A stretch of DNA of 60,371 nt, counting the filler. It is 6 parts of 6 records of this genome, joined end to end, with 100 filler letters (N's around TTAATTAATTAA, not from the genome) between each part and the next. Parts side by side here need not be neighbours in the genome. Positions count along the whole stretch, not along the records: positions 11,530 to 29,890 come from SRR31147125_4982; 5 more parts are not named here. One strand, given 5' to 3'. The notes below the pieces were generated by a model that saw nothing but the letters and a program-made list of their open reading frames with translations, did no database searches and was not told the origin of the DNA. The translations under genes were made by a program, and so were the position numbers. Below are positions 1 through 60,371 of this stretch, piece by piece (positions within the stretch are counted from its first letter, which is position 1; each line of letters starts with the position of its first letter).

Positions 1-2
1 TT

Positions 3-584
3 ATTGTTCTCTTAGCAATCGCCTTAGCTACATTTGCTTTCGCTGAAGGTTTTGGAATGAAAGCATATGTTGCCGGTGGTGTGGTTGAACCAGGTTTAGT
101 TGGTACATCTGTAGGTGCTTATAATCATAATCCAATTAAAACCGGTTTTGATGTGAAATTGGGTGTTCGTAAACCTTTGGCAGATTTCTTCGAACTGCCT
201 GAATTTTTACCCTTGGTTGCACAAGTAGGTCTTTCTTATCAAAGAAATGTCGCAAAAAGCTTCCTAGCCAGTGACTTGAATATGATTTCTTTGAATATTG
301 ATGCTCTATATGCTCTTGATAAAGTTGTGGAAATCCCTGTTGTGGATGTTTTGCCTTTCTTGGGACTGAAATATGACGCTCACATTTATGACACCTTTGT
401 AAGTGCTCTTGGTTTACAATTAGGTGCCATGGTATGTTATGATCTAAGCGATCTTGTAGTTGAAGGCCTTGGTGTTGAATTAGTCTTAGGTGAAACCTTT
501 GATTTCGCTCTTAATGGCGTACCGCAAGTATTCCTTGGATCTGCATATGCTAATCTTGGTGTTTCATACGCATTTGAATTCTAA
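3..584 (+). CDS. Outer-membrane beta-barrel protein, 5'-partial
   Basis: Frame is open from the window start (IVLLAIALATFAFAEG..., signal-peptide-like). Alternating hydrophobic strands and C-terminal YAFEF (BAM-type terminal Phe). Confidence 0.7.
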   Translation: MVLLAIALATFAFAEGFGMKAYVAGGVVEPGLVGTSVGAYNHNPIKTGFDVKLGVRKPLADFFELPEFLPLVAQVGLSYQRNVAKSFLASDLNMISLNIDALYALDKVVEIPVVDVLPFLGLKYDAHIYDTFVSALGLQLGAMVCYDLSDLVVEGLGVELVLGETFDFALNGVPQVFLGSAYANLGVSYAFEF

Positions 585-605
585 TGCGATTCTGAAAATA
601 GTATT

Positions 606-633
606 AAGCCCTGTTTTACAGCAGGGCTTTTTT
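606..633 (+). terminator. Intrinsic terminator
   Basis: AAGCCCTG...CAGGGCTT stem followed by a T-tract. Confidence 0.8.
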
Positions 634-702
634 ATATGTTGAAACATTTTTCATTTATACATGAATTGTGTATATTTAACGATGTAAAAAAAGAGGTTTG
701 AC

Positions 703-2070
703 ATGAATGAATTTATATTTCGCGAATACGATATCAGGGGTGTGGTAAAAGAAGACTTCACAGATGATGTAGTTATTGGATTGGGAAAAGGTTTTGGTAC
801 CTGGTTGATCAGGCATGGCGCAAAAAGCATGACTTTGAGTGGTGATGTTAGAATTACAACTCCCCATTTAAAGGAAATGTTTGCCAAAGGAGCATTATCA
901 ACCGGATTGGATGTTGTTGATATTGGTATTTTGCCTACGCCTTTGAATTATTACAGTCAGTTTGTTCGATCAGTTGATGCTGCTGTTCAGATCACCGGAA
1001 GTCATAATCCACCCGAATTTAACGGGTTTAAACTTTCATATGATAAGCAAGCATTTTATGGTGCTCAAATTCAGGAAATCAAAGAGCTTATCAAAGCGAG
1101 TGACTTTGAAGTTGGTGAAGGTAAATTCTCAACAGATGACAAGATCAAAGACGAATACCTGGATGAAGTTAGTTCAAAGATCAATGTTGAAAGAAAACTG
1201 AAGGTAGTTGTTGATTCCGGAAATGCTGCCGGTGGATTGGCCGCACCTGAATTATATAAGAGATTGAATGTAGAATTGACTGAGCTATATAGTGAGATCG
1301 ATGGGACTTTCCCAAATCATCATCCGGATCCCACAGTTGAGAAAAACATTATTGATTTGATCAATTTAATGAAAACAGGTAAATATGATGTAGGTATCGC
1401 TTATGATGGCGATGCGGATAGAGTTGGGGTTGTTGATAACAAAGGACGGATCATCTGGGCAGACCAATTGATGGCTCTTTTCCTGCCGGAAGTAATAAGC
1501 GAACCAGGAACGCCGATTGTATTTGATGTTAAATGTTCTCAGGTATTGGAAGATGAAGTGATCAAGCATGGCGGTAAGCCCATTATGTGGAAAACAGGCC
1601 ACAGCGTGCTGAAGCAGAAAATGAAAGAGCTCAAAGGACCCTTTGGCGGTGAAATGAGTGGGCATATTTTCTTTGCGGATGATTATTATGGTTTTGATGA
1701 TGCAATTTATGTATCAGCCAGACTTGTTCAAATGCTGTCACGTTCTGATAAACCAATGAGTGATTATCTTGATGCCTTGCCTAAATTCGTATCTACACCG
1801 GAAATTCGCTTACATGCCGAATCCGATCAAGCAAAATTTGACATGGCGGAAAAGGCATTTGAATATTTTTCAAAGAATTATGATTGTATCACTGTTGATG
1901 GAGTTCGTATTCGCTTCGACGAAGGCTGGGGCCTTGTAAGAGCTTCAAATACCCAACCTGTGATAGTTATGAGGTTTGAAGCAAATAATGCTGATGCTTT
2001 AGAAAAGTATAAAACTTTAGTCATGAACAAATTATCTGAATTTGGTACCTTGACGGAAGAAGATCATTAA
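703..2070 (+). CDS. Phosphomannomutase/phosphoglucomutase
   Basis: IFREYDIRG start, TGSHNP phosphoserine loop, DGDADR metal loop, GEMSGH. Confidence 0.95.
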   Translation: MNEFIFREYDIRGVVKEDFTDDVVIGLGKGFGTWLIRHGAKSMTLSGDVRITTPHLKEMFAKGALSTGLDVVDIGILPTPLNYYSQFVRSVDAAVQITGSHNPPEFNGFKLSYDKQAFYGAQIQEIKELIKASDFEVGEGKFSTDDKIKDEYLDEVSSKINVERKLKVVVDSGNAAGGLAAPELYKRLNVELTELYSEIDGTFPNHHPDPTVEKNIIDLINLMKTGKYDVGIAYDGDADRVGVVDNKGRIIWADQLMALFLPEVISEPGTPIVFDVKCSQVLEDEVIKHGGKPIMWKTGHSVLKQKMKELKGPFGGEMSGHIFFADDYYGFDDAIYVSARLVQMLSRSDKPMSDYLDALPKFVSTPEIRLHAESDQAKFDMAEKAFEYFSKNYDCITVDGVRIRFDEGWGLVRASNTQPVIVMRFEANNADALEKYKTLVMNKLSEFGTLTEEDH

Positions 2071-2071
2071 T

Positions 2072-3055
2072 TTGAATTTTAAGTCATTTTACAGCGAATT
2101 TATTAATGGATTCATAAATAAATACGGGAGTTGCGTTCACAATGTATCTCCCGTATCACTCTATGATCCCATTCACTATGTGTTGAAACATCCCGGAAAA
2201 CAGATTCGTCCTGCAATACTTGCCGCAACAGCATTGAATTTTGATAATATTCCTTATGATGATATCTATCCTGCTGCATGCTGTCTTGAAATGATCCACA
2301 ATTTCACACTTGTTCATGATGATATTATGGATAATGACGATTTACGGCATGGAGAAAAGACCGTTCATGCAAAATGGGGTGTTAATGATGCGATCTTAGC
2401 GGGTGATGGTTTATTTGCCATTGCTCTTCAACAACTTGATCATTATTCAAAAGATCCCGCACTTTATACCAGACTTATGCCTCTGGTATTAAATGCTGTA
2501 TCTGTCGTCTGTGAAGGCCAGGCATTGGATATGGAATTTGAACTACGTGATGATGTTGCTTTGGATGAATATCTGGAAATGGTTGAAAAGAAAACAGCTT
2601 TTCTTTTGTCAGTATCAGCCAGAGTGGGAGCTATTATCGGGAAGGCAAGTAAAGATGAAGAAGAGCTAAGCGAAAAGATCATAAAGGAACTAGGTATTAT
2701 TTTCCAGATCCAGGATGATCTGCTTGAATTGACTTCCGATACAGAGCAGATGGGTAAAAGTCTGGGTTCCGATCTGGTTAAGCAGAAAAAAACTTTTCCT
2801 TATCTATTTGCAAAAAAAGATATGGAAATAGAAGCTTGGTTGGAATTTCAGAATAAGATTAAAGAAGACTATATCGCCATAAATGGTATTGATCCCGCAA
2901 GGGAAGTTCTTGAAAATAATTTTATATTTGATAGAGTTAGGGAAGTTATTACATTACGTCATGAAAGTATTCAGGATATGATCGCCAAGCTTCCGGAAGG
3001 GAAACGGGATGTATTCTATTCCATGGTTGAATTTGTTATGAACAGGGAAAAATAA
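2072..3055 (+). CDS. Polyprenyl (GGPP/FPP-type) diphosphate synthase
   Basis: GKQIRP, LVHDDIMD (first Asp-rich motif), EGQALD, KKTA, FQIQDDLLE. TTG start. Confidence 0.92.
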   Translation: MNFKSFYSEFINGFINKYGSCVHNVSPVSLYDPIHYVLKHPGKQIRPAILAATALNFDNIPYDDIYPAACCLEMIHNFTLVHDDIMDNDDLRHGEKTVHAKWGVNDAILAGDGLFAIALQQLDHYSKDPALYTRLMPLVLNAVSVVCEGQALDMEFELRDDVALDEYLEMVEKKTAFLLSVSARVGAIIGKASKDEEELSEKIIKELGIIFQIQDDLLELTSDTEQMGKSLGSDLVKQKKTFPYLFAKKDMEIEAWLEFQNKIKEDYIAINGIDPAREVLENNFIFDRVREVITLRHESIQDMIAKLPEGKRDVFYSMVEFVMNREK

Positions 3056-3330
3056 TGGTTTCTAAGACTGCTACGATCTTAAATAAACAGGGTTTACATG
3101 CCAGACCAGCGACTGCCATGGTTAATGCTGCTGCAAAATTTAAATCAGAAATATTTATTTGCAAAGATGAGAAAAAAGTGAATGGAAAATCCATTCTCGG
3201 ACTTTTGGTATTAGCTGCTGAAAGTGGATCAATATTAACGATCGAAGCAAGTGGGCCCGATGAAAATGAAGCTGTAGATGCATTGGTGGAACTTGTTGAC
3301 GATCATTTTGGAATGGGTCAAAATAGTTAA
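3055..3330 (+). CDS. ptsH: Phosphocarrier protein HPr
   Basis: GLHARPA (His15) and GKSILG (Ser46). Confidence 0.95.
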   Translation: MVSKTATILNKQGLHARPATAMVNAAAKFKSEIFICKDEKKVNGKSILGLLVLAAESGSILTIEASGPDENEAVDALVELVDDHFGMGQNS

Positions 3331-3335
3331 ATAAA

Positions 3336-5090
3336 ATGTCTAAACATGATGATAAAAATCTTTTAAACGGACTTTCGGCTTCGAAAGGGATCGTTATCGG
3401 AACAGCATATGTCCGAAAAGCGGATCAGGAAATGATCATACCCAGATCATTGGTCCATGGTAACTTGATCCCTGAAGAAATGAAAAAACTTGAAGAAGCC
3501 CAAAAATTAGTTTCTGAAGAACTTGAGCTTGTTAGAACAAAAATTGAAGAGCGTCTAGGCTCGTCATACAGCGATATTATTTCAGCACAACTTGCAATCC
3601 TGAAGGATCAAGAGATCGTGCAGCAGGTTCAGGCATATATTGAAGAGCATCATGTGAATGTTGCCTTTGCCTATAAATTGGTGGTTAATCAGTATGTAGA
3701 GCTTCTTGAGGACAATGATTCGGAGTATTTTAAGGAGCGTGTCGCCGATATTCGTGATATCAAACGACGAGTTATTCGTGCCCTAATATCGAAGAAAACC
3801 GTATTGTCATCTTTAAATGCTGATCTTCCAACGATTTTTGTTGCGAGAGATATCAATCCTGCTGATATCATGATGTTGGTATCGGAAAATGTTGTTGGTT
3901 TTATTTGCGAATTTGGTGGAAAAACTTCCCATGTAGCTATTTTGGCAAGAGCAATGAATGTTCCCATGATATCAGGAGTAAAAGATGCCACTCAGTTAAT
4001 TGAAAGTGGACAAACTTGCGTTCTGGATGCCGATAAAGCAAAGATCTATATCCAACCAAGTCAGGAAATGCTGGATGAATACGATCGCGAAATTATTGAG
4101 GTAAGCAGAAAAGAAGAAGAATTTATTGCAGCATATAAAAAGAAGGCTGTTACTAAAGATGGATATGCTTTTAAGCTTGCTGCAAATATCTCTTTACCTG
4201 TTGAAGTTGATGATGTAAAGAAATACGGCGGGGAAGGTATTGGCCTTTACCGTACAGAGTATTTATATCTTATGAAACAGCATCTACCTGAAGAAGAAGA
4301 GTTATTCAATGAATATCGATATGTTGCCGAGGCTATGGAAGGTAAGGAAGTTGTGATACGGACCATTGATCTTGGCGGCGATAAAATGTCAGCGCTTTGG
4401 AAAAAAGATGTTCGTTATGAATCAAATCCTTTTATGGGATATCGGGCTATTAGGATATGTCTTGATAATCCCAGCGTGTTCAGTACGCAATTAAGAGCAA
4501 TTATGAGGGCTTCGGCTTTTGGAAAGGTTTCGATATTAATTCCTATGATCACCCATATTGAGGAATTAACTCAAAGCCTTGAACATATTGAATCAGTAAA
4601 AGCCGAATTGAAAAAAGAAAAGATACCATTTGATGAGTCAATAAAGATTGGCATGATGGTAGAAACACCATCAGTTGTCATGAATATTGAACCTTACGCC
4701 GAAAAAGTGGATTATTTCTCAATTGGAACCAATGATCTGACCCAATATGGGCTTGCAGTTGACAGGGGTAATGAAAAGGTTACAGAAGTTTATAATCATT
4801 ACGATCCCGCGATAATCAAGATGATAAAAACAGTTGTTGATGCAGGGCATGAAGCTGGCATACCGGTTTTCGTTTGTGGGGAAATGGCTTCGGAATTCAG
4901 AGCTCTTGTACTATTTTCTGCAATGAAAGTGGATGGTTTAAGTGTGGCTCCACGCTATATTGGTGAAGTTCGTGACAGGATCAATGCTTGTGATCAGAAA
5001 AAAGCCAGGGAACATTTGGAAAAGATCCTGGATATGTCAACCAGAAAAGAGATCGTTGATTACATTGATAATTTAAAGGATTGTTTCTAG
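3336..5090 (+). CDS. ptsI: PTS enzyme I (PEP-protein phosphotransferase)
   Basis: TSHVAILAR phospho-His, GIGLYRTE, RTIDLGGDK, FSIGTNDLTQY, VCGEMA. Confidence 0.95.
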   Translation: MSKHDDKNLLNGLSASKGIVIGTAYVRKADQEMIIPRSLVHGNLIPEEMKKLEEAQKLVSEELELVRTKIEERLGSSYSDIISAQLAILKDQEIVQQVQAYIEEHHVNVAFAYKLVVNQYVELLEDNDSEYFKERVADIRDIKRRVIRALISKKTVLSSLNADLPTIFVARDINPADIMMLVSENVVGFICEFGGKTSHVAILARAMNVPMISGVKDATQLIESGQTCVLDADKAKIYIQPSQEMLDEYDREIIEVSRKEEEFIAAYKKKAVTKDGYAFKLAANISLPVEVDDVKKYGGEGIGLYRTEYLYLMKQHLPEEEELFNEYRYVAEAMEGKEVVIRTIDLGGDKMSALWKKDVRYESNPFMGYRAIRICLDNPSVFSTQLRAIMRASAFGKVSILIPMITHIEELTQSLEHIESVKAELKKEKIPFDESIKIGMMVETPSVVMNIEPYAEKVDYFSIGTNDLTQYGLAVDRGNEKVTEVYNHYDPAIIKMIKTVVDAGHEAGIPVFVCGEMASEFRALVLFSAMKVDGLSVAPRYIGEVRDRINACDQKKAREHLEKILDMSTRKEIVDYIDNLKDCF

Positions 5091-5842
5091 TCTGAATCTG
5101 ATAATGTGCTTAATGCTTGGCGAGCTGCCCTCTGTGAGGCAGCTTTTTTTGTTGTACCGGAACCGGTACCGTACCATTCACTCCCGACCATAACAGAAAT
5201 TTCAAAGTATTTACCATGAGCCGGACCTTCTTCGTGCGTTGTAACGAATTTTGGCATATCCATATTGTTCTGTTGGCAATATTCAAGTAGCTTGCCCTTA
5301 TAATTCTGGATTTCCGCAGCAGGGAGAAGTCTTTTATGTTTTGATAATAAAGTCTGATATGTGAAATCATGAGCGGCTTTGAGTCCACCATCAAGATATA
5401 AAGCACCAACGAATGACTCATAAATATCACAAAGAATAGATGAAGAATTTCTCAGATTATCATTCTCGCCGCTTTTTCCAAGAAGAAGGAATTGACCAAA
5501 ATGCAGACCCCGAGCGATCGAAGCAAGTGTTGTTCGATTAACAAGTTTAGCTCTCATTTGAGTTAATTCACCTTCTTTTGCATCTGCGAATTGCTCAAAT
5601 AAGAATCGGGTTACGATCATTTCAATGACTGCATCTCCCAGGAATTCAAGCCTTTCGTAAGAGTCAACTTTTGTCTGTGTTTCATAATCAATAGCGGAAG
5701 TGTGAGTAAAAGCTTGTTTTAACAGGTCTTCATCCTCAAAAGAATAGGGATGAACGCCATAAACCTTCTTCGCAAGCTTATGGGGCTTGCTGGGGAAGAA
5801 GGAAAAATAAAGTGATTTAATTTTATTAAGGATACTTGCCAT
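5087..5842 (-). CDS. rnc: Ribonuclease III
   Basis: ERLEFLGDA signature and C-terminal dsRBD (GSGTTKKAASQRAA). Confidence 0.96.
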   Translation of the reverse strand: MASILNKIKSLYFSFFPSKPHKLAKKVYGVHPYSFEDEDLLKQAFTHTSAIDYETQTKVDSYERLEFLGDAVIEMIVTRFLFEQFADAKEGELTQMRAKLVNRTTLASIARGLHFGQFLLLGKSGENDNLRNSSSILCDIYESFVGALYLDGGLKAAHDFTYQTLLSKHKRLLPAAEIQNYKGKLLEYCQQNNMDMPKFVTTHEEGPAHGKYFEISVMVGSEWYGTGSGTTKKAASQRAARQALSTLSDSD

Positions 5843-5856
5843 AATAAAAAAATATG

Positions 5857-5904
5857 GCAGATAAAATATAAGAACGAAATAACTCGTCCTTATAGTTTAC
5901 CTGC
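5857..5904 (-). promoter_or_regulatory. ~21-bp stem-loop in the rnc leader (RNase III autoregulatory site or rpmF terminator)
   Basis: Minus strand GCAGGTAAACTATAAGGACGA-GTTATT-TCGTTCTTATATTTTATCTGC pairs almost perfectly using G-U wobbles. A T-tract follows. Confidence 0.6.
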
Positions 5905-5911
5905 GGATATA

Positions 5912-5984
5912 TTAATTTTCTTTAGGTGTGATAACCGGGCGGCCTTTGTAGTATCCGCAATGCTGACATACGTGATGTGGCATT
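5912..5984 (-). CDS. rpmF: 50S ribosomal protein L32, 3' part (not in ORF track)
   Basis: Manual translation gives MPHHVCQHCGYYKGRPVITPKEN*, the L32 zinc-knuckle C-terminus. Confidence 0.9.
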
Positions 5985-6084
5985 NNNNNNNNNNNNNNNN
6001 NNNNNNNNNNNNNNNNNNNNNNNNNNNNTTAATTAATTAANNNNNNNNNNNNNNNNNNNNNNNNNNNNNNNNNNNNNNNNNNNN
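5985..6084. other. Artificial contig linker
   Basis: N run, TTAATTAATTAA (stops in all six frames), N run. Confidence 0.99.
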
Positions 6085-6419
6085 CGGTAAGTTGCCACTA
6101 TCTCTCCCTCTGAATCAATGAGGACAGATGTATTGTTCAACTTCTCTTGACCGGGCACTTTTTCAATGAAAGATCCATTGTGAATATACACCTTGTATTT
6201 CTTTGCCATTTTCCTAAAGGCTTCAATAACAGAACCCTCTATCGTTGTAGCATGCTCCTTTGCTCCTTCTTGAGACAAGTAGGTCGAGCATTCTGGAAAC
6301 ACAACAAGTTGTGCTCCTTGATCTGCACAGTCTGCTACTATTTTTTCAATATCTTCTAAATTTTTATTAAGATCATCTTGAGTATTCAACTGCCCAATAC
6401 CTATTCTAAGTTTATCCAT
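6085..6419 (-). CDS. Carbon-nitrogen hydrolase (Nit/omega-amidase-like), 3'-truncated by the contig end
   Basis: IGIGQLN, LVVFPEC (catalytic Glu), NTSVLID..GEIVATY. Confidence 0.88.
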
Positions 6420-6430
6420 TCTTTTCTCCT

Positions 6431-7714
6431 CTACTTAAATATTATACTTGGCAGCCACATGGTTATCGCTGGAACAAAGGTTACTAAAATCAGCGAAAGC
6501 AGCAGGGGTATATAATATGGTATAAACGATTTAATAACTTTCGTAAGAGGCAAATCTGTAATGGAACTCATAATGAAAAGCCCAACACCAACAGGTGGTG
6601 TAGAGTAACCTATTAAAGAGTTAAAAGTCATTATAACGCCAAATTGTATTCGATCAACACCTATCATATCCATAATAGGTAGAAGGATTGGAATCATAAT
6701 TAGCTTAATAGACATGCCATCTAAAACCATCCCTAGTAGGATAAGAAATAGGTTGACCACAATTAACATAAGGTACTTGTTAGTCGTCAAAGAAAACAGG
6801 AGATCCGATGTCATAGCTGGAATTCTTTCAACTGTACTTACCCAGCCGATAGACTTACCCATACCAATGAGAAACATAATGAGAGCTGCTGAATAAACAG
6901 TCTGTTTAAGTGCAGTCTTTATCCCCTCAAAGGTGAGTTCTTTGTAGATCAAGCCCACAAGCATTGAATAAACTACTGCGATTATTCCTGCTTCTGTAGG
7001 TGTTACAAAACCAGACATGATACTACCAATTAGTATAATAGGCGCTAAAAGTGCGAAAAAACCTTCTTTAAATGTTGTTACAAGTCTATCCTTCTCAAAG
7101 GGTTCAGGTTCAGGCATAATGACTTTACCCGATTTGTAAAGATAGTAATTGGTAAACATCAAAATAACTCCAACCATAATGCCTGGTATGATACCCGCAA
7201 TAAAAAGCTTTGCGATGGATACATTTGCAAGCATTGCATATATCAAAAATGGCACACTTGGCGGAATAACAGGACCAATAACAGATGATGCAAGTGTTAC
7301 AGCCGTGGCAAAAGGTTTATCATAGCCCTTGTCTGTCATGGCCTCAATCTCAACAAGTCCAAGCCCCGCAGCATCTGCAGAAGCAGTACCAGATATGCCT
7401 GAAAAAATCATACTCGCCAAGACATTAACCTGTGCAAGTCCCCCAGTAATGTGTCCTATGGCAGCATTTGAAAAATCAAAAATTCTGTGGGTTATACCAC
7501 CAAAATTCATTAAATTGCCCGCTAAAACAAAGTATGGAATAGCGATTAAAGTATAACCACTGGTTCCACTGGTTACCATATCCGGTAAGATTTCAATAGG
7601 ATAGTTTCCCATAAATAGACCTATTAGAGCAGAAATACCCATTGAATAGGCGATGGGAAACCCAATAAAAATCATTACAAGGAATGATACCAACAATACA
7701 ATCCCTATCTCCAT
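6431..7714 (-). CDS. TRAP transporter large permease DctM
   Basis: GGLAQVNV, FSGISGTASADAA, GPVIPPS, TPTEAG, TPPVG motifs. Confidence 0.95.
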   Translation of the reverse strand: MEIGIVLLVSFLVMIFIGFPIAYSMGISALIGLFMGNYPIEILPDMVTSGTSGYTLIAIPYFVLAGNLMNFGGITHRIFDFSNAAIGHITGGLAQVNVLASMIFSGISGTASADAAGLGLVEIEAMTDKGYDKPFATAVTLASSVIGPVIPPSVPFLIYAMLANVSIAKLFIAGIIPGIMVGVILMFTNYYLYKSGKVIMPEPEPFEKDRLVTTFKEGFFALLAPIILIGSIMSGFVTPTEAGIIAVVYSMLVGLIYKELTFEGIKTALKQTVYSAALIMFLIGMGKSIGWVSTVERIPAMTSDLLFSLTTNKYLMLIVVNLFLILLGMVLDGMSIKLIMIPILLPIMDMIGVDRIQFGVIMTFNSLIGYSTPPVGVGLFIMSSITDLPLTKVIKSFIPYYIPLLLSLILVTFVPAITMWLPSIIFK

Positions 7715-8211
7715 GCTTTTCCACCACCTTTACTAAGAGCCTTTATATCCTTCAATATTTCTTCAAAATATATAAGTGCCACACTCACACTGTTTATGAT
7801 TACTGGCAAAATATACAATGTCCTTGGGATGCCAGATGTCAATGTTCCAATACCAATCTGCTTTAATAGATAGAAATAGCCATGATAGGAAAATATTAAT
7901 AAAAACAAAAGCATAACAAGGTGTATAAACATCTCCACTACAAATCTCACCTTGCTGTTTAATCTGCTAGTGATTAGATCTATCTTAATATCCTTTTTAT
8001 CATATACAATTTTCGTAAACCCGCAGAAAATCATCCATACCATCAATAAGACACTTACCTCTTGAATCCAAATGAGCGACTTATTAAAAAAGGTTCTCAT
8101 CAATATTTCATATAGATTAAGAGGTACGATGACACCTAAAGTCGTCATGGCAACAGCCATTTGTATGTCGCTGATTTTCTGAACGAGTATACTGTATTTA
8201 GATTTATTCAA
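7705..8211 (-). CDS. TRAP transporter small permease DctQ
   Basis: Four TM segments, WIQEVS, IKIDLI. Lies between dctP and dctM. Confidence 0.9.
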   Translation of the reverse strand: MNKSKYSILVQKISDIQMAVAMTTLGVIVPLNLYEILMRTFFNKSLIWIQEVSVLLMVWMIFCGFTKIVYDKKDIKIDLITSRLNSKVRFVVEMFIHLVMLLFLLIFSYHGYFYLLKQIGIGTLTSGIPRTLYILPVIINSVSVALIYFEEILKDIKALSKGGGKAWR

Positions 8212-8279
8212 AAGTATACCTCCTTCCTGATAAAAAATGCCCCCATTATCTTTAATGGGAGCACATTTAATTTTATTTT

Positions 8280-9365
8280 CTAGTTTTCAAGAATTGACTT
8301 GATAACGCCTTCTCCATATTCCCCAGCTGCATCTAACTCTAAGTAGTGATCCATTAATTTTTCTCTGAAGGGTACAGTATCAATTTCAAAGAACTCGGCA
8401 TTGTGTTCCGTAATCATCAATTGGATTTGCTCATCAACTGAATCTAAAGATAGTTGTGTTGCATACTCTCCCGCTTCATTTGAACAGTCTATTAGAAGTT
8501 GTTGCTGCTCTTCTGTAAGGGCATTAAATTTGTCACCATTCATCACATAACCAATGTATTGTGGAAACTCATTTACATATGAAACATAAGGTGCTACTTC
8601 AGTAAACTTCATGTTATAAACCATTGAAATAGGTGATGTAACCGCTTCAACAGTTCCCTGCTTCAATGCTAGGTATGTTTCTGTCCATGCAATCTGAATT
8701 GGATTAGCACCAAGTTCTGCATATGCATTCATTGACATTGCGTTTCCAGAAAGTCTCAATCTCAACCTTTGAAGATCTTCAAGGCTCTCAACAGGTCTTG
8801 TAGATAATAATACTCTATAAGGTCCCCTTGCGAAACTTCTTTCAGTACTAAGAAGTTTTAAACCATTTTCAACAAGTGATGCTTCAACACCCTTACCAAA
8901 ATCACCTTCCATAACTTCTTTGAACTGTTCTTCACTTGTGAACAAGTATGGTAAGTTTTCAATTTTAACTTGTGGTGCATAGTTTGCAAAGAATGCCAAT
9001 CCTTCTGCGTAGATATCTTGAGCACCATTCAATACATTATTTACTTGAGTTGTAGAATCTCCCAACTGCTCTGATGGATAAATAATAATCTCAATTTCCC
9101 CATTGGATTTTTCTTTAACTAAATCTGCAAAATACTGATGTCCCATTCCCTCAATGGATTCCTCAGACATTTTTGTTCCCATTTTTAATTCAATCGGCTC
9201 AACCTCTGGTTCAGGTTCTGGTTCAGGCTCTGCTTCAACTACTGCTTCAGGTTCACTGCTTTCTACTTCTGCTGCTGGTTCAGTAGCTTCATTACTTTGA
9301 CTTGTACATCCTACAGATAATGCCAAAATGAGCACCATCACTAGAACTAATCCAAATCTCTTCAT
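8280..9365 (-). CDS. TRAP substrate-binding lipoprotein DctP
   Basis: Lipobox LSVGC, EP-repeat linker, YPSEQLG, LEDLQRLRLR, ETYLALKQGTVE. Confidence 0.93.
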   Translation of the reverse strand: MKRFGLVLVMVLILALSVGCTSQSNEATEPAAEVESSEPEAVVEAEPEPEPEPEVEPIELKMGTKMSEESIEGMGHQYFADLVKEKSNGEIEIIIYPSEQLGDSTTQVNNVLNGAQDIYAEGLAFFANYAPQVKIENLPYLFTSEEQFKEVMEGDFGKGVEASLVENGLKLLSTERSFARGPYRVLLSTRPVESLEDLQRLRLRLSGNAMSMNAYAELGANPIQIAWTETYLALKQGTVEAVTSPISMVYNMKFTEVAPYVSYVNEFPQYIGYVMNGDKFNALTEEQQQLLIDCSNEAGEYATQLSLDSVDEQIQLMITEHNAEFFEIDTVPFREKLMDHYLELDAAGEYGEGVIKSILEN

Positions 9366-9498
9366 TGTTAAACCCCTCCTCGTTTTCCTCTAAAACCATT
9401 GCCAAAACATACATACATTTCTTAATGATTTCAAGTGTTTCATTCGTTAATCTAATTCTATATAAATAGTAAGTGCATTTCAATCTAAATAATTTGGA

Positions 9499-9514
9499 AT
9501 TGTACTAGTACAAT
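9499..9514. promoter_or_regulatory. Perfect 16-bp palindrome, probable MocR operator
   Basis: ATTGTACTAGTACAAT lies between the divergent dctP and MocR-family genes. Confidence 0.6.
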
Positions 9515-9571
9515 CGATGTGGTATTCTTTATTTATACGAAGGTTGTTCAGAATATCATTTGGAGGATTAA

Positions 9572-10930
9572 ATGCGTAAATATGAACTTATAGCAGAAGA
9601 AATTAAAGAATGGATTGTTGAGAGTTTATTCCTGCCAGGGGATAGACTGCCCTCAATTAGAAATCTCTCTAAAGAATTCAACTGCAGCAATGGTACTATC
9701 ATTAAGTCCCTACAACTTTTGGAAAACAGGCACTTTGTTTATTCCAAACCCAACAGTGGTTTTTATGTTATTGAAAATGTGGAGTCAGAGTCAGCGACTG
9801 AAAGCCATCTCATTCACGCCTCCACAAGCTTCCCTGACATCAAACAATTTCCCTATGAAGAATTTCAACATTGTATGATACAGGCCATTCAATCATACAA
9901 AGAAAACTTGTTTTCTTATACCAATCCCAAAGGCTTACCCCAGTTACTTCTAACGATGAAAGAACACCTTGAAGATCATCAGATTTTCACAAAACTAGAC
10001 CACTTATTTATCACAACTGGCGCCCAACAAGCCATTGATTTGCTTACTAAAATGCCCTTTCCAAATGGTGGCGATACCATTCTAACAGAACAGCCAACAT
10101 ATTATGGTGCCTTAAAAGCTTTCTCTCTAAATAAGACACCCACCATAGGAATCAACCGCGACTTCAATGGCCTCGACTTAGATGAACTTGAGGATAAATT
10201 TAAAAATAATAACATCAAATTTTTTTACACAACACCAAGACTTCACAATCCAATTGGTCATTCTTATACGAGAGCAGAAATCATCGCTATACTTGATCTA
10301 GCCTACAAATACAATGTTTTTATTCTTGAAGACGATTGTATGGCAGACTTTATAGATTCCACAACCTTGCTACCCATGTATGCCTACGATACCCACGATA
10401 TGGTTATCAACATTAAGAGTTTCTCAAAAATATTACTGCCTGGATTGAGACTTTCGTCTCTTGTCCTCCCCAAGGTTTTAATAGAAACATTCAGTGAGTA
10501 TAAAAAATGGGCAGATGTGAACAGTACCATCATTTCACAAGGGGCACTTGAAATATTCATGAGAAGTGGTATGTTTGACACCCACAGAGTGCGGATGAAA
10601 ACTTTGTATGCCAAAAGGATGACCCACCTCATAAAAAGGTTAGACGAAAACATTGGGGATTCACTGACATATAGTAAACCTTTAGGGGGATACTTCCTTA
10701 CCATAAGAGCAAACAACAGTACCAAGTATGATAAGATTTTTACAGAACTTGCTGAAAAAAACATTGAAATGGTAGATGTAAGGGTCTGTTTCCTTGAGGC
10801 CTATAGAAATTCAACCTACTTTAGAATCAGTGTCTCTAAAATGGATGAAGAAGCTATCGACATAGCCATACCAGAAATCATCAAAGCCATTGAACAAAAT
10901 ACACTTCCAATCCTGCACAAATTAAAATAG
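9572..10930 (+). CDS. MocR/GabR-type GntR regulator with PLP aminotransferase domain
   Basis: N-terminal wHTH (GDRLPSIR), TGAQQA, HNPIG, ILEDD, SFSKILLPGLR. Confidence 0.93.
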   Translation: MRKYELIAEEIKEWIVESLFLPGDRLPSIRNLSKEFNCSNGTIIKSLQLLENRHFVYSKPNSGFYVIENVESESATESHLIHASTSFPDIKQFPYEEFQHCMIQAIQSYKENLFSYTNPKGLPQLLLTMKEHLEDHQIFTKLDHLFITTGAQQAIDLLTKMPFPNGGDTILTEQPTYYGALKAFSLNKTPTIGINRDFNGLDLDELEDKFKNNNIKFFYTTPRLHNPIGHSYTRAEIIAILDLAYKYNVFILEDDCMADFIDSTTLLPMYAYDTHDMVINIKSFSKILLPGLRLSSLVLPKVLIETFSEYKKWADVNSTIISQGALEIFMRSGMFDTHRVRMKTLYAKRMTHLIKRLDENIGDSLTYSKPLGGYFLTIRANNSTKYDKIFTELAEKNIEMVDVRVCFLEAYRNSTYFRISVSKMDEEAIDIAIPEIIKAIEQNTLPILHKLK

Positions 10931-10960
10931 GGAACACCACTATTAAGTGATGTTCCCTAT
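10927..10960. terminator. Hairpin between convergent genes
   Basis: ATAGGGAACA...TGTTCCCTAT. Confidence 0.7.
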
Positions 10961-10995
10961 CTATTTACTTGTATTCCCAATGAAAAAGGATTATC

Positions 10996-11429
10996 TTAAT
11001 CCGCGTCTCTAACAAGTCTCACTGAGTTTAAGATGTTGTCTCCACCTTCTCCTGCAAATGAACTTTCTGTGTACTTAGGTGAGAATCTCACTGCACCTGC
11101 ACCGTGTGAATCTTCTCCATCATCACCGACTGCTTTACCAAATGCTACATACCACGCATAACCATAATCCGGTAATTCCGTTGAGAAGTATGCTGATGTA
11201 TTTGACCAGAAGTAGTAGTTTTCATTCTCGTCTAATACTGTTGTATTGAAGACACTTTGGTCGATAGCAGGATAAGAACCCGAGTAATCAACAATCGATT
11301 GTAATTCTTTGATATCTGGAAGTCTCCAATCATCATAGCCACCGTATTCAAAGTTCTCAGCATATTCAAGTGCGTCATCCCACTCAATGCCCTCGCCATT
11401 ATCATCTTGCATCCACATTAAACCTGTTG
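10996..11429 (-). CDS. DUF1566 (Lcl/CLec-like) domain protein, 5'-truncated
   Basis: TGLMW, GYDDWRLPDIKELQSI, YFWS.T, AWYVAFG, VRLVR. Confidence 0.85.
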
Positions 11430-11529
11430 NNNNNNNNNNNNNNNNNNNNNNNNNNNNNNNNNNNNNNNNNNNNTTAATTAATTAANNNNNNNNNNNNNNN
11501 NNNNNNNNNNNNNNNNNNNNNNNNNNNNN
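11430..11529. other. Artificial contig linker
   Basis: N-TTAATTAATTAA-N. Confidence 0.99.
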
Positions 11530-14257
11530 CAACCGTTCCTGTATCTGGTTCATCATTTGGATCAGCTGGGTCAGTACCAGCCTTCGTTTCATCTGGGTCG
11601 CTTACACCGTCTTCATCAGAATCTTGAACCCAATAAGCATATGCGGTTACATCACTTGAAAGCGTATACAACGCACCAAGCTCATATCTTGTGCCAGAGA
11701 TAGTCCAACCCTCTAAAACATAACCGCTATACGAGAACGATCTTCCATCGTTTAAAGTAACTACTGCATTTTCTGCATCACTTTGAGATCCAGCACCACT
11801 TCCGCCGTTTGCATCATATGTAATCGTATATGATGGTGGTGTAATGACTGCCCATCCTTTCCAATAACCACTAGATGTTGGGTCATATGTGCTGACTGCA
11901 TCTTTAGAAACTGTAAGGGTACTTCCTTTACTAAGAGGATTGTAATGAGAAAGTGTAGCAGAACTAGGTGGTGTATCATCTAAGTATAGATTAACTTTAT
12001 TACAACCTTGTAAGGAGAGTGATGCTCCAATAGTCTCAAGTAACGGTAATTTTAACTCTTGCAAGTTTGTACAATATCTAAATGCATTATCACCGAACGT
12101 TGTAGCTTTTGGTAATTCTATTTCAGCAGCAAGACACGCTTTAAATGCATTATCACCAAAAGTTGTGGCTTCTGGTAGTATTATAGTTGTAAGGTTCAAT
12201 GCCTCCGAAAATGCATCATCACCAAAAGTTGTGGCTTTAGGAAGCTCTATAGTGGTAAGCGCTTTAGGGCTAGAAAACGAGTAATCTCCAAAAGAAACAG
12301 CTTCTGGCAGAATTACAGTTGTCAGATTTTTACAGGATGACATTGCACTTAGCTGAAAAGTTTTTGCTTTCGGTATTTTTACATAAGTCAATGCATCGAC
12401 ACCAGCCAAGGCAGCCCCCTCGAAATGCAACTCCGGATTGGTTGGCTCTATATATGCTGTCTTCAACGTTTCAATATTATAATAGTAACTGCGCGATGAA
12501 AAAAATTTATCTGGAATATAATTGTCTTCAAATGCAGAAGTTCCCGAAATATTGAGTGTCTCAATATTATCGAGTTTCTCAGACATCCAATCACAATCAT
12601 CATCTGTAATAACACCATCCGTTATTACTAAGTTTTTAACTAAAAGCGGCGAACCACATAATCTACCAAACTCATCTTCAATCGTTCCTGACCATTGAGT
12701 ATGTATGGTTATTGTTTGTGTACTATCATCCCAATCATTAACAGTAGATTTTGTAGTGAAAGACCATGTTGTCTTATCACTAATTCCACCAAAATATAAG
12801 TCATTAGCATTTTTAAATGCAGTGTTATCAATCATTACATATAGTTCTTGTCCTAAAGGTAAATCAGATGATGGGTTAATCGTTACATCACTACCAGAAA
12901 CGCTTACCTTTGTGCTTGTAACATCAATCGTTTCTACAGTAGAATTATCTGATACTTTTTTTAGCGTTATATTACCTGTACCCTTAACAACATTTTGATT
13001 AAACTCAATTTCTAAGTCATCATCTAAATCTATTTCACTAGCATCATCAGCTGGTACAGTAGAATTTATTTCTATAGGTATTTGATTTATTTGTAGCGCA
13101 AAACCATTCCATTTATCATCACTATCAGGAGCACTATCCGCATCATAATTATCTATATCAGTCTGAGTGGGAAGTGTTAGCGTTGATCCTGCAACAGGAA
13201 CACCAGAACCAAAGTTTACATTCGATGGTATTGTGGATCCCAAAGTCAATGAGATAGGATTAACATCACAACCATTAAACAAATTATTGCCAGTAAAGTT
13301 TGTAGCTGACGGTAAATTTACAGTTGTTAATTTTTTACTCCAGTTAAATGCACTAAGCCCAAAGGTAGTAGCTTTTGGCAAATCAACAGTCGTCAAGTTT
13401 TGACAATTACTAAATGCCCCACTTCCAAAAGTAATAGCTTCTGGCAAACTTACACTAGTTAAATCTGTGCAATTGGTAAAAGCACTACTCCCAAATGAAG
13501 TAACTTTTGGCAAATTAATTGTGGTTAGACTTGTGCATGAATCAAATGCATTATCTCCAAATGTAGTCGCTTTCGGTAGCGTAATCGTTTCCAAAGCATA
13601 ACAGTATTGAAACACATAATTCCCAAAAGTTGTAACTTCAGGCATATTAACTGTTGTCAACTTTTCGCATTCATAAAATGCAGTACTATCATCACCATCA
13701 TCTGAAAATGTTGTAACTTTCGGCAAATTAACTTCGGTTAACTCTGTACAAAAACCAAAAGCATAAGGAGCAAAACTAGTAACTTCTGGCAAAGTAATCG
13801 CTGTCAATGCAGTGCAACTCTCAAATGCGTTCATACCAAAAGTTTTAGCATTCGGCAAACTAACTGTGGTTAATGAACTACAAGAAGAAAAACACTCCTC
13901 ACCAAAACTAACGGCAGGGAATGTCACTTCTTCAATAGTTGTATTAGGACATAAAAAAGTATCACCAACTGATGCGCATGTTATTGAGTTTGCAACATTT
14001 AAAATCTCCAAATTAGTGCAGCTATTAATATAATCAATATCGGCCGAGTTAAAAGTACCGGTTGCAGTAACATTTAATTGGGTAATATCCGTTGGATCAA
14101 GAATCCCTTTATCCATAGCTCTACCCAGCAACGTTCCAGACGATATATTACCATCGACAGTCAAAACTCCTCCAGAATAACTGTCAGCAAAAGCAACGGT
14201 TGGAATAAACATACACAATATAAGAGTCAATAAAACTATAAACAAAATTTTTTTCAT
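11530..14257 (-). CDS. Secreted BspA-type (LRR_5) surface protein with Ig-like, InlB-B-like and Ca-binding DxDxDG motifs, 3'-truncated
   Basis: Signal peptide MKKILF...VAFA, two blocks of LPxATTFGxxAF..C..L repeats separated by an SbsA-like Ig domain, YTITYDANGG, DSDEDGVSD..E...GTDP. The ORF track starts at 14272. Confidence 0.88.
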
Positions 14258-14355
14258 TAAGCCATCTCCCAAATGATGAAGTATATGGATTAAACGTCAA
14301 AAATCACAAATTAGACCTCTTACGCATACACCATTTTCATTTGAAAGTTTACCAT

Positions 14356-14382
14356 ATTGTATCTGAACAAAATCTGAACAAA
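14356..14382 (-). promoter_or_regulatory. Activator-dependent promoter: -10 TACAAT with tandem 11-bp direct repeat over the -35 region
   Basis: ATCTGAACAAA twice (14361-14382) abutting minus-strand TACAAT (14356-14361) upstream of the LRR gene. Confidence 0.6.
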
Positions 14383-14424
14383 TTATGTCAAAATTGACTT
14401 TATATTTACAAATTCATCATTATT

Positions 14425-15495
14425 CTATTTTTTATTATTCAAATCTTTTTTCATCTCTTTATATTTCTTTTTAATAAGACTATATTCACTCTTACTTTTA
14501 AGCTCATCATAAAGTTCTAATAGCATGAGATAATAATTTTCGTTATAGCAATCAATTTTTATAAGCTTGTTTAACAACTTAATTGCGCAGCTATCACAGT
14601 CATTATCCTCATAAAAATCTAAAGCCTTATCCGCAAGCGTTAAAAACATACATTCCATCTTTATTTTAAAATCCAATGACCAAGAATATGCATTATATCC
14701 CAAAAAACCACCATGATATTTTTCAGATATCTCTTCAAAAACTTTTATATTACTTGAATCAATCTTGCTATTTTCAATATCTTGCATCAAATCATATAAT
14801 CCAATATAGTCCGCTTCAATAGATCTCCTATCTATCATATAAGTGTTATTAGAAGTTAAGACGCTCAAAGGAGCAATACTTTTCTTCAAATTATATACCG
14901 TTGTATATAACAATGTTTTAGCCTTATCCAACTCTCTATCTGGCCAAAGATTTTCTATTATTGTTTCGGATGAAACAGCCTCTCTTCTAAAGATCAAAAA
15001 TGCAAAAAGTTCTGCTGTCTTTTTGGTTCGCCAACTAACAATACTATTATCTTGATTTCTCACTTCAAGTTTATCCATCATTTTCACATGAAGCTTAACG
15101 TGATTATCTTCTTGTTTAATCTGCTCTCTATTCATCTTTAACAGCATTGTTTTTTCAATAGCCGTTTTGAGCCTATCCAGTTTTACTGGCTTTAATAAAT
15201 AGTCCTGTGCTTGAAGCTCAAAAGCATCAAATGCGTACTTCTTATGTGCAGTTACAAATATTATTTCCGTATCAGAATTGGTAGAATATATCTCCTCAGC
15301 AATTTCCAAACCCGTCTTATAAGGTGTTTCAATATCCAAAAAGGCTATATCTGGTTTGGTTTTTAATACACACTCAACCAAATCACTATACTCCGTAAAT
15401 TGTCCAACTATCTGGACATCTTTGATTTGCGTCAATTGCATTTCCATCATTCTCACTGCATGTCTTTCATCATCAAATACTACAACTCTAATCAT
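14425..15495 (-). CDS. Response regulator, REC + winged HTH + BTAD (SARP-like)
   Basis: FDDE, FLDIETP, FVTAH, DYLLKP, then WRTKKTAELFAFL...LWP...LYTTVYNLKK. Confidence 0.88.
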   Translation of the reverse strand: MIRVVVFDDERHAVRMMEMQLTQIKDVQIVGQFTEYSDLVECVLKTKPDIAFLDIETPYKTGLEIAEEIYSTNSDTEIIFVTAHKKYAFDAFELQAQDYLLKPVKLDRLKTAIEKTMLLKMNREQIKQEDNHVKLHVKMMDKLEVRNQDNSIVSWRTKKTAELFAFLIFRREAVSSETIIENLWPDRELDKAKTLLYTTVYNLKKSIAPLSVLTSNNTYMIDRRSIEADYIGLYDLMQDIENSKIDSSNIKVFEEISEKYHGGFLGYNAYSWSLDFKIKMECMFLTLADKALDFYEDNDCDSCAIKLLNKLIKIDCYNENYYLMLLELYDELKSKSEYSLIKKKYKEMKKDLNNKK

Positions 15496-18400
15496 TATTT
15501 CCGCCTCATATCTTTAACTTCAAAGCTCAAAACCACTTTTGTGCCCTTATTAAATACACTTTCAACTATAAACTCAGCGCCATACATTCTATCCATACAG
15601 CGTCTTACATATAATATACCAAGTCCAGTCCTACCATCGCACTTTTCTCCCGACATTATGCATTGCAAATCCTCTTCTTTAATACCAACGCCATTATCTA
15701 TAATCTCGACAATATACTTGTCATTTTTAAGGTATCCGCATATATTAACATTACCACCCAGCGGCTTTTTGGTCACCCCATGCTGAACAGCATTTTCAAC
15801 GAGAGTTTGTATAACAAAAGGAGGAACTCTAACTCCGCTTTCATCACGTATATCAAAGGAGTATTCCAACTTCTCTTCAAAGCGATTTTTTTCTATCGCA
15901 AGATAAACCTTTACTAATTCCAATTCCTTTTTTAAGAATACTTCCTTTTCTGCATAATCAAAATCAAAGTTATGCCTTAAATAATCAGCAAGATCTATTA
16001 TGTTACTGGATGCAGCTTTACCATCGTCAAAGCACTTTACAGCAATTGAGTTCATTGTGTTAAACAAAAAATGCGGATTCATTCGTGCTTGCAACATTTT
16101 AATTTCATCATCCAATGTTTCACTTGCAATATTTTTTAGTTTAGATAAAGTATTTACTCTAGCAACTAGCTCTTCGTTTTCGAATGGTTTAATCAAAAAA
16201 TCATTGGCTCCAGCTTCAAAACTTTCCTTTAACCCTCTAAGATTAGCTTTTGCTGTCATAATCAATATAGGCATTTGTAATAAGTCATATTTGCTTCTTA
16301 TCATAGCAGTCAAATCTTCACCCGAAATCTTAGGCATCATAAGGTCAACAACAGCAAGCACAACATTCGGGTTTGACAATATCTCCTTATATCCTTGCTC
16401 TTCATCAGTAAACCCTCTAATACTATACCCTTGGCTTTTAATAACGCTACACACCGAATAAACATTTTCGTAATAATCGTCTATGATTACAATAGTATCT
16501 TTATCAGTTCCATCGATACTGATCTGTTTTTTAACAGTCTCTCTAAACAAACTATCTTTACTATTTTTGTTCTTATCTTCATAACTGTCAAAAGTATCAA
16601 TATTTTGTACTTCAGCATCACTTAGCGGCAACACCACAGTAAACTTAGAGCCATTTCCGATAGCACTTTCAACCAAAATTTCACCATCATGGGCATTCAT
16701 TATCTCTTTTGAAACACTAAGTCCTATTCCCATCCCACCATATTTCTTACTGATGGTTTCATCTGCTTGATTAAAGGAATCAAAAATTGCTTCAATGTTT
16801 TTTTCATCTATACCTATACCAGAATCAGCTATTTCTATATATAGTTTCTGGTTTTCATCATATAGTTTAATGCAAATTTTACCGTTTGTTGGTGTAAATT
16901 TAATGGCGTTTCCAAGCAAATTGTATATAACCTGTGTCATACGATATTTGTCGCCATAAACAATATATATATCCTTGCTTAGCTCAAAAGTATGTTGAAT
17001 CGCTTTTTCATCCATCATTATTTTTAGCTCGTTTACTGTTCTCATAACAGTCTGACCTATATCAAAATGACCCATTACCATTCTAATTTTGCCACCTCGC
17101 ATACTACTATAATCTAGCAAATCGTTTATCAAAACATTCAGTCGTCTCGAACTATATGAAACCATTTCCAAGGATTCCTTTTGCTTGTCATCAAAACCCT
17201 GTCCATCAGCAAGCACAGATTCAGTCAAAGCAACCATACTATTCAAAGGTGTCCTAAGCTCATGAGAAGTGTTAGTCAAAAATTGTTCCTTAGTCTCATT
17301 GCTCCTTTTAAGCTCTTTCGTCAAATTCTCAGCACTAATAAACGCCTTTTCATATTGCTTTGTAGCAATTATTGTAAAGCATAAAACAAAAAACATAAGC
17401 CCAATAGGCATCAACAAGCCAAAAGGTGACGGAATCAGTAAATACATATATAACACGTCATAAACTACAAAAGCCATAAGCACTGCTGTGCCAAGCATAA
17501 CCAATAACGAATCAGACTTTTTAGCATAGATAAGCTTTGAAGTTACCCACATACCAAATAAAAACTCAGCTACTACAAGCATATCTTTTATCAAAGATAT
17601 TGTTCCAATAAAAAAATCCTCAAAAAATATTAGTATGACGAATAGAAAAACAATCTTTACCGAAGTTAAATATATGATCGTTTTGTTTATTGACTTTGGA
17701 TAAATAATATTAAGCAGGTATAATAATATACTGCCTCCACATATCGATATAATAAAAGACATCATCAGGTATACTTTGAAAGGCAGGTTCGGCATAATAT
17801 CCCTTATAAGCAGTAAATCCCTTGATAAAATATATGCTATAGTGACTAATGAAATAGCTACAAGATTACCAAATATCCGATTGCCCTTTTTTGCCCTGGT
17901 TCCTATTAATCCAAACAGAAAGAAAAAAACTATAAATACTCCAAAGAGGAAAACACCTTTAGAAAACCTTAATTTCATCAACTGATCGATATTTTTACTG
18001 TGTCCAAGCAATATCCTGCCATTATATCCACCGTTGCTATATTTAAAGCTCGAAACATGCATTGTTATAATCATCTCATGTTCAAGATAATGTTCAATCG
18101 TTTCAGCTCTATACTCAGCAACAATATCCTGCTTACTCTTTGCAGGGTTACCAATTTGGAATACTTCGTCATCATTAATATAAACCGTATATGCGTCGAT
18201 AGGTGCCATTGGAAAAAACAACTTGATATTTCTTGGCGCTCCACTATTTATTATTCTTAACTGGTATGTGCCATATCCCTTTTCTTGCATAACTGTATCT
18301 TCAAACTTTTTCTCTGCCCAGTCTCCCGGCAATGACATAGATCCTTTATCTCCATCATACGTTTCTGTGGCGCATAGGTTCAAAAACACATTAGGATAAA

Positions 18401-18614
18401 ACAGCCACTCTCCACTTAAGCTTACAACCTCATCCATTTCAAGTACGGAATCATCAATTTGGAATATACCATCATTAATTATTGGTTCGTCATTTATTAT
18501 GCTAGTGGTTAAATTTAATATATAAACGATTAAAGCAATAAGTAATATACTCATCAGAAAAATGCTTATAATCGTAAAACTATCCTTGAACGCTCTTTTA
18601 TTCCTTATCACCAC
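15495..18614 (-). CDS. Hybrid sensor kinase: extracellular + multi-TM, HisKA/HATPase, REC, second LytS-type kinase
   Basis: SHELRTPL, NLLGNAIKFT, DSGIGI, DLMMP, LQARMNPHFLFNT, QTLVENAVQHG, DNGVG. Confidence 0.9.
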   Translation of the reverse strand: MVIRNKRAFKDSFTIISIFLMSILLIALIVYILNLTTSIINDEPIINDGIFQIDDSVLEMDEVVSLSGEWLFYPNVFLNLCATETYDGDKGSMSLPGDWAEKKFEDTVMQEKGYGTYQLRIINSGAPRNIKLFFPMAPIDAYTVYINDDEVFQIGNPAKSKQDIVAEYRAETIEHYLEHEMIITMHVSSFKYSNGGYNGRILLGHSKNIDQLMKLRFSKGVFLFGVFIVFFFLFGLIGTRAKKGNRIFGNLVAISLVTIAYILSRDLLLIRDIMPNLPFKVYLMMSFIISICGGSILLYLLNIIYPKSINKTIIYLTSVKIVFLFVILIFFEDFFIGTISLIKDMLVVAEFLFGMWVTSKLIYAKKSDSLLVMLGTAVLMAFVVYDVLYMYLLIPSPFGLLMPIGLMFFVLCFTIIATKQYEKAFISAENLTKELKRSNETKEQFLTNTSHELRTPLNSMVALTESVLADGQGFDDKQKESLEMVSYSSRRLNVLINDLLDYSSMRGGKIRMVMGHFDIGQTVMRTVNELKIMMDEKAIQHTFELSKDIYIVYGDKYRMTQVIYNLLGNAIKFTPTNGKICIKLYDENQKLYIEIADSGIGIDEKNIEAIFDSFNQADETISKKYGGMGIGLSVSKEIMNAHDGEILVESAIGNGSKFTVVLPLSDAEVQNIDTFDSYEDKNKNSKDSLFRETVKKQISIDGTDKDTIVIIDDYYENVYSVCSVIKSQGYSIRGFTDEEQGYKEILSNPNVVLAVVDLMMPKISGEDLTAMIRSKYDLLQMPILIMTAKANLRGLKESFEAGANDFLIKPFENEELVARVNTLSKLKNIASETLDDEIKMLQARMNPHFLFNTMNSIAVKCFDDGKAASSNIIDLADYLRHNFDFDYAEKEVFLKKELELVKVYLAIEKNRFEEKLEYSFDIRDESGVRVPPFVIQTLVENAVQHGVTKKPLGGNVNICGYLKNDKYIVEIIDNGVGIKEEDLQCIMSGEKCDGRTGLGILYVRRCMDRMYGAEFIVESVFNKGTKVVLSFEVKDMRRK

Positions 18615-18887
18615 TAGTTAGTTCTCCTCTACCGTTAAGTCATCTTTAAATTTTATTTGTTTATTCATGAATCATTTGTAAGTCATTTTTTACCTAAAAA
18701 ATTATACCACATTATTCACTTTAAGCGAATTTAAAAATCACTTATATAGTTGAGTAAAAAACACTCTCCTCTAGAGAATTAATTTCGGATATTATTGAGT
18801 ATAAAAATCTATATGAAGTTTCCAAAGAGATAGCTGCATCATAGCAGTATATCGAAAGTAATAAATAGTATCAATTTACAAAATGCT

Positions 18888-18912
18888 TTAGCCATCTGCC
18901 AAGATGGCTTTT
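18888..18912 (+). terminator. Intrinsic terminator
   Basis: AGCCATC-TGCCAA-GATGGCT followed by TTT. Same stem as at 20256. Confidence 0.65.
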
Positions 18913-19104
18913 CTATTTACTCATAATAAGAATATAATTAATCCAATATAAAGTGTTTTGACATTTGTTCGTATTATGATATAACATAAATAGTAATTTC
19001 TTTTATTTTATTAATCTTAATGAATATTTGATTGATATTTTACTGTTGCATATGGATATCCCTGTTGGTATATTTGGGGTAAGTAAAGAAATACGTATAT
19101 TCAT

Positions 19105-19133
19105 TTGACTCTTCACACGAATAGTACTATCAT
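19105..19133 (+). promoter_or_regulatory. Sigma-A-type promoter for the RHH/Bro-N unit
   Basis: TTGACT-N17-TATCAT upstream of RBS GAAAGGGGGG. Confidence 0.65.
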
Positions 19134-19165
19134 ATATATAAAAACATGAAAGGGGGGACATACAT

Positions 19166-19330
19166 ATGTCATTAACATCAGTCAATGTAGATGATGAACT
19201 TGCTCGCAAGCTGAAATCTCATCTAGCATTAAAAGGTATTTCGCTAAAGAAATACATAGCCGATCATATAGAGAATGATTTGGGGAAAGAGTATAAAAAT
19301 AGAACACTATCCACCGACCAAAGTAATTAG
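19166..19330 (+). CDS. Small ribbon-helix-helix (Arc/ParG-like) DNA-binding protein, 54 aa (not in ORF track)
   Basis: MSLTSVNVDDELARKLKSHLALKGISLKKYIADHIENDL...: beta strand, helix, G-I-S turn, helix. Strong RBS. Confidence 0.8.
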   Translation: MSLTSVNVDDELARKLKSHLALKGISLKKYIADHIENDLGKEYKNRTLSTDQSN

Positions 19331-19367
19331 TGTTCTATTAGTCACAAATGCACACAAGTATGTATAC
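19293..19367 (-). ncRNA. Predicted cis-antisense small RNA (~70-75 nt)
   Basis: Minus-strand promoter TTGACT(19397-19402)-N17-TATACT(19374-19379) and a terminator-like 12-bp stem (19298-19339) followed by a T-tract on the minus strand. Confidence 0.55.
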
Positions 19368-19464
19368 AACCAAAGTATATCCTTTTTTGTGTGCTTAGTC
19401 AATACACAGGTAGTATTTATTACTATCAGGAGAGGAACGAATCCTCTCTAGAAAGGATTTTTTT

Positions 19465-20235
19465 ATGCAAAGAGAATTAAAAGTATTTGAGAACAGTCAA
19501 TTAGGTAAAATAAGAACAGTAGATTTGAATGATGAAATATGGTTTGTTACAAAGGATGTCTGTGATGTATTAGGGGTAGGAAATCCGTCGCAGGTTTTAA
19601 CAAGGCTAGATGAAGACGAAAAGAATACCCTCATTTTAAATGAGGATATTGGTAACCCTGAAAAGTCTGTAATTAGCGAAAGCGGATTGTATAATCTAAT
19701 ACTATCTAGTAGAAAGCCACAAGCTAAGACTTTCAAACGCTGGGTAACGCGTGAAGTTCTACCAAGTATCAGGAAAACAGGTAGCTCCAACACAGGTAAG
19801 AATAAATATTTAGATCAATTAGAAGGTGCAAAGTTTATCGCAAACGATTTAAAAATTGACGCCACATCCAAAATAATCATGTACGAAAAAGTATGTGTTG
19901 CTAATGGTGTAGATGTTACTTTTCTTCCAACTTATACCGATGAAACATTAACCCACTCTTTAACAGAACTCATTAAAGAGTTTGGCATAAGCACTTCAAC
20001 TATTAAATTCAACAAGCTCTTAATGGATTGTGGCTTCTTAGAAGAAAAAACAAGACCATCAACCAAAGATTCTAAGATTAAGAAGTATAAATCACTCACC
20101 GATAAAGGATCGAAATATGGCAAAAACCTAATCAATCCAAAGTCGCCAAAGGAAACGCAACCGCATTACTACAAAAATACATTCACAAAGCTTTGTAAAT
20201 TGGTTCTAAATCAAGAAATAATCCCGACCAAATAA
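19465..20235 (+). CDS. Bro-N phage antirepressor-like protein with C-terminal ANT/KilAC-like domain
   Basis: FENSQLGKIRT...WFVTKDVCDVLG...ISESGLYNLILSSRKPQAKTFKRWVTREVLPSIRKTG, then FNKLL...ETQPHYY. Confidence 0.9.
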   Translation: MQRELKVFENSQLGKIRTVDLNDEIWFVTKDVCDVLGVGNPSQVLTRLDEDEKNTLILNEDIGNPEKSVISESGLYNLILSSRKPQAKTFKRWVTREVLPSIRKTGSSNTGKNKYLDQLEGAKFIANDLKIDATSKIIMYEKVCVANGVDVTFLPTYTDETLTHSLTELIKEFGISTSTIKFNKLLMDCGFLEEKTRPSTKDSKIKKYKSLTDKGSKYGKNLINPKSPKETQPHYYKNTFTKLCKLVLNQEIIPTK

Positions 20236-20255
20236 AATATGGTAAAGTGATATTA

Positions 20256-20279
20256 TTAGCCATCAAGCGATGGCTTTTT
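20256..20279 (+). terminator. Intrinsic terminator after Bro-N
   Basis: AGCCATC-AAGC-GATGGCT followed by TTTT. Confidence 0.75.
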
Positions 20280-20299
20280 GATTTTTAAGGCTTATTGAT

Positions 20300-20451
20300 T
20301 TGTCTTCAATTAAAGAAAGTGCTATTATAATTGAAAAAGGCTCTCAAACCCGCTAAAACTTAAGAGAGCCTAGAACAACTAGAAAGATGTTCCGTGTACT
20401 ATGATTATACCATCTTTCTAGTTGCAAAACAACGAAAGGATGATGTTTATG
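20300..20451 (+). promoter_or_regulatory. Second two-hairpin leader with embedded antisense promoter
   Basis: Sense promoter TTGTCT-N17-TATTAT. Hairpin 20338-20371, perfect 14-bp hairpin 20376-20424, minus-strand TTGTTT-N17-TATAAT, RBS GAAAGGA and ATG at 20449. Confidence 0.55.
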
Positions 20452-20454
20452 ACA

Positions 20455-20783
20455 GCATAGCAACAAAACAAACTTTCGTAAAATATAGAAGACTAAATAA
20501 CAAAACTATAAATGATTTAAAAGCACTATATGATTATAGATGCCAAATTTATGGTGAAAGGACTAGAGATGTATGGATTTGATTTAGTTCATGCTCACCA
20601 TATAGAATATTTTTCTGAATATCAAAATAGCAATTCTGAAAATATTATAATTTTATCCCCAAATCATCATTTAAGAATTCACGCAGGTAATGCAGTTTTT
20701 GATAGTGGTAATTTGGAATAGATACGCTTTAATGGGTATAGAGAAAAGATTTATATCAATACCCATTTATATACAGAGTCTAA
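20455..20783 (+). pseudogene. Decayed HNH endonuclease (C-terminal domain fragment)
   Basis: Split over two frames: LKALYDYRCQIYGE / LVHAHHIEYF...N..NIIILSPNHH.RIH. Internal stop at ~20719, zinc cysteines lost. Confidence 0.7.
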
Positions 20784-20797
20784 TTTAGAGGAGCAGT

Positions 20798-21915
20798 ATG
20801 GTGAAACTTGAACTAGAGATGAATGATGCTAAATTTGTATACTCAAAAGACCAATTAGGATATAAAGAAGTGCTTGATGATTTTACACATGCAAAAAGGA
20901 TTATTATTATCACATATAATATATCTGAGAAAAAAATTATTTACTGGATTTAATTAAGAAAATTTCTAGCAAGACTGACATCATCCTAGTAACAAACATC
21001 CCAAATAGATGGGATAATTATTATTCTAAATATCATAAAGATTTAGCAAAAAAGAAAATAAGTATTTATCAATCAAAGCTAAATCCTGATGATATAGACG
21101 TTAAATTTCAAATATTTTTTAACTTTGAAAATCATGGCAAAATAATTATGACTGACAACATTGTATATATAGGTTCAGCCAACTATTCTGATGAAAGTGA
21201 AAATAATATAGAATTTGGCGTTATTAGTAAAGATAAGGTATTTATTAGTAGCTTAAATGAAATAATTGTTCCAGATGTAATTAAGCAATCAGAACCATTT
21301 TTCAATACAGATACATCAAAATTATATATCGATGCACAGTTTTATTCTTCTTCTATATTTACTTTTTATTCCGACCTATACCACCAAGTATATTTATTAA
21401 ATGATCACGCCGGAATAGACTACTACACATATAACGATTGTTATGATTCATTATCAGAACAATCATTACAAAATATTGTTTTTAGTATAACAGATGCCAT
21501 ATCTAACGCATCTTCACTTTATGATATCATATACGATACTCTCACTGTAGATCATGTAATTGGCGAATTAGACGATGAACTTAATAAATTGATGGATAAA
21601 GAACAAGACATTGAAAAGCTTCTAAGCAATAGCTGTATTATTGAATTATGCAATTTTGATATCAATCAGTTTGCATTAGATACTTTGGAAGACAAATATC
21701 ACCATTGTGCTTACGACGAAAGTTTAGATTACTATTTAGATAAATGTAATGATGAAGCAAACGACAAATTGTATGAATTAAGCCACTCAGCTAAAGAATC
21801 ATTGCTTGAATCATTAGATGCTATAAAACAATTTCATAATGATTATAGCACTTTCATAGCCCATTCTAAGAAATATATACGAACCATAAATCCCAAGATT
21901 AATAATACAAAATAA
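20798..21915 (+). CDS. Phospholipase D (HKD) nuclease-like protein, frameshifted at A7 run 20930-20936
   Basis: RBS GAGGAG + ATG at 20798. Adding one A joins the N-terminus to ...NHGKIIMTDNIVYIGSANYS..NIEFG (HxKxxxxD-GSxN). The ORF track shows only 21148-21915. Confidence 0.8.
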
Positions 21916-21949
21916 TGTACTTAAAAAAACACCTTATGATTCACAATTA

Positions 21950-22037
21950 TGTTATCAATCTGTTATCAAAAAGCAGTCTCAGCAACACTGAAGCCCAGTG
22001 TTTAGGCTTTCTAACACCCTGCTATCATTCCCCCGAT
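21950..22037. mobile_element. Putative att-site-like boundary of a genomic island
   Basis: Arm-type direct repeat TGTTATCAA twice (21950, 21961), inverted repeat AACACTG/CAGTGTT, and CTATCATTCCCCCGAT resembling the reverse complement of a guaA 3' end. Confidence 0.45.
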
Positions 22038-22094
22038 AATTTCATATGTAATCTGTGTGTTCTGTAGTGATTCCAGTTGCTTAGTTTGATTTTT

Positions 22095-23574
22095 TCACTC
22101 AGTCATATATCTATTTAGTACACGTTTAAAAGCCGTAGACATAGGGTATTGGTCCATCTCTTTAAAACTAACCCACACATTTTCTGTGTGATACAATACC
22201 ACTTGCTTGTCTGTTTTTAAGAACGTGCAGGTGAATATGCCAGACTTTATGTGTGAAAACATGCTTATATATGTTCTTTACTATCTTCTCTATAGTAAAC
22301 GCCGCAATATCGAAGTGATCTAACAGATATTTCTCTATGTCCTTAGAATCGTCAACCTTTTTTGATATCATATAGGGTAAACCATAAAGTCCTGCTAATA
22401 AACCTTCTTCTTTTGCCTTTGTCAAAATGAATTTATCTTGTACAATAACTAGCAATGCATCAACAGTTTCTACCTTTTTCTTTCTACCTTTAGAAACTAT
22501 AGGTAACTGGTTGGTTAACCCCAAAGTCTTTGCAATACATCCATAGTTCATAGGACAAACATCACAGTTTGGATTTTGAGGCGTGCATATAGTAGCGCCT
22601 AGTTCCATAAGTCCTTGATTGAAATAGCTAATATTAAAATCCTCTAAGCTAGAACTTTCACGGATTATTTCGCAGACTCTTTTTTCAATATATTGACGAT
22701 TACTTGGTTGTTTAATATCATCTCTATGGTGATAGAATCGCGATATAACACGCATAACGTTTCCGTCAACAGCTGGTAACAAGTGACCTGCTGAAATGCT
22801 CAAAATAGCACCCGCAGTGTATCGTCCAATACCAGGCAACTGGATCATAGACTTATAGTCCTCTGGGAAAATCCCTTCATAATTGTCCACCACTGTCTTA
22901 GCACAGCTCATTAATCTTCTAGCTCTACCATAGTATCCTAGACCTTCCCAAGACTTAAATACATCGTCTTCACTAGCTTTTGAAAGTGCATCAATATCTG
23001 GCCATTTTTCAAGAAACGCTTCGTAGTAAGGTATCACCGTATTCACCTGAGTCTGTTGGCACATTATTTCAGATAGCCAAATTTTATATGGATCTTTTGT
23101 TTCTCTCCATGGTAGTTTCCTGTGGTTCTCAGCATACCAACTCACAAGAGCTGATGACATTTCATCATACGGCATCATTAAAAGCTCGTCAAAGTAGTGA
23201 CTTTCAATTAAATACTCCACTTGATACTTTAGTGCAAGTTCCAAGAGCAAAGACTTGACCATCTCAACCTTACATAACCCATCCTCATAACCTTCAATGG
23301 ATTTTAGTACTTTAGCCTTTTCATCTGCCGTTGCGCGCTTCTTTATATATCCCCATGTATGGTAAAATGTATGGATTACAGCCTTTTTTTGGGGTCTCAT
23401 CAATAAATAGTTCTCAATAGTTTCACGAACTATCTTAGGGTTGACTCCCTTACTAAGGCTCTTTGATATACTTTTATAGTACTGATCATCTCGCTCCATT
23501 ACACAATATTTTTGAGCAGCCCAGTACTCCTCTACAGACTTTTGATTTTTATTTTGTGTTTCAATATTTTTCAT
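22095..23574 (-). CDS. mutY: A/G-specific adenine glycosylase MutY with N-terminal DUF1722 (YbgA-like) fusion; frameshift near the 3' end
   Basis: LPWR, SEIMCQQTQV, WEGLGYY, LPGIGRYTA, VDGNVMRV, CxxxxxxCxxCxxxxxC Fe-S loop. Removing one base from the T5 run at 22214-22218 gives the canonical end VWVSFKEMDQYPMSTAFKRVL* at 22095. Confidence 0.9.
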
Positions 23575-23658
23575 AATCCCCCTACCTATATGAGGTCATT
23601 ATAGCATAATTTTTTAGATAAGGTTTAGGATTCAAGGATTGTGTAAAGCAATTGAACA

Positions 23659-23736
23659 GAGCACATCCAAAGATTTCTTGGTATGCGCTCTTGCCTTAGC
23701 CGTGTTTTGTTTTATAGCTACTCCCCACTCACTACT
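23659..23736 (-). promoter_or_regulatory. Degenerate yybP-ykoY (Mn2+) riboswitch-like remnant with overlapping terminator hairpin
   Basis: Minus strand GGGGAGTAGC...AAACAAA..CGG...GGCAAGA followed by the GAGCGCAT...ATGTGCTC stem. Confidence 0.4.
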
Positions 23737-24017
23737 AAAACTCGTTTGTTAAACAGTATCGTTTAGGCGGTTTGACTCTCATTATCCGTATTATATACAT
23801 TACCCATATATTTTGGGCTATCTGATTTTTTATTACCGAATTGTTGCCAGTATTATTTATAATATCGAACAATGTTTAAGCAATGATACGAATCTAATAA
23901 AAATACTCTAACATATAAGCAATATTATAAACAATAAAGGGTGTATAATATCTTTACACACCTCTCCATTTTTGTCAGCTGTTTATCTTTTATACTTTTC
24001 ATCATACATCTCTAAAA

Positions 24018-25304
24018 TTATATCTTTTTTGCTTTGAGCGCCGAATAATATTTATCCAGTACATCATGCACCTTATCCATCATTAAATTCACTGCGGATA
24101 CATCGAGCTCTTTTCGTCTGATTTTTTCATACTGATTCGGCATAAACTGCTTTATCAACGTCAATGGAATCTGCTTTGAATCAAAACGCTTGATCAGTTC
24201 TTTGATTGATGTTTGTATTTCCTCATGATTAAAATAGTACCGCCATCTGTCTGAATAACTGTATTTCCTTTTCAAAACAACTTCTGTCGCATCACCAGTA
24301 TAGTACTTTTCCCAATACTTAGGGTTTTGACACATCACCAAATCCAAATCCTTGATAAAGTCATGTCCTTCGTTACTTGCGTTACAGATATGCTGCAAAG
24401 AGAACAAACCTTCACGCAGTTCAAATGTCAGCTCCGGACCCACTTTCAAGATCGCTATACCGTCTTCGACCATCTCTTTCAGTTTTTCTTGTCGCTGATA
24501 ATCCGTAGAATGCCCTTCAAAGACAATAGTCTCGTGCGCTTCAAGTGCACTTGTCAACGCTTCAGCGTTTTTCCGATCGTACTCATCAACGCTATCATCT
24601 CCAAATTCAACACCCGGCTGAACCACCACTGCGATCACCCGTTCAAAGGCATGATTTAATCCAAAATCGTCAAATGTATCCTTAAACACATTGACCGTCG
24701 TTTCAAAGTCCTGCTTTGATGTTACAACAACGCCTTCGTGATCGCCCTGCACACCGCCCGGTATCGGCACTTCACTACCAATTACATAGACCAAATCACT
24801 CGCTCGATTGAACTCATCTTCAAAAGCAGCTTCCGCCACTTTGCACAGTGTTGCTCCTCTAGCTGCTATGATTTCATCACTGAGTCTTTCTTCTTTGCTG
24901 TCACTAGCCAGCCGCATACTGGTATCGATATGAATCTTTTCAAAACCGGCACGTACAAACAGCTCGATTGCGGTTTCGGCTTCCTTCATCGCTGTCTCTG
25001 CATCCTTGTCTTGCACAAACAGCGGTCCAAGATGATCACCACCTAAGATGAGCTTTTCTGTATCAAAACCTACTCCATCCGCAAGCTTAAAGACAAAATC
25101 TCTAAAATCCTGCGGCTTCATACCGGTATAACCGCCGTACTGATTGACTTGATTTGCCGTTGCTTCAATCAAGATAAAGCAATCATGCTTCTTCCCATAT
25201 TCCAACGCCGCTTTTACAACATACTCGTTTGAACTACACAGGGATAGTATCCCACTTACCTTCCCACATGCAATCGCTCTTAAATAATTCGTTCCTTTAC
25301 TCAT
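24018..25304 (-). CDS. gatZ: GatZ/KbaZ-family tagatose-6-phosphate 4-epimerase
   Basis: IEATANQVNQYGGYTG, LGGDHLGP, KIHIDTSM, YVIGSEVPIPGG, VVQPGVEF, FEGHSTDYQ, LKVGPELTF, SYSDRWRYY. Confidence 0.92.
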   Translation of the reverse strand: MSKGTNYLRAIACGKVSGILSLCSSNEYVVKAALEYGKKHDCFILIEATANQVNQYGGYTGMKPQDFRDFVFKLADGVGFDTEKLILGGDHLGPLFVQDKDAETAMKEAETAIELFVRAGFEKIHIDTSMRLASDSKEERLSDEIIAARGATLCKVAEAAFEDEFNRASDLVYVIGSEVPIPGGVQGDHEGVVVTSKQDFETTVNVFKDTFDDFGLNHAFERVIAVVVQPGVEFGDDSVDEYDRKNAEALTSALEAHETIVFEGHSTDYQRQEKLKEMVEDGIAILKVGPELTFELREGLFSLQHICNASNEGHDFIKDLDLVMCQNPKYWEKYYTGDATEVVLKRKYSYSDRWRYYFNHEEIQTSIKELIKRFDSKQIPLTLIKQFMPNQYEKIRRKELDVSAVNLMMDKVHDVLDKYYSALKAKKI

Positions 25305-26229
25305 TGATTAAACCCCTTACCATTTCAGGACTAATCTCACCCTCCATCGGACCTAACTTCATCACATTCAGTGCCCCTGCGGCTGATGCCATCTTGCCGG
25401 CTTCCATAATGGACTTGCCTTCTAAAAGCCCACATAACAGCGCCGCATCAAAGCAATCACCTGCACCGGTTGGGTCTACTTCTTGTACTTGATACAACGG
25501 GCAGTCCACTTTTTCGTCTCTCGTATAAAGCGTTGTACCCTTACTGCCTTTTTTCAGCGCAACCACTTCCATCTTTTCATATTCAAACAGCTTAGCGATA
25601 CCCGCATCGATATCATCTTCTCCTGTCAGCATCTTAAGCTCATCGATTCCAGGCATCAAGACAGCGCAGTTTTCCAGCACATTACCCAATACTTCCTGTA
25701 CTGTTCTACCGCCAAGCAATTCCGATCGGATATTCGGATCAAACGATATCTTTGCACCGTTTTTAGCAAACTCCATCGCAGCATCGATGATCTTATTCTT
25801 AAATTCATCGCTCGCCATCAGCGAGCAACCCATAATATGAAAATACTTTGGGTCGTCAATATCACCAATATCAAATGGCTTTGGATGCACCGCCGGTGTG
25901 TTGCCGATATGATAAATGAATTTCCGCGATCCGTCTTCAAAGTAAGTGACGAATGCAACCGCGGTTGATTCTTGTTCATCCTCAAAGACGTAATCTACGT
26001 TCACGCCATCTTTTTTTAAGCGGTCTAAGATGTTTTTGCCAAAGTCATCTTTGCCAACACCACCGAATATTCCGCTTAAGTGCCCAAGTCTTGCCACCGT
26101 ATCAATAAAGATCGCTGGTGCACCACTTGGAAACGGTCCTCTAAAATCGCCTTCTTCGAAGAGTTCCGTGCCTACATCCGGTCGCATAACCTCAACGAGC
26201 ATCTCGCCCATTGTCCAAATCTCACACAT
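25297..26229 (-). CDS. PfkB-family sugar kinase (tagatose kinase-like)
   Basis: GPFPSGAPAIFID, SFDPNIR, DPTGAGDCF. Confidence 0.9.
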   Translation of the reverse strand: MCEIWTMGEMLVEVMRPDVGTELFEEGDFRGPFPSGAPAIFIDTVARLGHLSGIFGGVGKDDFGKNILDRLKKDGVNVDYVFEDEQESTAVAFVTYFEDGSRKFIYHIGNTPAVHPKPFDIGDIDDPKYFHIMGCSLMASDEFKNKIIDAAMEFAKNGAKISFDPNIRSELLGGRTVQEVLGNVLENCAVLMPGIDELKMLTGEDDIDAGIAKLFEYEKMEVVALKKGSKGTTLYTRDEKVDCPLYQVQEVDPTGAGDCFDAALLCGLLEGKSIMEAGKMASAAGALNVMKLGPMEGEISPEMVRGLINE

Positions 26230-26239
26230 GTTTTGCTCC

Positions 26240-27106
26240 TTATTTTAAAAACGCGTTCTTCAGAAACTTGAGTGACTCACTAATATTTTTATCCATAGCA
26301 GCTTCATCCGCTCCATTAGAAATATCTCGCCAAACTTTAATGTCTTCGCCAACCTTTCCACCCATTTTTACAAATGGTTCCATAACAACTCCACCAGTAA
26401 AATCGATATCTCTAAGTGCTTGCCCAATTGCATCCCATGGAAGCGAACCAGTCCCTGGCAGATTTCGATTTCCTTCTCCAATATGAACATGACCTAAATA
26501 ATTACCAGTATATCTGATTGCATCAGCAATATTAGCCTCCTCAATATTCATATGGAATGTATCTAGCAATACTTTTGCCCTTGGCATATCAACATCTTTA
26601 CAAAACCTAACAGCTTCCTCAGAAGTATTTAATACATTTGACTCAAATCTATTGACCACTTCTAAACAAAAATCAATACCCAAATCTCCAGCTCTTTTCG
26701 CTAATACTTTGACGCTTTCAACACCTCTTGCCCAAATCTCCGGTTTATCCAAATCATCAAATTCACATGGCCAGTAAGTATTCATAACCCCAACCAATGC
26801 ACGCGAATCAAGTTTATCCATTTGCTTCATTATATTTGTTAAAAACTCAATGCCTGCTTTTCTAATTTCAGGATCTTTAGATGCTACATCCTTATCCTTT
26901 GGCGGACCAATATTAGATGATATTTCAATCTTCAGATCTGCAGCTAAAGATTTAAGGTCAGCAATTTCTTGATCACTCATTTTCAACAAATCACCTGCTC
27001 CTATTTCTAATATATCAAATCCACAGTCCTTAACCTTCTTCGCAAAGTGCATATAGTCACCATGCCACTCACTTGTCCAATATGCAAATAATGTTCCAAA
27101 TTTCAT
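26240..27106 (-). CDS. D-psicose/D-tagatose 3-epimerase family protein
   Basis: GFDILEI, LEVVNRFE, LLDTFHMNIEE, HVHIGEGNR..PG, VMEPF, VWRD (Glu-Asp-His-Glu metal tetrad). Confidence 0.9.
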   Translation of the reverse strand: MKFGTLFAYWTSEWHGDYMHFAKKVKDCGFDILEIGAGDLLKMSDQEIADLKSLAADLKIEISSNIGPPKDKDVASKDPEIRKAGIEFLTNIMKQMDKLDSRALVGVMNTYWPCEFDDLDKPEIWARGVESVKVLAKRAGDLGIDFCLEVVNRFESNVLNTSEEAVRFCKDVDMPRAKVLLDTFHMNIEEANIADAIRYTGNYLGHVHIGEGNRNLPGTGSLPWDAIGQALRDIDFTGGVVMEPFVKMGGKVGEDIKVWRDISNGADEAAMDKNISESLKFLKNAFLK

Positions 27107-27178
27107 TTATGTTCTCCATTTTTTAGTCATTAAGTGTAAACACTTGTTTTAGATTTAATTCATTATTATAAAAAGTTT

Positions 27179-27196
27179 GGGAGGCAAATGCCTCCC
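27179..27196. terminator. Stem-loop after the binding-protein gene
   Basis: GGGAGGCA-AA-TGCCTCCC. Confidence 0.6.
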
Positions 27197-27226
27197 TATC
27201 AAACTTACAGTATCGAATAATTAAAA

Positions 27227-28228
27227 CTATTTTAAATACTCTCCAACTGTATCCAAAGTGATCAACTGGAAAGGTACCATATTTTCTTTTGGTACTTCCT
27301 CGCCTTTAGCCACAGCATATGCAACTTCTACAGTTTTACTTGCTTGACCTGCAGCATCTTGTAAAATAGTTGCTGTCAAACGACCTTCCGAAACTGCTTG
27401 AAGAGCGTCAGGAATAGCATCAACCCCAACGATAATTATTCCTTCTTTACCCATTGCCTCTACAGCTTGTAATGCACCCATAGCCATGTCATCGTTTTCA
27501 CAAAGTATAGCACCGATATCATCGTATTTTCCTAACCAGTCTTCAGTAATAGACATAGCTTTATCACGTTGCCAATCAGCAGAAAGTTCTGCTAATAAAT
27601 TAAAGCTCGAATCACCAAGAATTGTGTTGTCTAGTCCCTCTCTACGGAAAATTTGCGCAGATTGACCCATATTACCTTCTAACAATACAACATTACCAGT
27701 TTCTCCTAATTGTTCCATTACATAGTTACCCATAATTTCACCAGCTTCAACATCTTGAGATCCTACATAAGCAATATAATTCTCATTTGTTGTAAGTGTG
27801 TTTACTTCAACAACAGGAATACCAGCTTCTTCACATAAGTCTAGTGCACGACCAGATCCTTCGGCATCTTGTGCGTTAAGAACTAGAACATCAATACCTT
27901 TTGCAATCAAATCTTCTACTTGTGACAATTGTTTACTTACATCAGCTTGTGCATCAACAAACAAAAGCTCAACATCATCATACTCTGAAGCTTTGACTTT
28001 AATTGCCTCACCCAATGTGTTAGAATAAGTATCAGACATGGTTTTCATGGTGACACCAATGGTAAAAGTATCTGCGCTTTCAGCTTGGTCAGATTGAGAC
28101 GCAGATTCTTTTTCTTCTGGTGTATTGACTTCTTCACTAACTGAATCATTACTTGCGCAAGACACCATCCCTACTGCTAGAAGCAGTACTAATACTACAA
28201 TTACGATTTTTTTCATAGTTTCCTCCAT
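27227..28228 (-). CDS. Monosaccharide ABC substrate-binding lipoprotein (RbsB family)
   Basis: Lipobox MVSC, DAQ.D..KQ..QVEDLI, NDDMAMGA, VGVDA, TILQ. Confidence 0.92.
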   Translation of the reverse strand: MEETMKKIVIVVLVLLLAVGMVSCASNDSVSEEVNTPEEKESASQSDQAESADTFTIGVTMKTMSDTYSNTLGEAIKVKASEYDDVELLFVDAQADVSKQLSQVEDLIAKGIDVLVLNAQDAEGSGRALDLCEEAGIPVVEVNTLTTNENYIAYVGSQDVEAGEIMGNYVMEQLGETGNVVLLEGNMGQSAQIFRREGLDNTILGDSSFNLLAELSADWQRDKAMSITEDWLGKYDDIGAILCENDDMAMGALQAVEAMGKEGIIIVGVDAIPDALQAVSEGRLTATILQDAAGQASKTVEVAYAVAKGEEVPKENMVPFQLITLDTVGEYLK

Positions 28229-28256
28229 TTATTTTTTTTGTGCTTACCACACAAAC

Positions 28257-29210
28257 TTAAATCATACTAGTTTTTTTCGTTTTCAAATCTAAATATACAG
28301 CAGCTAAGATAATAATTCCTTTAACAATCATCTGATAATATGATGAAACATCTAGTAAGTTAAGTCCATTATTAATTACACCAATTATCAGAACACCAAT
28401 TACAGTACCAACAATAGATCCATTACCGCCATCAAGGCTTGTACCTCCAATAACAGTTGCTGCAATCGCATCTAACTCGTATCCATTTCCAATTGCAGGC
28501 TGTCCAGAGTTAATTCTTGATGCTAAAACTACTCCTGCAAGACCCGTTAAAACACCACTAATAACATATACAAAAACCTTAACACTAGAAACACGTACAC
28601 CAGATGCCTTTGCTGCTTCCGCGTTACCACCTACCGCATAAACATATCTTCCAAATCGAGTTCCATTAAGCAGTATCGCTGCAAGTATAATCACAACAAC
28701 AAATATCACAATCGGAACTGGAAATGGACCAATATATTTCTGTCCAAAGAAAGTAAAAGATTCAGAGTCTAAAACATAAGGTTTTCCGTTTGAATAAACA
28801 TATGCAAATCCTCTTCCAATGGTCATTGTAGATAATGTTACAACAAATGGGGGTAGTCCTCCCCTTGCAACTAAAACCCCGTTTGCCAAACCAAATATTC
28901 CACAAACTAGCACTGCTGCTAATAGCGCCAACCAGCCATATTCTGGATTCACCAAAACTATACTTCCAGATATTACTCCAGATACAGCGACTAGTGATCC
29001 AACTGAAAGATCAATACCACCTGTTAGTATTACAAATGTCATGCCAATTGCAATTATTCCATTAATCGAAATCTGTCTTATAACGTTTACGGCATTATGC
29101 ATAGTTCTGAAAGTTTCTGAAATGCTCGCAAGCACAATACATATTAAAACAAACCCTATTGCAATTCCATACTTTCTAATAATGCTTGAAAAATCTTTAC
29201 TTTTAATCAT
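28257..29210 (-). CDS. Monosaccharide ABC permease (RbsC family)
   Basis: GGIDLSVG, PPFVVTL, TRFGRYVYAVGGN, GYELDAIAATVIGG. Confidence 0.94.
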   Translation of the reverse strand: MIKSKDFSSIIRKYGIAIGFVLICIVLASISETFRTMHNAVNVIRQISINGIIAIGMTFVILTGGIDLSVGSLVAVSGVISGSIVLVNPEYGWLALLAAVLVCGIFGLANGVLVARGGLPPFVVTLSTMTIGRGFAYVYSNGKPYVLDSESFTFFGQKYIGPFPVPIVIFVVVIILAAILLNGTRFGRYVYAVGGNAEAAKASGVRVSSVKVFVYVISGVLTGLAGVVLASRINSGQPAIGNGYELDAIAATVIGGTSLDGGNGSIVGTVIGVLIIGVINNGLNLLDVSSYYQMIVKGIIILAAVYLDLKTKKTSMI

Positions 29211-29224
29211 TTATACTCTCCTAA

Positions 29225-29890
29225 TCAACTATTAATCAACGCTTTGTTCAGCAATGCATTTTGTGTCAATTTACCTGCTACAATATCTTCCCTAAAAAAT
29301 TCTCCAGTAATTTCTCCACCAGATATGACCAGAACTCTGTCACTCATTCCTAAAATTTCAGGCATCTCTGAAGATATCATAATGATTCCTATACCTGTTT
29401 CCGCAAGTTCTGACATAAGCTCATGAATCTCCGCTTTTGCACCAACATCTATCCCTCTGGTAGGTTCATCTAAGATAAGCACGCTCGGCTTAGACATCAA
29501 CCACTTTGCAATAACTACTTTTTGTTGATTTCCACCACTCAAGCTATCTACATTGTCATTAATAATTGCATACTTCACTCCTAGCTTTTCTGCCATTTTT
29601 ACGGCCTCAGATTTTTCTAGCTTTTTATTAAATCGTAGACCTCCAACAAATTCTTTTAGGTTTGGCAATGTAATGTTCTCTTTAATTGAACGACACAAAA
29701 TAAGTCCTAAATGTTTTCTATCTTCACTTACCATTGATATCCCTTTTTGAACAGCATCTCTAGGCGATTTTACATTCAATTTTTCACCATCTAAGACCAT
29801 AACCCCTGAATCTATACTATCAAGCCCAAAAATAGCCCTTGCTATTTCACTCCGACCCGCTCCCATTAATCCAGATATACCCAAAATCTC
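29225..29890 (-). CDS. Monosaccharide ABC ATPase (RbsA family), 5'-truncated
   Basis: GLMGAGRSE, EDRK, LSGGNQQK, LDEPTRGIDVGAK. Confidence 0.94.
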   Translation of the reverse strand, partial: EILGISGLMGAGRSEIARAIFGLDSIDSGVMVLDGEKLNVKSPRDAVQKGISMVSEDRKHLGLILCRSIKENITLPNLKEFVGGLRFNKKLEKSEAVKMAEKLGVKYAIINDNVDSLSGGNQQKVVIAKWLMSKPSVLILDEPTRGIDVGAKAEIHELMSELAETGIGIIMISSEMPEILGMSDRVLVISGGEITGEFFREDIVAGKLTQNALLNKALINS

Positions 29891-29990
29891 NNNNNNNNNN
29901 NNNNNNNNNNNNNNNNNNNNNNNNNNNNNNNNNNTTAATTAATTAANNNNNNNNNNNNNNNNNNNNNNNNNNNNNNNNNNNNNNNNNNNN
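29891..29990. other. Artificial contig linker
   Basis: N-TTAATTAATTAA-N. Confidence 0.99.
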
Positions 29991-31313
29991 TTTTTGGATC
30001 AACAAGTAGTTTCTTGCGTGCTCAAATTCTTCTTGCATGGAAATGACTTGTTTACCTCCAGAAATTGAAATTCTAAAGAATCTTGATAAGGCAATGACCA
30101 TTTCAATCACTTTATCATTTAATTTGTTTTCAGATAAATAGACAATTGAATCTAATGTATTATATAAAAAATGTGGGTTTATTTGATTTTGTAGTGCTTG
30201 GAGTTCTGTTTTTCTTTTTTCATTATGTTCTTCTTCAAGTTTAACAAGCAAACTTCTAATTTCTTTAATCATTTTGTTAAAACTATTGGATAAAACAACA
30301 ACTTCATTTTGTCCTTCAATCGTAATCGATTGATAAAAATCACCAGACTCAAAATATTGCATATGATCTTTTAGCTTATTAATTGGACGACTAATTCCAT
30401 TAGCAATCAGTGTCATCACAATGATTGTTACTACAATCGTTGAGATTGCAATGACTAATATAATAACAAAACTTTGTGTTGCTGCTTGTGATACTAATTC
30501 TGTATTAATAAAAGTCGCAATCACCCATCTTGTATCTTTCAGTGTATTAGCATTGACATACATATCAAGATCATTAATGGTAACTTTGCGTATTTTAAAG
30601 ACATCTTTTGCGATTTCGATACTTTCACTTAATCGATATAACGATAAATCTAAATCGGAATAAATCAGTGAATCATCATCATTTAAAATTACAATATGCC
30701 CACCTTCGCCTAGATTGGTTGTATCAGTAAGCTGTTTAATTCTTGATGTATTAATATCAACAACTAAAACACCGCTTAGTTTATTAGCTGCGATATAATA
30801 ATCAACAACTTTAGTTACAGTAATCACTTCAATTTGTGACTCAACGAATATATCTTGTTGATGCGGTGAACTAAAATGATAAATGGATGGTTCATCTAAC
30901 GCATCAATATACCAATCTTTCAAAGTTAAATTTTGTGATAAATCTCTAAAAGAACTACTGACAATCTCATGTCCAGAAAAATCTAATAAGATCATCGATT
31001 CTATATCTGTTTGTACGTTAACAGCTTGCATATAAACATTTTCAAGCAAATGATTTTGATCTTTCAAGCCATATTCAATCGTTGTTTGTTGAATATAGTC
31101 TGCAGTATCAATCACACTTTCAATATAATTTTCAAAGTTTAATATAATTTGTTTGTTTATTTCTTTTGATGATGACTCGCCGAGTTCATCTGTTGTTGTC
31201 GTAAAATTATTAAACATTAAAACTGATGATAAAGTCAGTGATACCACAACAATAATAATAATGGGAATAAGAATAGAACTTCGTATTGAATAATTTTTAA
31301 ATAGATGTTTCAT
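29991..31313 (-). CDS. YesM-like sensor histidine kinase (Cache + HAMP + His_kinase), 3'-truncated
   Basis: Two TM segments, HAMP (SFNKM), LQNQINPHFLYNTLDSI. Confidence 0.9.
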
Positions 31314-32895
31314 TATTTCTAAACTCTTTCGGACTTATGCCTTCATATTTTTTAAAACTATGACTAAAATAATATACTTCATTGTATCCCACTACTTTGG
31401 CAATATTAACAATTTTCATATCCGAGTATCTTAATAATTCTTTGGCTTTTTCCATACGATATTTAACAAGTTCTTTATTAAACGTTACGCCTCTACTTTT
31501 TTTAAGTAACATGCTTAAATATGAAACACTAATGTTTAAATAATCAGTCAGTGTTTCTAGGGATACCGTTGGATCTTGATAATTTTTCTCAATATAATGA
31601 TAAACAGACTCAACAATTTTTTCTGATTTATCGGTTTGTGATTTGACATTTCTCTTTCTCATTTTAATAATTAAATGATATATATAATCTTCTAAATCTT
31701 TAACTTGTGTATGTTTAGACATATCTTCTAACAAATCTGATTCAACCACCTCTGAAATATCAACATTAATTGATGATGCATAATTAATTAAACTATTACC
31801 CATCTTAATCATCAATAAATGATGGTCCATGATATACATCTGATGTTGATTGTTTTCAAGCAAATGAAGAATATTTGAAATCGATTGTTTAATTTCATTT
31901 TTATTACCATATTTTAATACATACTCAAATTCTGATAATATGGCATCATCAATATAGACATGTTTGTGTTCTTTTTCTTCTATATCTCCATAATAAATAA
32001 TTTGTCCCATATTAAAGTACTTAGAGTGTCTAAGTGCTTTTTCACTTTCCTTATATGCAAGAGGATATGTTTCAAATGCATGAAAAATCTTAGATACTCC
32101 AATATCTAGGTTAGTTTGTCTATATTCTTCAGCATATTTAATCATTTCATATAATTCAGTGTCGATATCTGTTTCATCTTTCATTTTTTTATCTTCTAAG
32201 ATGAATACAACACCTTCAGGAATTAAAAAATGGTGTTGATAATCTAATTGATTGAATACTTTATCAATTAGAGTACTAATAAATACTTTCATCTCTTCCG
32301 AAGAATGAATATCTGAAGAAGTATCAAAACCAATAACACCAACTAAATAGTTTCCCTTGGATAAATTGAGTCCATATTGCTGTAAATGTGATATATCTTT
32401 ATCACTTAATACACCTTTATATCGATAACTACTTAAATAAGAATTAATCAGCATAGGAATAGAATCCATATATCTTTTTTGAATAATTTCAGATTGTGAT
32501 AAAAAATCAAATTCAGCATCTAATGACACTTTTAATTTATTTAAAAAGTCATCAATTTCTTGACTAGTGACTGGTTTCATTAAATAGCTAACAACTTTTA
32601 GTTCAATCGCTTGATGTGCAAAATCAAACTCATTGTATCCGGAAATAAATGCAACTTTTGTTGTCGGATAATCTCTTCGAATAATTCTAGCAAGTTCAAT
32701 ACCATTAATAAAAGGCATTTTAATATCCGTTAGCACAACATGTGGCTTATATTTTTCTATAAGTTCTAATGCATCATAACCATTGCCTGCTTTTCCAACG
32801 ACTTCGAAATCACTGTTTGGTGTTATTTTAGAAAGAATACGACCTCTAACATCGTCTTCATCGTCAACTAATATCATTCGATAAATTTGTTTCAT
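31297..32895 (-). CDS. YesN-like response regulator (REC + AraC HTH)
   Basis: LVDDE, TDIKMP, SGYNEF, C-terminal IAKVVGY..VYYFSHSFKK..GISPKEFR. Confidence 0.92.
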   Translation of the reverse strand: MKQIYRMILVDDEDDVRGRILSKITPNSDFEVVGKAGNGYDALELIEKYKPHVVLTDIKMPFINGIELARIIRRDYPTTKVAFISGYNEFDFAHQAIELKVVSYLMKPVTSQEIDDFLNKLKVSLDAEFDFLSQSEIIQKRYMDSIPMLINSYLSSYRYKGVLSDKDISHLQQYGLNLSKGNYLVGVIGFDTSSDIHSSEEMKVFISTLIDKVFNQLDYQHHFLIPEGVVFILEDKKMKDETDIDTELYEMIKYAEEYRQTNLDIGVSKIFHAFETYPLAYKESEKALRHSKYFNMGQIIYYGDIEEKEHKHVYIDDAILSEFEYVLKYGNKNEIKQSISNILHLLENNQHQMYIMDHHLLMIKMGNSLINYASSINVDISEVVESDLLEDMSKHTQVKDLEDYIYHLIIKMRKRNVKSQTDKSEKIVESVYHYIEKNYQDPTVSLETLTDYLNISVSYLSMLLKKSRGVTFNKELVKYRMEKAKELLRYSDMKIVNIAKVVGYNEVYYFSHSFKKYEGISPKEFRNNETSI

Positions 32896-33042
32896 CTGGT
32901 ACTCCTTTTTTATGTGTTAACTATATATATATTTAATCATATCACAGATATATATAATTTGAAAACACTTACATATATCTACTTATAATATGTATATAAA
33001 TAAAAAATGGCTATAATAAGCCATTTTAATTTGATTTAACGT

Positions 33043-33546
33043 TTATTTTTTGATTAATAAATTTAAATATTCAATCACTCTTGCAAAAGCTTTTAAGATG
33101 ATGAATCCTATGATACCACTAATAATCATCACAAATAATAACCCAACATTCTCTTCAGCAAAAAGCATACCTAAAATTAATGAAATGAATAAATAAACCC
33201 AAGCGATCACACCAATTAATTTGGCATAGTTATCTTCAGCGAGTGTTAATTTTTGATAAGTAATCACTTGATCATATAGTCTATCAAGTGTTTTTTGATC
33301 TAGTGCTTTATATCGATATTGATGACATATCATGCGTCCATCTGGTGAATGTCTATATTCTTTATAAGGATAATCTCTTTGATCACCTGATTCAAAATAC
33401 TCTCTTTCTTGTCCAATTGTTTTATACTTAATTTCATTCATCTCTTCTGTTAAAGCATCTTCCAATCGTTCGTTATACGAACGATTGTCTGCAGTAGATT
33501 TAACCATTTCTATTTTTTCTTTTATTTTTTTATAGAAAAATTCCAT
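33043..33546 (-). CDS. Hypothetical membrane protein
   Basis: 167 aa with RBS GGAGGA and two C-terminal TM helices. Followed by hairpin AAAATGGCT/AGCCATTTT (~33004-33026). Confidence 0.65.
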   Translation of the reverse strand: MEFFYKKIKEKIEMVKSTADNRSYNERLEDALTEEMNEIKYKTIGQEREYFESGDQRDYPYKEYRHSPDGRMICHQYRYKALDQKTLDRLYDQVITYQKLTLAEDNYAKLIGVIAWVYLFISLILGMLFAEENVGLLFVMIISGIIGFIILKAFARVIEYLNLLIKK

Positions 33547-33586
33547 TTTGATCCTCCCCTTTTTTACTTCATTTTATCATAAGTAT

Positions 33587-34468
33587 TTATACTTGCTCAA
33601 CCTCTTTTTTCTGTTTTTGATACATATAATATGCAGCACTAAAAATAACGACATATCCAATAAGACTATAGACATCAGGAAATTGATCAAATACGATCAT
33701 ACCTAATAATGATGCGAAAATAACATTCGTATAATTAAAAATACTAATATCTTTAGCAGGCGCAAATTTATAGGCGATGGTTGTCCCAAACTGACCAACG
33801 GTTGCAAATAAACCACCTAATACTAAATAAATAATGTCATTGAAATCCATTGCTACAAAAGTAAAAAATGGTCCCTCGAAGATAAGCATCATTAAAGTAA
33901 TCGTTAAGACACTAAATGTTGAAAAATATAGAACAACTGTATAATATGCTTCTCTTTTACCAAGAGCTCTTAGTACTGTATATGCTACACCTGCCGTCAT
34001 TGCAGCAAATATAGATGTTAAATACGGTACGATTTCAACATTAAGTGTTGGTTTTATGATAAAAAGAGTTCCTATAAATGCAACACCAATAACAACAATT
34101 TGATAAGGCTTCATCTTTTCTTTTAAAAAGATAGCACTAAAGATCAATAAAAAGAAAGTACTTAACTTATTGAGCATATTGGCATCACCTAAAGGTAGAT
34201 GATCAATAGAATAGAAAAATAGTAACATTCCAACTGTACCAAATAAACTTCTCATCAACAATAATGGTTGATGTTTTAATTGACCATAATACGATGCTCT
34301 ATATTTAAAAACCATTGCTAATGATATAAAAACACTCACACCATTTCTAAATAATACTTTTTGCGTTGCAGGTATATCGCTTGATGCAAATTTAACAAAT
34401 ACGCTCATAAGTGCAAAGCCTAATGCAGCGATGATAATTGCGATAATCCCTTTTGTTTTATTGTTCAT
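33587..34468 (-). CDS. DMT/EamA family transporter
   Basis: About 10 TM segments with EamA-type motifs (VLFRNG, LPLGDA, FLKEK). Confidence 0.88.
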   Translation of the reverse strand: MNNKTKGIIAIIIAALGFALMSVFVKFASSDIPATQKVLFRNGVSVFISLAMVFKYRASYYGQLKHQPLLLMRSLFGTVGMLLFFYSIDHLPLGDANMLNKLSTFFLLIFSAIFLKEKMKPYQIVVIGVAFIGTLFIIKPTLNVEIVPYLTSIFAAMTAGVAYTVLRALGKREAYYTVVLYFSTFSVLTITLMMLIFEGPFFTFVAMDFNDIIYLVLGGLFATVGQFGTTIAYKFAPAKDISIFNYTNVIFASLLGMIVFDQFPDVYSLIGYVVIFSAAYYMYQKQKKEVEQV

Positions 34469-34533
34469 ATGTTCACCTCAGCCACGTGTGATTATAACAT
34501 ATCTATGATATAATAAACAAAGAATATGACGAG

Positions 34534-35835
34534 GTGATTTTCATGATTGGTATCTTATTATTAATAGTTGGATTAACTTTAATCAATGGTTTTTTTGCAG
34601 CAGCAGAAATGGCACTTGTATCCATTAACCCCAGTCAATTACATCAATTGGTTAAACAAGATGTCCCACATGCAAAAAAACTGGAAATGATTACTAAAGA
34701 TTCTACAAAATACTTATCAACGATACAGGTTGCAATTACATTTGCTGGGTTCTTATCAAGTGCATTTGCAGGTGCAACTCTTAGCGAACGTTTTATCAAT
34801 TGGCTTGAGACATTTAACATCTACATATCTGAACAACTCATGGTTGTTATCATTACTGTATTACTTTCTTATTTCACACTTGTTTTTGGAGAATTAGTCC
34901 CTAAGCGTATCGCATTAGCAAAATCAACTTCTTTTGCATTATTTAGTGCTCCCATCGTAAATATTGTGATGAAAATTTTTAAACCCTTTGTTGCACTGCT
35001 ATCATTATCAACTCAAGGCGTGTTAAAAATAATCGGTATAAAACATTCTAATAACGAAGATAAGATCACTGAAAAAGATGTAAAAGAAATGATTGTTTAT
35101 GGCCATATTAAAGGATTATATCCACCTGAAGAAACACAGATGTTAGAGCGAATCTTTAAGCTTGATGACTTAACAGCTGGTATGATTATGACCCCTATTC
35201 ATGAAGTTAAGCACCTCATACTCGAACACATAACTCAGCATGATTTAGATGAACTTATTGATTCAAAGTTTTCAAGATTTCCTGTTTTTCAAAACAATGA
35301 TTTAGATATTTTAGGTGTTATTTTACTTAAAGACATCCTTCTGAAAAAAGAAGACTTAGATTTATCAGTAGATAAGTTATCTACATATATCATCAAACCA
35401 CTCATATTTAATGAACATGTAAAAATAGATGTGATATTGTATCAAATGAAATCTCTATCAATTCATATGGCGTTCGTTACAGACGAACATGGTGATACAC
35501 TTGGTATCGTCACCATGGAAGATATTATCGAAGAAATTGTTGGAAATATCTATGATGAACATGATAATAAAGTCATTAAAAATACTTATAAACAATCGCT
35601 TACTTATATTATCAACGGAAAAATGACAATGAGTGATTTATCATATAAACTAAACATCATCATTGACCCTGATGCTCATGAGGATATGCTTGTTGTTGAT
35701 TATGTTAAAGACAAGTTAGGCTATTTACCCAAAAAGGGCAAAGTTGATCGTTTAGCATTCGAGTACGGCTACTTTGATGTATTAAGTGTTGATCATAAAA
35801 AAATCAAAACACTACGTTTAGTTTTAACACAATAA
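34534..35835 (+). CDS. Hemolysin-family/CNNM (DUF21 + CBS + CorC) protein
   Basis: NGFFAAAEMA, LSTIQVAIT, FGELVPKRIA, FSRFPV, DEHG...GIVTMEDIIEEIVG. Confidence 0.92.
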   Translation: MIFMIGILLLIVGLTLINGFFAAAEMALVSINPSQLHQLVKQDVPHAKKLEMITKDSTKYLSTIQVAITFAGFLSSAFAGATLSERFINWLETFNIYISEQLMVVIITVLLSYFTLVFGELVPKRIALAKSTSFALFSAPIVNIVMKIFKPFVALLSLSTQGVLKIIGIKHSNNEDKITEKDVKEMIVYGHIKGLYPPEETQMLERIFKLDDLTAGMIMTPIHEVKHLILEHITQHDLDELIDSKFSRFPVFQNNDLDILGVILLKDILLKKEDLDLSVDKLSTYIIKPLIFNEHVKIDVILYQMKSLSIHMAFVTDEHGDTLGIVTMEDIIEEIVGNIYDEHDNKVIKNTYKQSLTYIINGKMTMSDLSYKLNIIIDPDAHEDMLVVDYVKDKLGYLPKKGKVDRLAFEYGYFDVLSVDHKKIKTLRLVLTQ

Positions 35836-35877
35836 AGAAAAAGGATCTTCGTTGACATGCAACGAAAATCCTTTTTT
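35836..35877. terminator. Bidirectional terminator
   Basis: AAAAAGGATCTTCGTTG...CAACGAAAATCCTTTTT between convergent genes. Confidence 0.75.
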
Positions 35878-36332
35878 TATTCATGTCTACCTCTGGGACC
35901 TCTGTGATGACGAGGGTGTTCATCATGAAAGTTCTTTAGGAAAGCTCTCATTATTTTTTCTGCTTCTTCTAAAGTTTTCTTTTGCTCATCTGAAAATTGA
36001 TTAAAGACTTTTTCTAGATATGCCGCTTCCTTTTCTTTAATAAGCGCTGTAGTTTCTAACCCTTTAGCAGTTAGTTTTACATGTTTTCGTCTACGATCAT
36101 TTTCATCATCTAATCTTTTTAAATACCCTTTTTCTTCTAATACTTCTAGAAGGTATGTAAAAGACCCTTTTTCTAATCCAACATGTTTTGCATAGAAGTG
36201 AAGTGGTTTTTCACCTTCATGTTCAATAAGTGTGAGCACATGCATTTCTAATGGTCTAAGACCTAAATCTACTTCTCTTGGGAATCCTCTCATAATCGTA
36301 TGAGAAAATCTGTTAAATACTTTGACATCCAT
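35877..36332 (-). CDS. MarR-family regulator
   Basis: LEEKGYLKR..DENDRRRKHVKLTAKG. His/Arg-rich tail. Confidence 0.9.
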   Translation of the reverse strand: MDVKVFNRFSHTIMRGFPREVDLGLRPLEMHVLTLIEHEGEKPLHFYAKHVGLEKGSFTYLLEVLEEKGYLKRLDDENDRRRKHVKLTAKGLETTALIKEKEAAYLEKVFNQFSDEQKKTLEEAEKIMRAFLKNFHDEHPRHHRGPRGRHE

Positions 36333-36347
36333 ATGTATGCCTCCTTT

Positions 36348-36414
36348 GTTAGAATTCGAACTAATTATACACCTTAACTAAATATGTGTCAACCTATTTA
36401 GTTAGAATTCTAAC
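36348..36414 (-). promoter_or_regulatory. Consensus promoter flanked by two palindromic operators
   Basis: TTGACA(36387-36392)-N17-TATAAT(36364-36369), with GTTAGAATTCTAAC (36401-36414) and GTTAGAATTCGAAC (36348-36361). Confidence 0.75.
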
Positions 36415-36483
36415 AAATCACATTATGTTTAACAAATTCACATAAAAAAACATCTCCATGTTTTAGAGATGTTTTATACATTG

Positions 36484-37506
36484 TTATCTTTGAACCCGAC
36501 CTGATGCATCGCCACCAACTAGTGTTTCTACTTCTTCTTTAGAAACCAAGTTCGCATCACCTTTAATCGTATGTTTTAATGCGCTTGCTGCGACTGCAAA
36601 CTCTAATGCATCTTTCATATTATCTTTTGTTAATAATCCATGAATAAGACCACCAGCAAATGAATCACCTCCACCGACGCGGTCAACAATTCTAATGTCA
36701 TATTTTCTTGAACGGTAGAATTCATTACCATCATAGATTAATGCACTCCATCCATTATCACTCGCACTATAACTTTCTCGAAGTGTTGATACAACATATT
36801 TAAATCCTAAGTCTTTTTTCATTTGTGTAAAAATAGATTTATACCCATCCAATTGAAGAACACCAGATGTGACATCTGATTCACCAGGTTTATATCCTAA
36901 AACTAAATGTGCATCTTCTTCATTACCGATACATACATCAACATATTGCATAAGTTCAGTCATCGTTTTTTTAGCCACTTCAGGTGTCCATAGTTTTTTT
37001 CTATAGTTTAAATCTACAGAAACAGTGACACCATGTTTTTTAGCTGCCTTGCAGGCTGCAAGTGTTAATGCTCTAGCATCTTCACTTAATGCTGGTGTAA
37101 TACCACTCCAGTGAAACCAATCAGCACCTTCAAAAATGGCATCAAAATCAAATTCATCAGCTTTTGCTTCTGCAATTGCTGAATGCGCGCGATCATAGAT
37201 CACCTTAGATGGTCTCATTGATGCTCCAGTTTCTAAGAAATATATACCGACTCTGTCTCCACCTCTTTGAATAAAATCAGTGTTTACACCGTACTGTCTT
37301 AAATGATTTACTGCACTTTGTCCTATTTCATGTTTAGGTAACTTAGATACAAAATATGCATCGTGTCCATAATTTGCTAAACTAAGTGCAACATTTGCTT
37401 CACCACCACCATAAACAACATCAAATTGATTGCTTTGAACAAATCTTAAATTCGCATTTGGAGAAAGTCTTAACATAATTTCTCCCATTGTAATAACTTT
37501 TGCCAT
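36484..37506 (-). CDS. kdgK: 2-keto-3-deoxygluconate kinase (copy 2)
   Basis: GEIMLRLS, YGGGEANVA, DLNYRKKLW, DRVGGGDSF, ending SGRVQR. Confidence 0.9.
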   Translation of the reverse strand: MAKVITMGEIMLRLSPNANLRFVQSNQFDVVYGGGEANVALSLANYGHDAYFVSKLPKHEIGQSAVNHLRQYGVNTDFIQRGGDRVGIYFLETGASMRPSKVIYDRAHSAIAEAKADEFDFDAIFEGADWFHWSGITPALSEDARALTLAACKAAKKHGVTVSVDLNYRKKLWTPEVAKKTMTELMQYVDVCIGNEEDAHLVLGYKPGESDVTSGVLQLDGYKSIFTQMKKDLGFKYVVSTLRESYSASDNGWSALIYDGNEFYRSRKYDIRIVDRVGGGDSFAGGLIHGLLTKDNMKDALEFAVAASALKHTIKGDANLVSKEEVETLVGGDASGRVQR

Positions 37507-37589
37507 GATTGCATCCTATAAATTATGAGCTACTTCTATATATTGTTTAGCAACTTCATATCTATGATATGATCATTGCTTTTAATATG

Positions 37590-38375
37590 TTATAGTTTCA
37601 CAGGCTTAAACAAACTTGTAAATATCTCCATTAAAACTTTCTTTTGCGTCTTTTGATAATAAGACAGTTTTGATATATCTTCATCAAATACAACAACCCC
37701 TTTATGTTGCAAGGTTTGAATCATTGATTTTTCAGGAACAGGTTCAAGCATTGTTGCATGTGCTAAATGTTCTCTCATAATTGTAACCATTTCATCTAAT
37801 GCAACTTTTGGTAATGATTTTATCTTCGAGTGTCCATTTGGAATAATGTATTTAACCTTATTTAAGTCTACATCGCTATCTGTAAAGTATTGTAATGTAT
37901 TATAAAATCCATTGACACCTAATCGATTAAGTTCTACAATTAGGAAAATTTGATCGCACATATCAAATAATACCTCACTTGTTCTATTGCTTGCTGGTGG
38001 CAAGTCAATAAATACATAATCATAATCTTTTTCGAGCGTCTTAATTAATTTGATAAATTGTTTTTCAAATTGGCGTTCAAGCGTTAACTTTTTTGAAATC
38101 ATATCAATATTTAATGTTTTAACGGCATCAATATTTTTTCTAATTGGTATAAGCGCATCTTTTTTATCAATTGTTTCGGTTAACAAATGTTCGATATAAT
38201 TATCTTCACGATTAAAAACTTCACTATATCTACCAAACATATCAAAGATTGAATTTTGATCATCAATACTAATCATTAAAATCTTTTTCCCTTGATTTGC
38301 AAGAAAATCAACATGTTCACCGAGTAATGTTGTTTTACCAACCCCGCCTTTTTTACAGTAATATGTGATGATCAT
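37590..38375 (-). CDS. ParA/Soj-family ATPase (orphan)
   Basis: Deviant Walker A KKGGVGKTT, IDDQ, YDYVFIDLPP. Confidence 0.88.
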   Translation of the reverse strand: MIITYYCKKGGVGKTTLLGEHVDFLANQGKKILMISIDDQNSIFDMFGRYSEVFNREDNYIEHLLTETIDKKDALIPIRKNIDAVKTLNIDMISKKLTLERQFEKQFIKLIKTLEKDYDYVFIDLPPASNRTSEVLFDMCDQIFLIVELNRLGVNGFYNTLQYFTDSDVDLNKVKYIIPNGHSKIKSLPKVALDEMVTIMREHLAHATMLEPVPEKSMIQTLQHKGVVVFDEDISKLSYYQKTQKKVLMEIFTSLFKPVKL

Positions 38376-38698
38376 TTTTCATCACCTTCTTTTTCGAATT
38401 GAGCACAAAATGATTGATAAAATGATAAATCTTTACGATAAATCTCATTTAACATCAACTGTTCTAACACCATACTAAACTTTTGATCCGGATACATTGT
38501 TTTTAGTTTTTCTTTCAACTCTTTACTTAAAAATTGTATATTTATACCTCTTTTAAGTTTCATGCCTTGATTCAATGTCAGCACATTCTCTTTTTTGTCT
38601 AATCCACTATCCCCTTCAAGTGTTAATGGATTGACCCTTTTTTTAAATTGTTCTTGTTTTTTATCAGAAGTTGCTAATGGACTTACTCTTTTTTTCAC
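38372..38698 (-). CDS. Small basic protein, possible RHH ParA partner
   Basis: RBS AGGAG, GTG start, 4-nt overlap with parA. KKRV(S/N)PL occurs twice, followed by INIQF-helix-helix. Confidence 0.6.
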   Translation of the reverse strand: MKKRVSPLATSDKKQEQFKKRVNPLTLEGDSGLDKKENVLTLNQGMKLKRGINIQFLSKELKEKLKTMYPDQKFSMVLEQLMLNEIYRKDLSFYQSFCAQFEKEGDEK

Positions 38699-38831
38699 AA
38701 AATCACTCCTATCCCTATTTATTACTAATATATCATTTGAATAACATATTATTAAGAATTATGCTTTTACATTCATTGATTTTTACAAATAAAAAACCAA
38801 GCAATTGCTTGGTTTAATTTAACATATTGAT

Positions 38832-39602
38832 TTATCTTGCAAGCCATCCACCATCAACAGCTACTGTATAACCATTAATGTAGTTTGAATTATCCCCAGC
38901 TAAGAACACTGCTGCACCTGCAACATCTGAAGGTTCTCCCCATCTACCGGCAGGGATTCTTTCTAAGATTTGTCCAGCTCTTGCTTCGTCATCTCTTAAT
39001 TGCTGTGTGTTGTTAGTTGCCATATAACCTGGAGCTATTGCATTCGCATTAATTCCATATTTTGCCCATTCATTGGCCATAAGCATTGTGATACCTTTAA
39101 CACCTGATTTAGATGCTGTATATGAAGGCACTCTAATGCCACCTTGAAATGATAACATTGAAGCAACAGAAATAATTTTTCCACCTCTACCTTGTTTCAC
39201 AAATTGGTTTGCGACTGCTTGAGATAAGAAAAATACTGTTCTTAAATTAATATTTAATACGTCATCCCAATTTTTTTCTGAAAAATCAAGTGCATCTTCT
39301 CTTCTTATAATACCCGCATTATTAACTAAAACATCTACGTGTCCCATTGCTTTTACAGCTTCATCTACCAATGCTACTAAATCATCTTTTTTAGCACTAA
39401 TTAAATCTGCTTTAATTTCATGAAACTTACGTCCCATCGCTTCTACTTTCGCTCTTGTTTCATCGCTTCCAACATAATCAACACCTACAATATCAGCACC
39501 CGCTTCTGCTAATCCCAAAATCATGCCCTGACCTAAACCTGTTGATGATCCTGTAACAATCGCTACTTTACCTTTTAAACTAAATTTATCTAAGATTGAC
39601 AT
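38832..39602 (-). CDS. kduD: 2-dehydro-3-deoxy-D-gluconate 5-dehydrogenase
   Basis: TGSSTGLG, NNAGIIRR, SMLSFQGGIRVPSYTASK, VDGGWLAR. Confidence 0.95.
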   Translation of the reverse strand: MSILDKFSLKGKVAIVTGSSTGLGQGMILGLAEAGADIVGVDYVGSDETRAKVEAMGRKFHEIKADLISAKKDDLVALVDEAVKAMGHVDVLVNNAGIIRREDALDFSEKNWDDVLNINLRTVFFLSQAVANQFVKQGRGGKIISVASMLSFQGGIRVPSYTASKSGVKGITMLMANEWAKYGINANAIAPGYMATNNTQQLRDDEARAGQILERIPAGRWGEPSDVAGAAVFLAGDNSNYINGYTVAVDGGWLAR

Positions 39603-39636
39603 TTTATTTGCTCCTTATATATTATATTTTACAAGA

Positions 39637-40473
39637 TTATTTTAAATCTTTCGTATCTACAAAATCCATATCGTCAAATGTAATGTTTTCACCACACATA
39701 CCCCAAATAAATGTATAATTTGAAGTTGCTACACCAGAGTGTATAGACCAACTTGGAGAAATAATTGCTTGTTCATTTGCTACAACTAAATGTCTGGTTT
39801 CTTGAGGTTGTCCCATAAAATGGAATACTCTTGTATCAGGTTGCATATCAAAATAGAAATAAACTTCCATTCTTCTTTCATGTGTATGACATGGCATCGT
39901 ATTCCATACATTACCAGGTTCTAACACAGTCATACCCATAACTAGTTGACAAGATTGACATACTGCAGGGTGTACGTATTGATAAATCGTTCTCACATTT
40001 AATGCTTTTGGATCACCTAAATGTCTTGGATTCGCATTTTCAAATGGAATATGAACAATAGGAAATGCTTGATGTGCTGGTGCACTATTCACATAAAATT
40101 TTGCTGGATTATTTTTATCAACTGATGAAAATGAAACAACTTTGACACCTGCGCCTACATATAACCCATCACGTGCTGCCATATCATAAGACTCACCATC
40201 GAGTTCAATCACACCTGCGCCACCAACATTAATCACACCTAATTCTCTACGTTCCAAGAAAAAATCAGTGCCTAAGTCTTTTGTGACTGGTAGTTCTAAT
40301 TTCTTATCAACAGGTAATACGCCTCCTGCAATAATTCTATCGTGATGTGAGTATGTTAAATTAATTTCATCCTTTACAAATACTTCTTCTATTAAATAAC
40401 GATCTCTTAATGTTTTTGTATCATATGATTTTGAATCAGCGGGATGGTTATTATATCTTACTTCTAATTTCAT
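39637..40473 (-). CDS. kduI: 5-dehydro-4-deoxy-D-glucuronate isomerase
   Basis: FLERRELG, WNTMPCHTHERRMEVYFYF, SPSWSIHSG, FIWGMCGEN. Confidence 0.96.
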   Translation of the reverse strand: MKLEVRYNNHPADSKSYDTKTLRDRYLIEEVFVKDEINLTYSHHDRIIAGGVLPVDKKLELPVTKDLGTDFFLERRELGVINVGGAGVIELDGESYDMAARDGLYVGAGVKVVSFSSVDKNNPAKFYVNSAPAHQAFPIVHIPFENANPRHLGDPKALNVRTIYQYVHPAVCQSCQLVMGMTVLEPGNVWNTMPCHTHERRMEVYFYFDMQPDTRVFHFMGQPQETRHLVVANEQAIISPSWSIHSGVATSNYTFIWGMCGENITFDDMDFVDTKDLK

Positions 40474-40477
40474 TTTT

Positions 40478-41299
40478 TTATTTCCCTTCTTTGAATATAT
40501 TCGATATATATGTATAACTTGAATCTATATCATCGTCTACGACACCCTCGAAGATGATATAGGCTTGTTTAATTTCTTTTTTTATTCTTCTTATGATGTA
40601 ATTATAATCCATCATACCTTGTCCAAGTCCAACTTGTTTTAGTTGGTTGTTTTCAACAATAAAATCTTTAAAGTGGAAAATGACAATATCATCACGCAAT
40701 AAATTGAGCGCTTCATCAAATATTTCATTTCTTTGCTTGTAATTTCCGATATGGAGAAAATTAAATAAGTCCACCGTGACTTTTAAATGAGGATTATGAA
40801 TACGGTCAACAACTTCTTTTATTCGCTTTGGACTATATGCAACATGTGCATATGCACCTTCAATTGCTACACAAACACCATGCTTTTCAGCTTCATCAAC
40901 TAAGTCTTGAAATATATCAATCACTTGTTCAAGTGCTTGCTGTGTATGATTTTCCGGCATATAACCCCACGGTTTACCCATATATGACCCTGTTTCACTA
41001 CCGACAAAAGAACAATTTAATGATGAAGCGATGGCGATGTGTTTTTTAAAATTATCAATGCCATTATCAATCATCTCTTGATCAGGATGCACCGGATTGA
41101 AATATGCTCCAAGCATCATCACATCTATATCTTTAAATGCTTCTTTAATCGGTTGTAAGTGGTTAAAATCTATATCTTGATCTATCGCTTTTTTAAAAAC
41201 GAGTTGAACACCTTCAAAATGCCTACTTTTAACAGTTTGAGCAAGTTTTATTGCATTAAACTTACCGATATCGTGTGCTCGTATACCAATTTTATACAT
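40478..41299 (-). CDS. Sugar phosphate isomerase/epimerase (xylose isomerase-like TIM barrel)
   Basis: IGIRAHD, VGSETG, AIEG, FHFKDF, IFEG. Likely start MYKIG at 41299 rather than the ORF track's 41350. Confidence 0.82.
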   Translation of the reverse strand: MYKIGIRAHDIGKFNAIKLAQTVKSRHFEGVQLVFKKAIDQDIDFNHLQPIKEAFKDIDVMMLGAYFNPVHPDQEMIDNGIDNFKKHIAIASSLNCSFVGSETGSYMGKPWGYMPENHTQQALEQVIDIFQDLVDEAEKHGVCVAIEGAYAHVAYSPKRIKEVVDRIHNPHLKVTVDLFNFLHIGNYKQRNEIFDEALNLLRDDIVIFHFKDFIVENNQLKQVGLGQGMMDYNYIIRRIKKEIKQAYIIFEGVVDDDIDSSYTYISNIFKEGK

Positions 41300-42002
41300 T
41301 AAAGTTGCCCATATAGCCAAGTTTTCTTGAGATGCGTTGTGCGATTTCAAGAAACTCTTTTGCTAGTGAATCTTGATGATGATCATCAATAGCTAAATCT
41401 GAAGCTGATATAACACCAACGACACGATTTTCAAAGTTATAAACTGGTGCAGCAATCGTATTTAAATGTGCTGATTCATCAAGATGACTAAACACATAAC
41501 CATTTTTCTTAATTGATGCATACTCATCTAAGTCTTTATTCAATACTTTTTGATCAAAAACAGCATAACATTTACCAATAGCACCACATTCAAAGTCTCT
41601 TGTAATCGTACCGATAACCTCTGGTGTAACAACTTTTGAATTACTTGGTTGATATTTATAAACATAAACAATTTTATCAACAATGCGCTTTGTAATAAAA
41701 ACAGTACGTCCATGTTTGTTTGCAAATTGTTTTAATTCATATTCTCCAGATTCAATTAGACTTGAATTTTTCGTATATACTGATCCAATCGCAAACATCT
41801 TAGACCCTATGACATAATTTTTCAATCTTGGATCTTTGTAATAGATGGCATCCGCTTTATAAAGCGTTTGCAAGAAATCATAAACAGTAGCTTTAGGAAT
41901 ATCTAGCATACGATATATTTGTCCTAAAGTCAGACCTTCATCATGTTTTGCTATCAACTCTAAAATCGCAAGCAATCTAACAACTGATCGGTTTTCTTTC
42001 AT
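41292..42002 (-). CDS. IclR-family regulator (KdgR-like)
   Basis: RSVVR...IPKATVYDFLQTL HTH and C-terminal IAAPVY...VVGVIS. Sits in the KDG operon. Confidence 0.88.
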   Translation of the reverse strand: MKENRSVVRLLAILELIAKHDEGLTLGQIYRMLDIPKATVYDFLQTLYKADAIYYKDPRLKNYVIGSKMFAIGSVYTKNSSLIESGEYELKQFANKHGRTVFITKRIVDKIVYVYKYQPSNSKVVTPEVIGTITRDFECGAIGKCYAVFDQKVLNKDLDEYASIKKNGYVFSHLDESAHLNTIAAPVYNFENRVVGVISASDLAIDDHHQDSLAKEFLEIAQRISRKLGYMGNFNV

Positions 42003-43021
42003 CGTTGAACACGTCCTGACGCATCACCTTGAGCAAGTGTTTCAACTTCTTTTTCATCAACTAAGTTGAAATCACCAGGAATTGTATGTTTTAACGCACT
42101 TGCAGCAACTGCAAATTCGATTGCATCTTGTGGTTCTCTCGTTAATAGTCCATGGATTAATCCACCAGCAAAAGAATCTCCACCGCCAACACGGTCAATA
42201 ATTGGATTAATTTCATAACGTTTACTTTGATAGAACTCTTTTCCATCATATAGCAATGCACTCCAGCCATTTTTTGTCGCTGAAAATGATTCTCTAAGTG
42301 TTGATGTTACAAATTTAAATCCGAATTCGTCCATCATTTCTTTAAATATTTGTTTATATCCATCAGCATTTAGTTTTCCAGATGTAACATCCGTATGTGC
42401 TGGTTTAAACCCTAATACGAGTTCAGCATCTTCTTCGTTTCCTATACATACATCTACATATTGCATAAGATCTTTCATAACTGCTTGAGCTTCTTCGGGT
42501 GTCCATAATTTTTTTCTATAATTTAAATCGACAGACACCATCACACCATGTTTTTTCGCTGCTTGACAAGCTGCTTTTGTTATAAGTGCTGCTTGAGGAC
42601 TCACTGCAGGCGTAATACCACTCCAATGAAACCATTTCGCATCTTTAAATATTTCATCAAAATCAAAATCAGATATATTTGCATGTGCAATTGATGAATT
42701 TGCACGATCATAGACAACCTTTGAAGGTCTCATTGATGCCCCTGTTTCTAAGAAATAAATACCGACGCGATCCCCACCACGTGATATAAAATCAGTATTG
42801 ACACCAAATCTTTTTAAATGATTAACTGCACTTTGACCAATTTCATGTGTTGGTAATTTAGAAACAAAATATGCTTCATGACCATAATTAGCAAGCGATA
42901 CAGCAACATTTGCTTCTCCCCCACCATATACAACATCAAATTGATTGCTTTGCACAAATCTGAAATGTCCAGGTGTTGATAATCTCAACATGATTTCTCC
43001 TAATGTAACTACTTTACTCAT
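41999..43021 (-). CDS. kdgK: 2-keto-3-deoxygluconate kinase (copy 1)
   Basis: Same motifs as 36484-37506. Directly downstream of eda. Confidence 0.92.
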   Translation of the reverse strand: MSKVVTLGEIMLRLSTPGHFRFVQSNQFDVVYGGGEANVAVSLANYGHEAYFVSKLPTHEIGQSAVNHLKRFGVNTDFISRGGDRVGIYFLETGASMRPSKVVYDRANSSIAHANISDFDFDEIFKDAKWFHWSGITPAVSPQAALITKAACQAAKKHGVMVSVDLNYRKKLWTPEEAQAVMKDLMQYVDVCIGNEEDAELVLGFKPAHTDVTSGKLNADGYKQIFKEMMDEFGFKFVTSTLRESFSATKNGWSALLYDGKEFYQSKRYEINPIIDRVGGGDSFAGGLIHGLLTREPQDAIEFAVAASALKHTIPGDFNLVDEKEVETLAQGDASGRVQR

Positions 43022-43035
43022 TTATGACTTACCTC

Positions 43036-43677
43036 CTATTGTCTTGCTTCTTTAACGGCTTTAACAAATGCTATTGCATTTTGTTTAACACCTTCATAAT
43101 CTTTATTTTTGGCAGGTGCAGTTAAGCTACCACCTACACCAACTGCCACAACTCCATTTTTGATCCATGTATCAACATTGTCTAAAGATACACCACCTGT
43201 TGGCATAATGTTTGCTTGTGGTAGTGGCCCTTTAACCGCTTTGACAAAACCTGGACCAAATGCGCTTCCTGGAAATAGTTTTACAATATCTACACCGGCT
43301 TCCATTGCTTGAATCATTTCAGTAATTGTCAAACATCCAGGCATGTATGGAATTTGATATCTATTGCATAATTTTGCTGATTCTAAATCAAAGCCAGGAC
43401 TTACAATATATTTAGCCCCCGCTAATATAGCTATTCTTGCTGTTTCACTATCTAAAACAGTGCCTGCGCCAACAATTAATTGATCATCTGAAAATGTCTG
43501 GTCTAATTTTTTTATAACATCTGCTGCACCCGGTACAGTAAACGTAACTTCTATTGCAGGTATGCCACCTTCGATACAAGCCTTAGAAATGTTAATAGCT
43601 TGTTCCTCGTTTTCAGCTCTCACGACTGCAACAACACCCACATCGGTGATTTTTTTTAATATATTTTGTTTATACAT
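43036..43677 (-). CDS. eda: KDPG/KHG aldolase
   Basis: VVAVVR, IEVTF, VGAGTVLD, VKLFPG, MPTGGV. Confidence 0.94.
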   Translation of the reverse strand: MYKQNILKKITDVGVVAVVRAENEEQAINISKACIEGGIPAIEVTFTVPGAADVIKKLDQTFSDDQLIVGAGTVLDSETARIAILAGAKYIVSPGFDLESAKLCNRYQIPYMPGCLTITEMIQAMEAGVDIVKLFPGSAFGPGFVKAVKGPLPQANIMPTGGVSLDNVDTWIKNGVVAVGVGGSLTAPAKNKDYEGVKQNAIAFVKAVKEARQ

Positions 43678-43753
43678 ATAGATACCTCCCTGATATAATG
43701 CACACTGTTTATTATACTATGTATTATTATAACCCTTATTTAGGGTTATTTTT

Positions 43754-45295
43754 TTATTTTTCATCAAATTCTTTTACATGTTCTAGCACTAATGGTTGTC
43801 CTATACATCCATTGAGCAATACTTGATCTAATATAACTTCATCAACATATCTAAATTGAAGTCCTTCACCACGCATAGGATCTAGATAACTCATCATGGC
43901 TGGTCTATCTTCACGTGGCTGTTTTGCATAATTAAATACTACATTTTTAATTTCAATTGATTTTATCGGCTGTTCTGGCAATCCATAAAAGAATCCTGCA
44001 GTAGCATGAACATTATCACATACTATGTTTTTAAACATAAAACGTCCTAAATATGGTGTACGATGATCAACTGGTTTCATCGCTTTACTCCATACATATT
44101 CTGTTTTTCCATCATCGTCACAAAAATAATACATATTCATGACAAGTGGAGATATAACATCTTCCATATAGATATGGTTAAACTCAATACCATCTATAAT
44201 TGATGATTCACCGCGACCTCTTCTTGTTTTAATTCTAAGCCCGCGATCTGTTTGTCTAAAATAACATTTTGTTACAGTTAAATCTTTGACGCCAGCACTT
44301 GTTTCACTACCAAGGACAACTGCACCATGACCATATTGCATTAAACAATTTCTTACAACCATATCGGATGTAGGCTTACGATATTTCATACCTAAATCAT
44401 ATTTATTTGATTTAATAGCAATACAATCATCACCCACTGAAAACTCAACACCAATCACATTAACATGATCACACGCCTCTGGATCACATCCATCAGTATT
44501 TGGTGAATCTTTAGGACTAATGAGTTTCATATCAATAAAATCAATATAACTACTAAAATAAGGATGTAAATTCCATGATGGTGTATTAGTGACTGTAACA
44601 CCTTGAAAACCAATGTTTTTACAATTTGATAAGAACACACCTTTAGGTCTCCATGCACCACCACGCATCGTCTTGTGATCAATCCACCAATCTGATTGAT
44701 GGGCATTTTCATCAACGATACCTTCACCAATAAATTTAACATGTTCAACTTCAATACCTGTAATCAAACTTGCAAATGTATCTTGTGCTTCTCCTTCCCA
44801 ACTCGACAATTCTAAAATTGAATCATCATTTTTTATAATTTGAGCTGGTAAAATAGGATATTTATTTCTATCAGTTTCTCCTAATAGAGTTGCCCCTTTT
44901 TTTAAATATATCGTCGTATGACTTTTTAAAAATAGCGGTCCAATATAATATGTCCCTTCCGGTATAACAACAACACCATCTTTGGGACATGCATAAATAG
45001 CAGTTTGTATGGCTGTCGTATCAAGATGTTTCCCATCGCCATATGCATTAAAATCTTTAACATTTACAATAGCACTCGCATCATCAGTTTTAAAAGTTAT
45101 TGACTGATTATTAACGCTCACTGTATAAGATGTATGAGGTTTTAAATCATAAAGAGAAAACACATTTTTCTCTACCGATTTTTTAATAAGTTGATCATCT
45201 AAAAATACGTCATATGCTGATTTAGCATAATAAATATCATTATTGTTTAATTCGAATGTCGCACTAACGGCTGATTTAAATATAAGTTCAATCAT
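43754..45295 (-). CDS. GH28 polygalacturonase (no signal peptide; N-terminal FN3-like domain)
   Basis: SPNTDG, GDDCIAIK, GHG, RGLRIKT catalytic motifs. Confidence 0.93.
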   Translation of the reverse strand: MIELIFKSAVSATFELNNNDIYYAKSAYDVFLDDQLIKKSVEKNVFSLYDLKPHTSYTVSVNNQSITFKTDDASAIVNVKDFNAYGDGKHLDTTAIQTAIYACPKDGVVVIPEGTYYIGPLFLKSHTTIYLKKGATLLGETDRNKYPILPAQIIKNDDSILELSSWEGEAQDTFASLITGIEVEHVKFIGEGIVDENAHQSDWWIDHKTMRGGAWRPKGVFLSNCKNIGFQGVTVTNTPSWNLHPYFSSYIDFIDMKLISPKDSPNTDGCDPEACDHVNVIGVEFSVGDDCIAIKSNKYDLGMKYRKPTSDMVVRNCLMQYGHGAVVLGSETSAGVKDLTVTKCYFRQTDRGLRIKTRRGRGESSIIDGIEFNHIYMEDVISPLVMNMYYFCDDDGKTEYVWSKAMKPVDHRTPYLGRFMFKNIVCDNVHATAGFFYGLPEQPIKSIEIKNVVFNYAKQPREDRPAMMSYLDPMRGEGLQFRYVDEVILDQVLLNGCIGQPLVLEHVKEFDEK

Positions 45296-45809
45296 GTTTG
45301 TTTTCCTTTGTTTTTTTAAAAAACAATCTTATTTTCATCCATAAATAATCATAGAAAATAAATAAAAATCCAAATGTGAAAGGATCTGCTTCAGCATCAC
45401 TAATGATGCTGCCAATTGTTTTAAACTGTAGCATGCCAACCCATAATTCCAACGTTAATAAAATGAGGATTGTTATCACAATCGCATAAAATAAAGTTGC
45501 AAATATACTAAGTGCTTTTTTTCTTGGTATTTCATGCGCTAAATACATTTTAGTTGGAAACTCTTTTCTATCCATCCATAAGATAATTGTATAACCAACA
45601 TATTCTAAGCCTAAAGCTAATATAATCATTAGCATAACAACTCTGTCAAGATAATCAACATTTGTTGAAGGTATACCTAAAATCGCAAGATAAAAAGCAG
45701 CACCAGCTAACCAATACTTTAAGAACCAAATTTTAAATTTTGGTGAAATTGTTGAAAATTTATCAACATGATATGGATTTAATTGATTGTTATTCTTTTT
45801 CTTTGACAT
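45288..45809 (-). CDS. Hypothetical membrane protein (about 4 TM)
   Basis: Overlaps both neighbours in the operon. Likely start MSKKK at 45809. Confidence 0.7.
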   Translation of the reverse strand: MSKKKNNNQLNPYHVDKFSTISPKFKIWFLKYWLAGAAFYLAILGIPSTNVDYLDRVVMLMIILALGLEYVGYTIILWMDRKEFPTKMYLAHEIPRKKALSIFATLFYAIVITILILLTLELWVGMLQFKTIGSIISDAEADPFTFGFLFIFYDYLWMKIRLFFKKTKENKHD

Positions 45810-46341
45810 ATTTCCAATCCACATATATCCATGCAAATACTGTACCCACTAAAAATATTAATGCAGCTGAGATATTCATTGTAAACGCAAACCTAGTTGC
45901 TGAATCAATGACATAATCAGATCTTGTTGCAGCTTCATGAACAAATGCAGCTCTATAACTAAATGCTAAAACTAATTGAACAACTGTTATCAGTGATAAC
46001 GCACCGAGAATCATTGGTGATTGCTTTTTACCAAAAGTAATTGCATTAAATAATTGAATAACAGATAATAAATACATTAAAAATAAAAATACAGCTGTTA
46101 AATTATTTTGTGTAGAACTTGTGAGTTGTTGTATTGCATATATATGACTTTCTAGTTCGATTTCTGTGTTTTGTATTTCGAAATCAAGAAATGCAGTAAA
46201 CATAATTGTTCCAATAAATATAAAAATCATTGGAATTTTTTGTTTATTAAATGAATACCAATATACAAACCACTCTTTCATTTTAACAAAAAAACTTGAA
46301 GATTCTACAGTTTGTTCGGTTTCTTTATTTCTTAGTTCCAT
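45790..46341 (-). CDS. Hypothetical membrane protein (about 4 TM)
   Basis: Overlaps neighbours. Likely start MELRNK at 46341. Confidence 0.7.
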   Translation of the reverse strand: MELRNKETEQTVESSSFFVKMKEWFVYWYSFNKQKIPMIFIFIGTIMFTAFLDFEIQNTEIELESHIYAIQQLTSSTQNNLTAVFLFLMYLLSVIQLFNAITFGKKQSPMILGALSLITVVQLVLAFSYRAAFVHEAATRSDYVIDSATRFAFTMNISAALIFLVGTVFAWIYVDWKYVKEKE

Positions 46342-47294
46342 AAATTCTCTTCTCCGTTTCTTTATCAAAGAAATAAATGTTTTCAATATCAAAGCTAGAA
46401 ACTATCTCGTCACCTATATTAAATATGTGACGTGCGCTTATTTTCGCATTAACATTTACATCATTTATTTTAAAGTGTACTAATCCTTCTGCACCTAATA
46501 ATTCATAAACATCAACTGTTGTATATATACCATGTCTTTTACAACATGCATTATCAATTTGCATAAATTCAGGTCTAACTCCAATGATCAGTTCTCTATT
46601 AAAGTAACCATTATTTTTTAAGTTATCAAATGCTTCATGTCCAGATATATCAAATGCAACATCTGCAACAATCAACTCGCCTTTATCATTAATTTTTGCA
46701 TGGAACATATTCATAGGTGGTGTCCCAATAAAGTTTGCTACAAATAAATTTGCTGGATTATTATACACTTCAGCAGGTGTTCCAATTTGTTGAACGTAGC
46801 CATTATTCATAATGACAATACGATCTGCTAAAGTTAGTGCTTCAATTTGATCATGCGTGACATAGACCATTGTTGTTTTTAATCGATTGTGAAGTGCTTT
46901 TAACTCTTTACGCATCGATCCTCTTAATTTCGCATCTAGATTTGATAATGGTTCATCGAGTAAAAATATTTTAGGATCACGTACAATCGCACGGCCAAGC
47001 GCAACACGCTGTCTTTGGCCACCTGATAATTCTTTAGGTTTTCTGTTTAAATACGGTACTAACCCAAGTATCTCAGCAGCCCACATCACTCTCTCATGAA
47101 TTAAACTCGTATCCGTATGTCTCAACACTAAACTAAATGCCATATTATGATAAACAGTCATATGTGCATAAAGCGCATAATTTTGAAAAACCATTGAGAT
47201 ATCTCTATCTTTAGGTGCAATATCATTAACGACTTGATCATCAATTGTCAATTCTCCCGAAGATATTTCTTCAAGACCTGCAATCATTCTAAGT
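46325..47294 (-). CDS. Sugar ABC ATPase (MsmX/MalK family), 5'-truncated
   Basis: MVFQNYALY, LSGGQRQRVALGRA, LDEPLSNLDAKLR, YVTHDQ. Confidence 0.95.
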
Positions 47295-47394
47295 NNNNNN
47301 NNNNNNNNNNNNNNNNNNNNNNNNNNNNNNNNNNNNNNTTAATTAATTAANNNNNNNNNNNNNNNNNNNNNNNNNNNNNNNNNNNNNNNNNNNN
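47295..47394. other. Artificial contig linker
   Basis: N-TTAATTAATTAA-N. Confidence 0.99.
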
Positions 47395-47714
47395 CTTTTG
47401 TAATATTAGAGGGCGAAATAGGGAGTATTCTATTGCTTAATACTAAGGGAATGTTGTTTATAATAATACTTGGCATTGTTCATACAGGAATAGCTTATGT
47501 TTTGTATTTTTCCACTTATAGTAATTTGACATCTATTGAAATTATCACCTATAGTTATTTGGAGCCTATATTTGGAATACTGCTTAGTGTTATTTTCTTA
47601 AGCGAAAAAATATCTTTTACTCAAATTTTGGGTGGTGCTATGATTCTTGGTTCAACTTATATAGGAGAATTCATTAAATCAAGAATAACAAAGGAGAGGG
47701 AAATTATAAAGTAG
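47395..47714 (+). CDS. DMT/EamA transporter, 5'-truncated
   Basis: GIVHTGIAYVLYF, YLEPIFG, FLSEK, ILGG.MIL. Confidence 0.85.
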
Positions 47715-47856
47715 TGTAGGAGTATCCGGAATTGTTTAAAAAACATTTGGTCCAAAGTGACATAAAACTTGGAATTAACGTCATAGTTCGAGTAAAGAGA
47801 ACGAACAATTTACCTTTAAAATAAGTAAAGAGAATAACACTTTAAATAAAATCTTA

Positions 47857-47916
47857 TTGACAATAAGCTTTAACAATGATATTATTATAAACGTTATAAC
47901 GTTATAACATTATAAT
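47857..47916 (+). promoter_or_regulatory. Promoter with tandem GTTATAAC operator-like repeats
   Basis: TTGACA-N17-TATTAT, then TTATAAAC GTTATAAC GTTATAAC ATTATAAT. Confidence 0.6.
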
Positions 47917-47917
47917 A

Positions 47918-49273
47918 ATGAAGGATAAGGAGAAAAATATGGAAAAATTCAAGAGAATTTCGTTAATTTTAGTTCTAGTTATTTGCATTCTAGTAAGTGG
48001 TTTGATTGGGTGCACAGGTAAAAATAATCAGGACGAAACAAGCAGTTCATCAGAATCAACAGAATTAAAAGAAGATGATTTAACTCCAACACAGGAAACT
48101 ACACTGGATTCCACTCAGGCTACTTTTTGGAATGATAAGCTGGCAAATGAAGCGGAGGTTGCAAAAAAAATTAAGGATGTTTGGACAGCGTCTTCAGATA
48201 TTGAAATAGACATGAATTCATTTAGTGATACAGCATCATATCAAACTGCTATAAGCCAGTCAATCGATAATGCTGATGCTGCGCCTAATGTATTTACTTG
48301 GTGGAGCGGTGAGCAACTTGAAACTTTGGCGACCTCAGGAAAGCTATTGGAACTTGATGATGTTTGGGATACGATTATTGAAATGGGAGTATCTTCTGAT
48401 ATTAAAGAAGCTCTTTCATATAATGGCCATGCATATGCAGTACCATATAGTTTGCTTAATAATGTATGTATTTATAATAAAAACGCTTTTGCCGAAGCAG
48501 GTATTACAGAAGAACCTGAAACTTTTGATGAATTCTTAGAAGTCTGCCAGAAACTTGTTGATGCAGGTATTACACCAATTGGTATTAAAAACGATTCATG
48601 GGCAAGTTTTATTTGGTTTCAGGCTTTAGTCGCTTCTTATGATCCGGAACTATATATTGGCGTATGTGATGGTTCGATTAAATACACAGATGATAGAATG
48701 GTAGAAGTTTTTGAAGTATGGCAGGATATGTTTGATAAAGGATATTTTGCAGATCCTGTTGCAGCTGGCGATAATGCTAAGAGAATAGCTTTAGGCGAAT
48801 GTGCAATCTTCATTGAACCACAATCTTATATTGCAGGACTTGAAAATGATTATGGATTAATCTCAGGTGAGGATATAGATGCTTTTGCTCTGCCTAGTAT
48901 GAATGGCGACAAAGCAGTAGTTTTCTTTGAAGTTTCTCCAATGGCAGTTCCGGCAGCTGTTTCAGACCCAGAAGCGTCAAAGCAAATGATACAAGGATAC
49001 TATACAGTAGATACTCAAAGTGTAACACTGGAAGAAAAGGGTATCGTTCTTACAGATACAGTTAGTGTTGAGAATCCAACGCTTGCAAAAATAAGCGCGA
49101 TGGCAGCGGATTCAGACAATTACCAGTCAATTCTTCGATATTACGAGAACACACCATCGCTGTTAAGAGATTTTGCGCTTAATGAACTGGCAAAATTTAT
49201 GGATGGTCAACAGGATGCAGCTACAACACTTGAAAACATTCAGGCAGAAGCAGATGAAGTTTTCACAGAATAA
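47918..49273 (+). CDS. Oligosaccharide ABC substrate-binding lipoprotein
   Basis: Lipobox LIGC, YNK..F..AGI...PETFDEF..VCQKL..AGITP. The start may be 47939. Confidence 0.9.
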   Translation: MKDKEKNMEKFKRISLILVLVICILVSGLIGCTGKNNQDETSSSSESTELKEDDLTPTQETTLDSTQATFWNDKLANEAEVAKKIKDVWTASSDIEIDMNSFSDTASYQTAISQSIDNADAAPNVFTWWSGEQLETLATSGKLLELDDVWDTIIEMGVSSDIKEALSYNGHAYAVPYSLLNNVCIYNKNAFAEAGITEEPETFDEFLEVCQKLVDAGITPIGIKNDSWASFIWFQALVASYDPELYIGVCDGSIKYTDDRMVEVFEVWQDMFDKGYFADPVAAGDNAKRIALGECAIFIEPQSYIAGLENDYGLISGEDIDAFALPSMNGDKAVVFFEVSPMAVPAAVSDPEASKQMIQGYYTVDTQSVTLEEKGIVLTDTVSVENPTLAKISAMAADSDNYQSILRYYENTPSLLRDFALNELAKFMDGQQDAATTLENIQAEADEVFTE

Positions 49274-49340
49274 ATAGATGGCTAATGTGATATACGCCTG
49301 TGATTTTCATGGGCGTATGTTGTTAAAGGAGTTAAATGGT

Positions 49341-50228
49341 ATGAAAAAGAATAATAATTTTAAAGCCTATCTTTTAGCGAAAAAGGACTATTTATATATT
49401 CTTCCTGCGGTAATATTTGTAACTGTGTTTTTTATTTCTTCAATTATATTTACTATACAGCTGAGTTTCTTTTCGTGGGATGGATTTTCTGAAAAGGTTT
49501 TTGCAGGATTGTCAAATTACACCAAGCTGTTTTCAGATAATAATTTTCAGATTTCAGTTATGAATACTTTTATCTGGGTTATCCTTTCGTTGGTAATTAA
49601 CTTGAGCTTTCCCTTGTTGCTTGCCATTTTAATTGTAAATAGCTCAAGATCTCCATTGTTTAAAAATATTTTTTATTTTCCGTCCACTCTTTCGGGAACG
49701 GTTGGAGGGCTGATCATGGTAGTTATGCTGTCAAAATACGGTTTGCCACAGATTTTTGGACTGATGGGATTTGAATCTATGGTAAGAGACTGGCTATCAA
49801 TTCCATATGTAAATACTTTCGTTATGATATTTATGGGAACTTGGCAGGGAATTGGCATGAGTATGCTATTATTTATTGCGGGACTTAGGAACCTTGATAA
49901 ATCTCCTATTGAGTCAGCACAGCTGGAGGGAGCCGGGAAGATATTAATATATAGAAAGGTAATTTTTCCTTCACTGAAACCGACAACTATTGTAGTTCTC
50001 CTTATGTCACTTGTTAATAGTTTTAAAGTATTTGATGGTATATGGGTTATGACAAAAGGCGGACCATATAGATCATCAGAAACCTTGGCATTGACTATGT
50101 ATATAGAGACTTTTGCTCGAAGTGATTACGGAGGCGGAGCAGCAGTGGCAGTAATTTTGACTTTGGTCATTATGTTTGTATCATATTTTAGCCTCAAAAA
50201 CACTTTTAATGCACGGGAGGGCAAATAG
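49341..50228 (+). CDS. Carbohydrate ABC permease
   Basis: ILPA, GLSNY, EAA loop ESAQLEGA, FKVFD...TKGGP. The ORF track starts at 49278. Confidence 0.9.
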   Translation: MKKNNNFKAYLLAKKDYLYILPAVIFVTVFFISSIIFTIQLSFFSWDGFSEKVFAGLSNYTKLFSDNNFQISVMNTFIWVILSLVINLSFPLLLAILIVNSSRSPLFKNIFYFPSTLSGTVGGLIMVVMLSKYGLPQIFGLMGFESMVRDWLSIPYVNTFVMIFMGTWQGIGMSMLLFIAGLRNLDKSPIESAQLEGAGKILIYRKVIFPSLKPTTIVVLLMSLVNSFKVFDGIWVMTKGGPYRSSETLALTMYIETFARSDYGGGAAVAVILTLVIMFVSYFSLKNTFNAREGK

Positions 50229-50411
50229 GGGAAATAGTGAACAAGGTATAAATAGGTAAGAGATCATGTAATTATGATGCACTTAGGAAGAATTGCGAAA
50301 TCTATGAAGACGAAAATGGGGACTTGAAATGTTAGATTGAGGAATTACGCACAAGTGTACAAAGCCTGTGTTATTAAGCAGCATTATCTTCAAAATAAAT
50401 ATTAAATAGCC

Positions 50412-51257
50412 ATGAGGTATAATATGAAAGATTCGGTAATTATAAAAAATACCAAAAAAGAAAATATAAGTACAAATATAGTTCTTAGTATCTTAAGTGC
50501 TATTTGGATGATTCCTGTATTATATGCACTTATCGGAAGTATGAAAGAGAAGCAGGAATACAATCTCTCGTTTTTTTGGGATTTACCAAAACAAATAAAT
50601 TGGATAGAGAATTATAAGTATATATTGGAGTACAGCAATGTGTTTCAAAGCTTAGGGAACAGTTTAGTTTATTCTTTATGCGGAGCTGTTGGTGCTATTT
50701 TTATTGCGATTTTTGCAGCATACGGTTTATCTACGTTGAAAATCAAGCATCGTATGTTTTGGTTTATGGTTATATATAGTGGTACTATATTTCCTTTTCA
50801 GCTGTATTTAATTCCCGTTTTTTCAGCTTATCAAAAAGTGGGACTATACGACACAAAGTTTGGTATTATATTATTTTATATAGCTATATGTATACCATTT
50901 GCAATGTTTGTACTAAGAAATTTCTTTATGGGTATTTCAAAAGAATTGGTAGAATCCGCGAAAATTGATGGAGCAAGTGATTTTAGAATTCTATGGAGAA
51001 TATTTGTTCCAATGGGAAAAGCTCCTCTTTCAGTAATATTTATGACTCAGTTTGTTTGGTGCTTTAATGAATTGATGTTTGGTATTACATTTATTAAATC
51101 TAATGATATTAAGCCGATTATGGCGGCCATTTCGACCTTTACAGGAAACAAACCTGCCATGCTGGTTGCCTGTGCTATTGCATCAGTTCCTGTAATTGTA
51201 CTTTATTTAATATTAAATAAAAATTTCGATACAGGGATTTCATATCAGAGCAAATAA
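50412..51257 (+). CDS. Carbohydrate ABC permease
   Basis: ELVESAKIDGAS EAA loop, multiple TM segments. Confidence 0.9.
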   Translation: MRYNMKDSVIIKNTKKENISTNIVLSILSAIWMIPVLYALIGSMKEKQEYNLSFFWDLPKQINWIENYKYILEYSNVFQSLGNSLVYSLCGAVGAIFIAIFAAYGLSTLKIKHRMFWFMVIYSGTIFPFQLYLIPVFSAYQKVGLYDTKFGIILFYIAICIPFAMFVLRNFFMGISKELVESAKIDGASDFRILWRIFVPMGKAPLSVIFMTQFVWCFNELMFGITFIKSNDIKPIMAAISTFTGNKPAMLVACAIASVPVIVLYLILNKNFDTGISYQSK

Positions 51258-51263
51258 AAAGGA

Positions 51264-53171
51264 ATGGTATATATGAAAAATTGGGAGATATATTTGATTC
51301 ATCATTCACACACGGATATTGGATACACTGAGCGTCAGGAAAAATTGATGAATTATCACAAAGATTTTATTTTACAGGCAATTAAAATTCTTGATGATAT
51401 TCATTCGGATGAGATTTTAGGATGCGAAGGCTTCAAATGGCAGTGTGAAAACCAATGGCAGATTGAGAATTTCTATGCCAATGCAGCATCGGAACAGATT
51501 AGTAAATTAGAAAAATATATTAAATCAGGTGAAATAGGACTCTCCGGTAATTATCTTAATATGACAGAATTGGTTGACAGGGATGTTCTGCTTTCAAGAA
51601 CAATGAAAGCAAAAAAATATGGAGATCGGATTGGTACAAAGATAAGTAGTGGAATGTCTGCTGATATTAACGGATATGCATGGGGATATTCTGACGTTTT
51701 GAATGAATGTGGGATTGACAACCTTTTATGTGCACTTCATTCGCATCATGGTATGTTTGCACTATATAAGAAGCAACAGCCATTTTACTGGCAGGGGCCA
51801 AATAAAGGCAAAGTTCTTGTTTGGACAAGTGACCACTACCATATGGGTAATGAAATGTTTATTTGTCCAAGGGGCGGAATGTCATACATGATTTATGATG
51901 ATATTCGTGAAGAACTTAGCGGGGGAATTAGAACTTCTGATGCAGAGGAGACAGAGAAAAAAGAACTTAAAATAGCTCAGACCAGAATAATGAGATATGT
52001 TGAAAATCTTGAAAAAGAGGGATATCAGTATGATTTCTTTCCTCTTTTAGTTTCTGGAGCTACAACGGATAACGCACCGCCAAATGCATATGTTGCAAAG
52101 AGGGTTAATGAGCTTAATGGGATTTTTAAGGGTAAGATTACCATAAAAATAGTAACTCTTGATGAGTTTTTTCAAAAAGTCAGAGGTAGTGATGTACCTA
52201 TTCCTACGTATTCAGGCGATTTTACAGACTGGTGGGCTGACGGCGTTGGCTCAACTGCAAACTCTGTGAAAATATATAGACAGGCTCAGAGAAAATATTC
52301 TCTTTGTAAAAAACTAGATGCCGAAAACAAACTTGGCAATGCAGATTTCCTTGAAAACGCCGCAGAAAACATGATGCTTTATGCTGAACATACATGGGGA
52401 TATTCTTCCTCTGTTTCACAGCCGTGGGATTCGCTTGTTGCATGCCTTGAAAAAAAGAAAGATGCCTTTGCTATAAATGCAAATACCGACATTTCTAAAA
52501 ATCTTGATTTGATTCTTTCTCGAATTGGCGAAGTGTCAATTAATGCGAATAAGTGCCAGAGATATAAAGTTGTTAATCCTCATCCATTCAAATATAATGG
52601 AACTGTAAAGCTGTACATTGAATTTTGGGAGCATCTGGAGGGCAATCCGCTGAGTTCAGGTGCAAAAATAGAAGCATACGATGAGATAACAGGGAAAAAA
52701 CTCGTTTGTCAGGTGCATAGAATATCCAGAGCTTATGAGGTTGAGGCCGCACTAGAACTGGCTCATGGAGAAGAGAAAATTATTAAACTAAAGCAGAATT
52801 TTGAAAATGAAAGCACAGTAAAAAATCATGCTCATATAGGTGCAGACGGGATTAAAGATATTGAAACGGATAAAGAATACCTTGAAACGCCGTTTTTAGT
52901 TGAGACAGATTTCTTTAAAGTAAAGTTTTCTGACAAAAAGGGTATTGACTCCATTTTTAACAAGGAGTCGGGTCAGTTTATTACAGATAGCATGGTGGAT
53001 GAGGGGGCTTTTTCAGCCATCTATGAATGTACTCCCATTAAGGATAACAATCCCTGTGAAGTAAGGAGACAGATGGGAAGAAACAGATGCAGTATGGCTA
53101 CTGAGAGAAGCGTATCAAAGATTTCTGACATCTCAATTGTAGACAGCGGTGATGTGTTTACTACAGTTAGG
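51264..53171 (+). CDS. GH38-like (alpha-mannosidase family) glycoside hydrolase, 3'-truncated
   Basis: HHSHTDIGYT metal-binding start, ADINGYAW, PFYWQGP, DN, WWADG, YAEHTWG. Confidence 0.8.
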
Positions 53172-53271
53172 NNNNNNNNNNNNNNNNNNNNNNNNNNNNN
53201 NNNNNNNNNNNNNNNTTAATTAATTAANNNNNNNNNNNNNNNNNNNNNNNNNNNNNNNNNNNNNNNNNNNN
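53172..53271. other. Artificial contig linker
   Basis: N-TTAATTAATTAA-N. Confidence 0.99.
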
Positions 53272-53274
53272 TTT

Positions 53275-53301
53275 CCCCGGGGCAGAGGCTCCGGGGTTTT
53301 T
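53275..53301 (+). terminator. Intrinsic terminator of an upstream gene outside the contig
   Basis: CCCCGGGGC-AGAG-GCTCCGGGG followed by TTTTT. Confidence 0.7.
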
Positions 53302-53392
53302 AATACCATTTCACCTGCTAATCTGCCCAATAAAACATCCATTTTTCTTTTGAGCACATTAACAAGCAAAATGGTTTAATGCTTTTTTAATT

Positions 53393-54081
53393 CTATGCAA
53401 ATTTATCGAATTGCTCTTTTAAATATTGTAAAAGAGTTGTTTCAATTCCTTCGGCATAAACGCGCACAACTTCAATTACTTTTCCTTTTCTTAATAACTC
53501 TCCCTGTTGTGCATCAAAAAGTTGTTTAATGTTGTTGTTTTTTATTTTGGTAATAGTTTTCTCAAACTCTTCAGGATTTAATTTTTTATTGCAGGCAAAA
53601 TAACCTTTGTTGTCTTCTTCATTGTCAAAATATATTCCCGGCTCTATTTCTTGTAAGGCAAATAGTTTGTTAATACGCGCATTCAGTTCACCTTCAATGT
53701 GTATGTTGGTTACAAATTTAACACCTTGTCTTACCAGACATTCTTGCAGCGAAGAAAGATGCTGGTAATCAGGGAAATTTTTTAAACGAATTGCCGGATA
53801 TTGTTTCCCATTAATTTCCAGTAGCGCGCTGGCAAAATCAACGGTTTTTCGTAAACATTTTTCAACTCCCAAAGCGTAACCCAGTATTTCTTCAAGGAAA
53901 AGAATTTTTCGGTGAACAGAAAAAGTGAGTTGGGATTGAGCTTGCGCGGAAGCCTTCCGTAATAGTTCGCATACGGATTTGTCGCCTCAGATACAGAAGT
54001 ATTTTTCATAATGTTTACTTCAACAGGCATAAGTTTCTCTTTTTTTCTGATTGAACCACAGGTTTTTATTAGTTTTTTCAT
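53393..54081 (-). CDS. Hypothetical protein (~229 aa) split by a homopolymer frameshift at ~53898-53901
   Basis: Adding one base joins ...LFTEKFF to FLEEILGYALGVEKCLR..., merging the 99-aa and 159-aa ORFs. Confidence 0.65.
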
Positions 54082-54436
54082 ATTTATATGTTTTTAGATT
54101 TTTGTTCGTTTATAGTTGTTCATTGTAATGGTGACTATACTCCTGTGTAATTCAATTTAACAGTAATACAATTTGTATTTATAGAAAACGAAACAGCAGA
54201 AATAAAGTTACGCTGTTGGCTAGAATGTAAACACCTTAAGCGACAAATCTAATGGACAACTAAATTTGAATGAATAGATAGGCTCTAAAGGCTGTTTTTT
54301 ACTCGCAGTTTTCAAATTCACTTGTTTAGCTGACATTTTTACACTATTTTTTTTTGATTCGTTGAAATTTTAATAAAACAATGCAATATTTGTTACGCGG
54401 TAAGTTTATTCCCGGTTGGAAATTAGTTGTGTTTCT

Positions 54437-57400
54437 ATGCGTAGATTTGTTTTATCAGTACTAGTCTTTATTATTTGTGCAGGATGGTATCAGAAAGTTT
54501 GTGCCCAGGATGTTAAATTTAACTTGAAAGTTGAAGATGCAACCATTGTGGAAATATTCGATCTTGTTCAAAAGCAAAGCAATTACATTTTTTTATATAA
54601 AGATGAGCACCTTAAAAAAGAGGCTACAGTTAGTGTAGCTGCTAAAGATGTTGGTATTACTAAGCTTTTAGACTTGGTGCTTAAAAATACCCAGCTTGGT
54701 TATAAAATATTTGAACGCCAGATTGTAATTGTCCCTCCTCGAATTTCATCAGTAAAACAATTAAGTACCGAAAAAAATATTTCAATCAGGAATGTAAAAA
54801 CCGTGCATGGTGTTGTAACCGACGAACGAGGAAATACCCTTCCGCATGTAAGTATTGTTGCTAAAGGAACAACAATTGGCGCCTCTACAAACGCTTATGG
54901 TAAATACTATTTTGAAGTGCCCGTTGGAACAAGGTCTTTGAGTTTTTCGTATATCGGAATGCAAAATAAAGATGTAAGAATTCCAAATTCAGGAGAACTA
55001 AATGTAGAATTGAAAGAAGAGGTGCTTAACGTTGAAGACGTAATTATTACTGCACTTGGCATTTGCCGAAATGAGAAAGCGCTCCCTTATGCAACACAAC
55101 GGATAAAAGGGGCAGATTTATTAAAATCGAGGGAAATAAATTTTGTGAGTAGTTTGGCCGGAAAAATATCGGGTTTAGATATTAATAAAAGTAGTTCGGG
55201 GGCCGGGGGATCAACAAAAATTGTATTGCGTGGCGATAAATCGCTTAGCGAAAGCAGCGAACCTCTGTTTGTTATCGACGGAATTCCAATGGTTAACCGA
55301 AAAGGAGATCAGCCAGGAATGTTTGGAGGAATTGACCAGGGCGATGGTTTGTCGCAAGTAAATCCTGGCGATATTGAAAGTATAACCATTCTGAAAGGAA
55401 TGAACGCATCTATTTTATACGGAAGCCAGGGAGCAAACGGTGTAGTTTTGATAACAACTAAACGTGGGAATAAAAATCAGGATATAAGAGTCAATTTTAA
55501 TAGCTCATACGCCATCGAAAAAGTGGCAATATCTCCAGCTTTACAATATAGATATGGCAGTGTGAATGGTACAAAAGAAAGTTGGTCGTACACCTTAGGA
55601 AATTATGACGACACTTTTGTTGATGATTTTTTTAAGAACGGAAGCCAGCTCGTAAATTCCATTTCGTTAAGTGGTGGAAACGATAAAACAAGTGTTTATT
55701 TTTCATATTCGAATACCGATGCGCAGGGAATAATTACCGAAAATACCTACAACAAAAACAATTTTACATTTAAGCAATCGACAGAGCTTTTTAATGGAAA
55801 ATTAAAATTATCGTCGAATGTATACTTGTCGCACGAAAAATGGAGGAATCGAAATCCCGCCGGATATTATAAAAATCCTTTAACCGGTTTGTACTTTTTC
55901 CTCGCGACAAAGACTTTGATTATTACAAAGAAAACTACCAGTTTTTTGATTCCGAACGAAATTTATATGCCCAAAATTGGTTTGTCGAAGATCATTTTCA
56001 ATCAAATCCATTTTGGATAATTTACAAGCAGCCTAAAACCGATTTGTCGAAGCGACTAATAGCAAGTGTTTTGGCTGAATGCAACATTGCCAAAGGATTA
56101 GATTTGACAGCAAGGGCGACTTATGATTATGCCGACAAAGTTTTTGAGCAGAAACATTATGCAACTTCAAACACAACCAACGTGCACGAAAATGGCGCCT
56201 GGGAGTATGAAAAGTATACCGATCAGCTAATGTATGTCGATGGAATAATTTCGTATTATAAACAGATAGCCGATTTTAACGCAAATATATTCTTGGGAAC
56301 GAGTTATGAAAAATCGGTTTATGGAGATGGGGTATTTGTAGATTCAGGTTTGTACGGCTTAATATATCCCAACGAGTTTTATTTCAATAATCTTATTTCT
56401 TCAAAAAACCAGGTTGAATCGACATTGCACAGCAGGGTAATTAAAAATGCTGTTTTTGGAAATATACAACTTGATTATCAAGAGAAACTGTTTCTCGATT
56501 TTTCAGGAAGAAACGATTGGGCATCTTCGTTAGCAGGTACCGGTAACGAATCGTATTTTTATCCTGCTCTTGGTTTTTCCGGAGTTTTTAATAATATTTT
56601 TGAAATGCCCGAATGGGTTAACTTTGCAAAATTAAGAAGCTCTTATGCTATTGCAGCTAACGAAGTTCCTTTCAATAGTATAAATCCACAGCATACAATA
56701 TCTACAAGCGGTGTAGTTAGAAATACAACCAGAGTAAGTTCCGATTTAAAACCAGAGCGATTGAAGAGTCTTGAGCTGGGCGCAAGGGGGATATTTTTTA
56801 ACAGCACCGTTTCTGCCGATGTTTCCTATTACAGGATTGTTAGTAAAGATCAGTTTATTGTTTTACCGGAACCATCGGGGTCGGAATACACAGAATATAT
56901 TGTAAATGCCGGTAAAATAATAAACCGAGGGTACGAGTTTTATTTAGATATTCTTCCCATTCATACCTCAAACCTGAATTGGAAAACAAGTTTTAATTAT
57001 TCAACAAATAAAAACAAAGTTGTTAGTCTTCACTCATCATTAGAAGAACCAATACGTATGGGAAATATGGAAGGCTACGATGCAAGAATTGCTCCCGGAG
57101 GCTCGATTGGCGATATTTATGTGTATAAATTTAAACGCGATGAGTTGAACAGGATAATACTTGATGAAAACACCGGGAAACCATTAAAAACAGAAACGTC
57201 TCAATACATTGGGAATTTGGCTGCCCGCTGGATTCTTGGTTGGCACAATACCATCGATTTTAAAAACTTGTCGCTCGATTTCTTGGTAAGCGGAAAATTT
57301 GGAGGAAAGGTTGTTAGCCAAACCGAAGCAATGTTAGACGGAATGGGTGTTTCTGAAAGAACTGCACAAGCAAGAGATAACGGATATGTTGCAATTAATG

Positions 57401-57738
57401 CTATTCGGGGAGAAGAATTAGTGACTGAAATAGATCCGTTTTTATATTATTCTACCATTGGCAACAGGAATGGAATTAAAGAACCTTATGTTTATTCCAG
57501 AACAAATGTACGCCTAAGTCAGGTATCTTTAATGTATTCCATAAACGTTAGAAAATTGAATTTGCCGGTTAAAAAAGCGAGTGTTTCAATTACCGGTAAT
57601 AATTTGTTTTTCCTATACTTAAAAGCACCTTTCGATCCTGAATTTGTTATGAATACCGGCCGGGACTTTCAATCGCTCGATAATTTTAACCTTCCTTCTT
57701 CCAGAAGTTTTGGTTGTACTGTTAACCTGTTTTTCTAA
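54437..57738 (+). CDS. SusC/RagA TonB-dependent receptor with N-terminal STN signalling domain; frameshift at T5 run 55895-55899
   Basis: STN (IFDLVQKQSNYIFLY), CarboxypepD-like domain, PLFVIDGIP, LYGSQGANGVVLITTK. Adding one T reads YFFPRDKDF...DLSKRL into the 56044 ORF, which ends in F. Confidence 0.88.
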
Positions 57739-57879
57739 ATATTGATTTCTTAAATTATTTCTAATTGTACGATTCGCACAAAGCTTTTATTGGGCTATCT
57801 CAAAGAATCTTTATAAAAAAATTGGTAAGATTTGTTTTTGTTCTAAAAAAATCAATTTTTGTACTATAGATATAGAGTT

Positions 57880-58476
57880 ATGCCAAAAGAGGAAAGTAAA
57901 GAATATCAATTTTGGACGAAACTTCAAACCGGGAATGATAAGGATTTTTCGGCCTTTTACGATGAATATATCGATTTTCTTTTTTCATTTGGATTGGTTT
58001 ATACCAACAACCGGGAATTGATAAAAGATTCAATTCATGATCTTTTTATTGATTTGTATAAATACCGCCGGAAATTATCTAATGATGTTAATGTTAAAGG
58101 ATATCTAATAAAATCGCTAAGAGGCAAGATTTATTCAAATCTTAAGAAGTCTGATAAGCTTATTCTTAACGAAGCTATTATCGACTCCGACCATTTTAAT
58201 TTAGTAGAAGAAACTTTTCTTAATAATGGAGAAGACGAGCGTTTGCAAAAATTGTATGCCTTAATCGACAAATTACCTTCCCGTCAAAAAGAGGCCTTAG
58301 TTCTTAAATATCAAAAAGAGTTTTCTTACCCCGAGATTGCAGAAATTATGAATATTTCTGTGGATTCGGCACGAACCCTGGTTTACCGAACTATTAAAGC
58401 ATTAAGGAATAAACTAACTGTTGAACCTGTGCTTAGTGTCAGTATTTCTCTTTTTCATTTATTTTTCAAAAAATAA
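57880..58476 (+). CDS. ECF RNA polymerase sigma factor
   Basis: DSIHDLFIDL region 2 and LPSRQKEAL...SYPEIAEIMNIS region 4. Likely start 57880. Confidence 0.92.
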   Translation: MPKEESKEYQFWTKLQTGNDKDFSAFYDEYIDFLFSFGLVYTNNRELIKDSIHDLFIDLYKYRRKLSNDVNVKGYLIKSLRGKIYSNLKKSDKLILNEAIIDSDHFNLVEETFLNNGEDERLQKLYALIDKLPSRQKEALVLKYQKEFSYPEIAEIMNISVDSARTLVYRTIKALRNKLTVEPVLSVSISLFHLFFKK

Positions 58477-58605
58477 TTTTAGTTGTTAAGCAGCTGTAGT
58501 ATTGGTGTTTATGGCGGTATTGGTAAAGAAAAATGCATTTTTTTTGAAAAAAGTTAAGTAGCGTGTCTATATTTTAAGCACTTCACTTCTTATAATAGAT
58601 AGATA

Positions 58606-59745
58606 ATGAAACGAGACTCGAAAAATAGCAATTTGAAAAACACTTTAAATAAAGAGTTTATTCGGGATGTATATGAATCTTTAACCGATGAATATATTTC
58701 TGAAGAAGAATTGCAATTAACGGCTCTCGAAAATGAACAGGGACTTTCGGAAAAAGAGAAGATTGAGTTAAAATCAAGAATTAAAAAATCGGTTCAATCT
58801 CAAAAGTCCAGAACAATTATTTACCGTTGGAGCTCTGTTGCGGCCGCGGTTATTTTTGTGGTTAGTTCGTTTTTTGTTTTCCAGAATTTATCTTCCTATA
58901 ATATTATTGAATACGCAAATAATTTCGAAAATACACCAACCGACGGTAATACGCATTTGTTTTTAGGATTAGATGATGAGGTTTCTATAATTTCAGAAGA
59001 ATCAGAAATTCAGCATCTTCAAAATAGTGCTGAAATAAGAATTGATTTGGAAGAAAAGGTAGAGCAAAAACTGGAATTAACAAAAACAATCTATAATACA
59101 ATCTATGTTCCGCACGGGAAACGTACAAAAATTGTTCTTGCCGATAATAGTACAATTTGGTTAAACTCAGGTTCGAAATTTATTTACCCAGCCAAGTTTT
59201 CGAAAGAGAAGAGAGAAGTGTTTTTAGAAGGAGAGGCTGTTTTTGAAGTGGCAAAAAACAAAGAGAAGCCATTTTTTGTAATTACCAACGATGTTCAGGT
59301 TAAAGTTTTAGGTACGGTATTTAATGTAAGTGCTTATCCGAACGACAAATTTACAAGTACTGCACTCGAAAGCGGAGCCGTTGAAATTAATTACAATAAA
59401 TCGTTGTTTAAAACCAATACTTTAAATATTACTCCCGGAACAGTTGCTGTTTTCAACAGAGATAATGAAAGCATGACTGAACATAAAGATGATGTAGAAA
59501 AATATACAAGCTGGAGATATGGAATTCTTATGCTGGAAGCAGAACCGTTATTCAGCATTGCAAATAAACTATCAAGATTTCATGATCTGGAGATTGAAAT
59601 TCGGGACAAAGAGCTTGCAAAAGAAACTTTTTCGGGGCGGTTGGAGTATAACCAATCAGCTGAACAAACATTAAGAACAATTAGCGAAATCGTTGATTTT
59701 GAATTGGATATAAAAGATAATAAAATAACCATCTACAAAAATTGA
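58606..59745 (+). CDS. FecR-family anti-sigma factor
   Basis: One TM segment, LADNSTIWLNSGS, REVFLEGEAVFEV, VLGTVFNV, SW..G. Confidence 0.93.
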   Translation: MKRDSKNSNLKNTLNKEFIRDVYESLTDEYISEEELQLTALENEQGLSEKEKIELKSRIKKSVQSQKSRTIIYRWSSVAAAVIFVVSSFFVFQNLSSYNIIEYANNFENTPTDGNTHLFLGLDDEVSIISEESEIQHLQNSAEIRIDLEEKVEQKLELTKTIYNTIYVPHGKRTKIVLADNSTIWLNSGSKFIYPAKFSKEKREVFLEGEAVFEVAKNKEKPFFVITNDVQVKVLGTVFNVSAYPNDKFTSTALESGAVEINYNKSLFKTNTLNITPGTVAVFNRDNESMTEHKDDVEKYTSWRYGILMLEAEPLFSIANKLSRFHDLEIEIRDKELAKETFSGRLEYNQSAEQTLRTISEIVDFELDIKDNKITIYKN

Positions 59746-59981
59746 ATTCGGTAAAGAATTCGGAATTGCTAAACTGAAAATAGACTGAAAAAAGCGGCAA
59801 TGAATTAATAAGTAAACTATTTAAACTAACTAATTATGAAACTAAAATTACATTCAAAGCTTCTGGGGCGGATAACCTAATATCTTATTTCCTTATTTAT
59901 TTGAACCTGACTTTAGCAAGCATTATATGCTAATTATATTCTTTACATAAGTTCTAATTAACCATTTAAAATTTATTTTTT

Positions 59982-60371
59982 ATGCGGAAAATTCTATTTG
60001 TTTTTGCATTGTGTTTTGGGCTGCTAAGCAGTGCCTATGCGCAACAAACGGTAACCGGTACGGTTACTGGAGATGATGGACTAACCCTTCCGGGGGTGTC
60101 TGTAGTACAGAAGGGAACTAGCAATGGAACAATTACCAACGTTGATGGTAAATATTCTATTTCGGTACCTGCTGACGCAATTGTTGTTTTTTCATTTGTA
60201 GGAATGGAAGCTCAGGAAATTGCAGTTGAAGGACGTTCAACTATTGATGTAATGTTGGCAACAAGTGCCATTGGCCTTGATGAGGTTGTGGTTACAGCAC
60301 TGGGTATTCAGCGTGACAAAAAAACACTGACCTACTCATCACAACAAGTTACGGGCGAAGAAATGATGAAA
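59982..60371 (+). CDS. SusC/RagA TonB-dependent receptor without STN, 3'-partial (not in ORF track)
   Basis: MRKILFVFALCFGLLSSAYAQQTVTGTV...LPGVSVVQKGT.NGTIT..DGKY...LDEVVVTALGIQR. Confidence 0.9.
   Translation, partial: MRKILFVFALCFGLLSSAYAQQTVTGTVTGDDGLTLPGVSVVQKGTSNGTITNVDGKYSISVPADAIVVFSFVGMEAQEIAVEGRSTIDVMLATSAIGLDEVVVTALGIQRDKKTLTYSSQQVTGEEMMK

Follow-up and report, generated by a model that had tools for sequence, protein, structure and literature searches.

A probable two-layer switch silencing a phage antirepressor-type gene, on the plan of copy-number control in Gram-positive plasmids

Introduction

What kind of switch stands between a small ribbon-helix-helix (RHH) gene and a phage antirepressor-type gene in the DNA of a likely clostridial Firmicute? 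RNA control of antirepressors is textbook knowledge for the enterobacterial phages P22, P1 and P4, and in P22 the sar RNA acts directly on the ribosome site of ant. The original prediction for the locus, made from the sequence letters, likened it to the immI region of P22 and proposed that an antisense RNA opens a hairpin in the leader of the antirepressor gene and thereby frees a strand that sequesters the Shine-Dalgarno sequence (SD). Lysogeny control in C. difficile phages is called poorly understood in the available text of PMC11172241, and for Firmicute phages the module supplies a specific mechanism of such control that experiments can test. Each of its component mechanisms is already known.

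Genomic setting

The window, by which we mean the whole stretch of DNA analysed (60,371 nucleotides, filler included), has paired N linkers at 5985, 11430, 29891, 47295 and 53172. The joined contigs seem to come from different organisms, and the pieces at both ends of the window are not clostridial-looking. The module (19105..20279) sits within the 18.4-kb piece 11530-29890. Because the MutY protein encoded on that piece shares 76% identity with a Clostridia MAG protein, the host of the module is most likely a clostridial Firmicute. Eight proteins of the window have no exact-sequence match in the protein collection searched.

Between a sensor-kinase gene and mutY lies a stretch of about 3 kb, 28-33% GC, that holds the RHH and Bro-N genes together with HNH and PLD-like genes, both of them frameshifted. 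Neither an integrase-sized ORF nor a tRNA was found in it, and no direct repeats of 11 bp or more flank it. The stretch looks like a decaying island, and the window's copy of the module may be a relic in a small island of this kind that lacks an integrase. The PLD-like gene (20798-21915, plus strand) has weak matches to DISARM DrmC and to PLDc, and its frameshift, located in an A-run, is either decay or a sequencing error. No SOS box with at most one mismatch to the consensus lies upstream of the module, and the sole match of that quality in 18600-22200 is at position 21292. A further promoter-like site (18958-18987, plus strand) lies 150 nt upstream of the RHH promoter. It directly follows a terminator (18890-18909) similar to that at the end of the operon (20258-20275).

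The RHH gene and its promoter

The module opens with a sigma-70-type promoter (TTGACT-17-TATCAT, 10/12) at 19105..19133 on the plus strand, the putative promoter of an RHH-leader-antirepressor operon. Both this promoter and the 54-aa ORF that follows it at 19166..19330 (plus strand) are present as originally predicted. Promoter-like sites in 2 kb number 13, against 9.9 +/- 3.4 in shuffled sequences, and neither the sense promoter nor the antisense promoter described below is by itself above chance.

Profile matches, a structure model and weak fold matches place the 54-aa product in the RHH fold class, as a putative repressor. A profile of six sequences matches ParG (E 1.1e-7), ParD (2e-4), NikR (0.017) and Arc (0.14). 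The model shows an extended N-terminus followed by two helices, and the weak fold matches are mostly RHH proteins, none of them at E ≤0.001. The ORF has no close homologue, the word-index search returning none, and a HMMER search with the RHH protein gave a single match, to a 190-aa protein. Among 18,462 ORFs of 363 loci, which had been chosen by Ant domain or RNA loop and not by RHH, the RHH protein is matched best by small ORFs that immediately precede antirepressor genes (L062/L065, E 8.8e-5; L184, L289, L146, L262, L045 and L048, weaker), and the third-ranked match (L171) is an unrelated ORF. Small RHH genes can be skipped by gene callers.

A 10-bp palindrome (19121-19130) overlaps the -10 element of the sense promoter and is a candidate RHH operator. 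Among 14 related small-regulator (RHH-type) genes, 11 have a promoter of at least 10/12, five of them with inverted repeats of 9-18 bp across it. These repeats are consistent with RHH autorepression in the relatives; the window has the 10-bp palindrome only. The terminator scan found no sense-strand terminator between the RHH and Bro-N genes, and the two are probably co-transcribed.

The last ~14 codons of the RHH frame are read-through into the first hairpin of the leader, which lies inside the 3' end of the reading frame, a point that the original prediction had missed. Read-through of the upstream gene translates the loop of this hairpin as TDQS or a close variant, both in the window (19311-19322) and at four other loci (L245, L259, L285 and L287). 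Such C-terminal tails mark an RNA motif, not a protein motif. A 58-aa ORF over the leader (19275-19451) has no credible family and a 68-aa minus-strand ORF upstream has no Pfam match. The upstream ORFs are all short, and no gene for a Mnt-like divergent repressor was found.

The antirepressor-type protein

The second gene (19465..20235, plus strand) encodes a 256-aa antirepressor-type protein with a Bro-N domain (residues 15-100, E 1.9e-24) and a C-terminal domain that has no Pfam family. An intrinsic terminator identified in the terminator scan (~20258..20280, plus strand) closes the operon. Residues 1-239 match phrog_130, 'anti-repressor Ant', at E 3e-49. In 50 aligned proteins the C-terminal domain is joined to six different N-terminal antirepressor domains, the partners beyond Bro-N being pRha, AntA, KilA-N, ORF6N and P22_AR_N. 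The protein thus has the make-up of a Bro-N-type antirepressor, a Bro-N domain with a swappable C-terminal domain, and its presumed antirepressor activity is an annotation-level assignment. Fold searches gave no match for the protein at E ≤0.001, and for the C-terminal domain weak matches only, to viral antirepressors (E 0.05). Pfam detects no ANT/KilAC domain (PF03374) in the C-terminal domain of the window protein and no ANT match in the 50 members. Since Pfam does not class this domain as KilAC, the ability of AriS to block SOS, as given in PMC9043618, is not transferable to it.

Two hairpins and a predicted antisense RNA

Two hairpins, an antisense promoter and a strand complementary to the Bro-N ribosome-binding site had been proposed for the leader, and all are found there. 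Hairpin 1 has 12 perfect pairs (19298-19339). Together with its A-tract (19295..19339) it is the predicted terminator and recognition loop of an antisense RNA and, on the mRNA, the target loop (loop core GACCAAAGT). The 18.4-kb piece has just one other perfect inverted repeat of 12 bp or more (loop ≤25), a hairpin of a second cassette. Hairpin 2 is at 19350..19394 (plus strand); on folding, its 5' arm, which would lie under the antisense RNA, locks the 3' arm that bears the anti-SD. This anti-SD strand (19379..19387, plus strand) pairs with 19450-19458 in the predicted structures once hairpin 2 opens.

The antisense promoter (TTGACT-17-TATACT, 10/12) was found by motif scan at 19374..19402 on the minus strand, and is enriched at the level of the family. 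The predicted RNA (19292..19367, minus strand) has a length of ~75 nt with both ends putative, two stem-loops, and a YUNR motif, UUGG, in the terminator loop. Its start is predicted 97 nt upstream of the AUG, and the RNA does not overlap the SD, ending 86 nt upstream of it (19453). The antisense strand folds with a z-score of -5.5 and the two hairpins (19290-19400) with one of -5.7. None of 200 shuffles is as stable, and the structure is therefore above chance.

Downstream of hairpin 2, two local hairpins (19409-19427 and 19429-19449, together 19409..19449, plus strand) bring the anti-SD near the SD in the folded leader. They are followed at 19453..19467 (plus strand) by the SD (AAGGA), a U7 tract and the start codon, an ending like that of the pT181 repC leader; that U7 and then AUG come directly after the SD had escaped the original prediction. 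Two mutually exclusive stems had been proposed near the ribosome-binding site. The hairpin 19429-19449 forms with probability 1.0, but the alternative stem 19440-19459, which it excludes, has a probability of 0.0 at equilibrium, and both values are the same with or without the antisense RNA. A blastn search of the leader against phages and plasmids gave nothing useful. The 9-mer ACCAAAGTA is present in the loops of both hairpins, at 19317-19325 in hairpin 1 and at 19369-19377 in hairpin 2. The repeat is a second possible contact for the antisense loop on the switch hairpin, just beyond the RNA's own span.

Folding of the switch

Folding the leader with and without the antisense RNA reproduces the proposed switch, and the mechanics of hairpin 2 hold in silico at this locus. 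The bound state was modelled by blocking the leader up to the predicted antisense start (19367); the SD is unpaired at 0.85 in the free leader and at 0.01 in the bound one, a change matched by 2 of 200 spacer shuffles. With the block extended to 19342, 19350 and 19355, the anti-SD:SD helix forms at 0.06, 0.71 and 0.99, respectively, which identifies the 5' arm of hairpin 2 as the trigger.

We consider it probable that the module keeps a phage antirepressor-type gene off by two layers of control, in the manner of the copy-number systems of Gram-positive plasmids. A single promoter would transcribe rhh, the leader and ant, and the RHH dimer would repress it. A convergent promoter in hairpin 2 would yield the ~75-nt antisense RNA ending at hairpin 1, an RNA of this kind having been shown for a probable relative. 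The U-turn loop of the antisense RNA would recognise hairpin 1 of the mRNA, and the duplex would then extend over the 5' arm of hairpin 2. The freed pyrimidine strand would pair, as it does in silico, with the SD ~70 nt downstream, and the ribosome site itself would never be contacted by the antisense RNA. We infer that the output is a translation block, as in pSK41, and not chiefly termination; pT181-like termination may add to the block because U7 follows the new anti-SD:SD helix. When the sense promoter fires strongly, upon a new infection or loss of RHH, the mRNA would outrun the antisense RNA, hairpin 2 would be closed and Ant would be made.

The same antisense RNA could instead act mainly through transcription attenuation of the pT181/pIP501 type, which we regard as unlikely. 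The terminator would be either the anti-SD:SD helix followed by U6 or, with the freed strand capturing GGAGAGGA, the stem 19440-19459 followed by U5. The U7 directly after the SD agrees with this reading, as does the distance from loop to AUG, which is 151 nt here and 161 nt in pT181 (NC_001393). There is also a co-transcriptional route to the stem 19440-19459: in nascent transcripts that end at 19436-19445, the freed strand is paired with GGAGAGGA if the antisense RNA is bound. However, this local stem, at 0.0 at equilibrium, costs 7.5 kcal/mol if forced, the helix that is induced before the start codon is long-range, and a run of five U precedes the start codon in only 4 of 31 relatives among the matches listed.

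A leader family in Firmicute phages

The leader belongs to a widespread family in Firmicute phages that Rfam does not catalogue at its cut-offs. A first search pattern that included promoter letters was dropped; it was circular and noisy, with the full loop start in 30 of 80 loci, and the family statistics therefore rest on a promoter-blind scan of viral contigs for an A-tract and an 11-nt loop. This pattern has at least 120 matches, of which 80 were taken, leaving 63 distinct loci after copies more than 90% alike were removed. Among these matches listed, the stem of hairpin 1 (score ≥7) is present in 45 of the 63 loci, compared with 10.5% of 1890 positions picked at random. An antisense promoter of at least 10/12 accompanies the stem in 29 of the 45 loci (sense strand, 1; expected, 1.6) and one of at least 9/12 in 37 (sense strand, 6; expected, 8.2). 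The 18 stemless loci listed have 1 and 6 antisense promoters at these thresholds.

The scan was replicated on 201 genomes of one clostridial order. The loop pattern occurs in 22 of them and a reversed control in 19 by our own count, and the bare pattern is therefore not diagnostic. Thirty loci, less 12 repeats, gave 18 distinct places. Ten have the stem, and of these five have an antisense promoter of at least 10/12 and eight one of at least 9/12; no sense promoters were counted, and 0.3 and 1.7 were expected.

Covariation of the hairpins in homologous loci, proposed earlier as a check, is seen when arms are swapped between members but not column by column. RNAalifold on a MAFFT alignment gave no consensus pairs because the stem register shifts, and column-wise covariation is thus not demonstrated. 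Since RNAalifold was pairless and our model R1 is sequence-only, arm swaps were used instead, on 39 members from the matches listed (four near-copies and two loci without a downstream gene having been dropped) plus the window. In this listed set, the own partner is best for hairpin 1 in 28 of 40 (-13.0 versus -4.0 kcal/mol) and for hairpin 2 in 12 of 26. The anti-SD pairs with the SD at -9.8 for the own partner, -6.5 when swapped and -5.4 when shuffled; the own partner is best in 4 of 25 and among the top three in 15 of 25, and 12 of 24 SD regions from other members pair with the window's anti-SD at least as strongly as its own does. R1 matches the window at E 1e-9, partly circularly because its members were chosen by a motif derived from the window.

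Thirty-one members among the matches listed have a promoter, SD and start codon within reach. Over these members, which are not independent of one another, the SD is unpaired at 0.40 when free, 0.22 when bound and 0.49 with a shuffled spacer. Eighteen reach p ≤0.1, nine switch by more than 0.3 and none reverses. The hairpin-2 switch thus holds on average over the relatives and is not predicted in every one. Predicted RNAs of the listed members are 54-99 nt long and start 33-93 nt upstream of the AUG. All of eight hand-picked relatives with the same Ant domain (six from the eight leader-bearing loci of the Ant homologues, two from another set) have the antisense promoter; two switch clearly, four are closed in both states, one stays open and one reverses.

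These data also bear on whether the antisense unit acts mainly by convergent transcription or because RNase III degrades the duplex; pairing of the anti-SD would then be a constitutive damper or a by-product of the overlap between hairpin 2 and promoter sequence. We find this quite improbable. In its favour, the SD is paired in both states in 12 of the 31 members listed and in four of the eight hand-picked relatives, and the antisense -35 element often overlaps the anti-SD, so that promoter conservation could create part of the complementarity. Yet the two arms of hairpin 2 co-vary, the 5' arm lies just within the span of the predicted RNA, and the recognition loop is kept while the stems change, which transcription interference does not need.

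The U-turn word is on the sense strand in the leaders of L429 and L062, which are loop variants, and in bIL310 (L365, 2530-2560) the flanks are those of L287 but the loop that they enclose is a different one. Loop variants are possible specificity groups.

Gene order in relatives

The RNA cassette is not specific to antirepressors. Among the matches listed, 40 downstream ORFs comprise 11 of antirepressor type (Bro-N, AntA, ORF6N, pRha), seven integrases, two YqaJ recombinases, one Gam, one DUF1655 and 18 without a family. Upstream of the 11 antirepressor genes there are three weak RHH-type Pfam matches, three genes that are RHH-like in alignment and two HTH genes, with no gene called at the other three loci. 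The order RHH-leader-antirepressor recurs in other phages; in C. difficile phage CDKM15, CopG and then Bro-N are annotated around the leader, and CDMH1 and phiCDKH02 match. Leaders were recognised by eye at 8 of 123 loci of Ant-domain homologues. Most of these homologues have no leader, and the cassette is therefore portable; it carries several loop sequences, two of them in the window itself.

In C. difficile-type phages (L364 2247-4020, L281, L306 and L201) the RHH-leader-Bro-N module lies beside a CRISPR array, in the tail region and moron-like. At L048 (3469-3615) and L094 (3336-3482), RHH/Arc-like genes overlap the antirepressor start with no RNA leader between. The start-site table of C. 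difficile 630, a strain that may or may not carry the leader, has no start for it.

Expressed relatives in Lactococcus and Streptococcus

According to the available parts of PMC4829306, as-ps118 of L. lactis MG1363 is an RNA of ~70 nt, detected by Northern blot in a defective prophage whose flanking genes are silent. According to the supplement, it starts 36 nt before ps119, which encodes 64 aa, and at a distance of 80 nt from the stop codon of an HTH gene for a 61-aa protein. The lactococcal locus L287, whose downstream gene also encodes 64 aa, has a predicted start 35 nt upstream of that gene, and by eye the as-ps118 probe is the 3' arm of L287 with a loop two bases shorter. Flanked by a small regulator gene on one side and a 64-aa gene on the other, and having this arm and a variant loop, as-ps118 is a probable relative of the leader family, with L287 as its presumed ortholog. 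The predicted switch of L287 itself is weak (0.39 to 0.23, p 0.40).

In S. pyogenes, antisense sRNAs occur upstream of prophage integrase genes (available text of PMC6431027 and PMC4829319). Like as-ps118, these are antisense RNAs (70-89 nt in all) with a promoter adjoining the ribosome-binding site of a prophage gene; their likeness to the leader family is one of layout, and an Rfam match between them is at chance level. The S. pyogenes and L. lactis RNAs are described as expressed and a silencing role is suggested, and the available portions of these papers give no structural mechanism and no link to ctRNAs or antirepressors.

A reading with no antisense RNA is very improbable. The leader would then be a structure that acts in cis, for example one that a phage protein or the ribosomes finishing the RHH frame open or close, or the promoter motifs would have arisen by chance in AT-rich sequence. 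It is true that promoter-like sites in the 2 kb do not exceed shuffles and that the RHH frame runs into hairpin 1. However, the promoter enrichment in the relatives listed is strand-specific, anti-SD pairing is only 0.06 when the block ends at 19342, roughly as far as a terminating ribosome would reach, and the probable relative as-ps118 is expressed (PMC4829306).

Comparison with known systems

The module works like the pSK41, pT181, pMV158 and P22 systems and by membership tests is a member of none of them. Its RNA part resembles plasmid ctRNAs better than it does P22 sar. By mechanism the nearest is RNAI of pSK41, one of the staphylococcal RepA_N plasmids, which according to the available text of PMC5703833 binds ~100 nt upstream and induces SD sequestration, as is seen here in silico. 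This likeness is one of mechanism; pSK41 RNAI controls a plasmid replication initiator, and that text describes no RHH gene.

The pT181 repC leader (NC_001393) shares the A-tract, a hairpin with an identical 9-nt loop core and the SD-U-tract-AUG ending. By our own reading its sequestering strand is the 5' arm of the first hairpin, whereas the locking strand here is the 5' arm of hairpin 2. Its main output is termination, and the gene downstream is a Rep gene (Rep_trans) where the module has Bro-N/Ant (PMC5703833, available text). An Rfam search, called for by the original prediction, assigned none of 20 loci to a family at the gathering cut-off. The predicted antisense strand matches ctRNA_pT181 (RF00242) at 22.1 bits (E 9.5; 19378-19287, minus strand) and three of 16 relatives do so at 38-42 bits (42.1, 41.2 and 38.0), none of these sub-threshold matches reaching the cut-off of 56 bits.

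By gene order the nearest system is copG-rnaII-repB of pMV158/pLS1, which has an RHH repressor gene upstream, a counter-transcript between the genes and, as is probable here, the RHH gene and the target in one operon. In the available text of PMC5703833 and PMC4485353, RNAII (48 nt) covers the translation initiation region and has no U-turn loop, whereas the module's predicted RNA bears a YUNR loop and would act from afar.

P22 immI (mnt, arc, sar, ant; PMC2629481, as far as available) shares an RHH repressor, an antisense RNA and an antirepressor-type gene, and the analogy holds for their order and logic. The RHH protein upstream of ant corresponds to Arc by fold, with Arc itself at E 0.14. 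The analogy fails for the RNA, which is ctRNA-like, does not overlap the SD and has no Rfam match to sar at E ≤10, and for the absence of a Mnt-like gene; in addition, the module's Ant has a Bro-N domain and its host is most likely a Clostridium-class Firmicute.

No paper describing the leader family or its mechanism was found in a search of mainly open-access papers, large motif catalogues aside; the available text of PMC3871023, PMC8237595 and PMC11172241 does not describe them.

Possible role in immunity

The comparison ties expressed prophage antisense RNAs of Streptococcus and Lactococcus to plasmid copy-control RNAs. A broader reading, which we hold to be rather unlikely, is that temperate phages of Firmicutes and plasmids of the pT181 family share a portable ctRNA switch placed before lysogen-silent genes, such as those for antirepressors, integrases or recombinases. 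Because the RNA is diffusible, it might then add an RNA layer to superinfection immunity, like plasmid incompatibility. Since the stems diverge but the recognition loop does not, a resident element might silence unrelated phages through contact between loops. If so, even a decayed island such as this one could silence the antirepressor or integrase gene of incoming phages, and loop variants would define immunity groups.

A second cassette

A second cassette (20333..20451), alike in design but with a loop of its own, precedes the frameshifted HNH gene (region to 20721). Located 1 kb downstream of hairpin 1, it had been missed by the original prediction. Folding gives hairpins at 20338-20371 and 20376-20424, the latter being the second perfect inverted repeat of the 18.4-kb piece, with a z-score of -6.3. 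Its SD goes from 0.93 to 0.20 unpaired (shuffle p 0.11). The RNAs of the window's two cassettes pair poorly with each other (-31 and -28 versus -129 and -121 kcal/mol). The predicted antisense promoter of the second cassette (TTGTTT-17-TG-TATAAT, a motif match with the -10 at 20409-20404, minus strand) has the same form as the promoters of the S. pyogenes integrase antisense RNAs.
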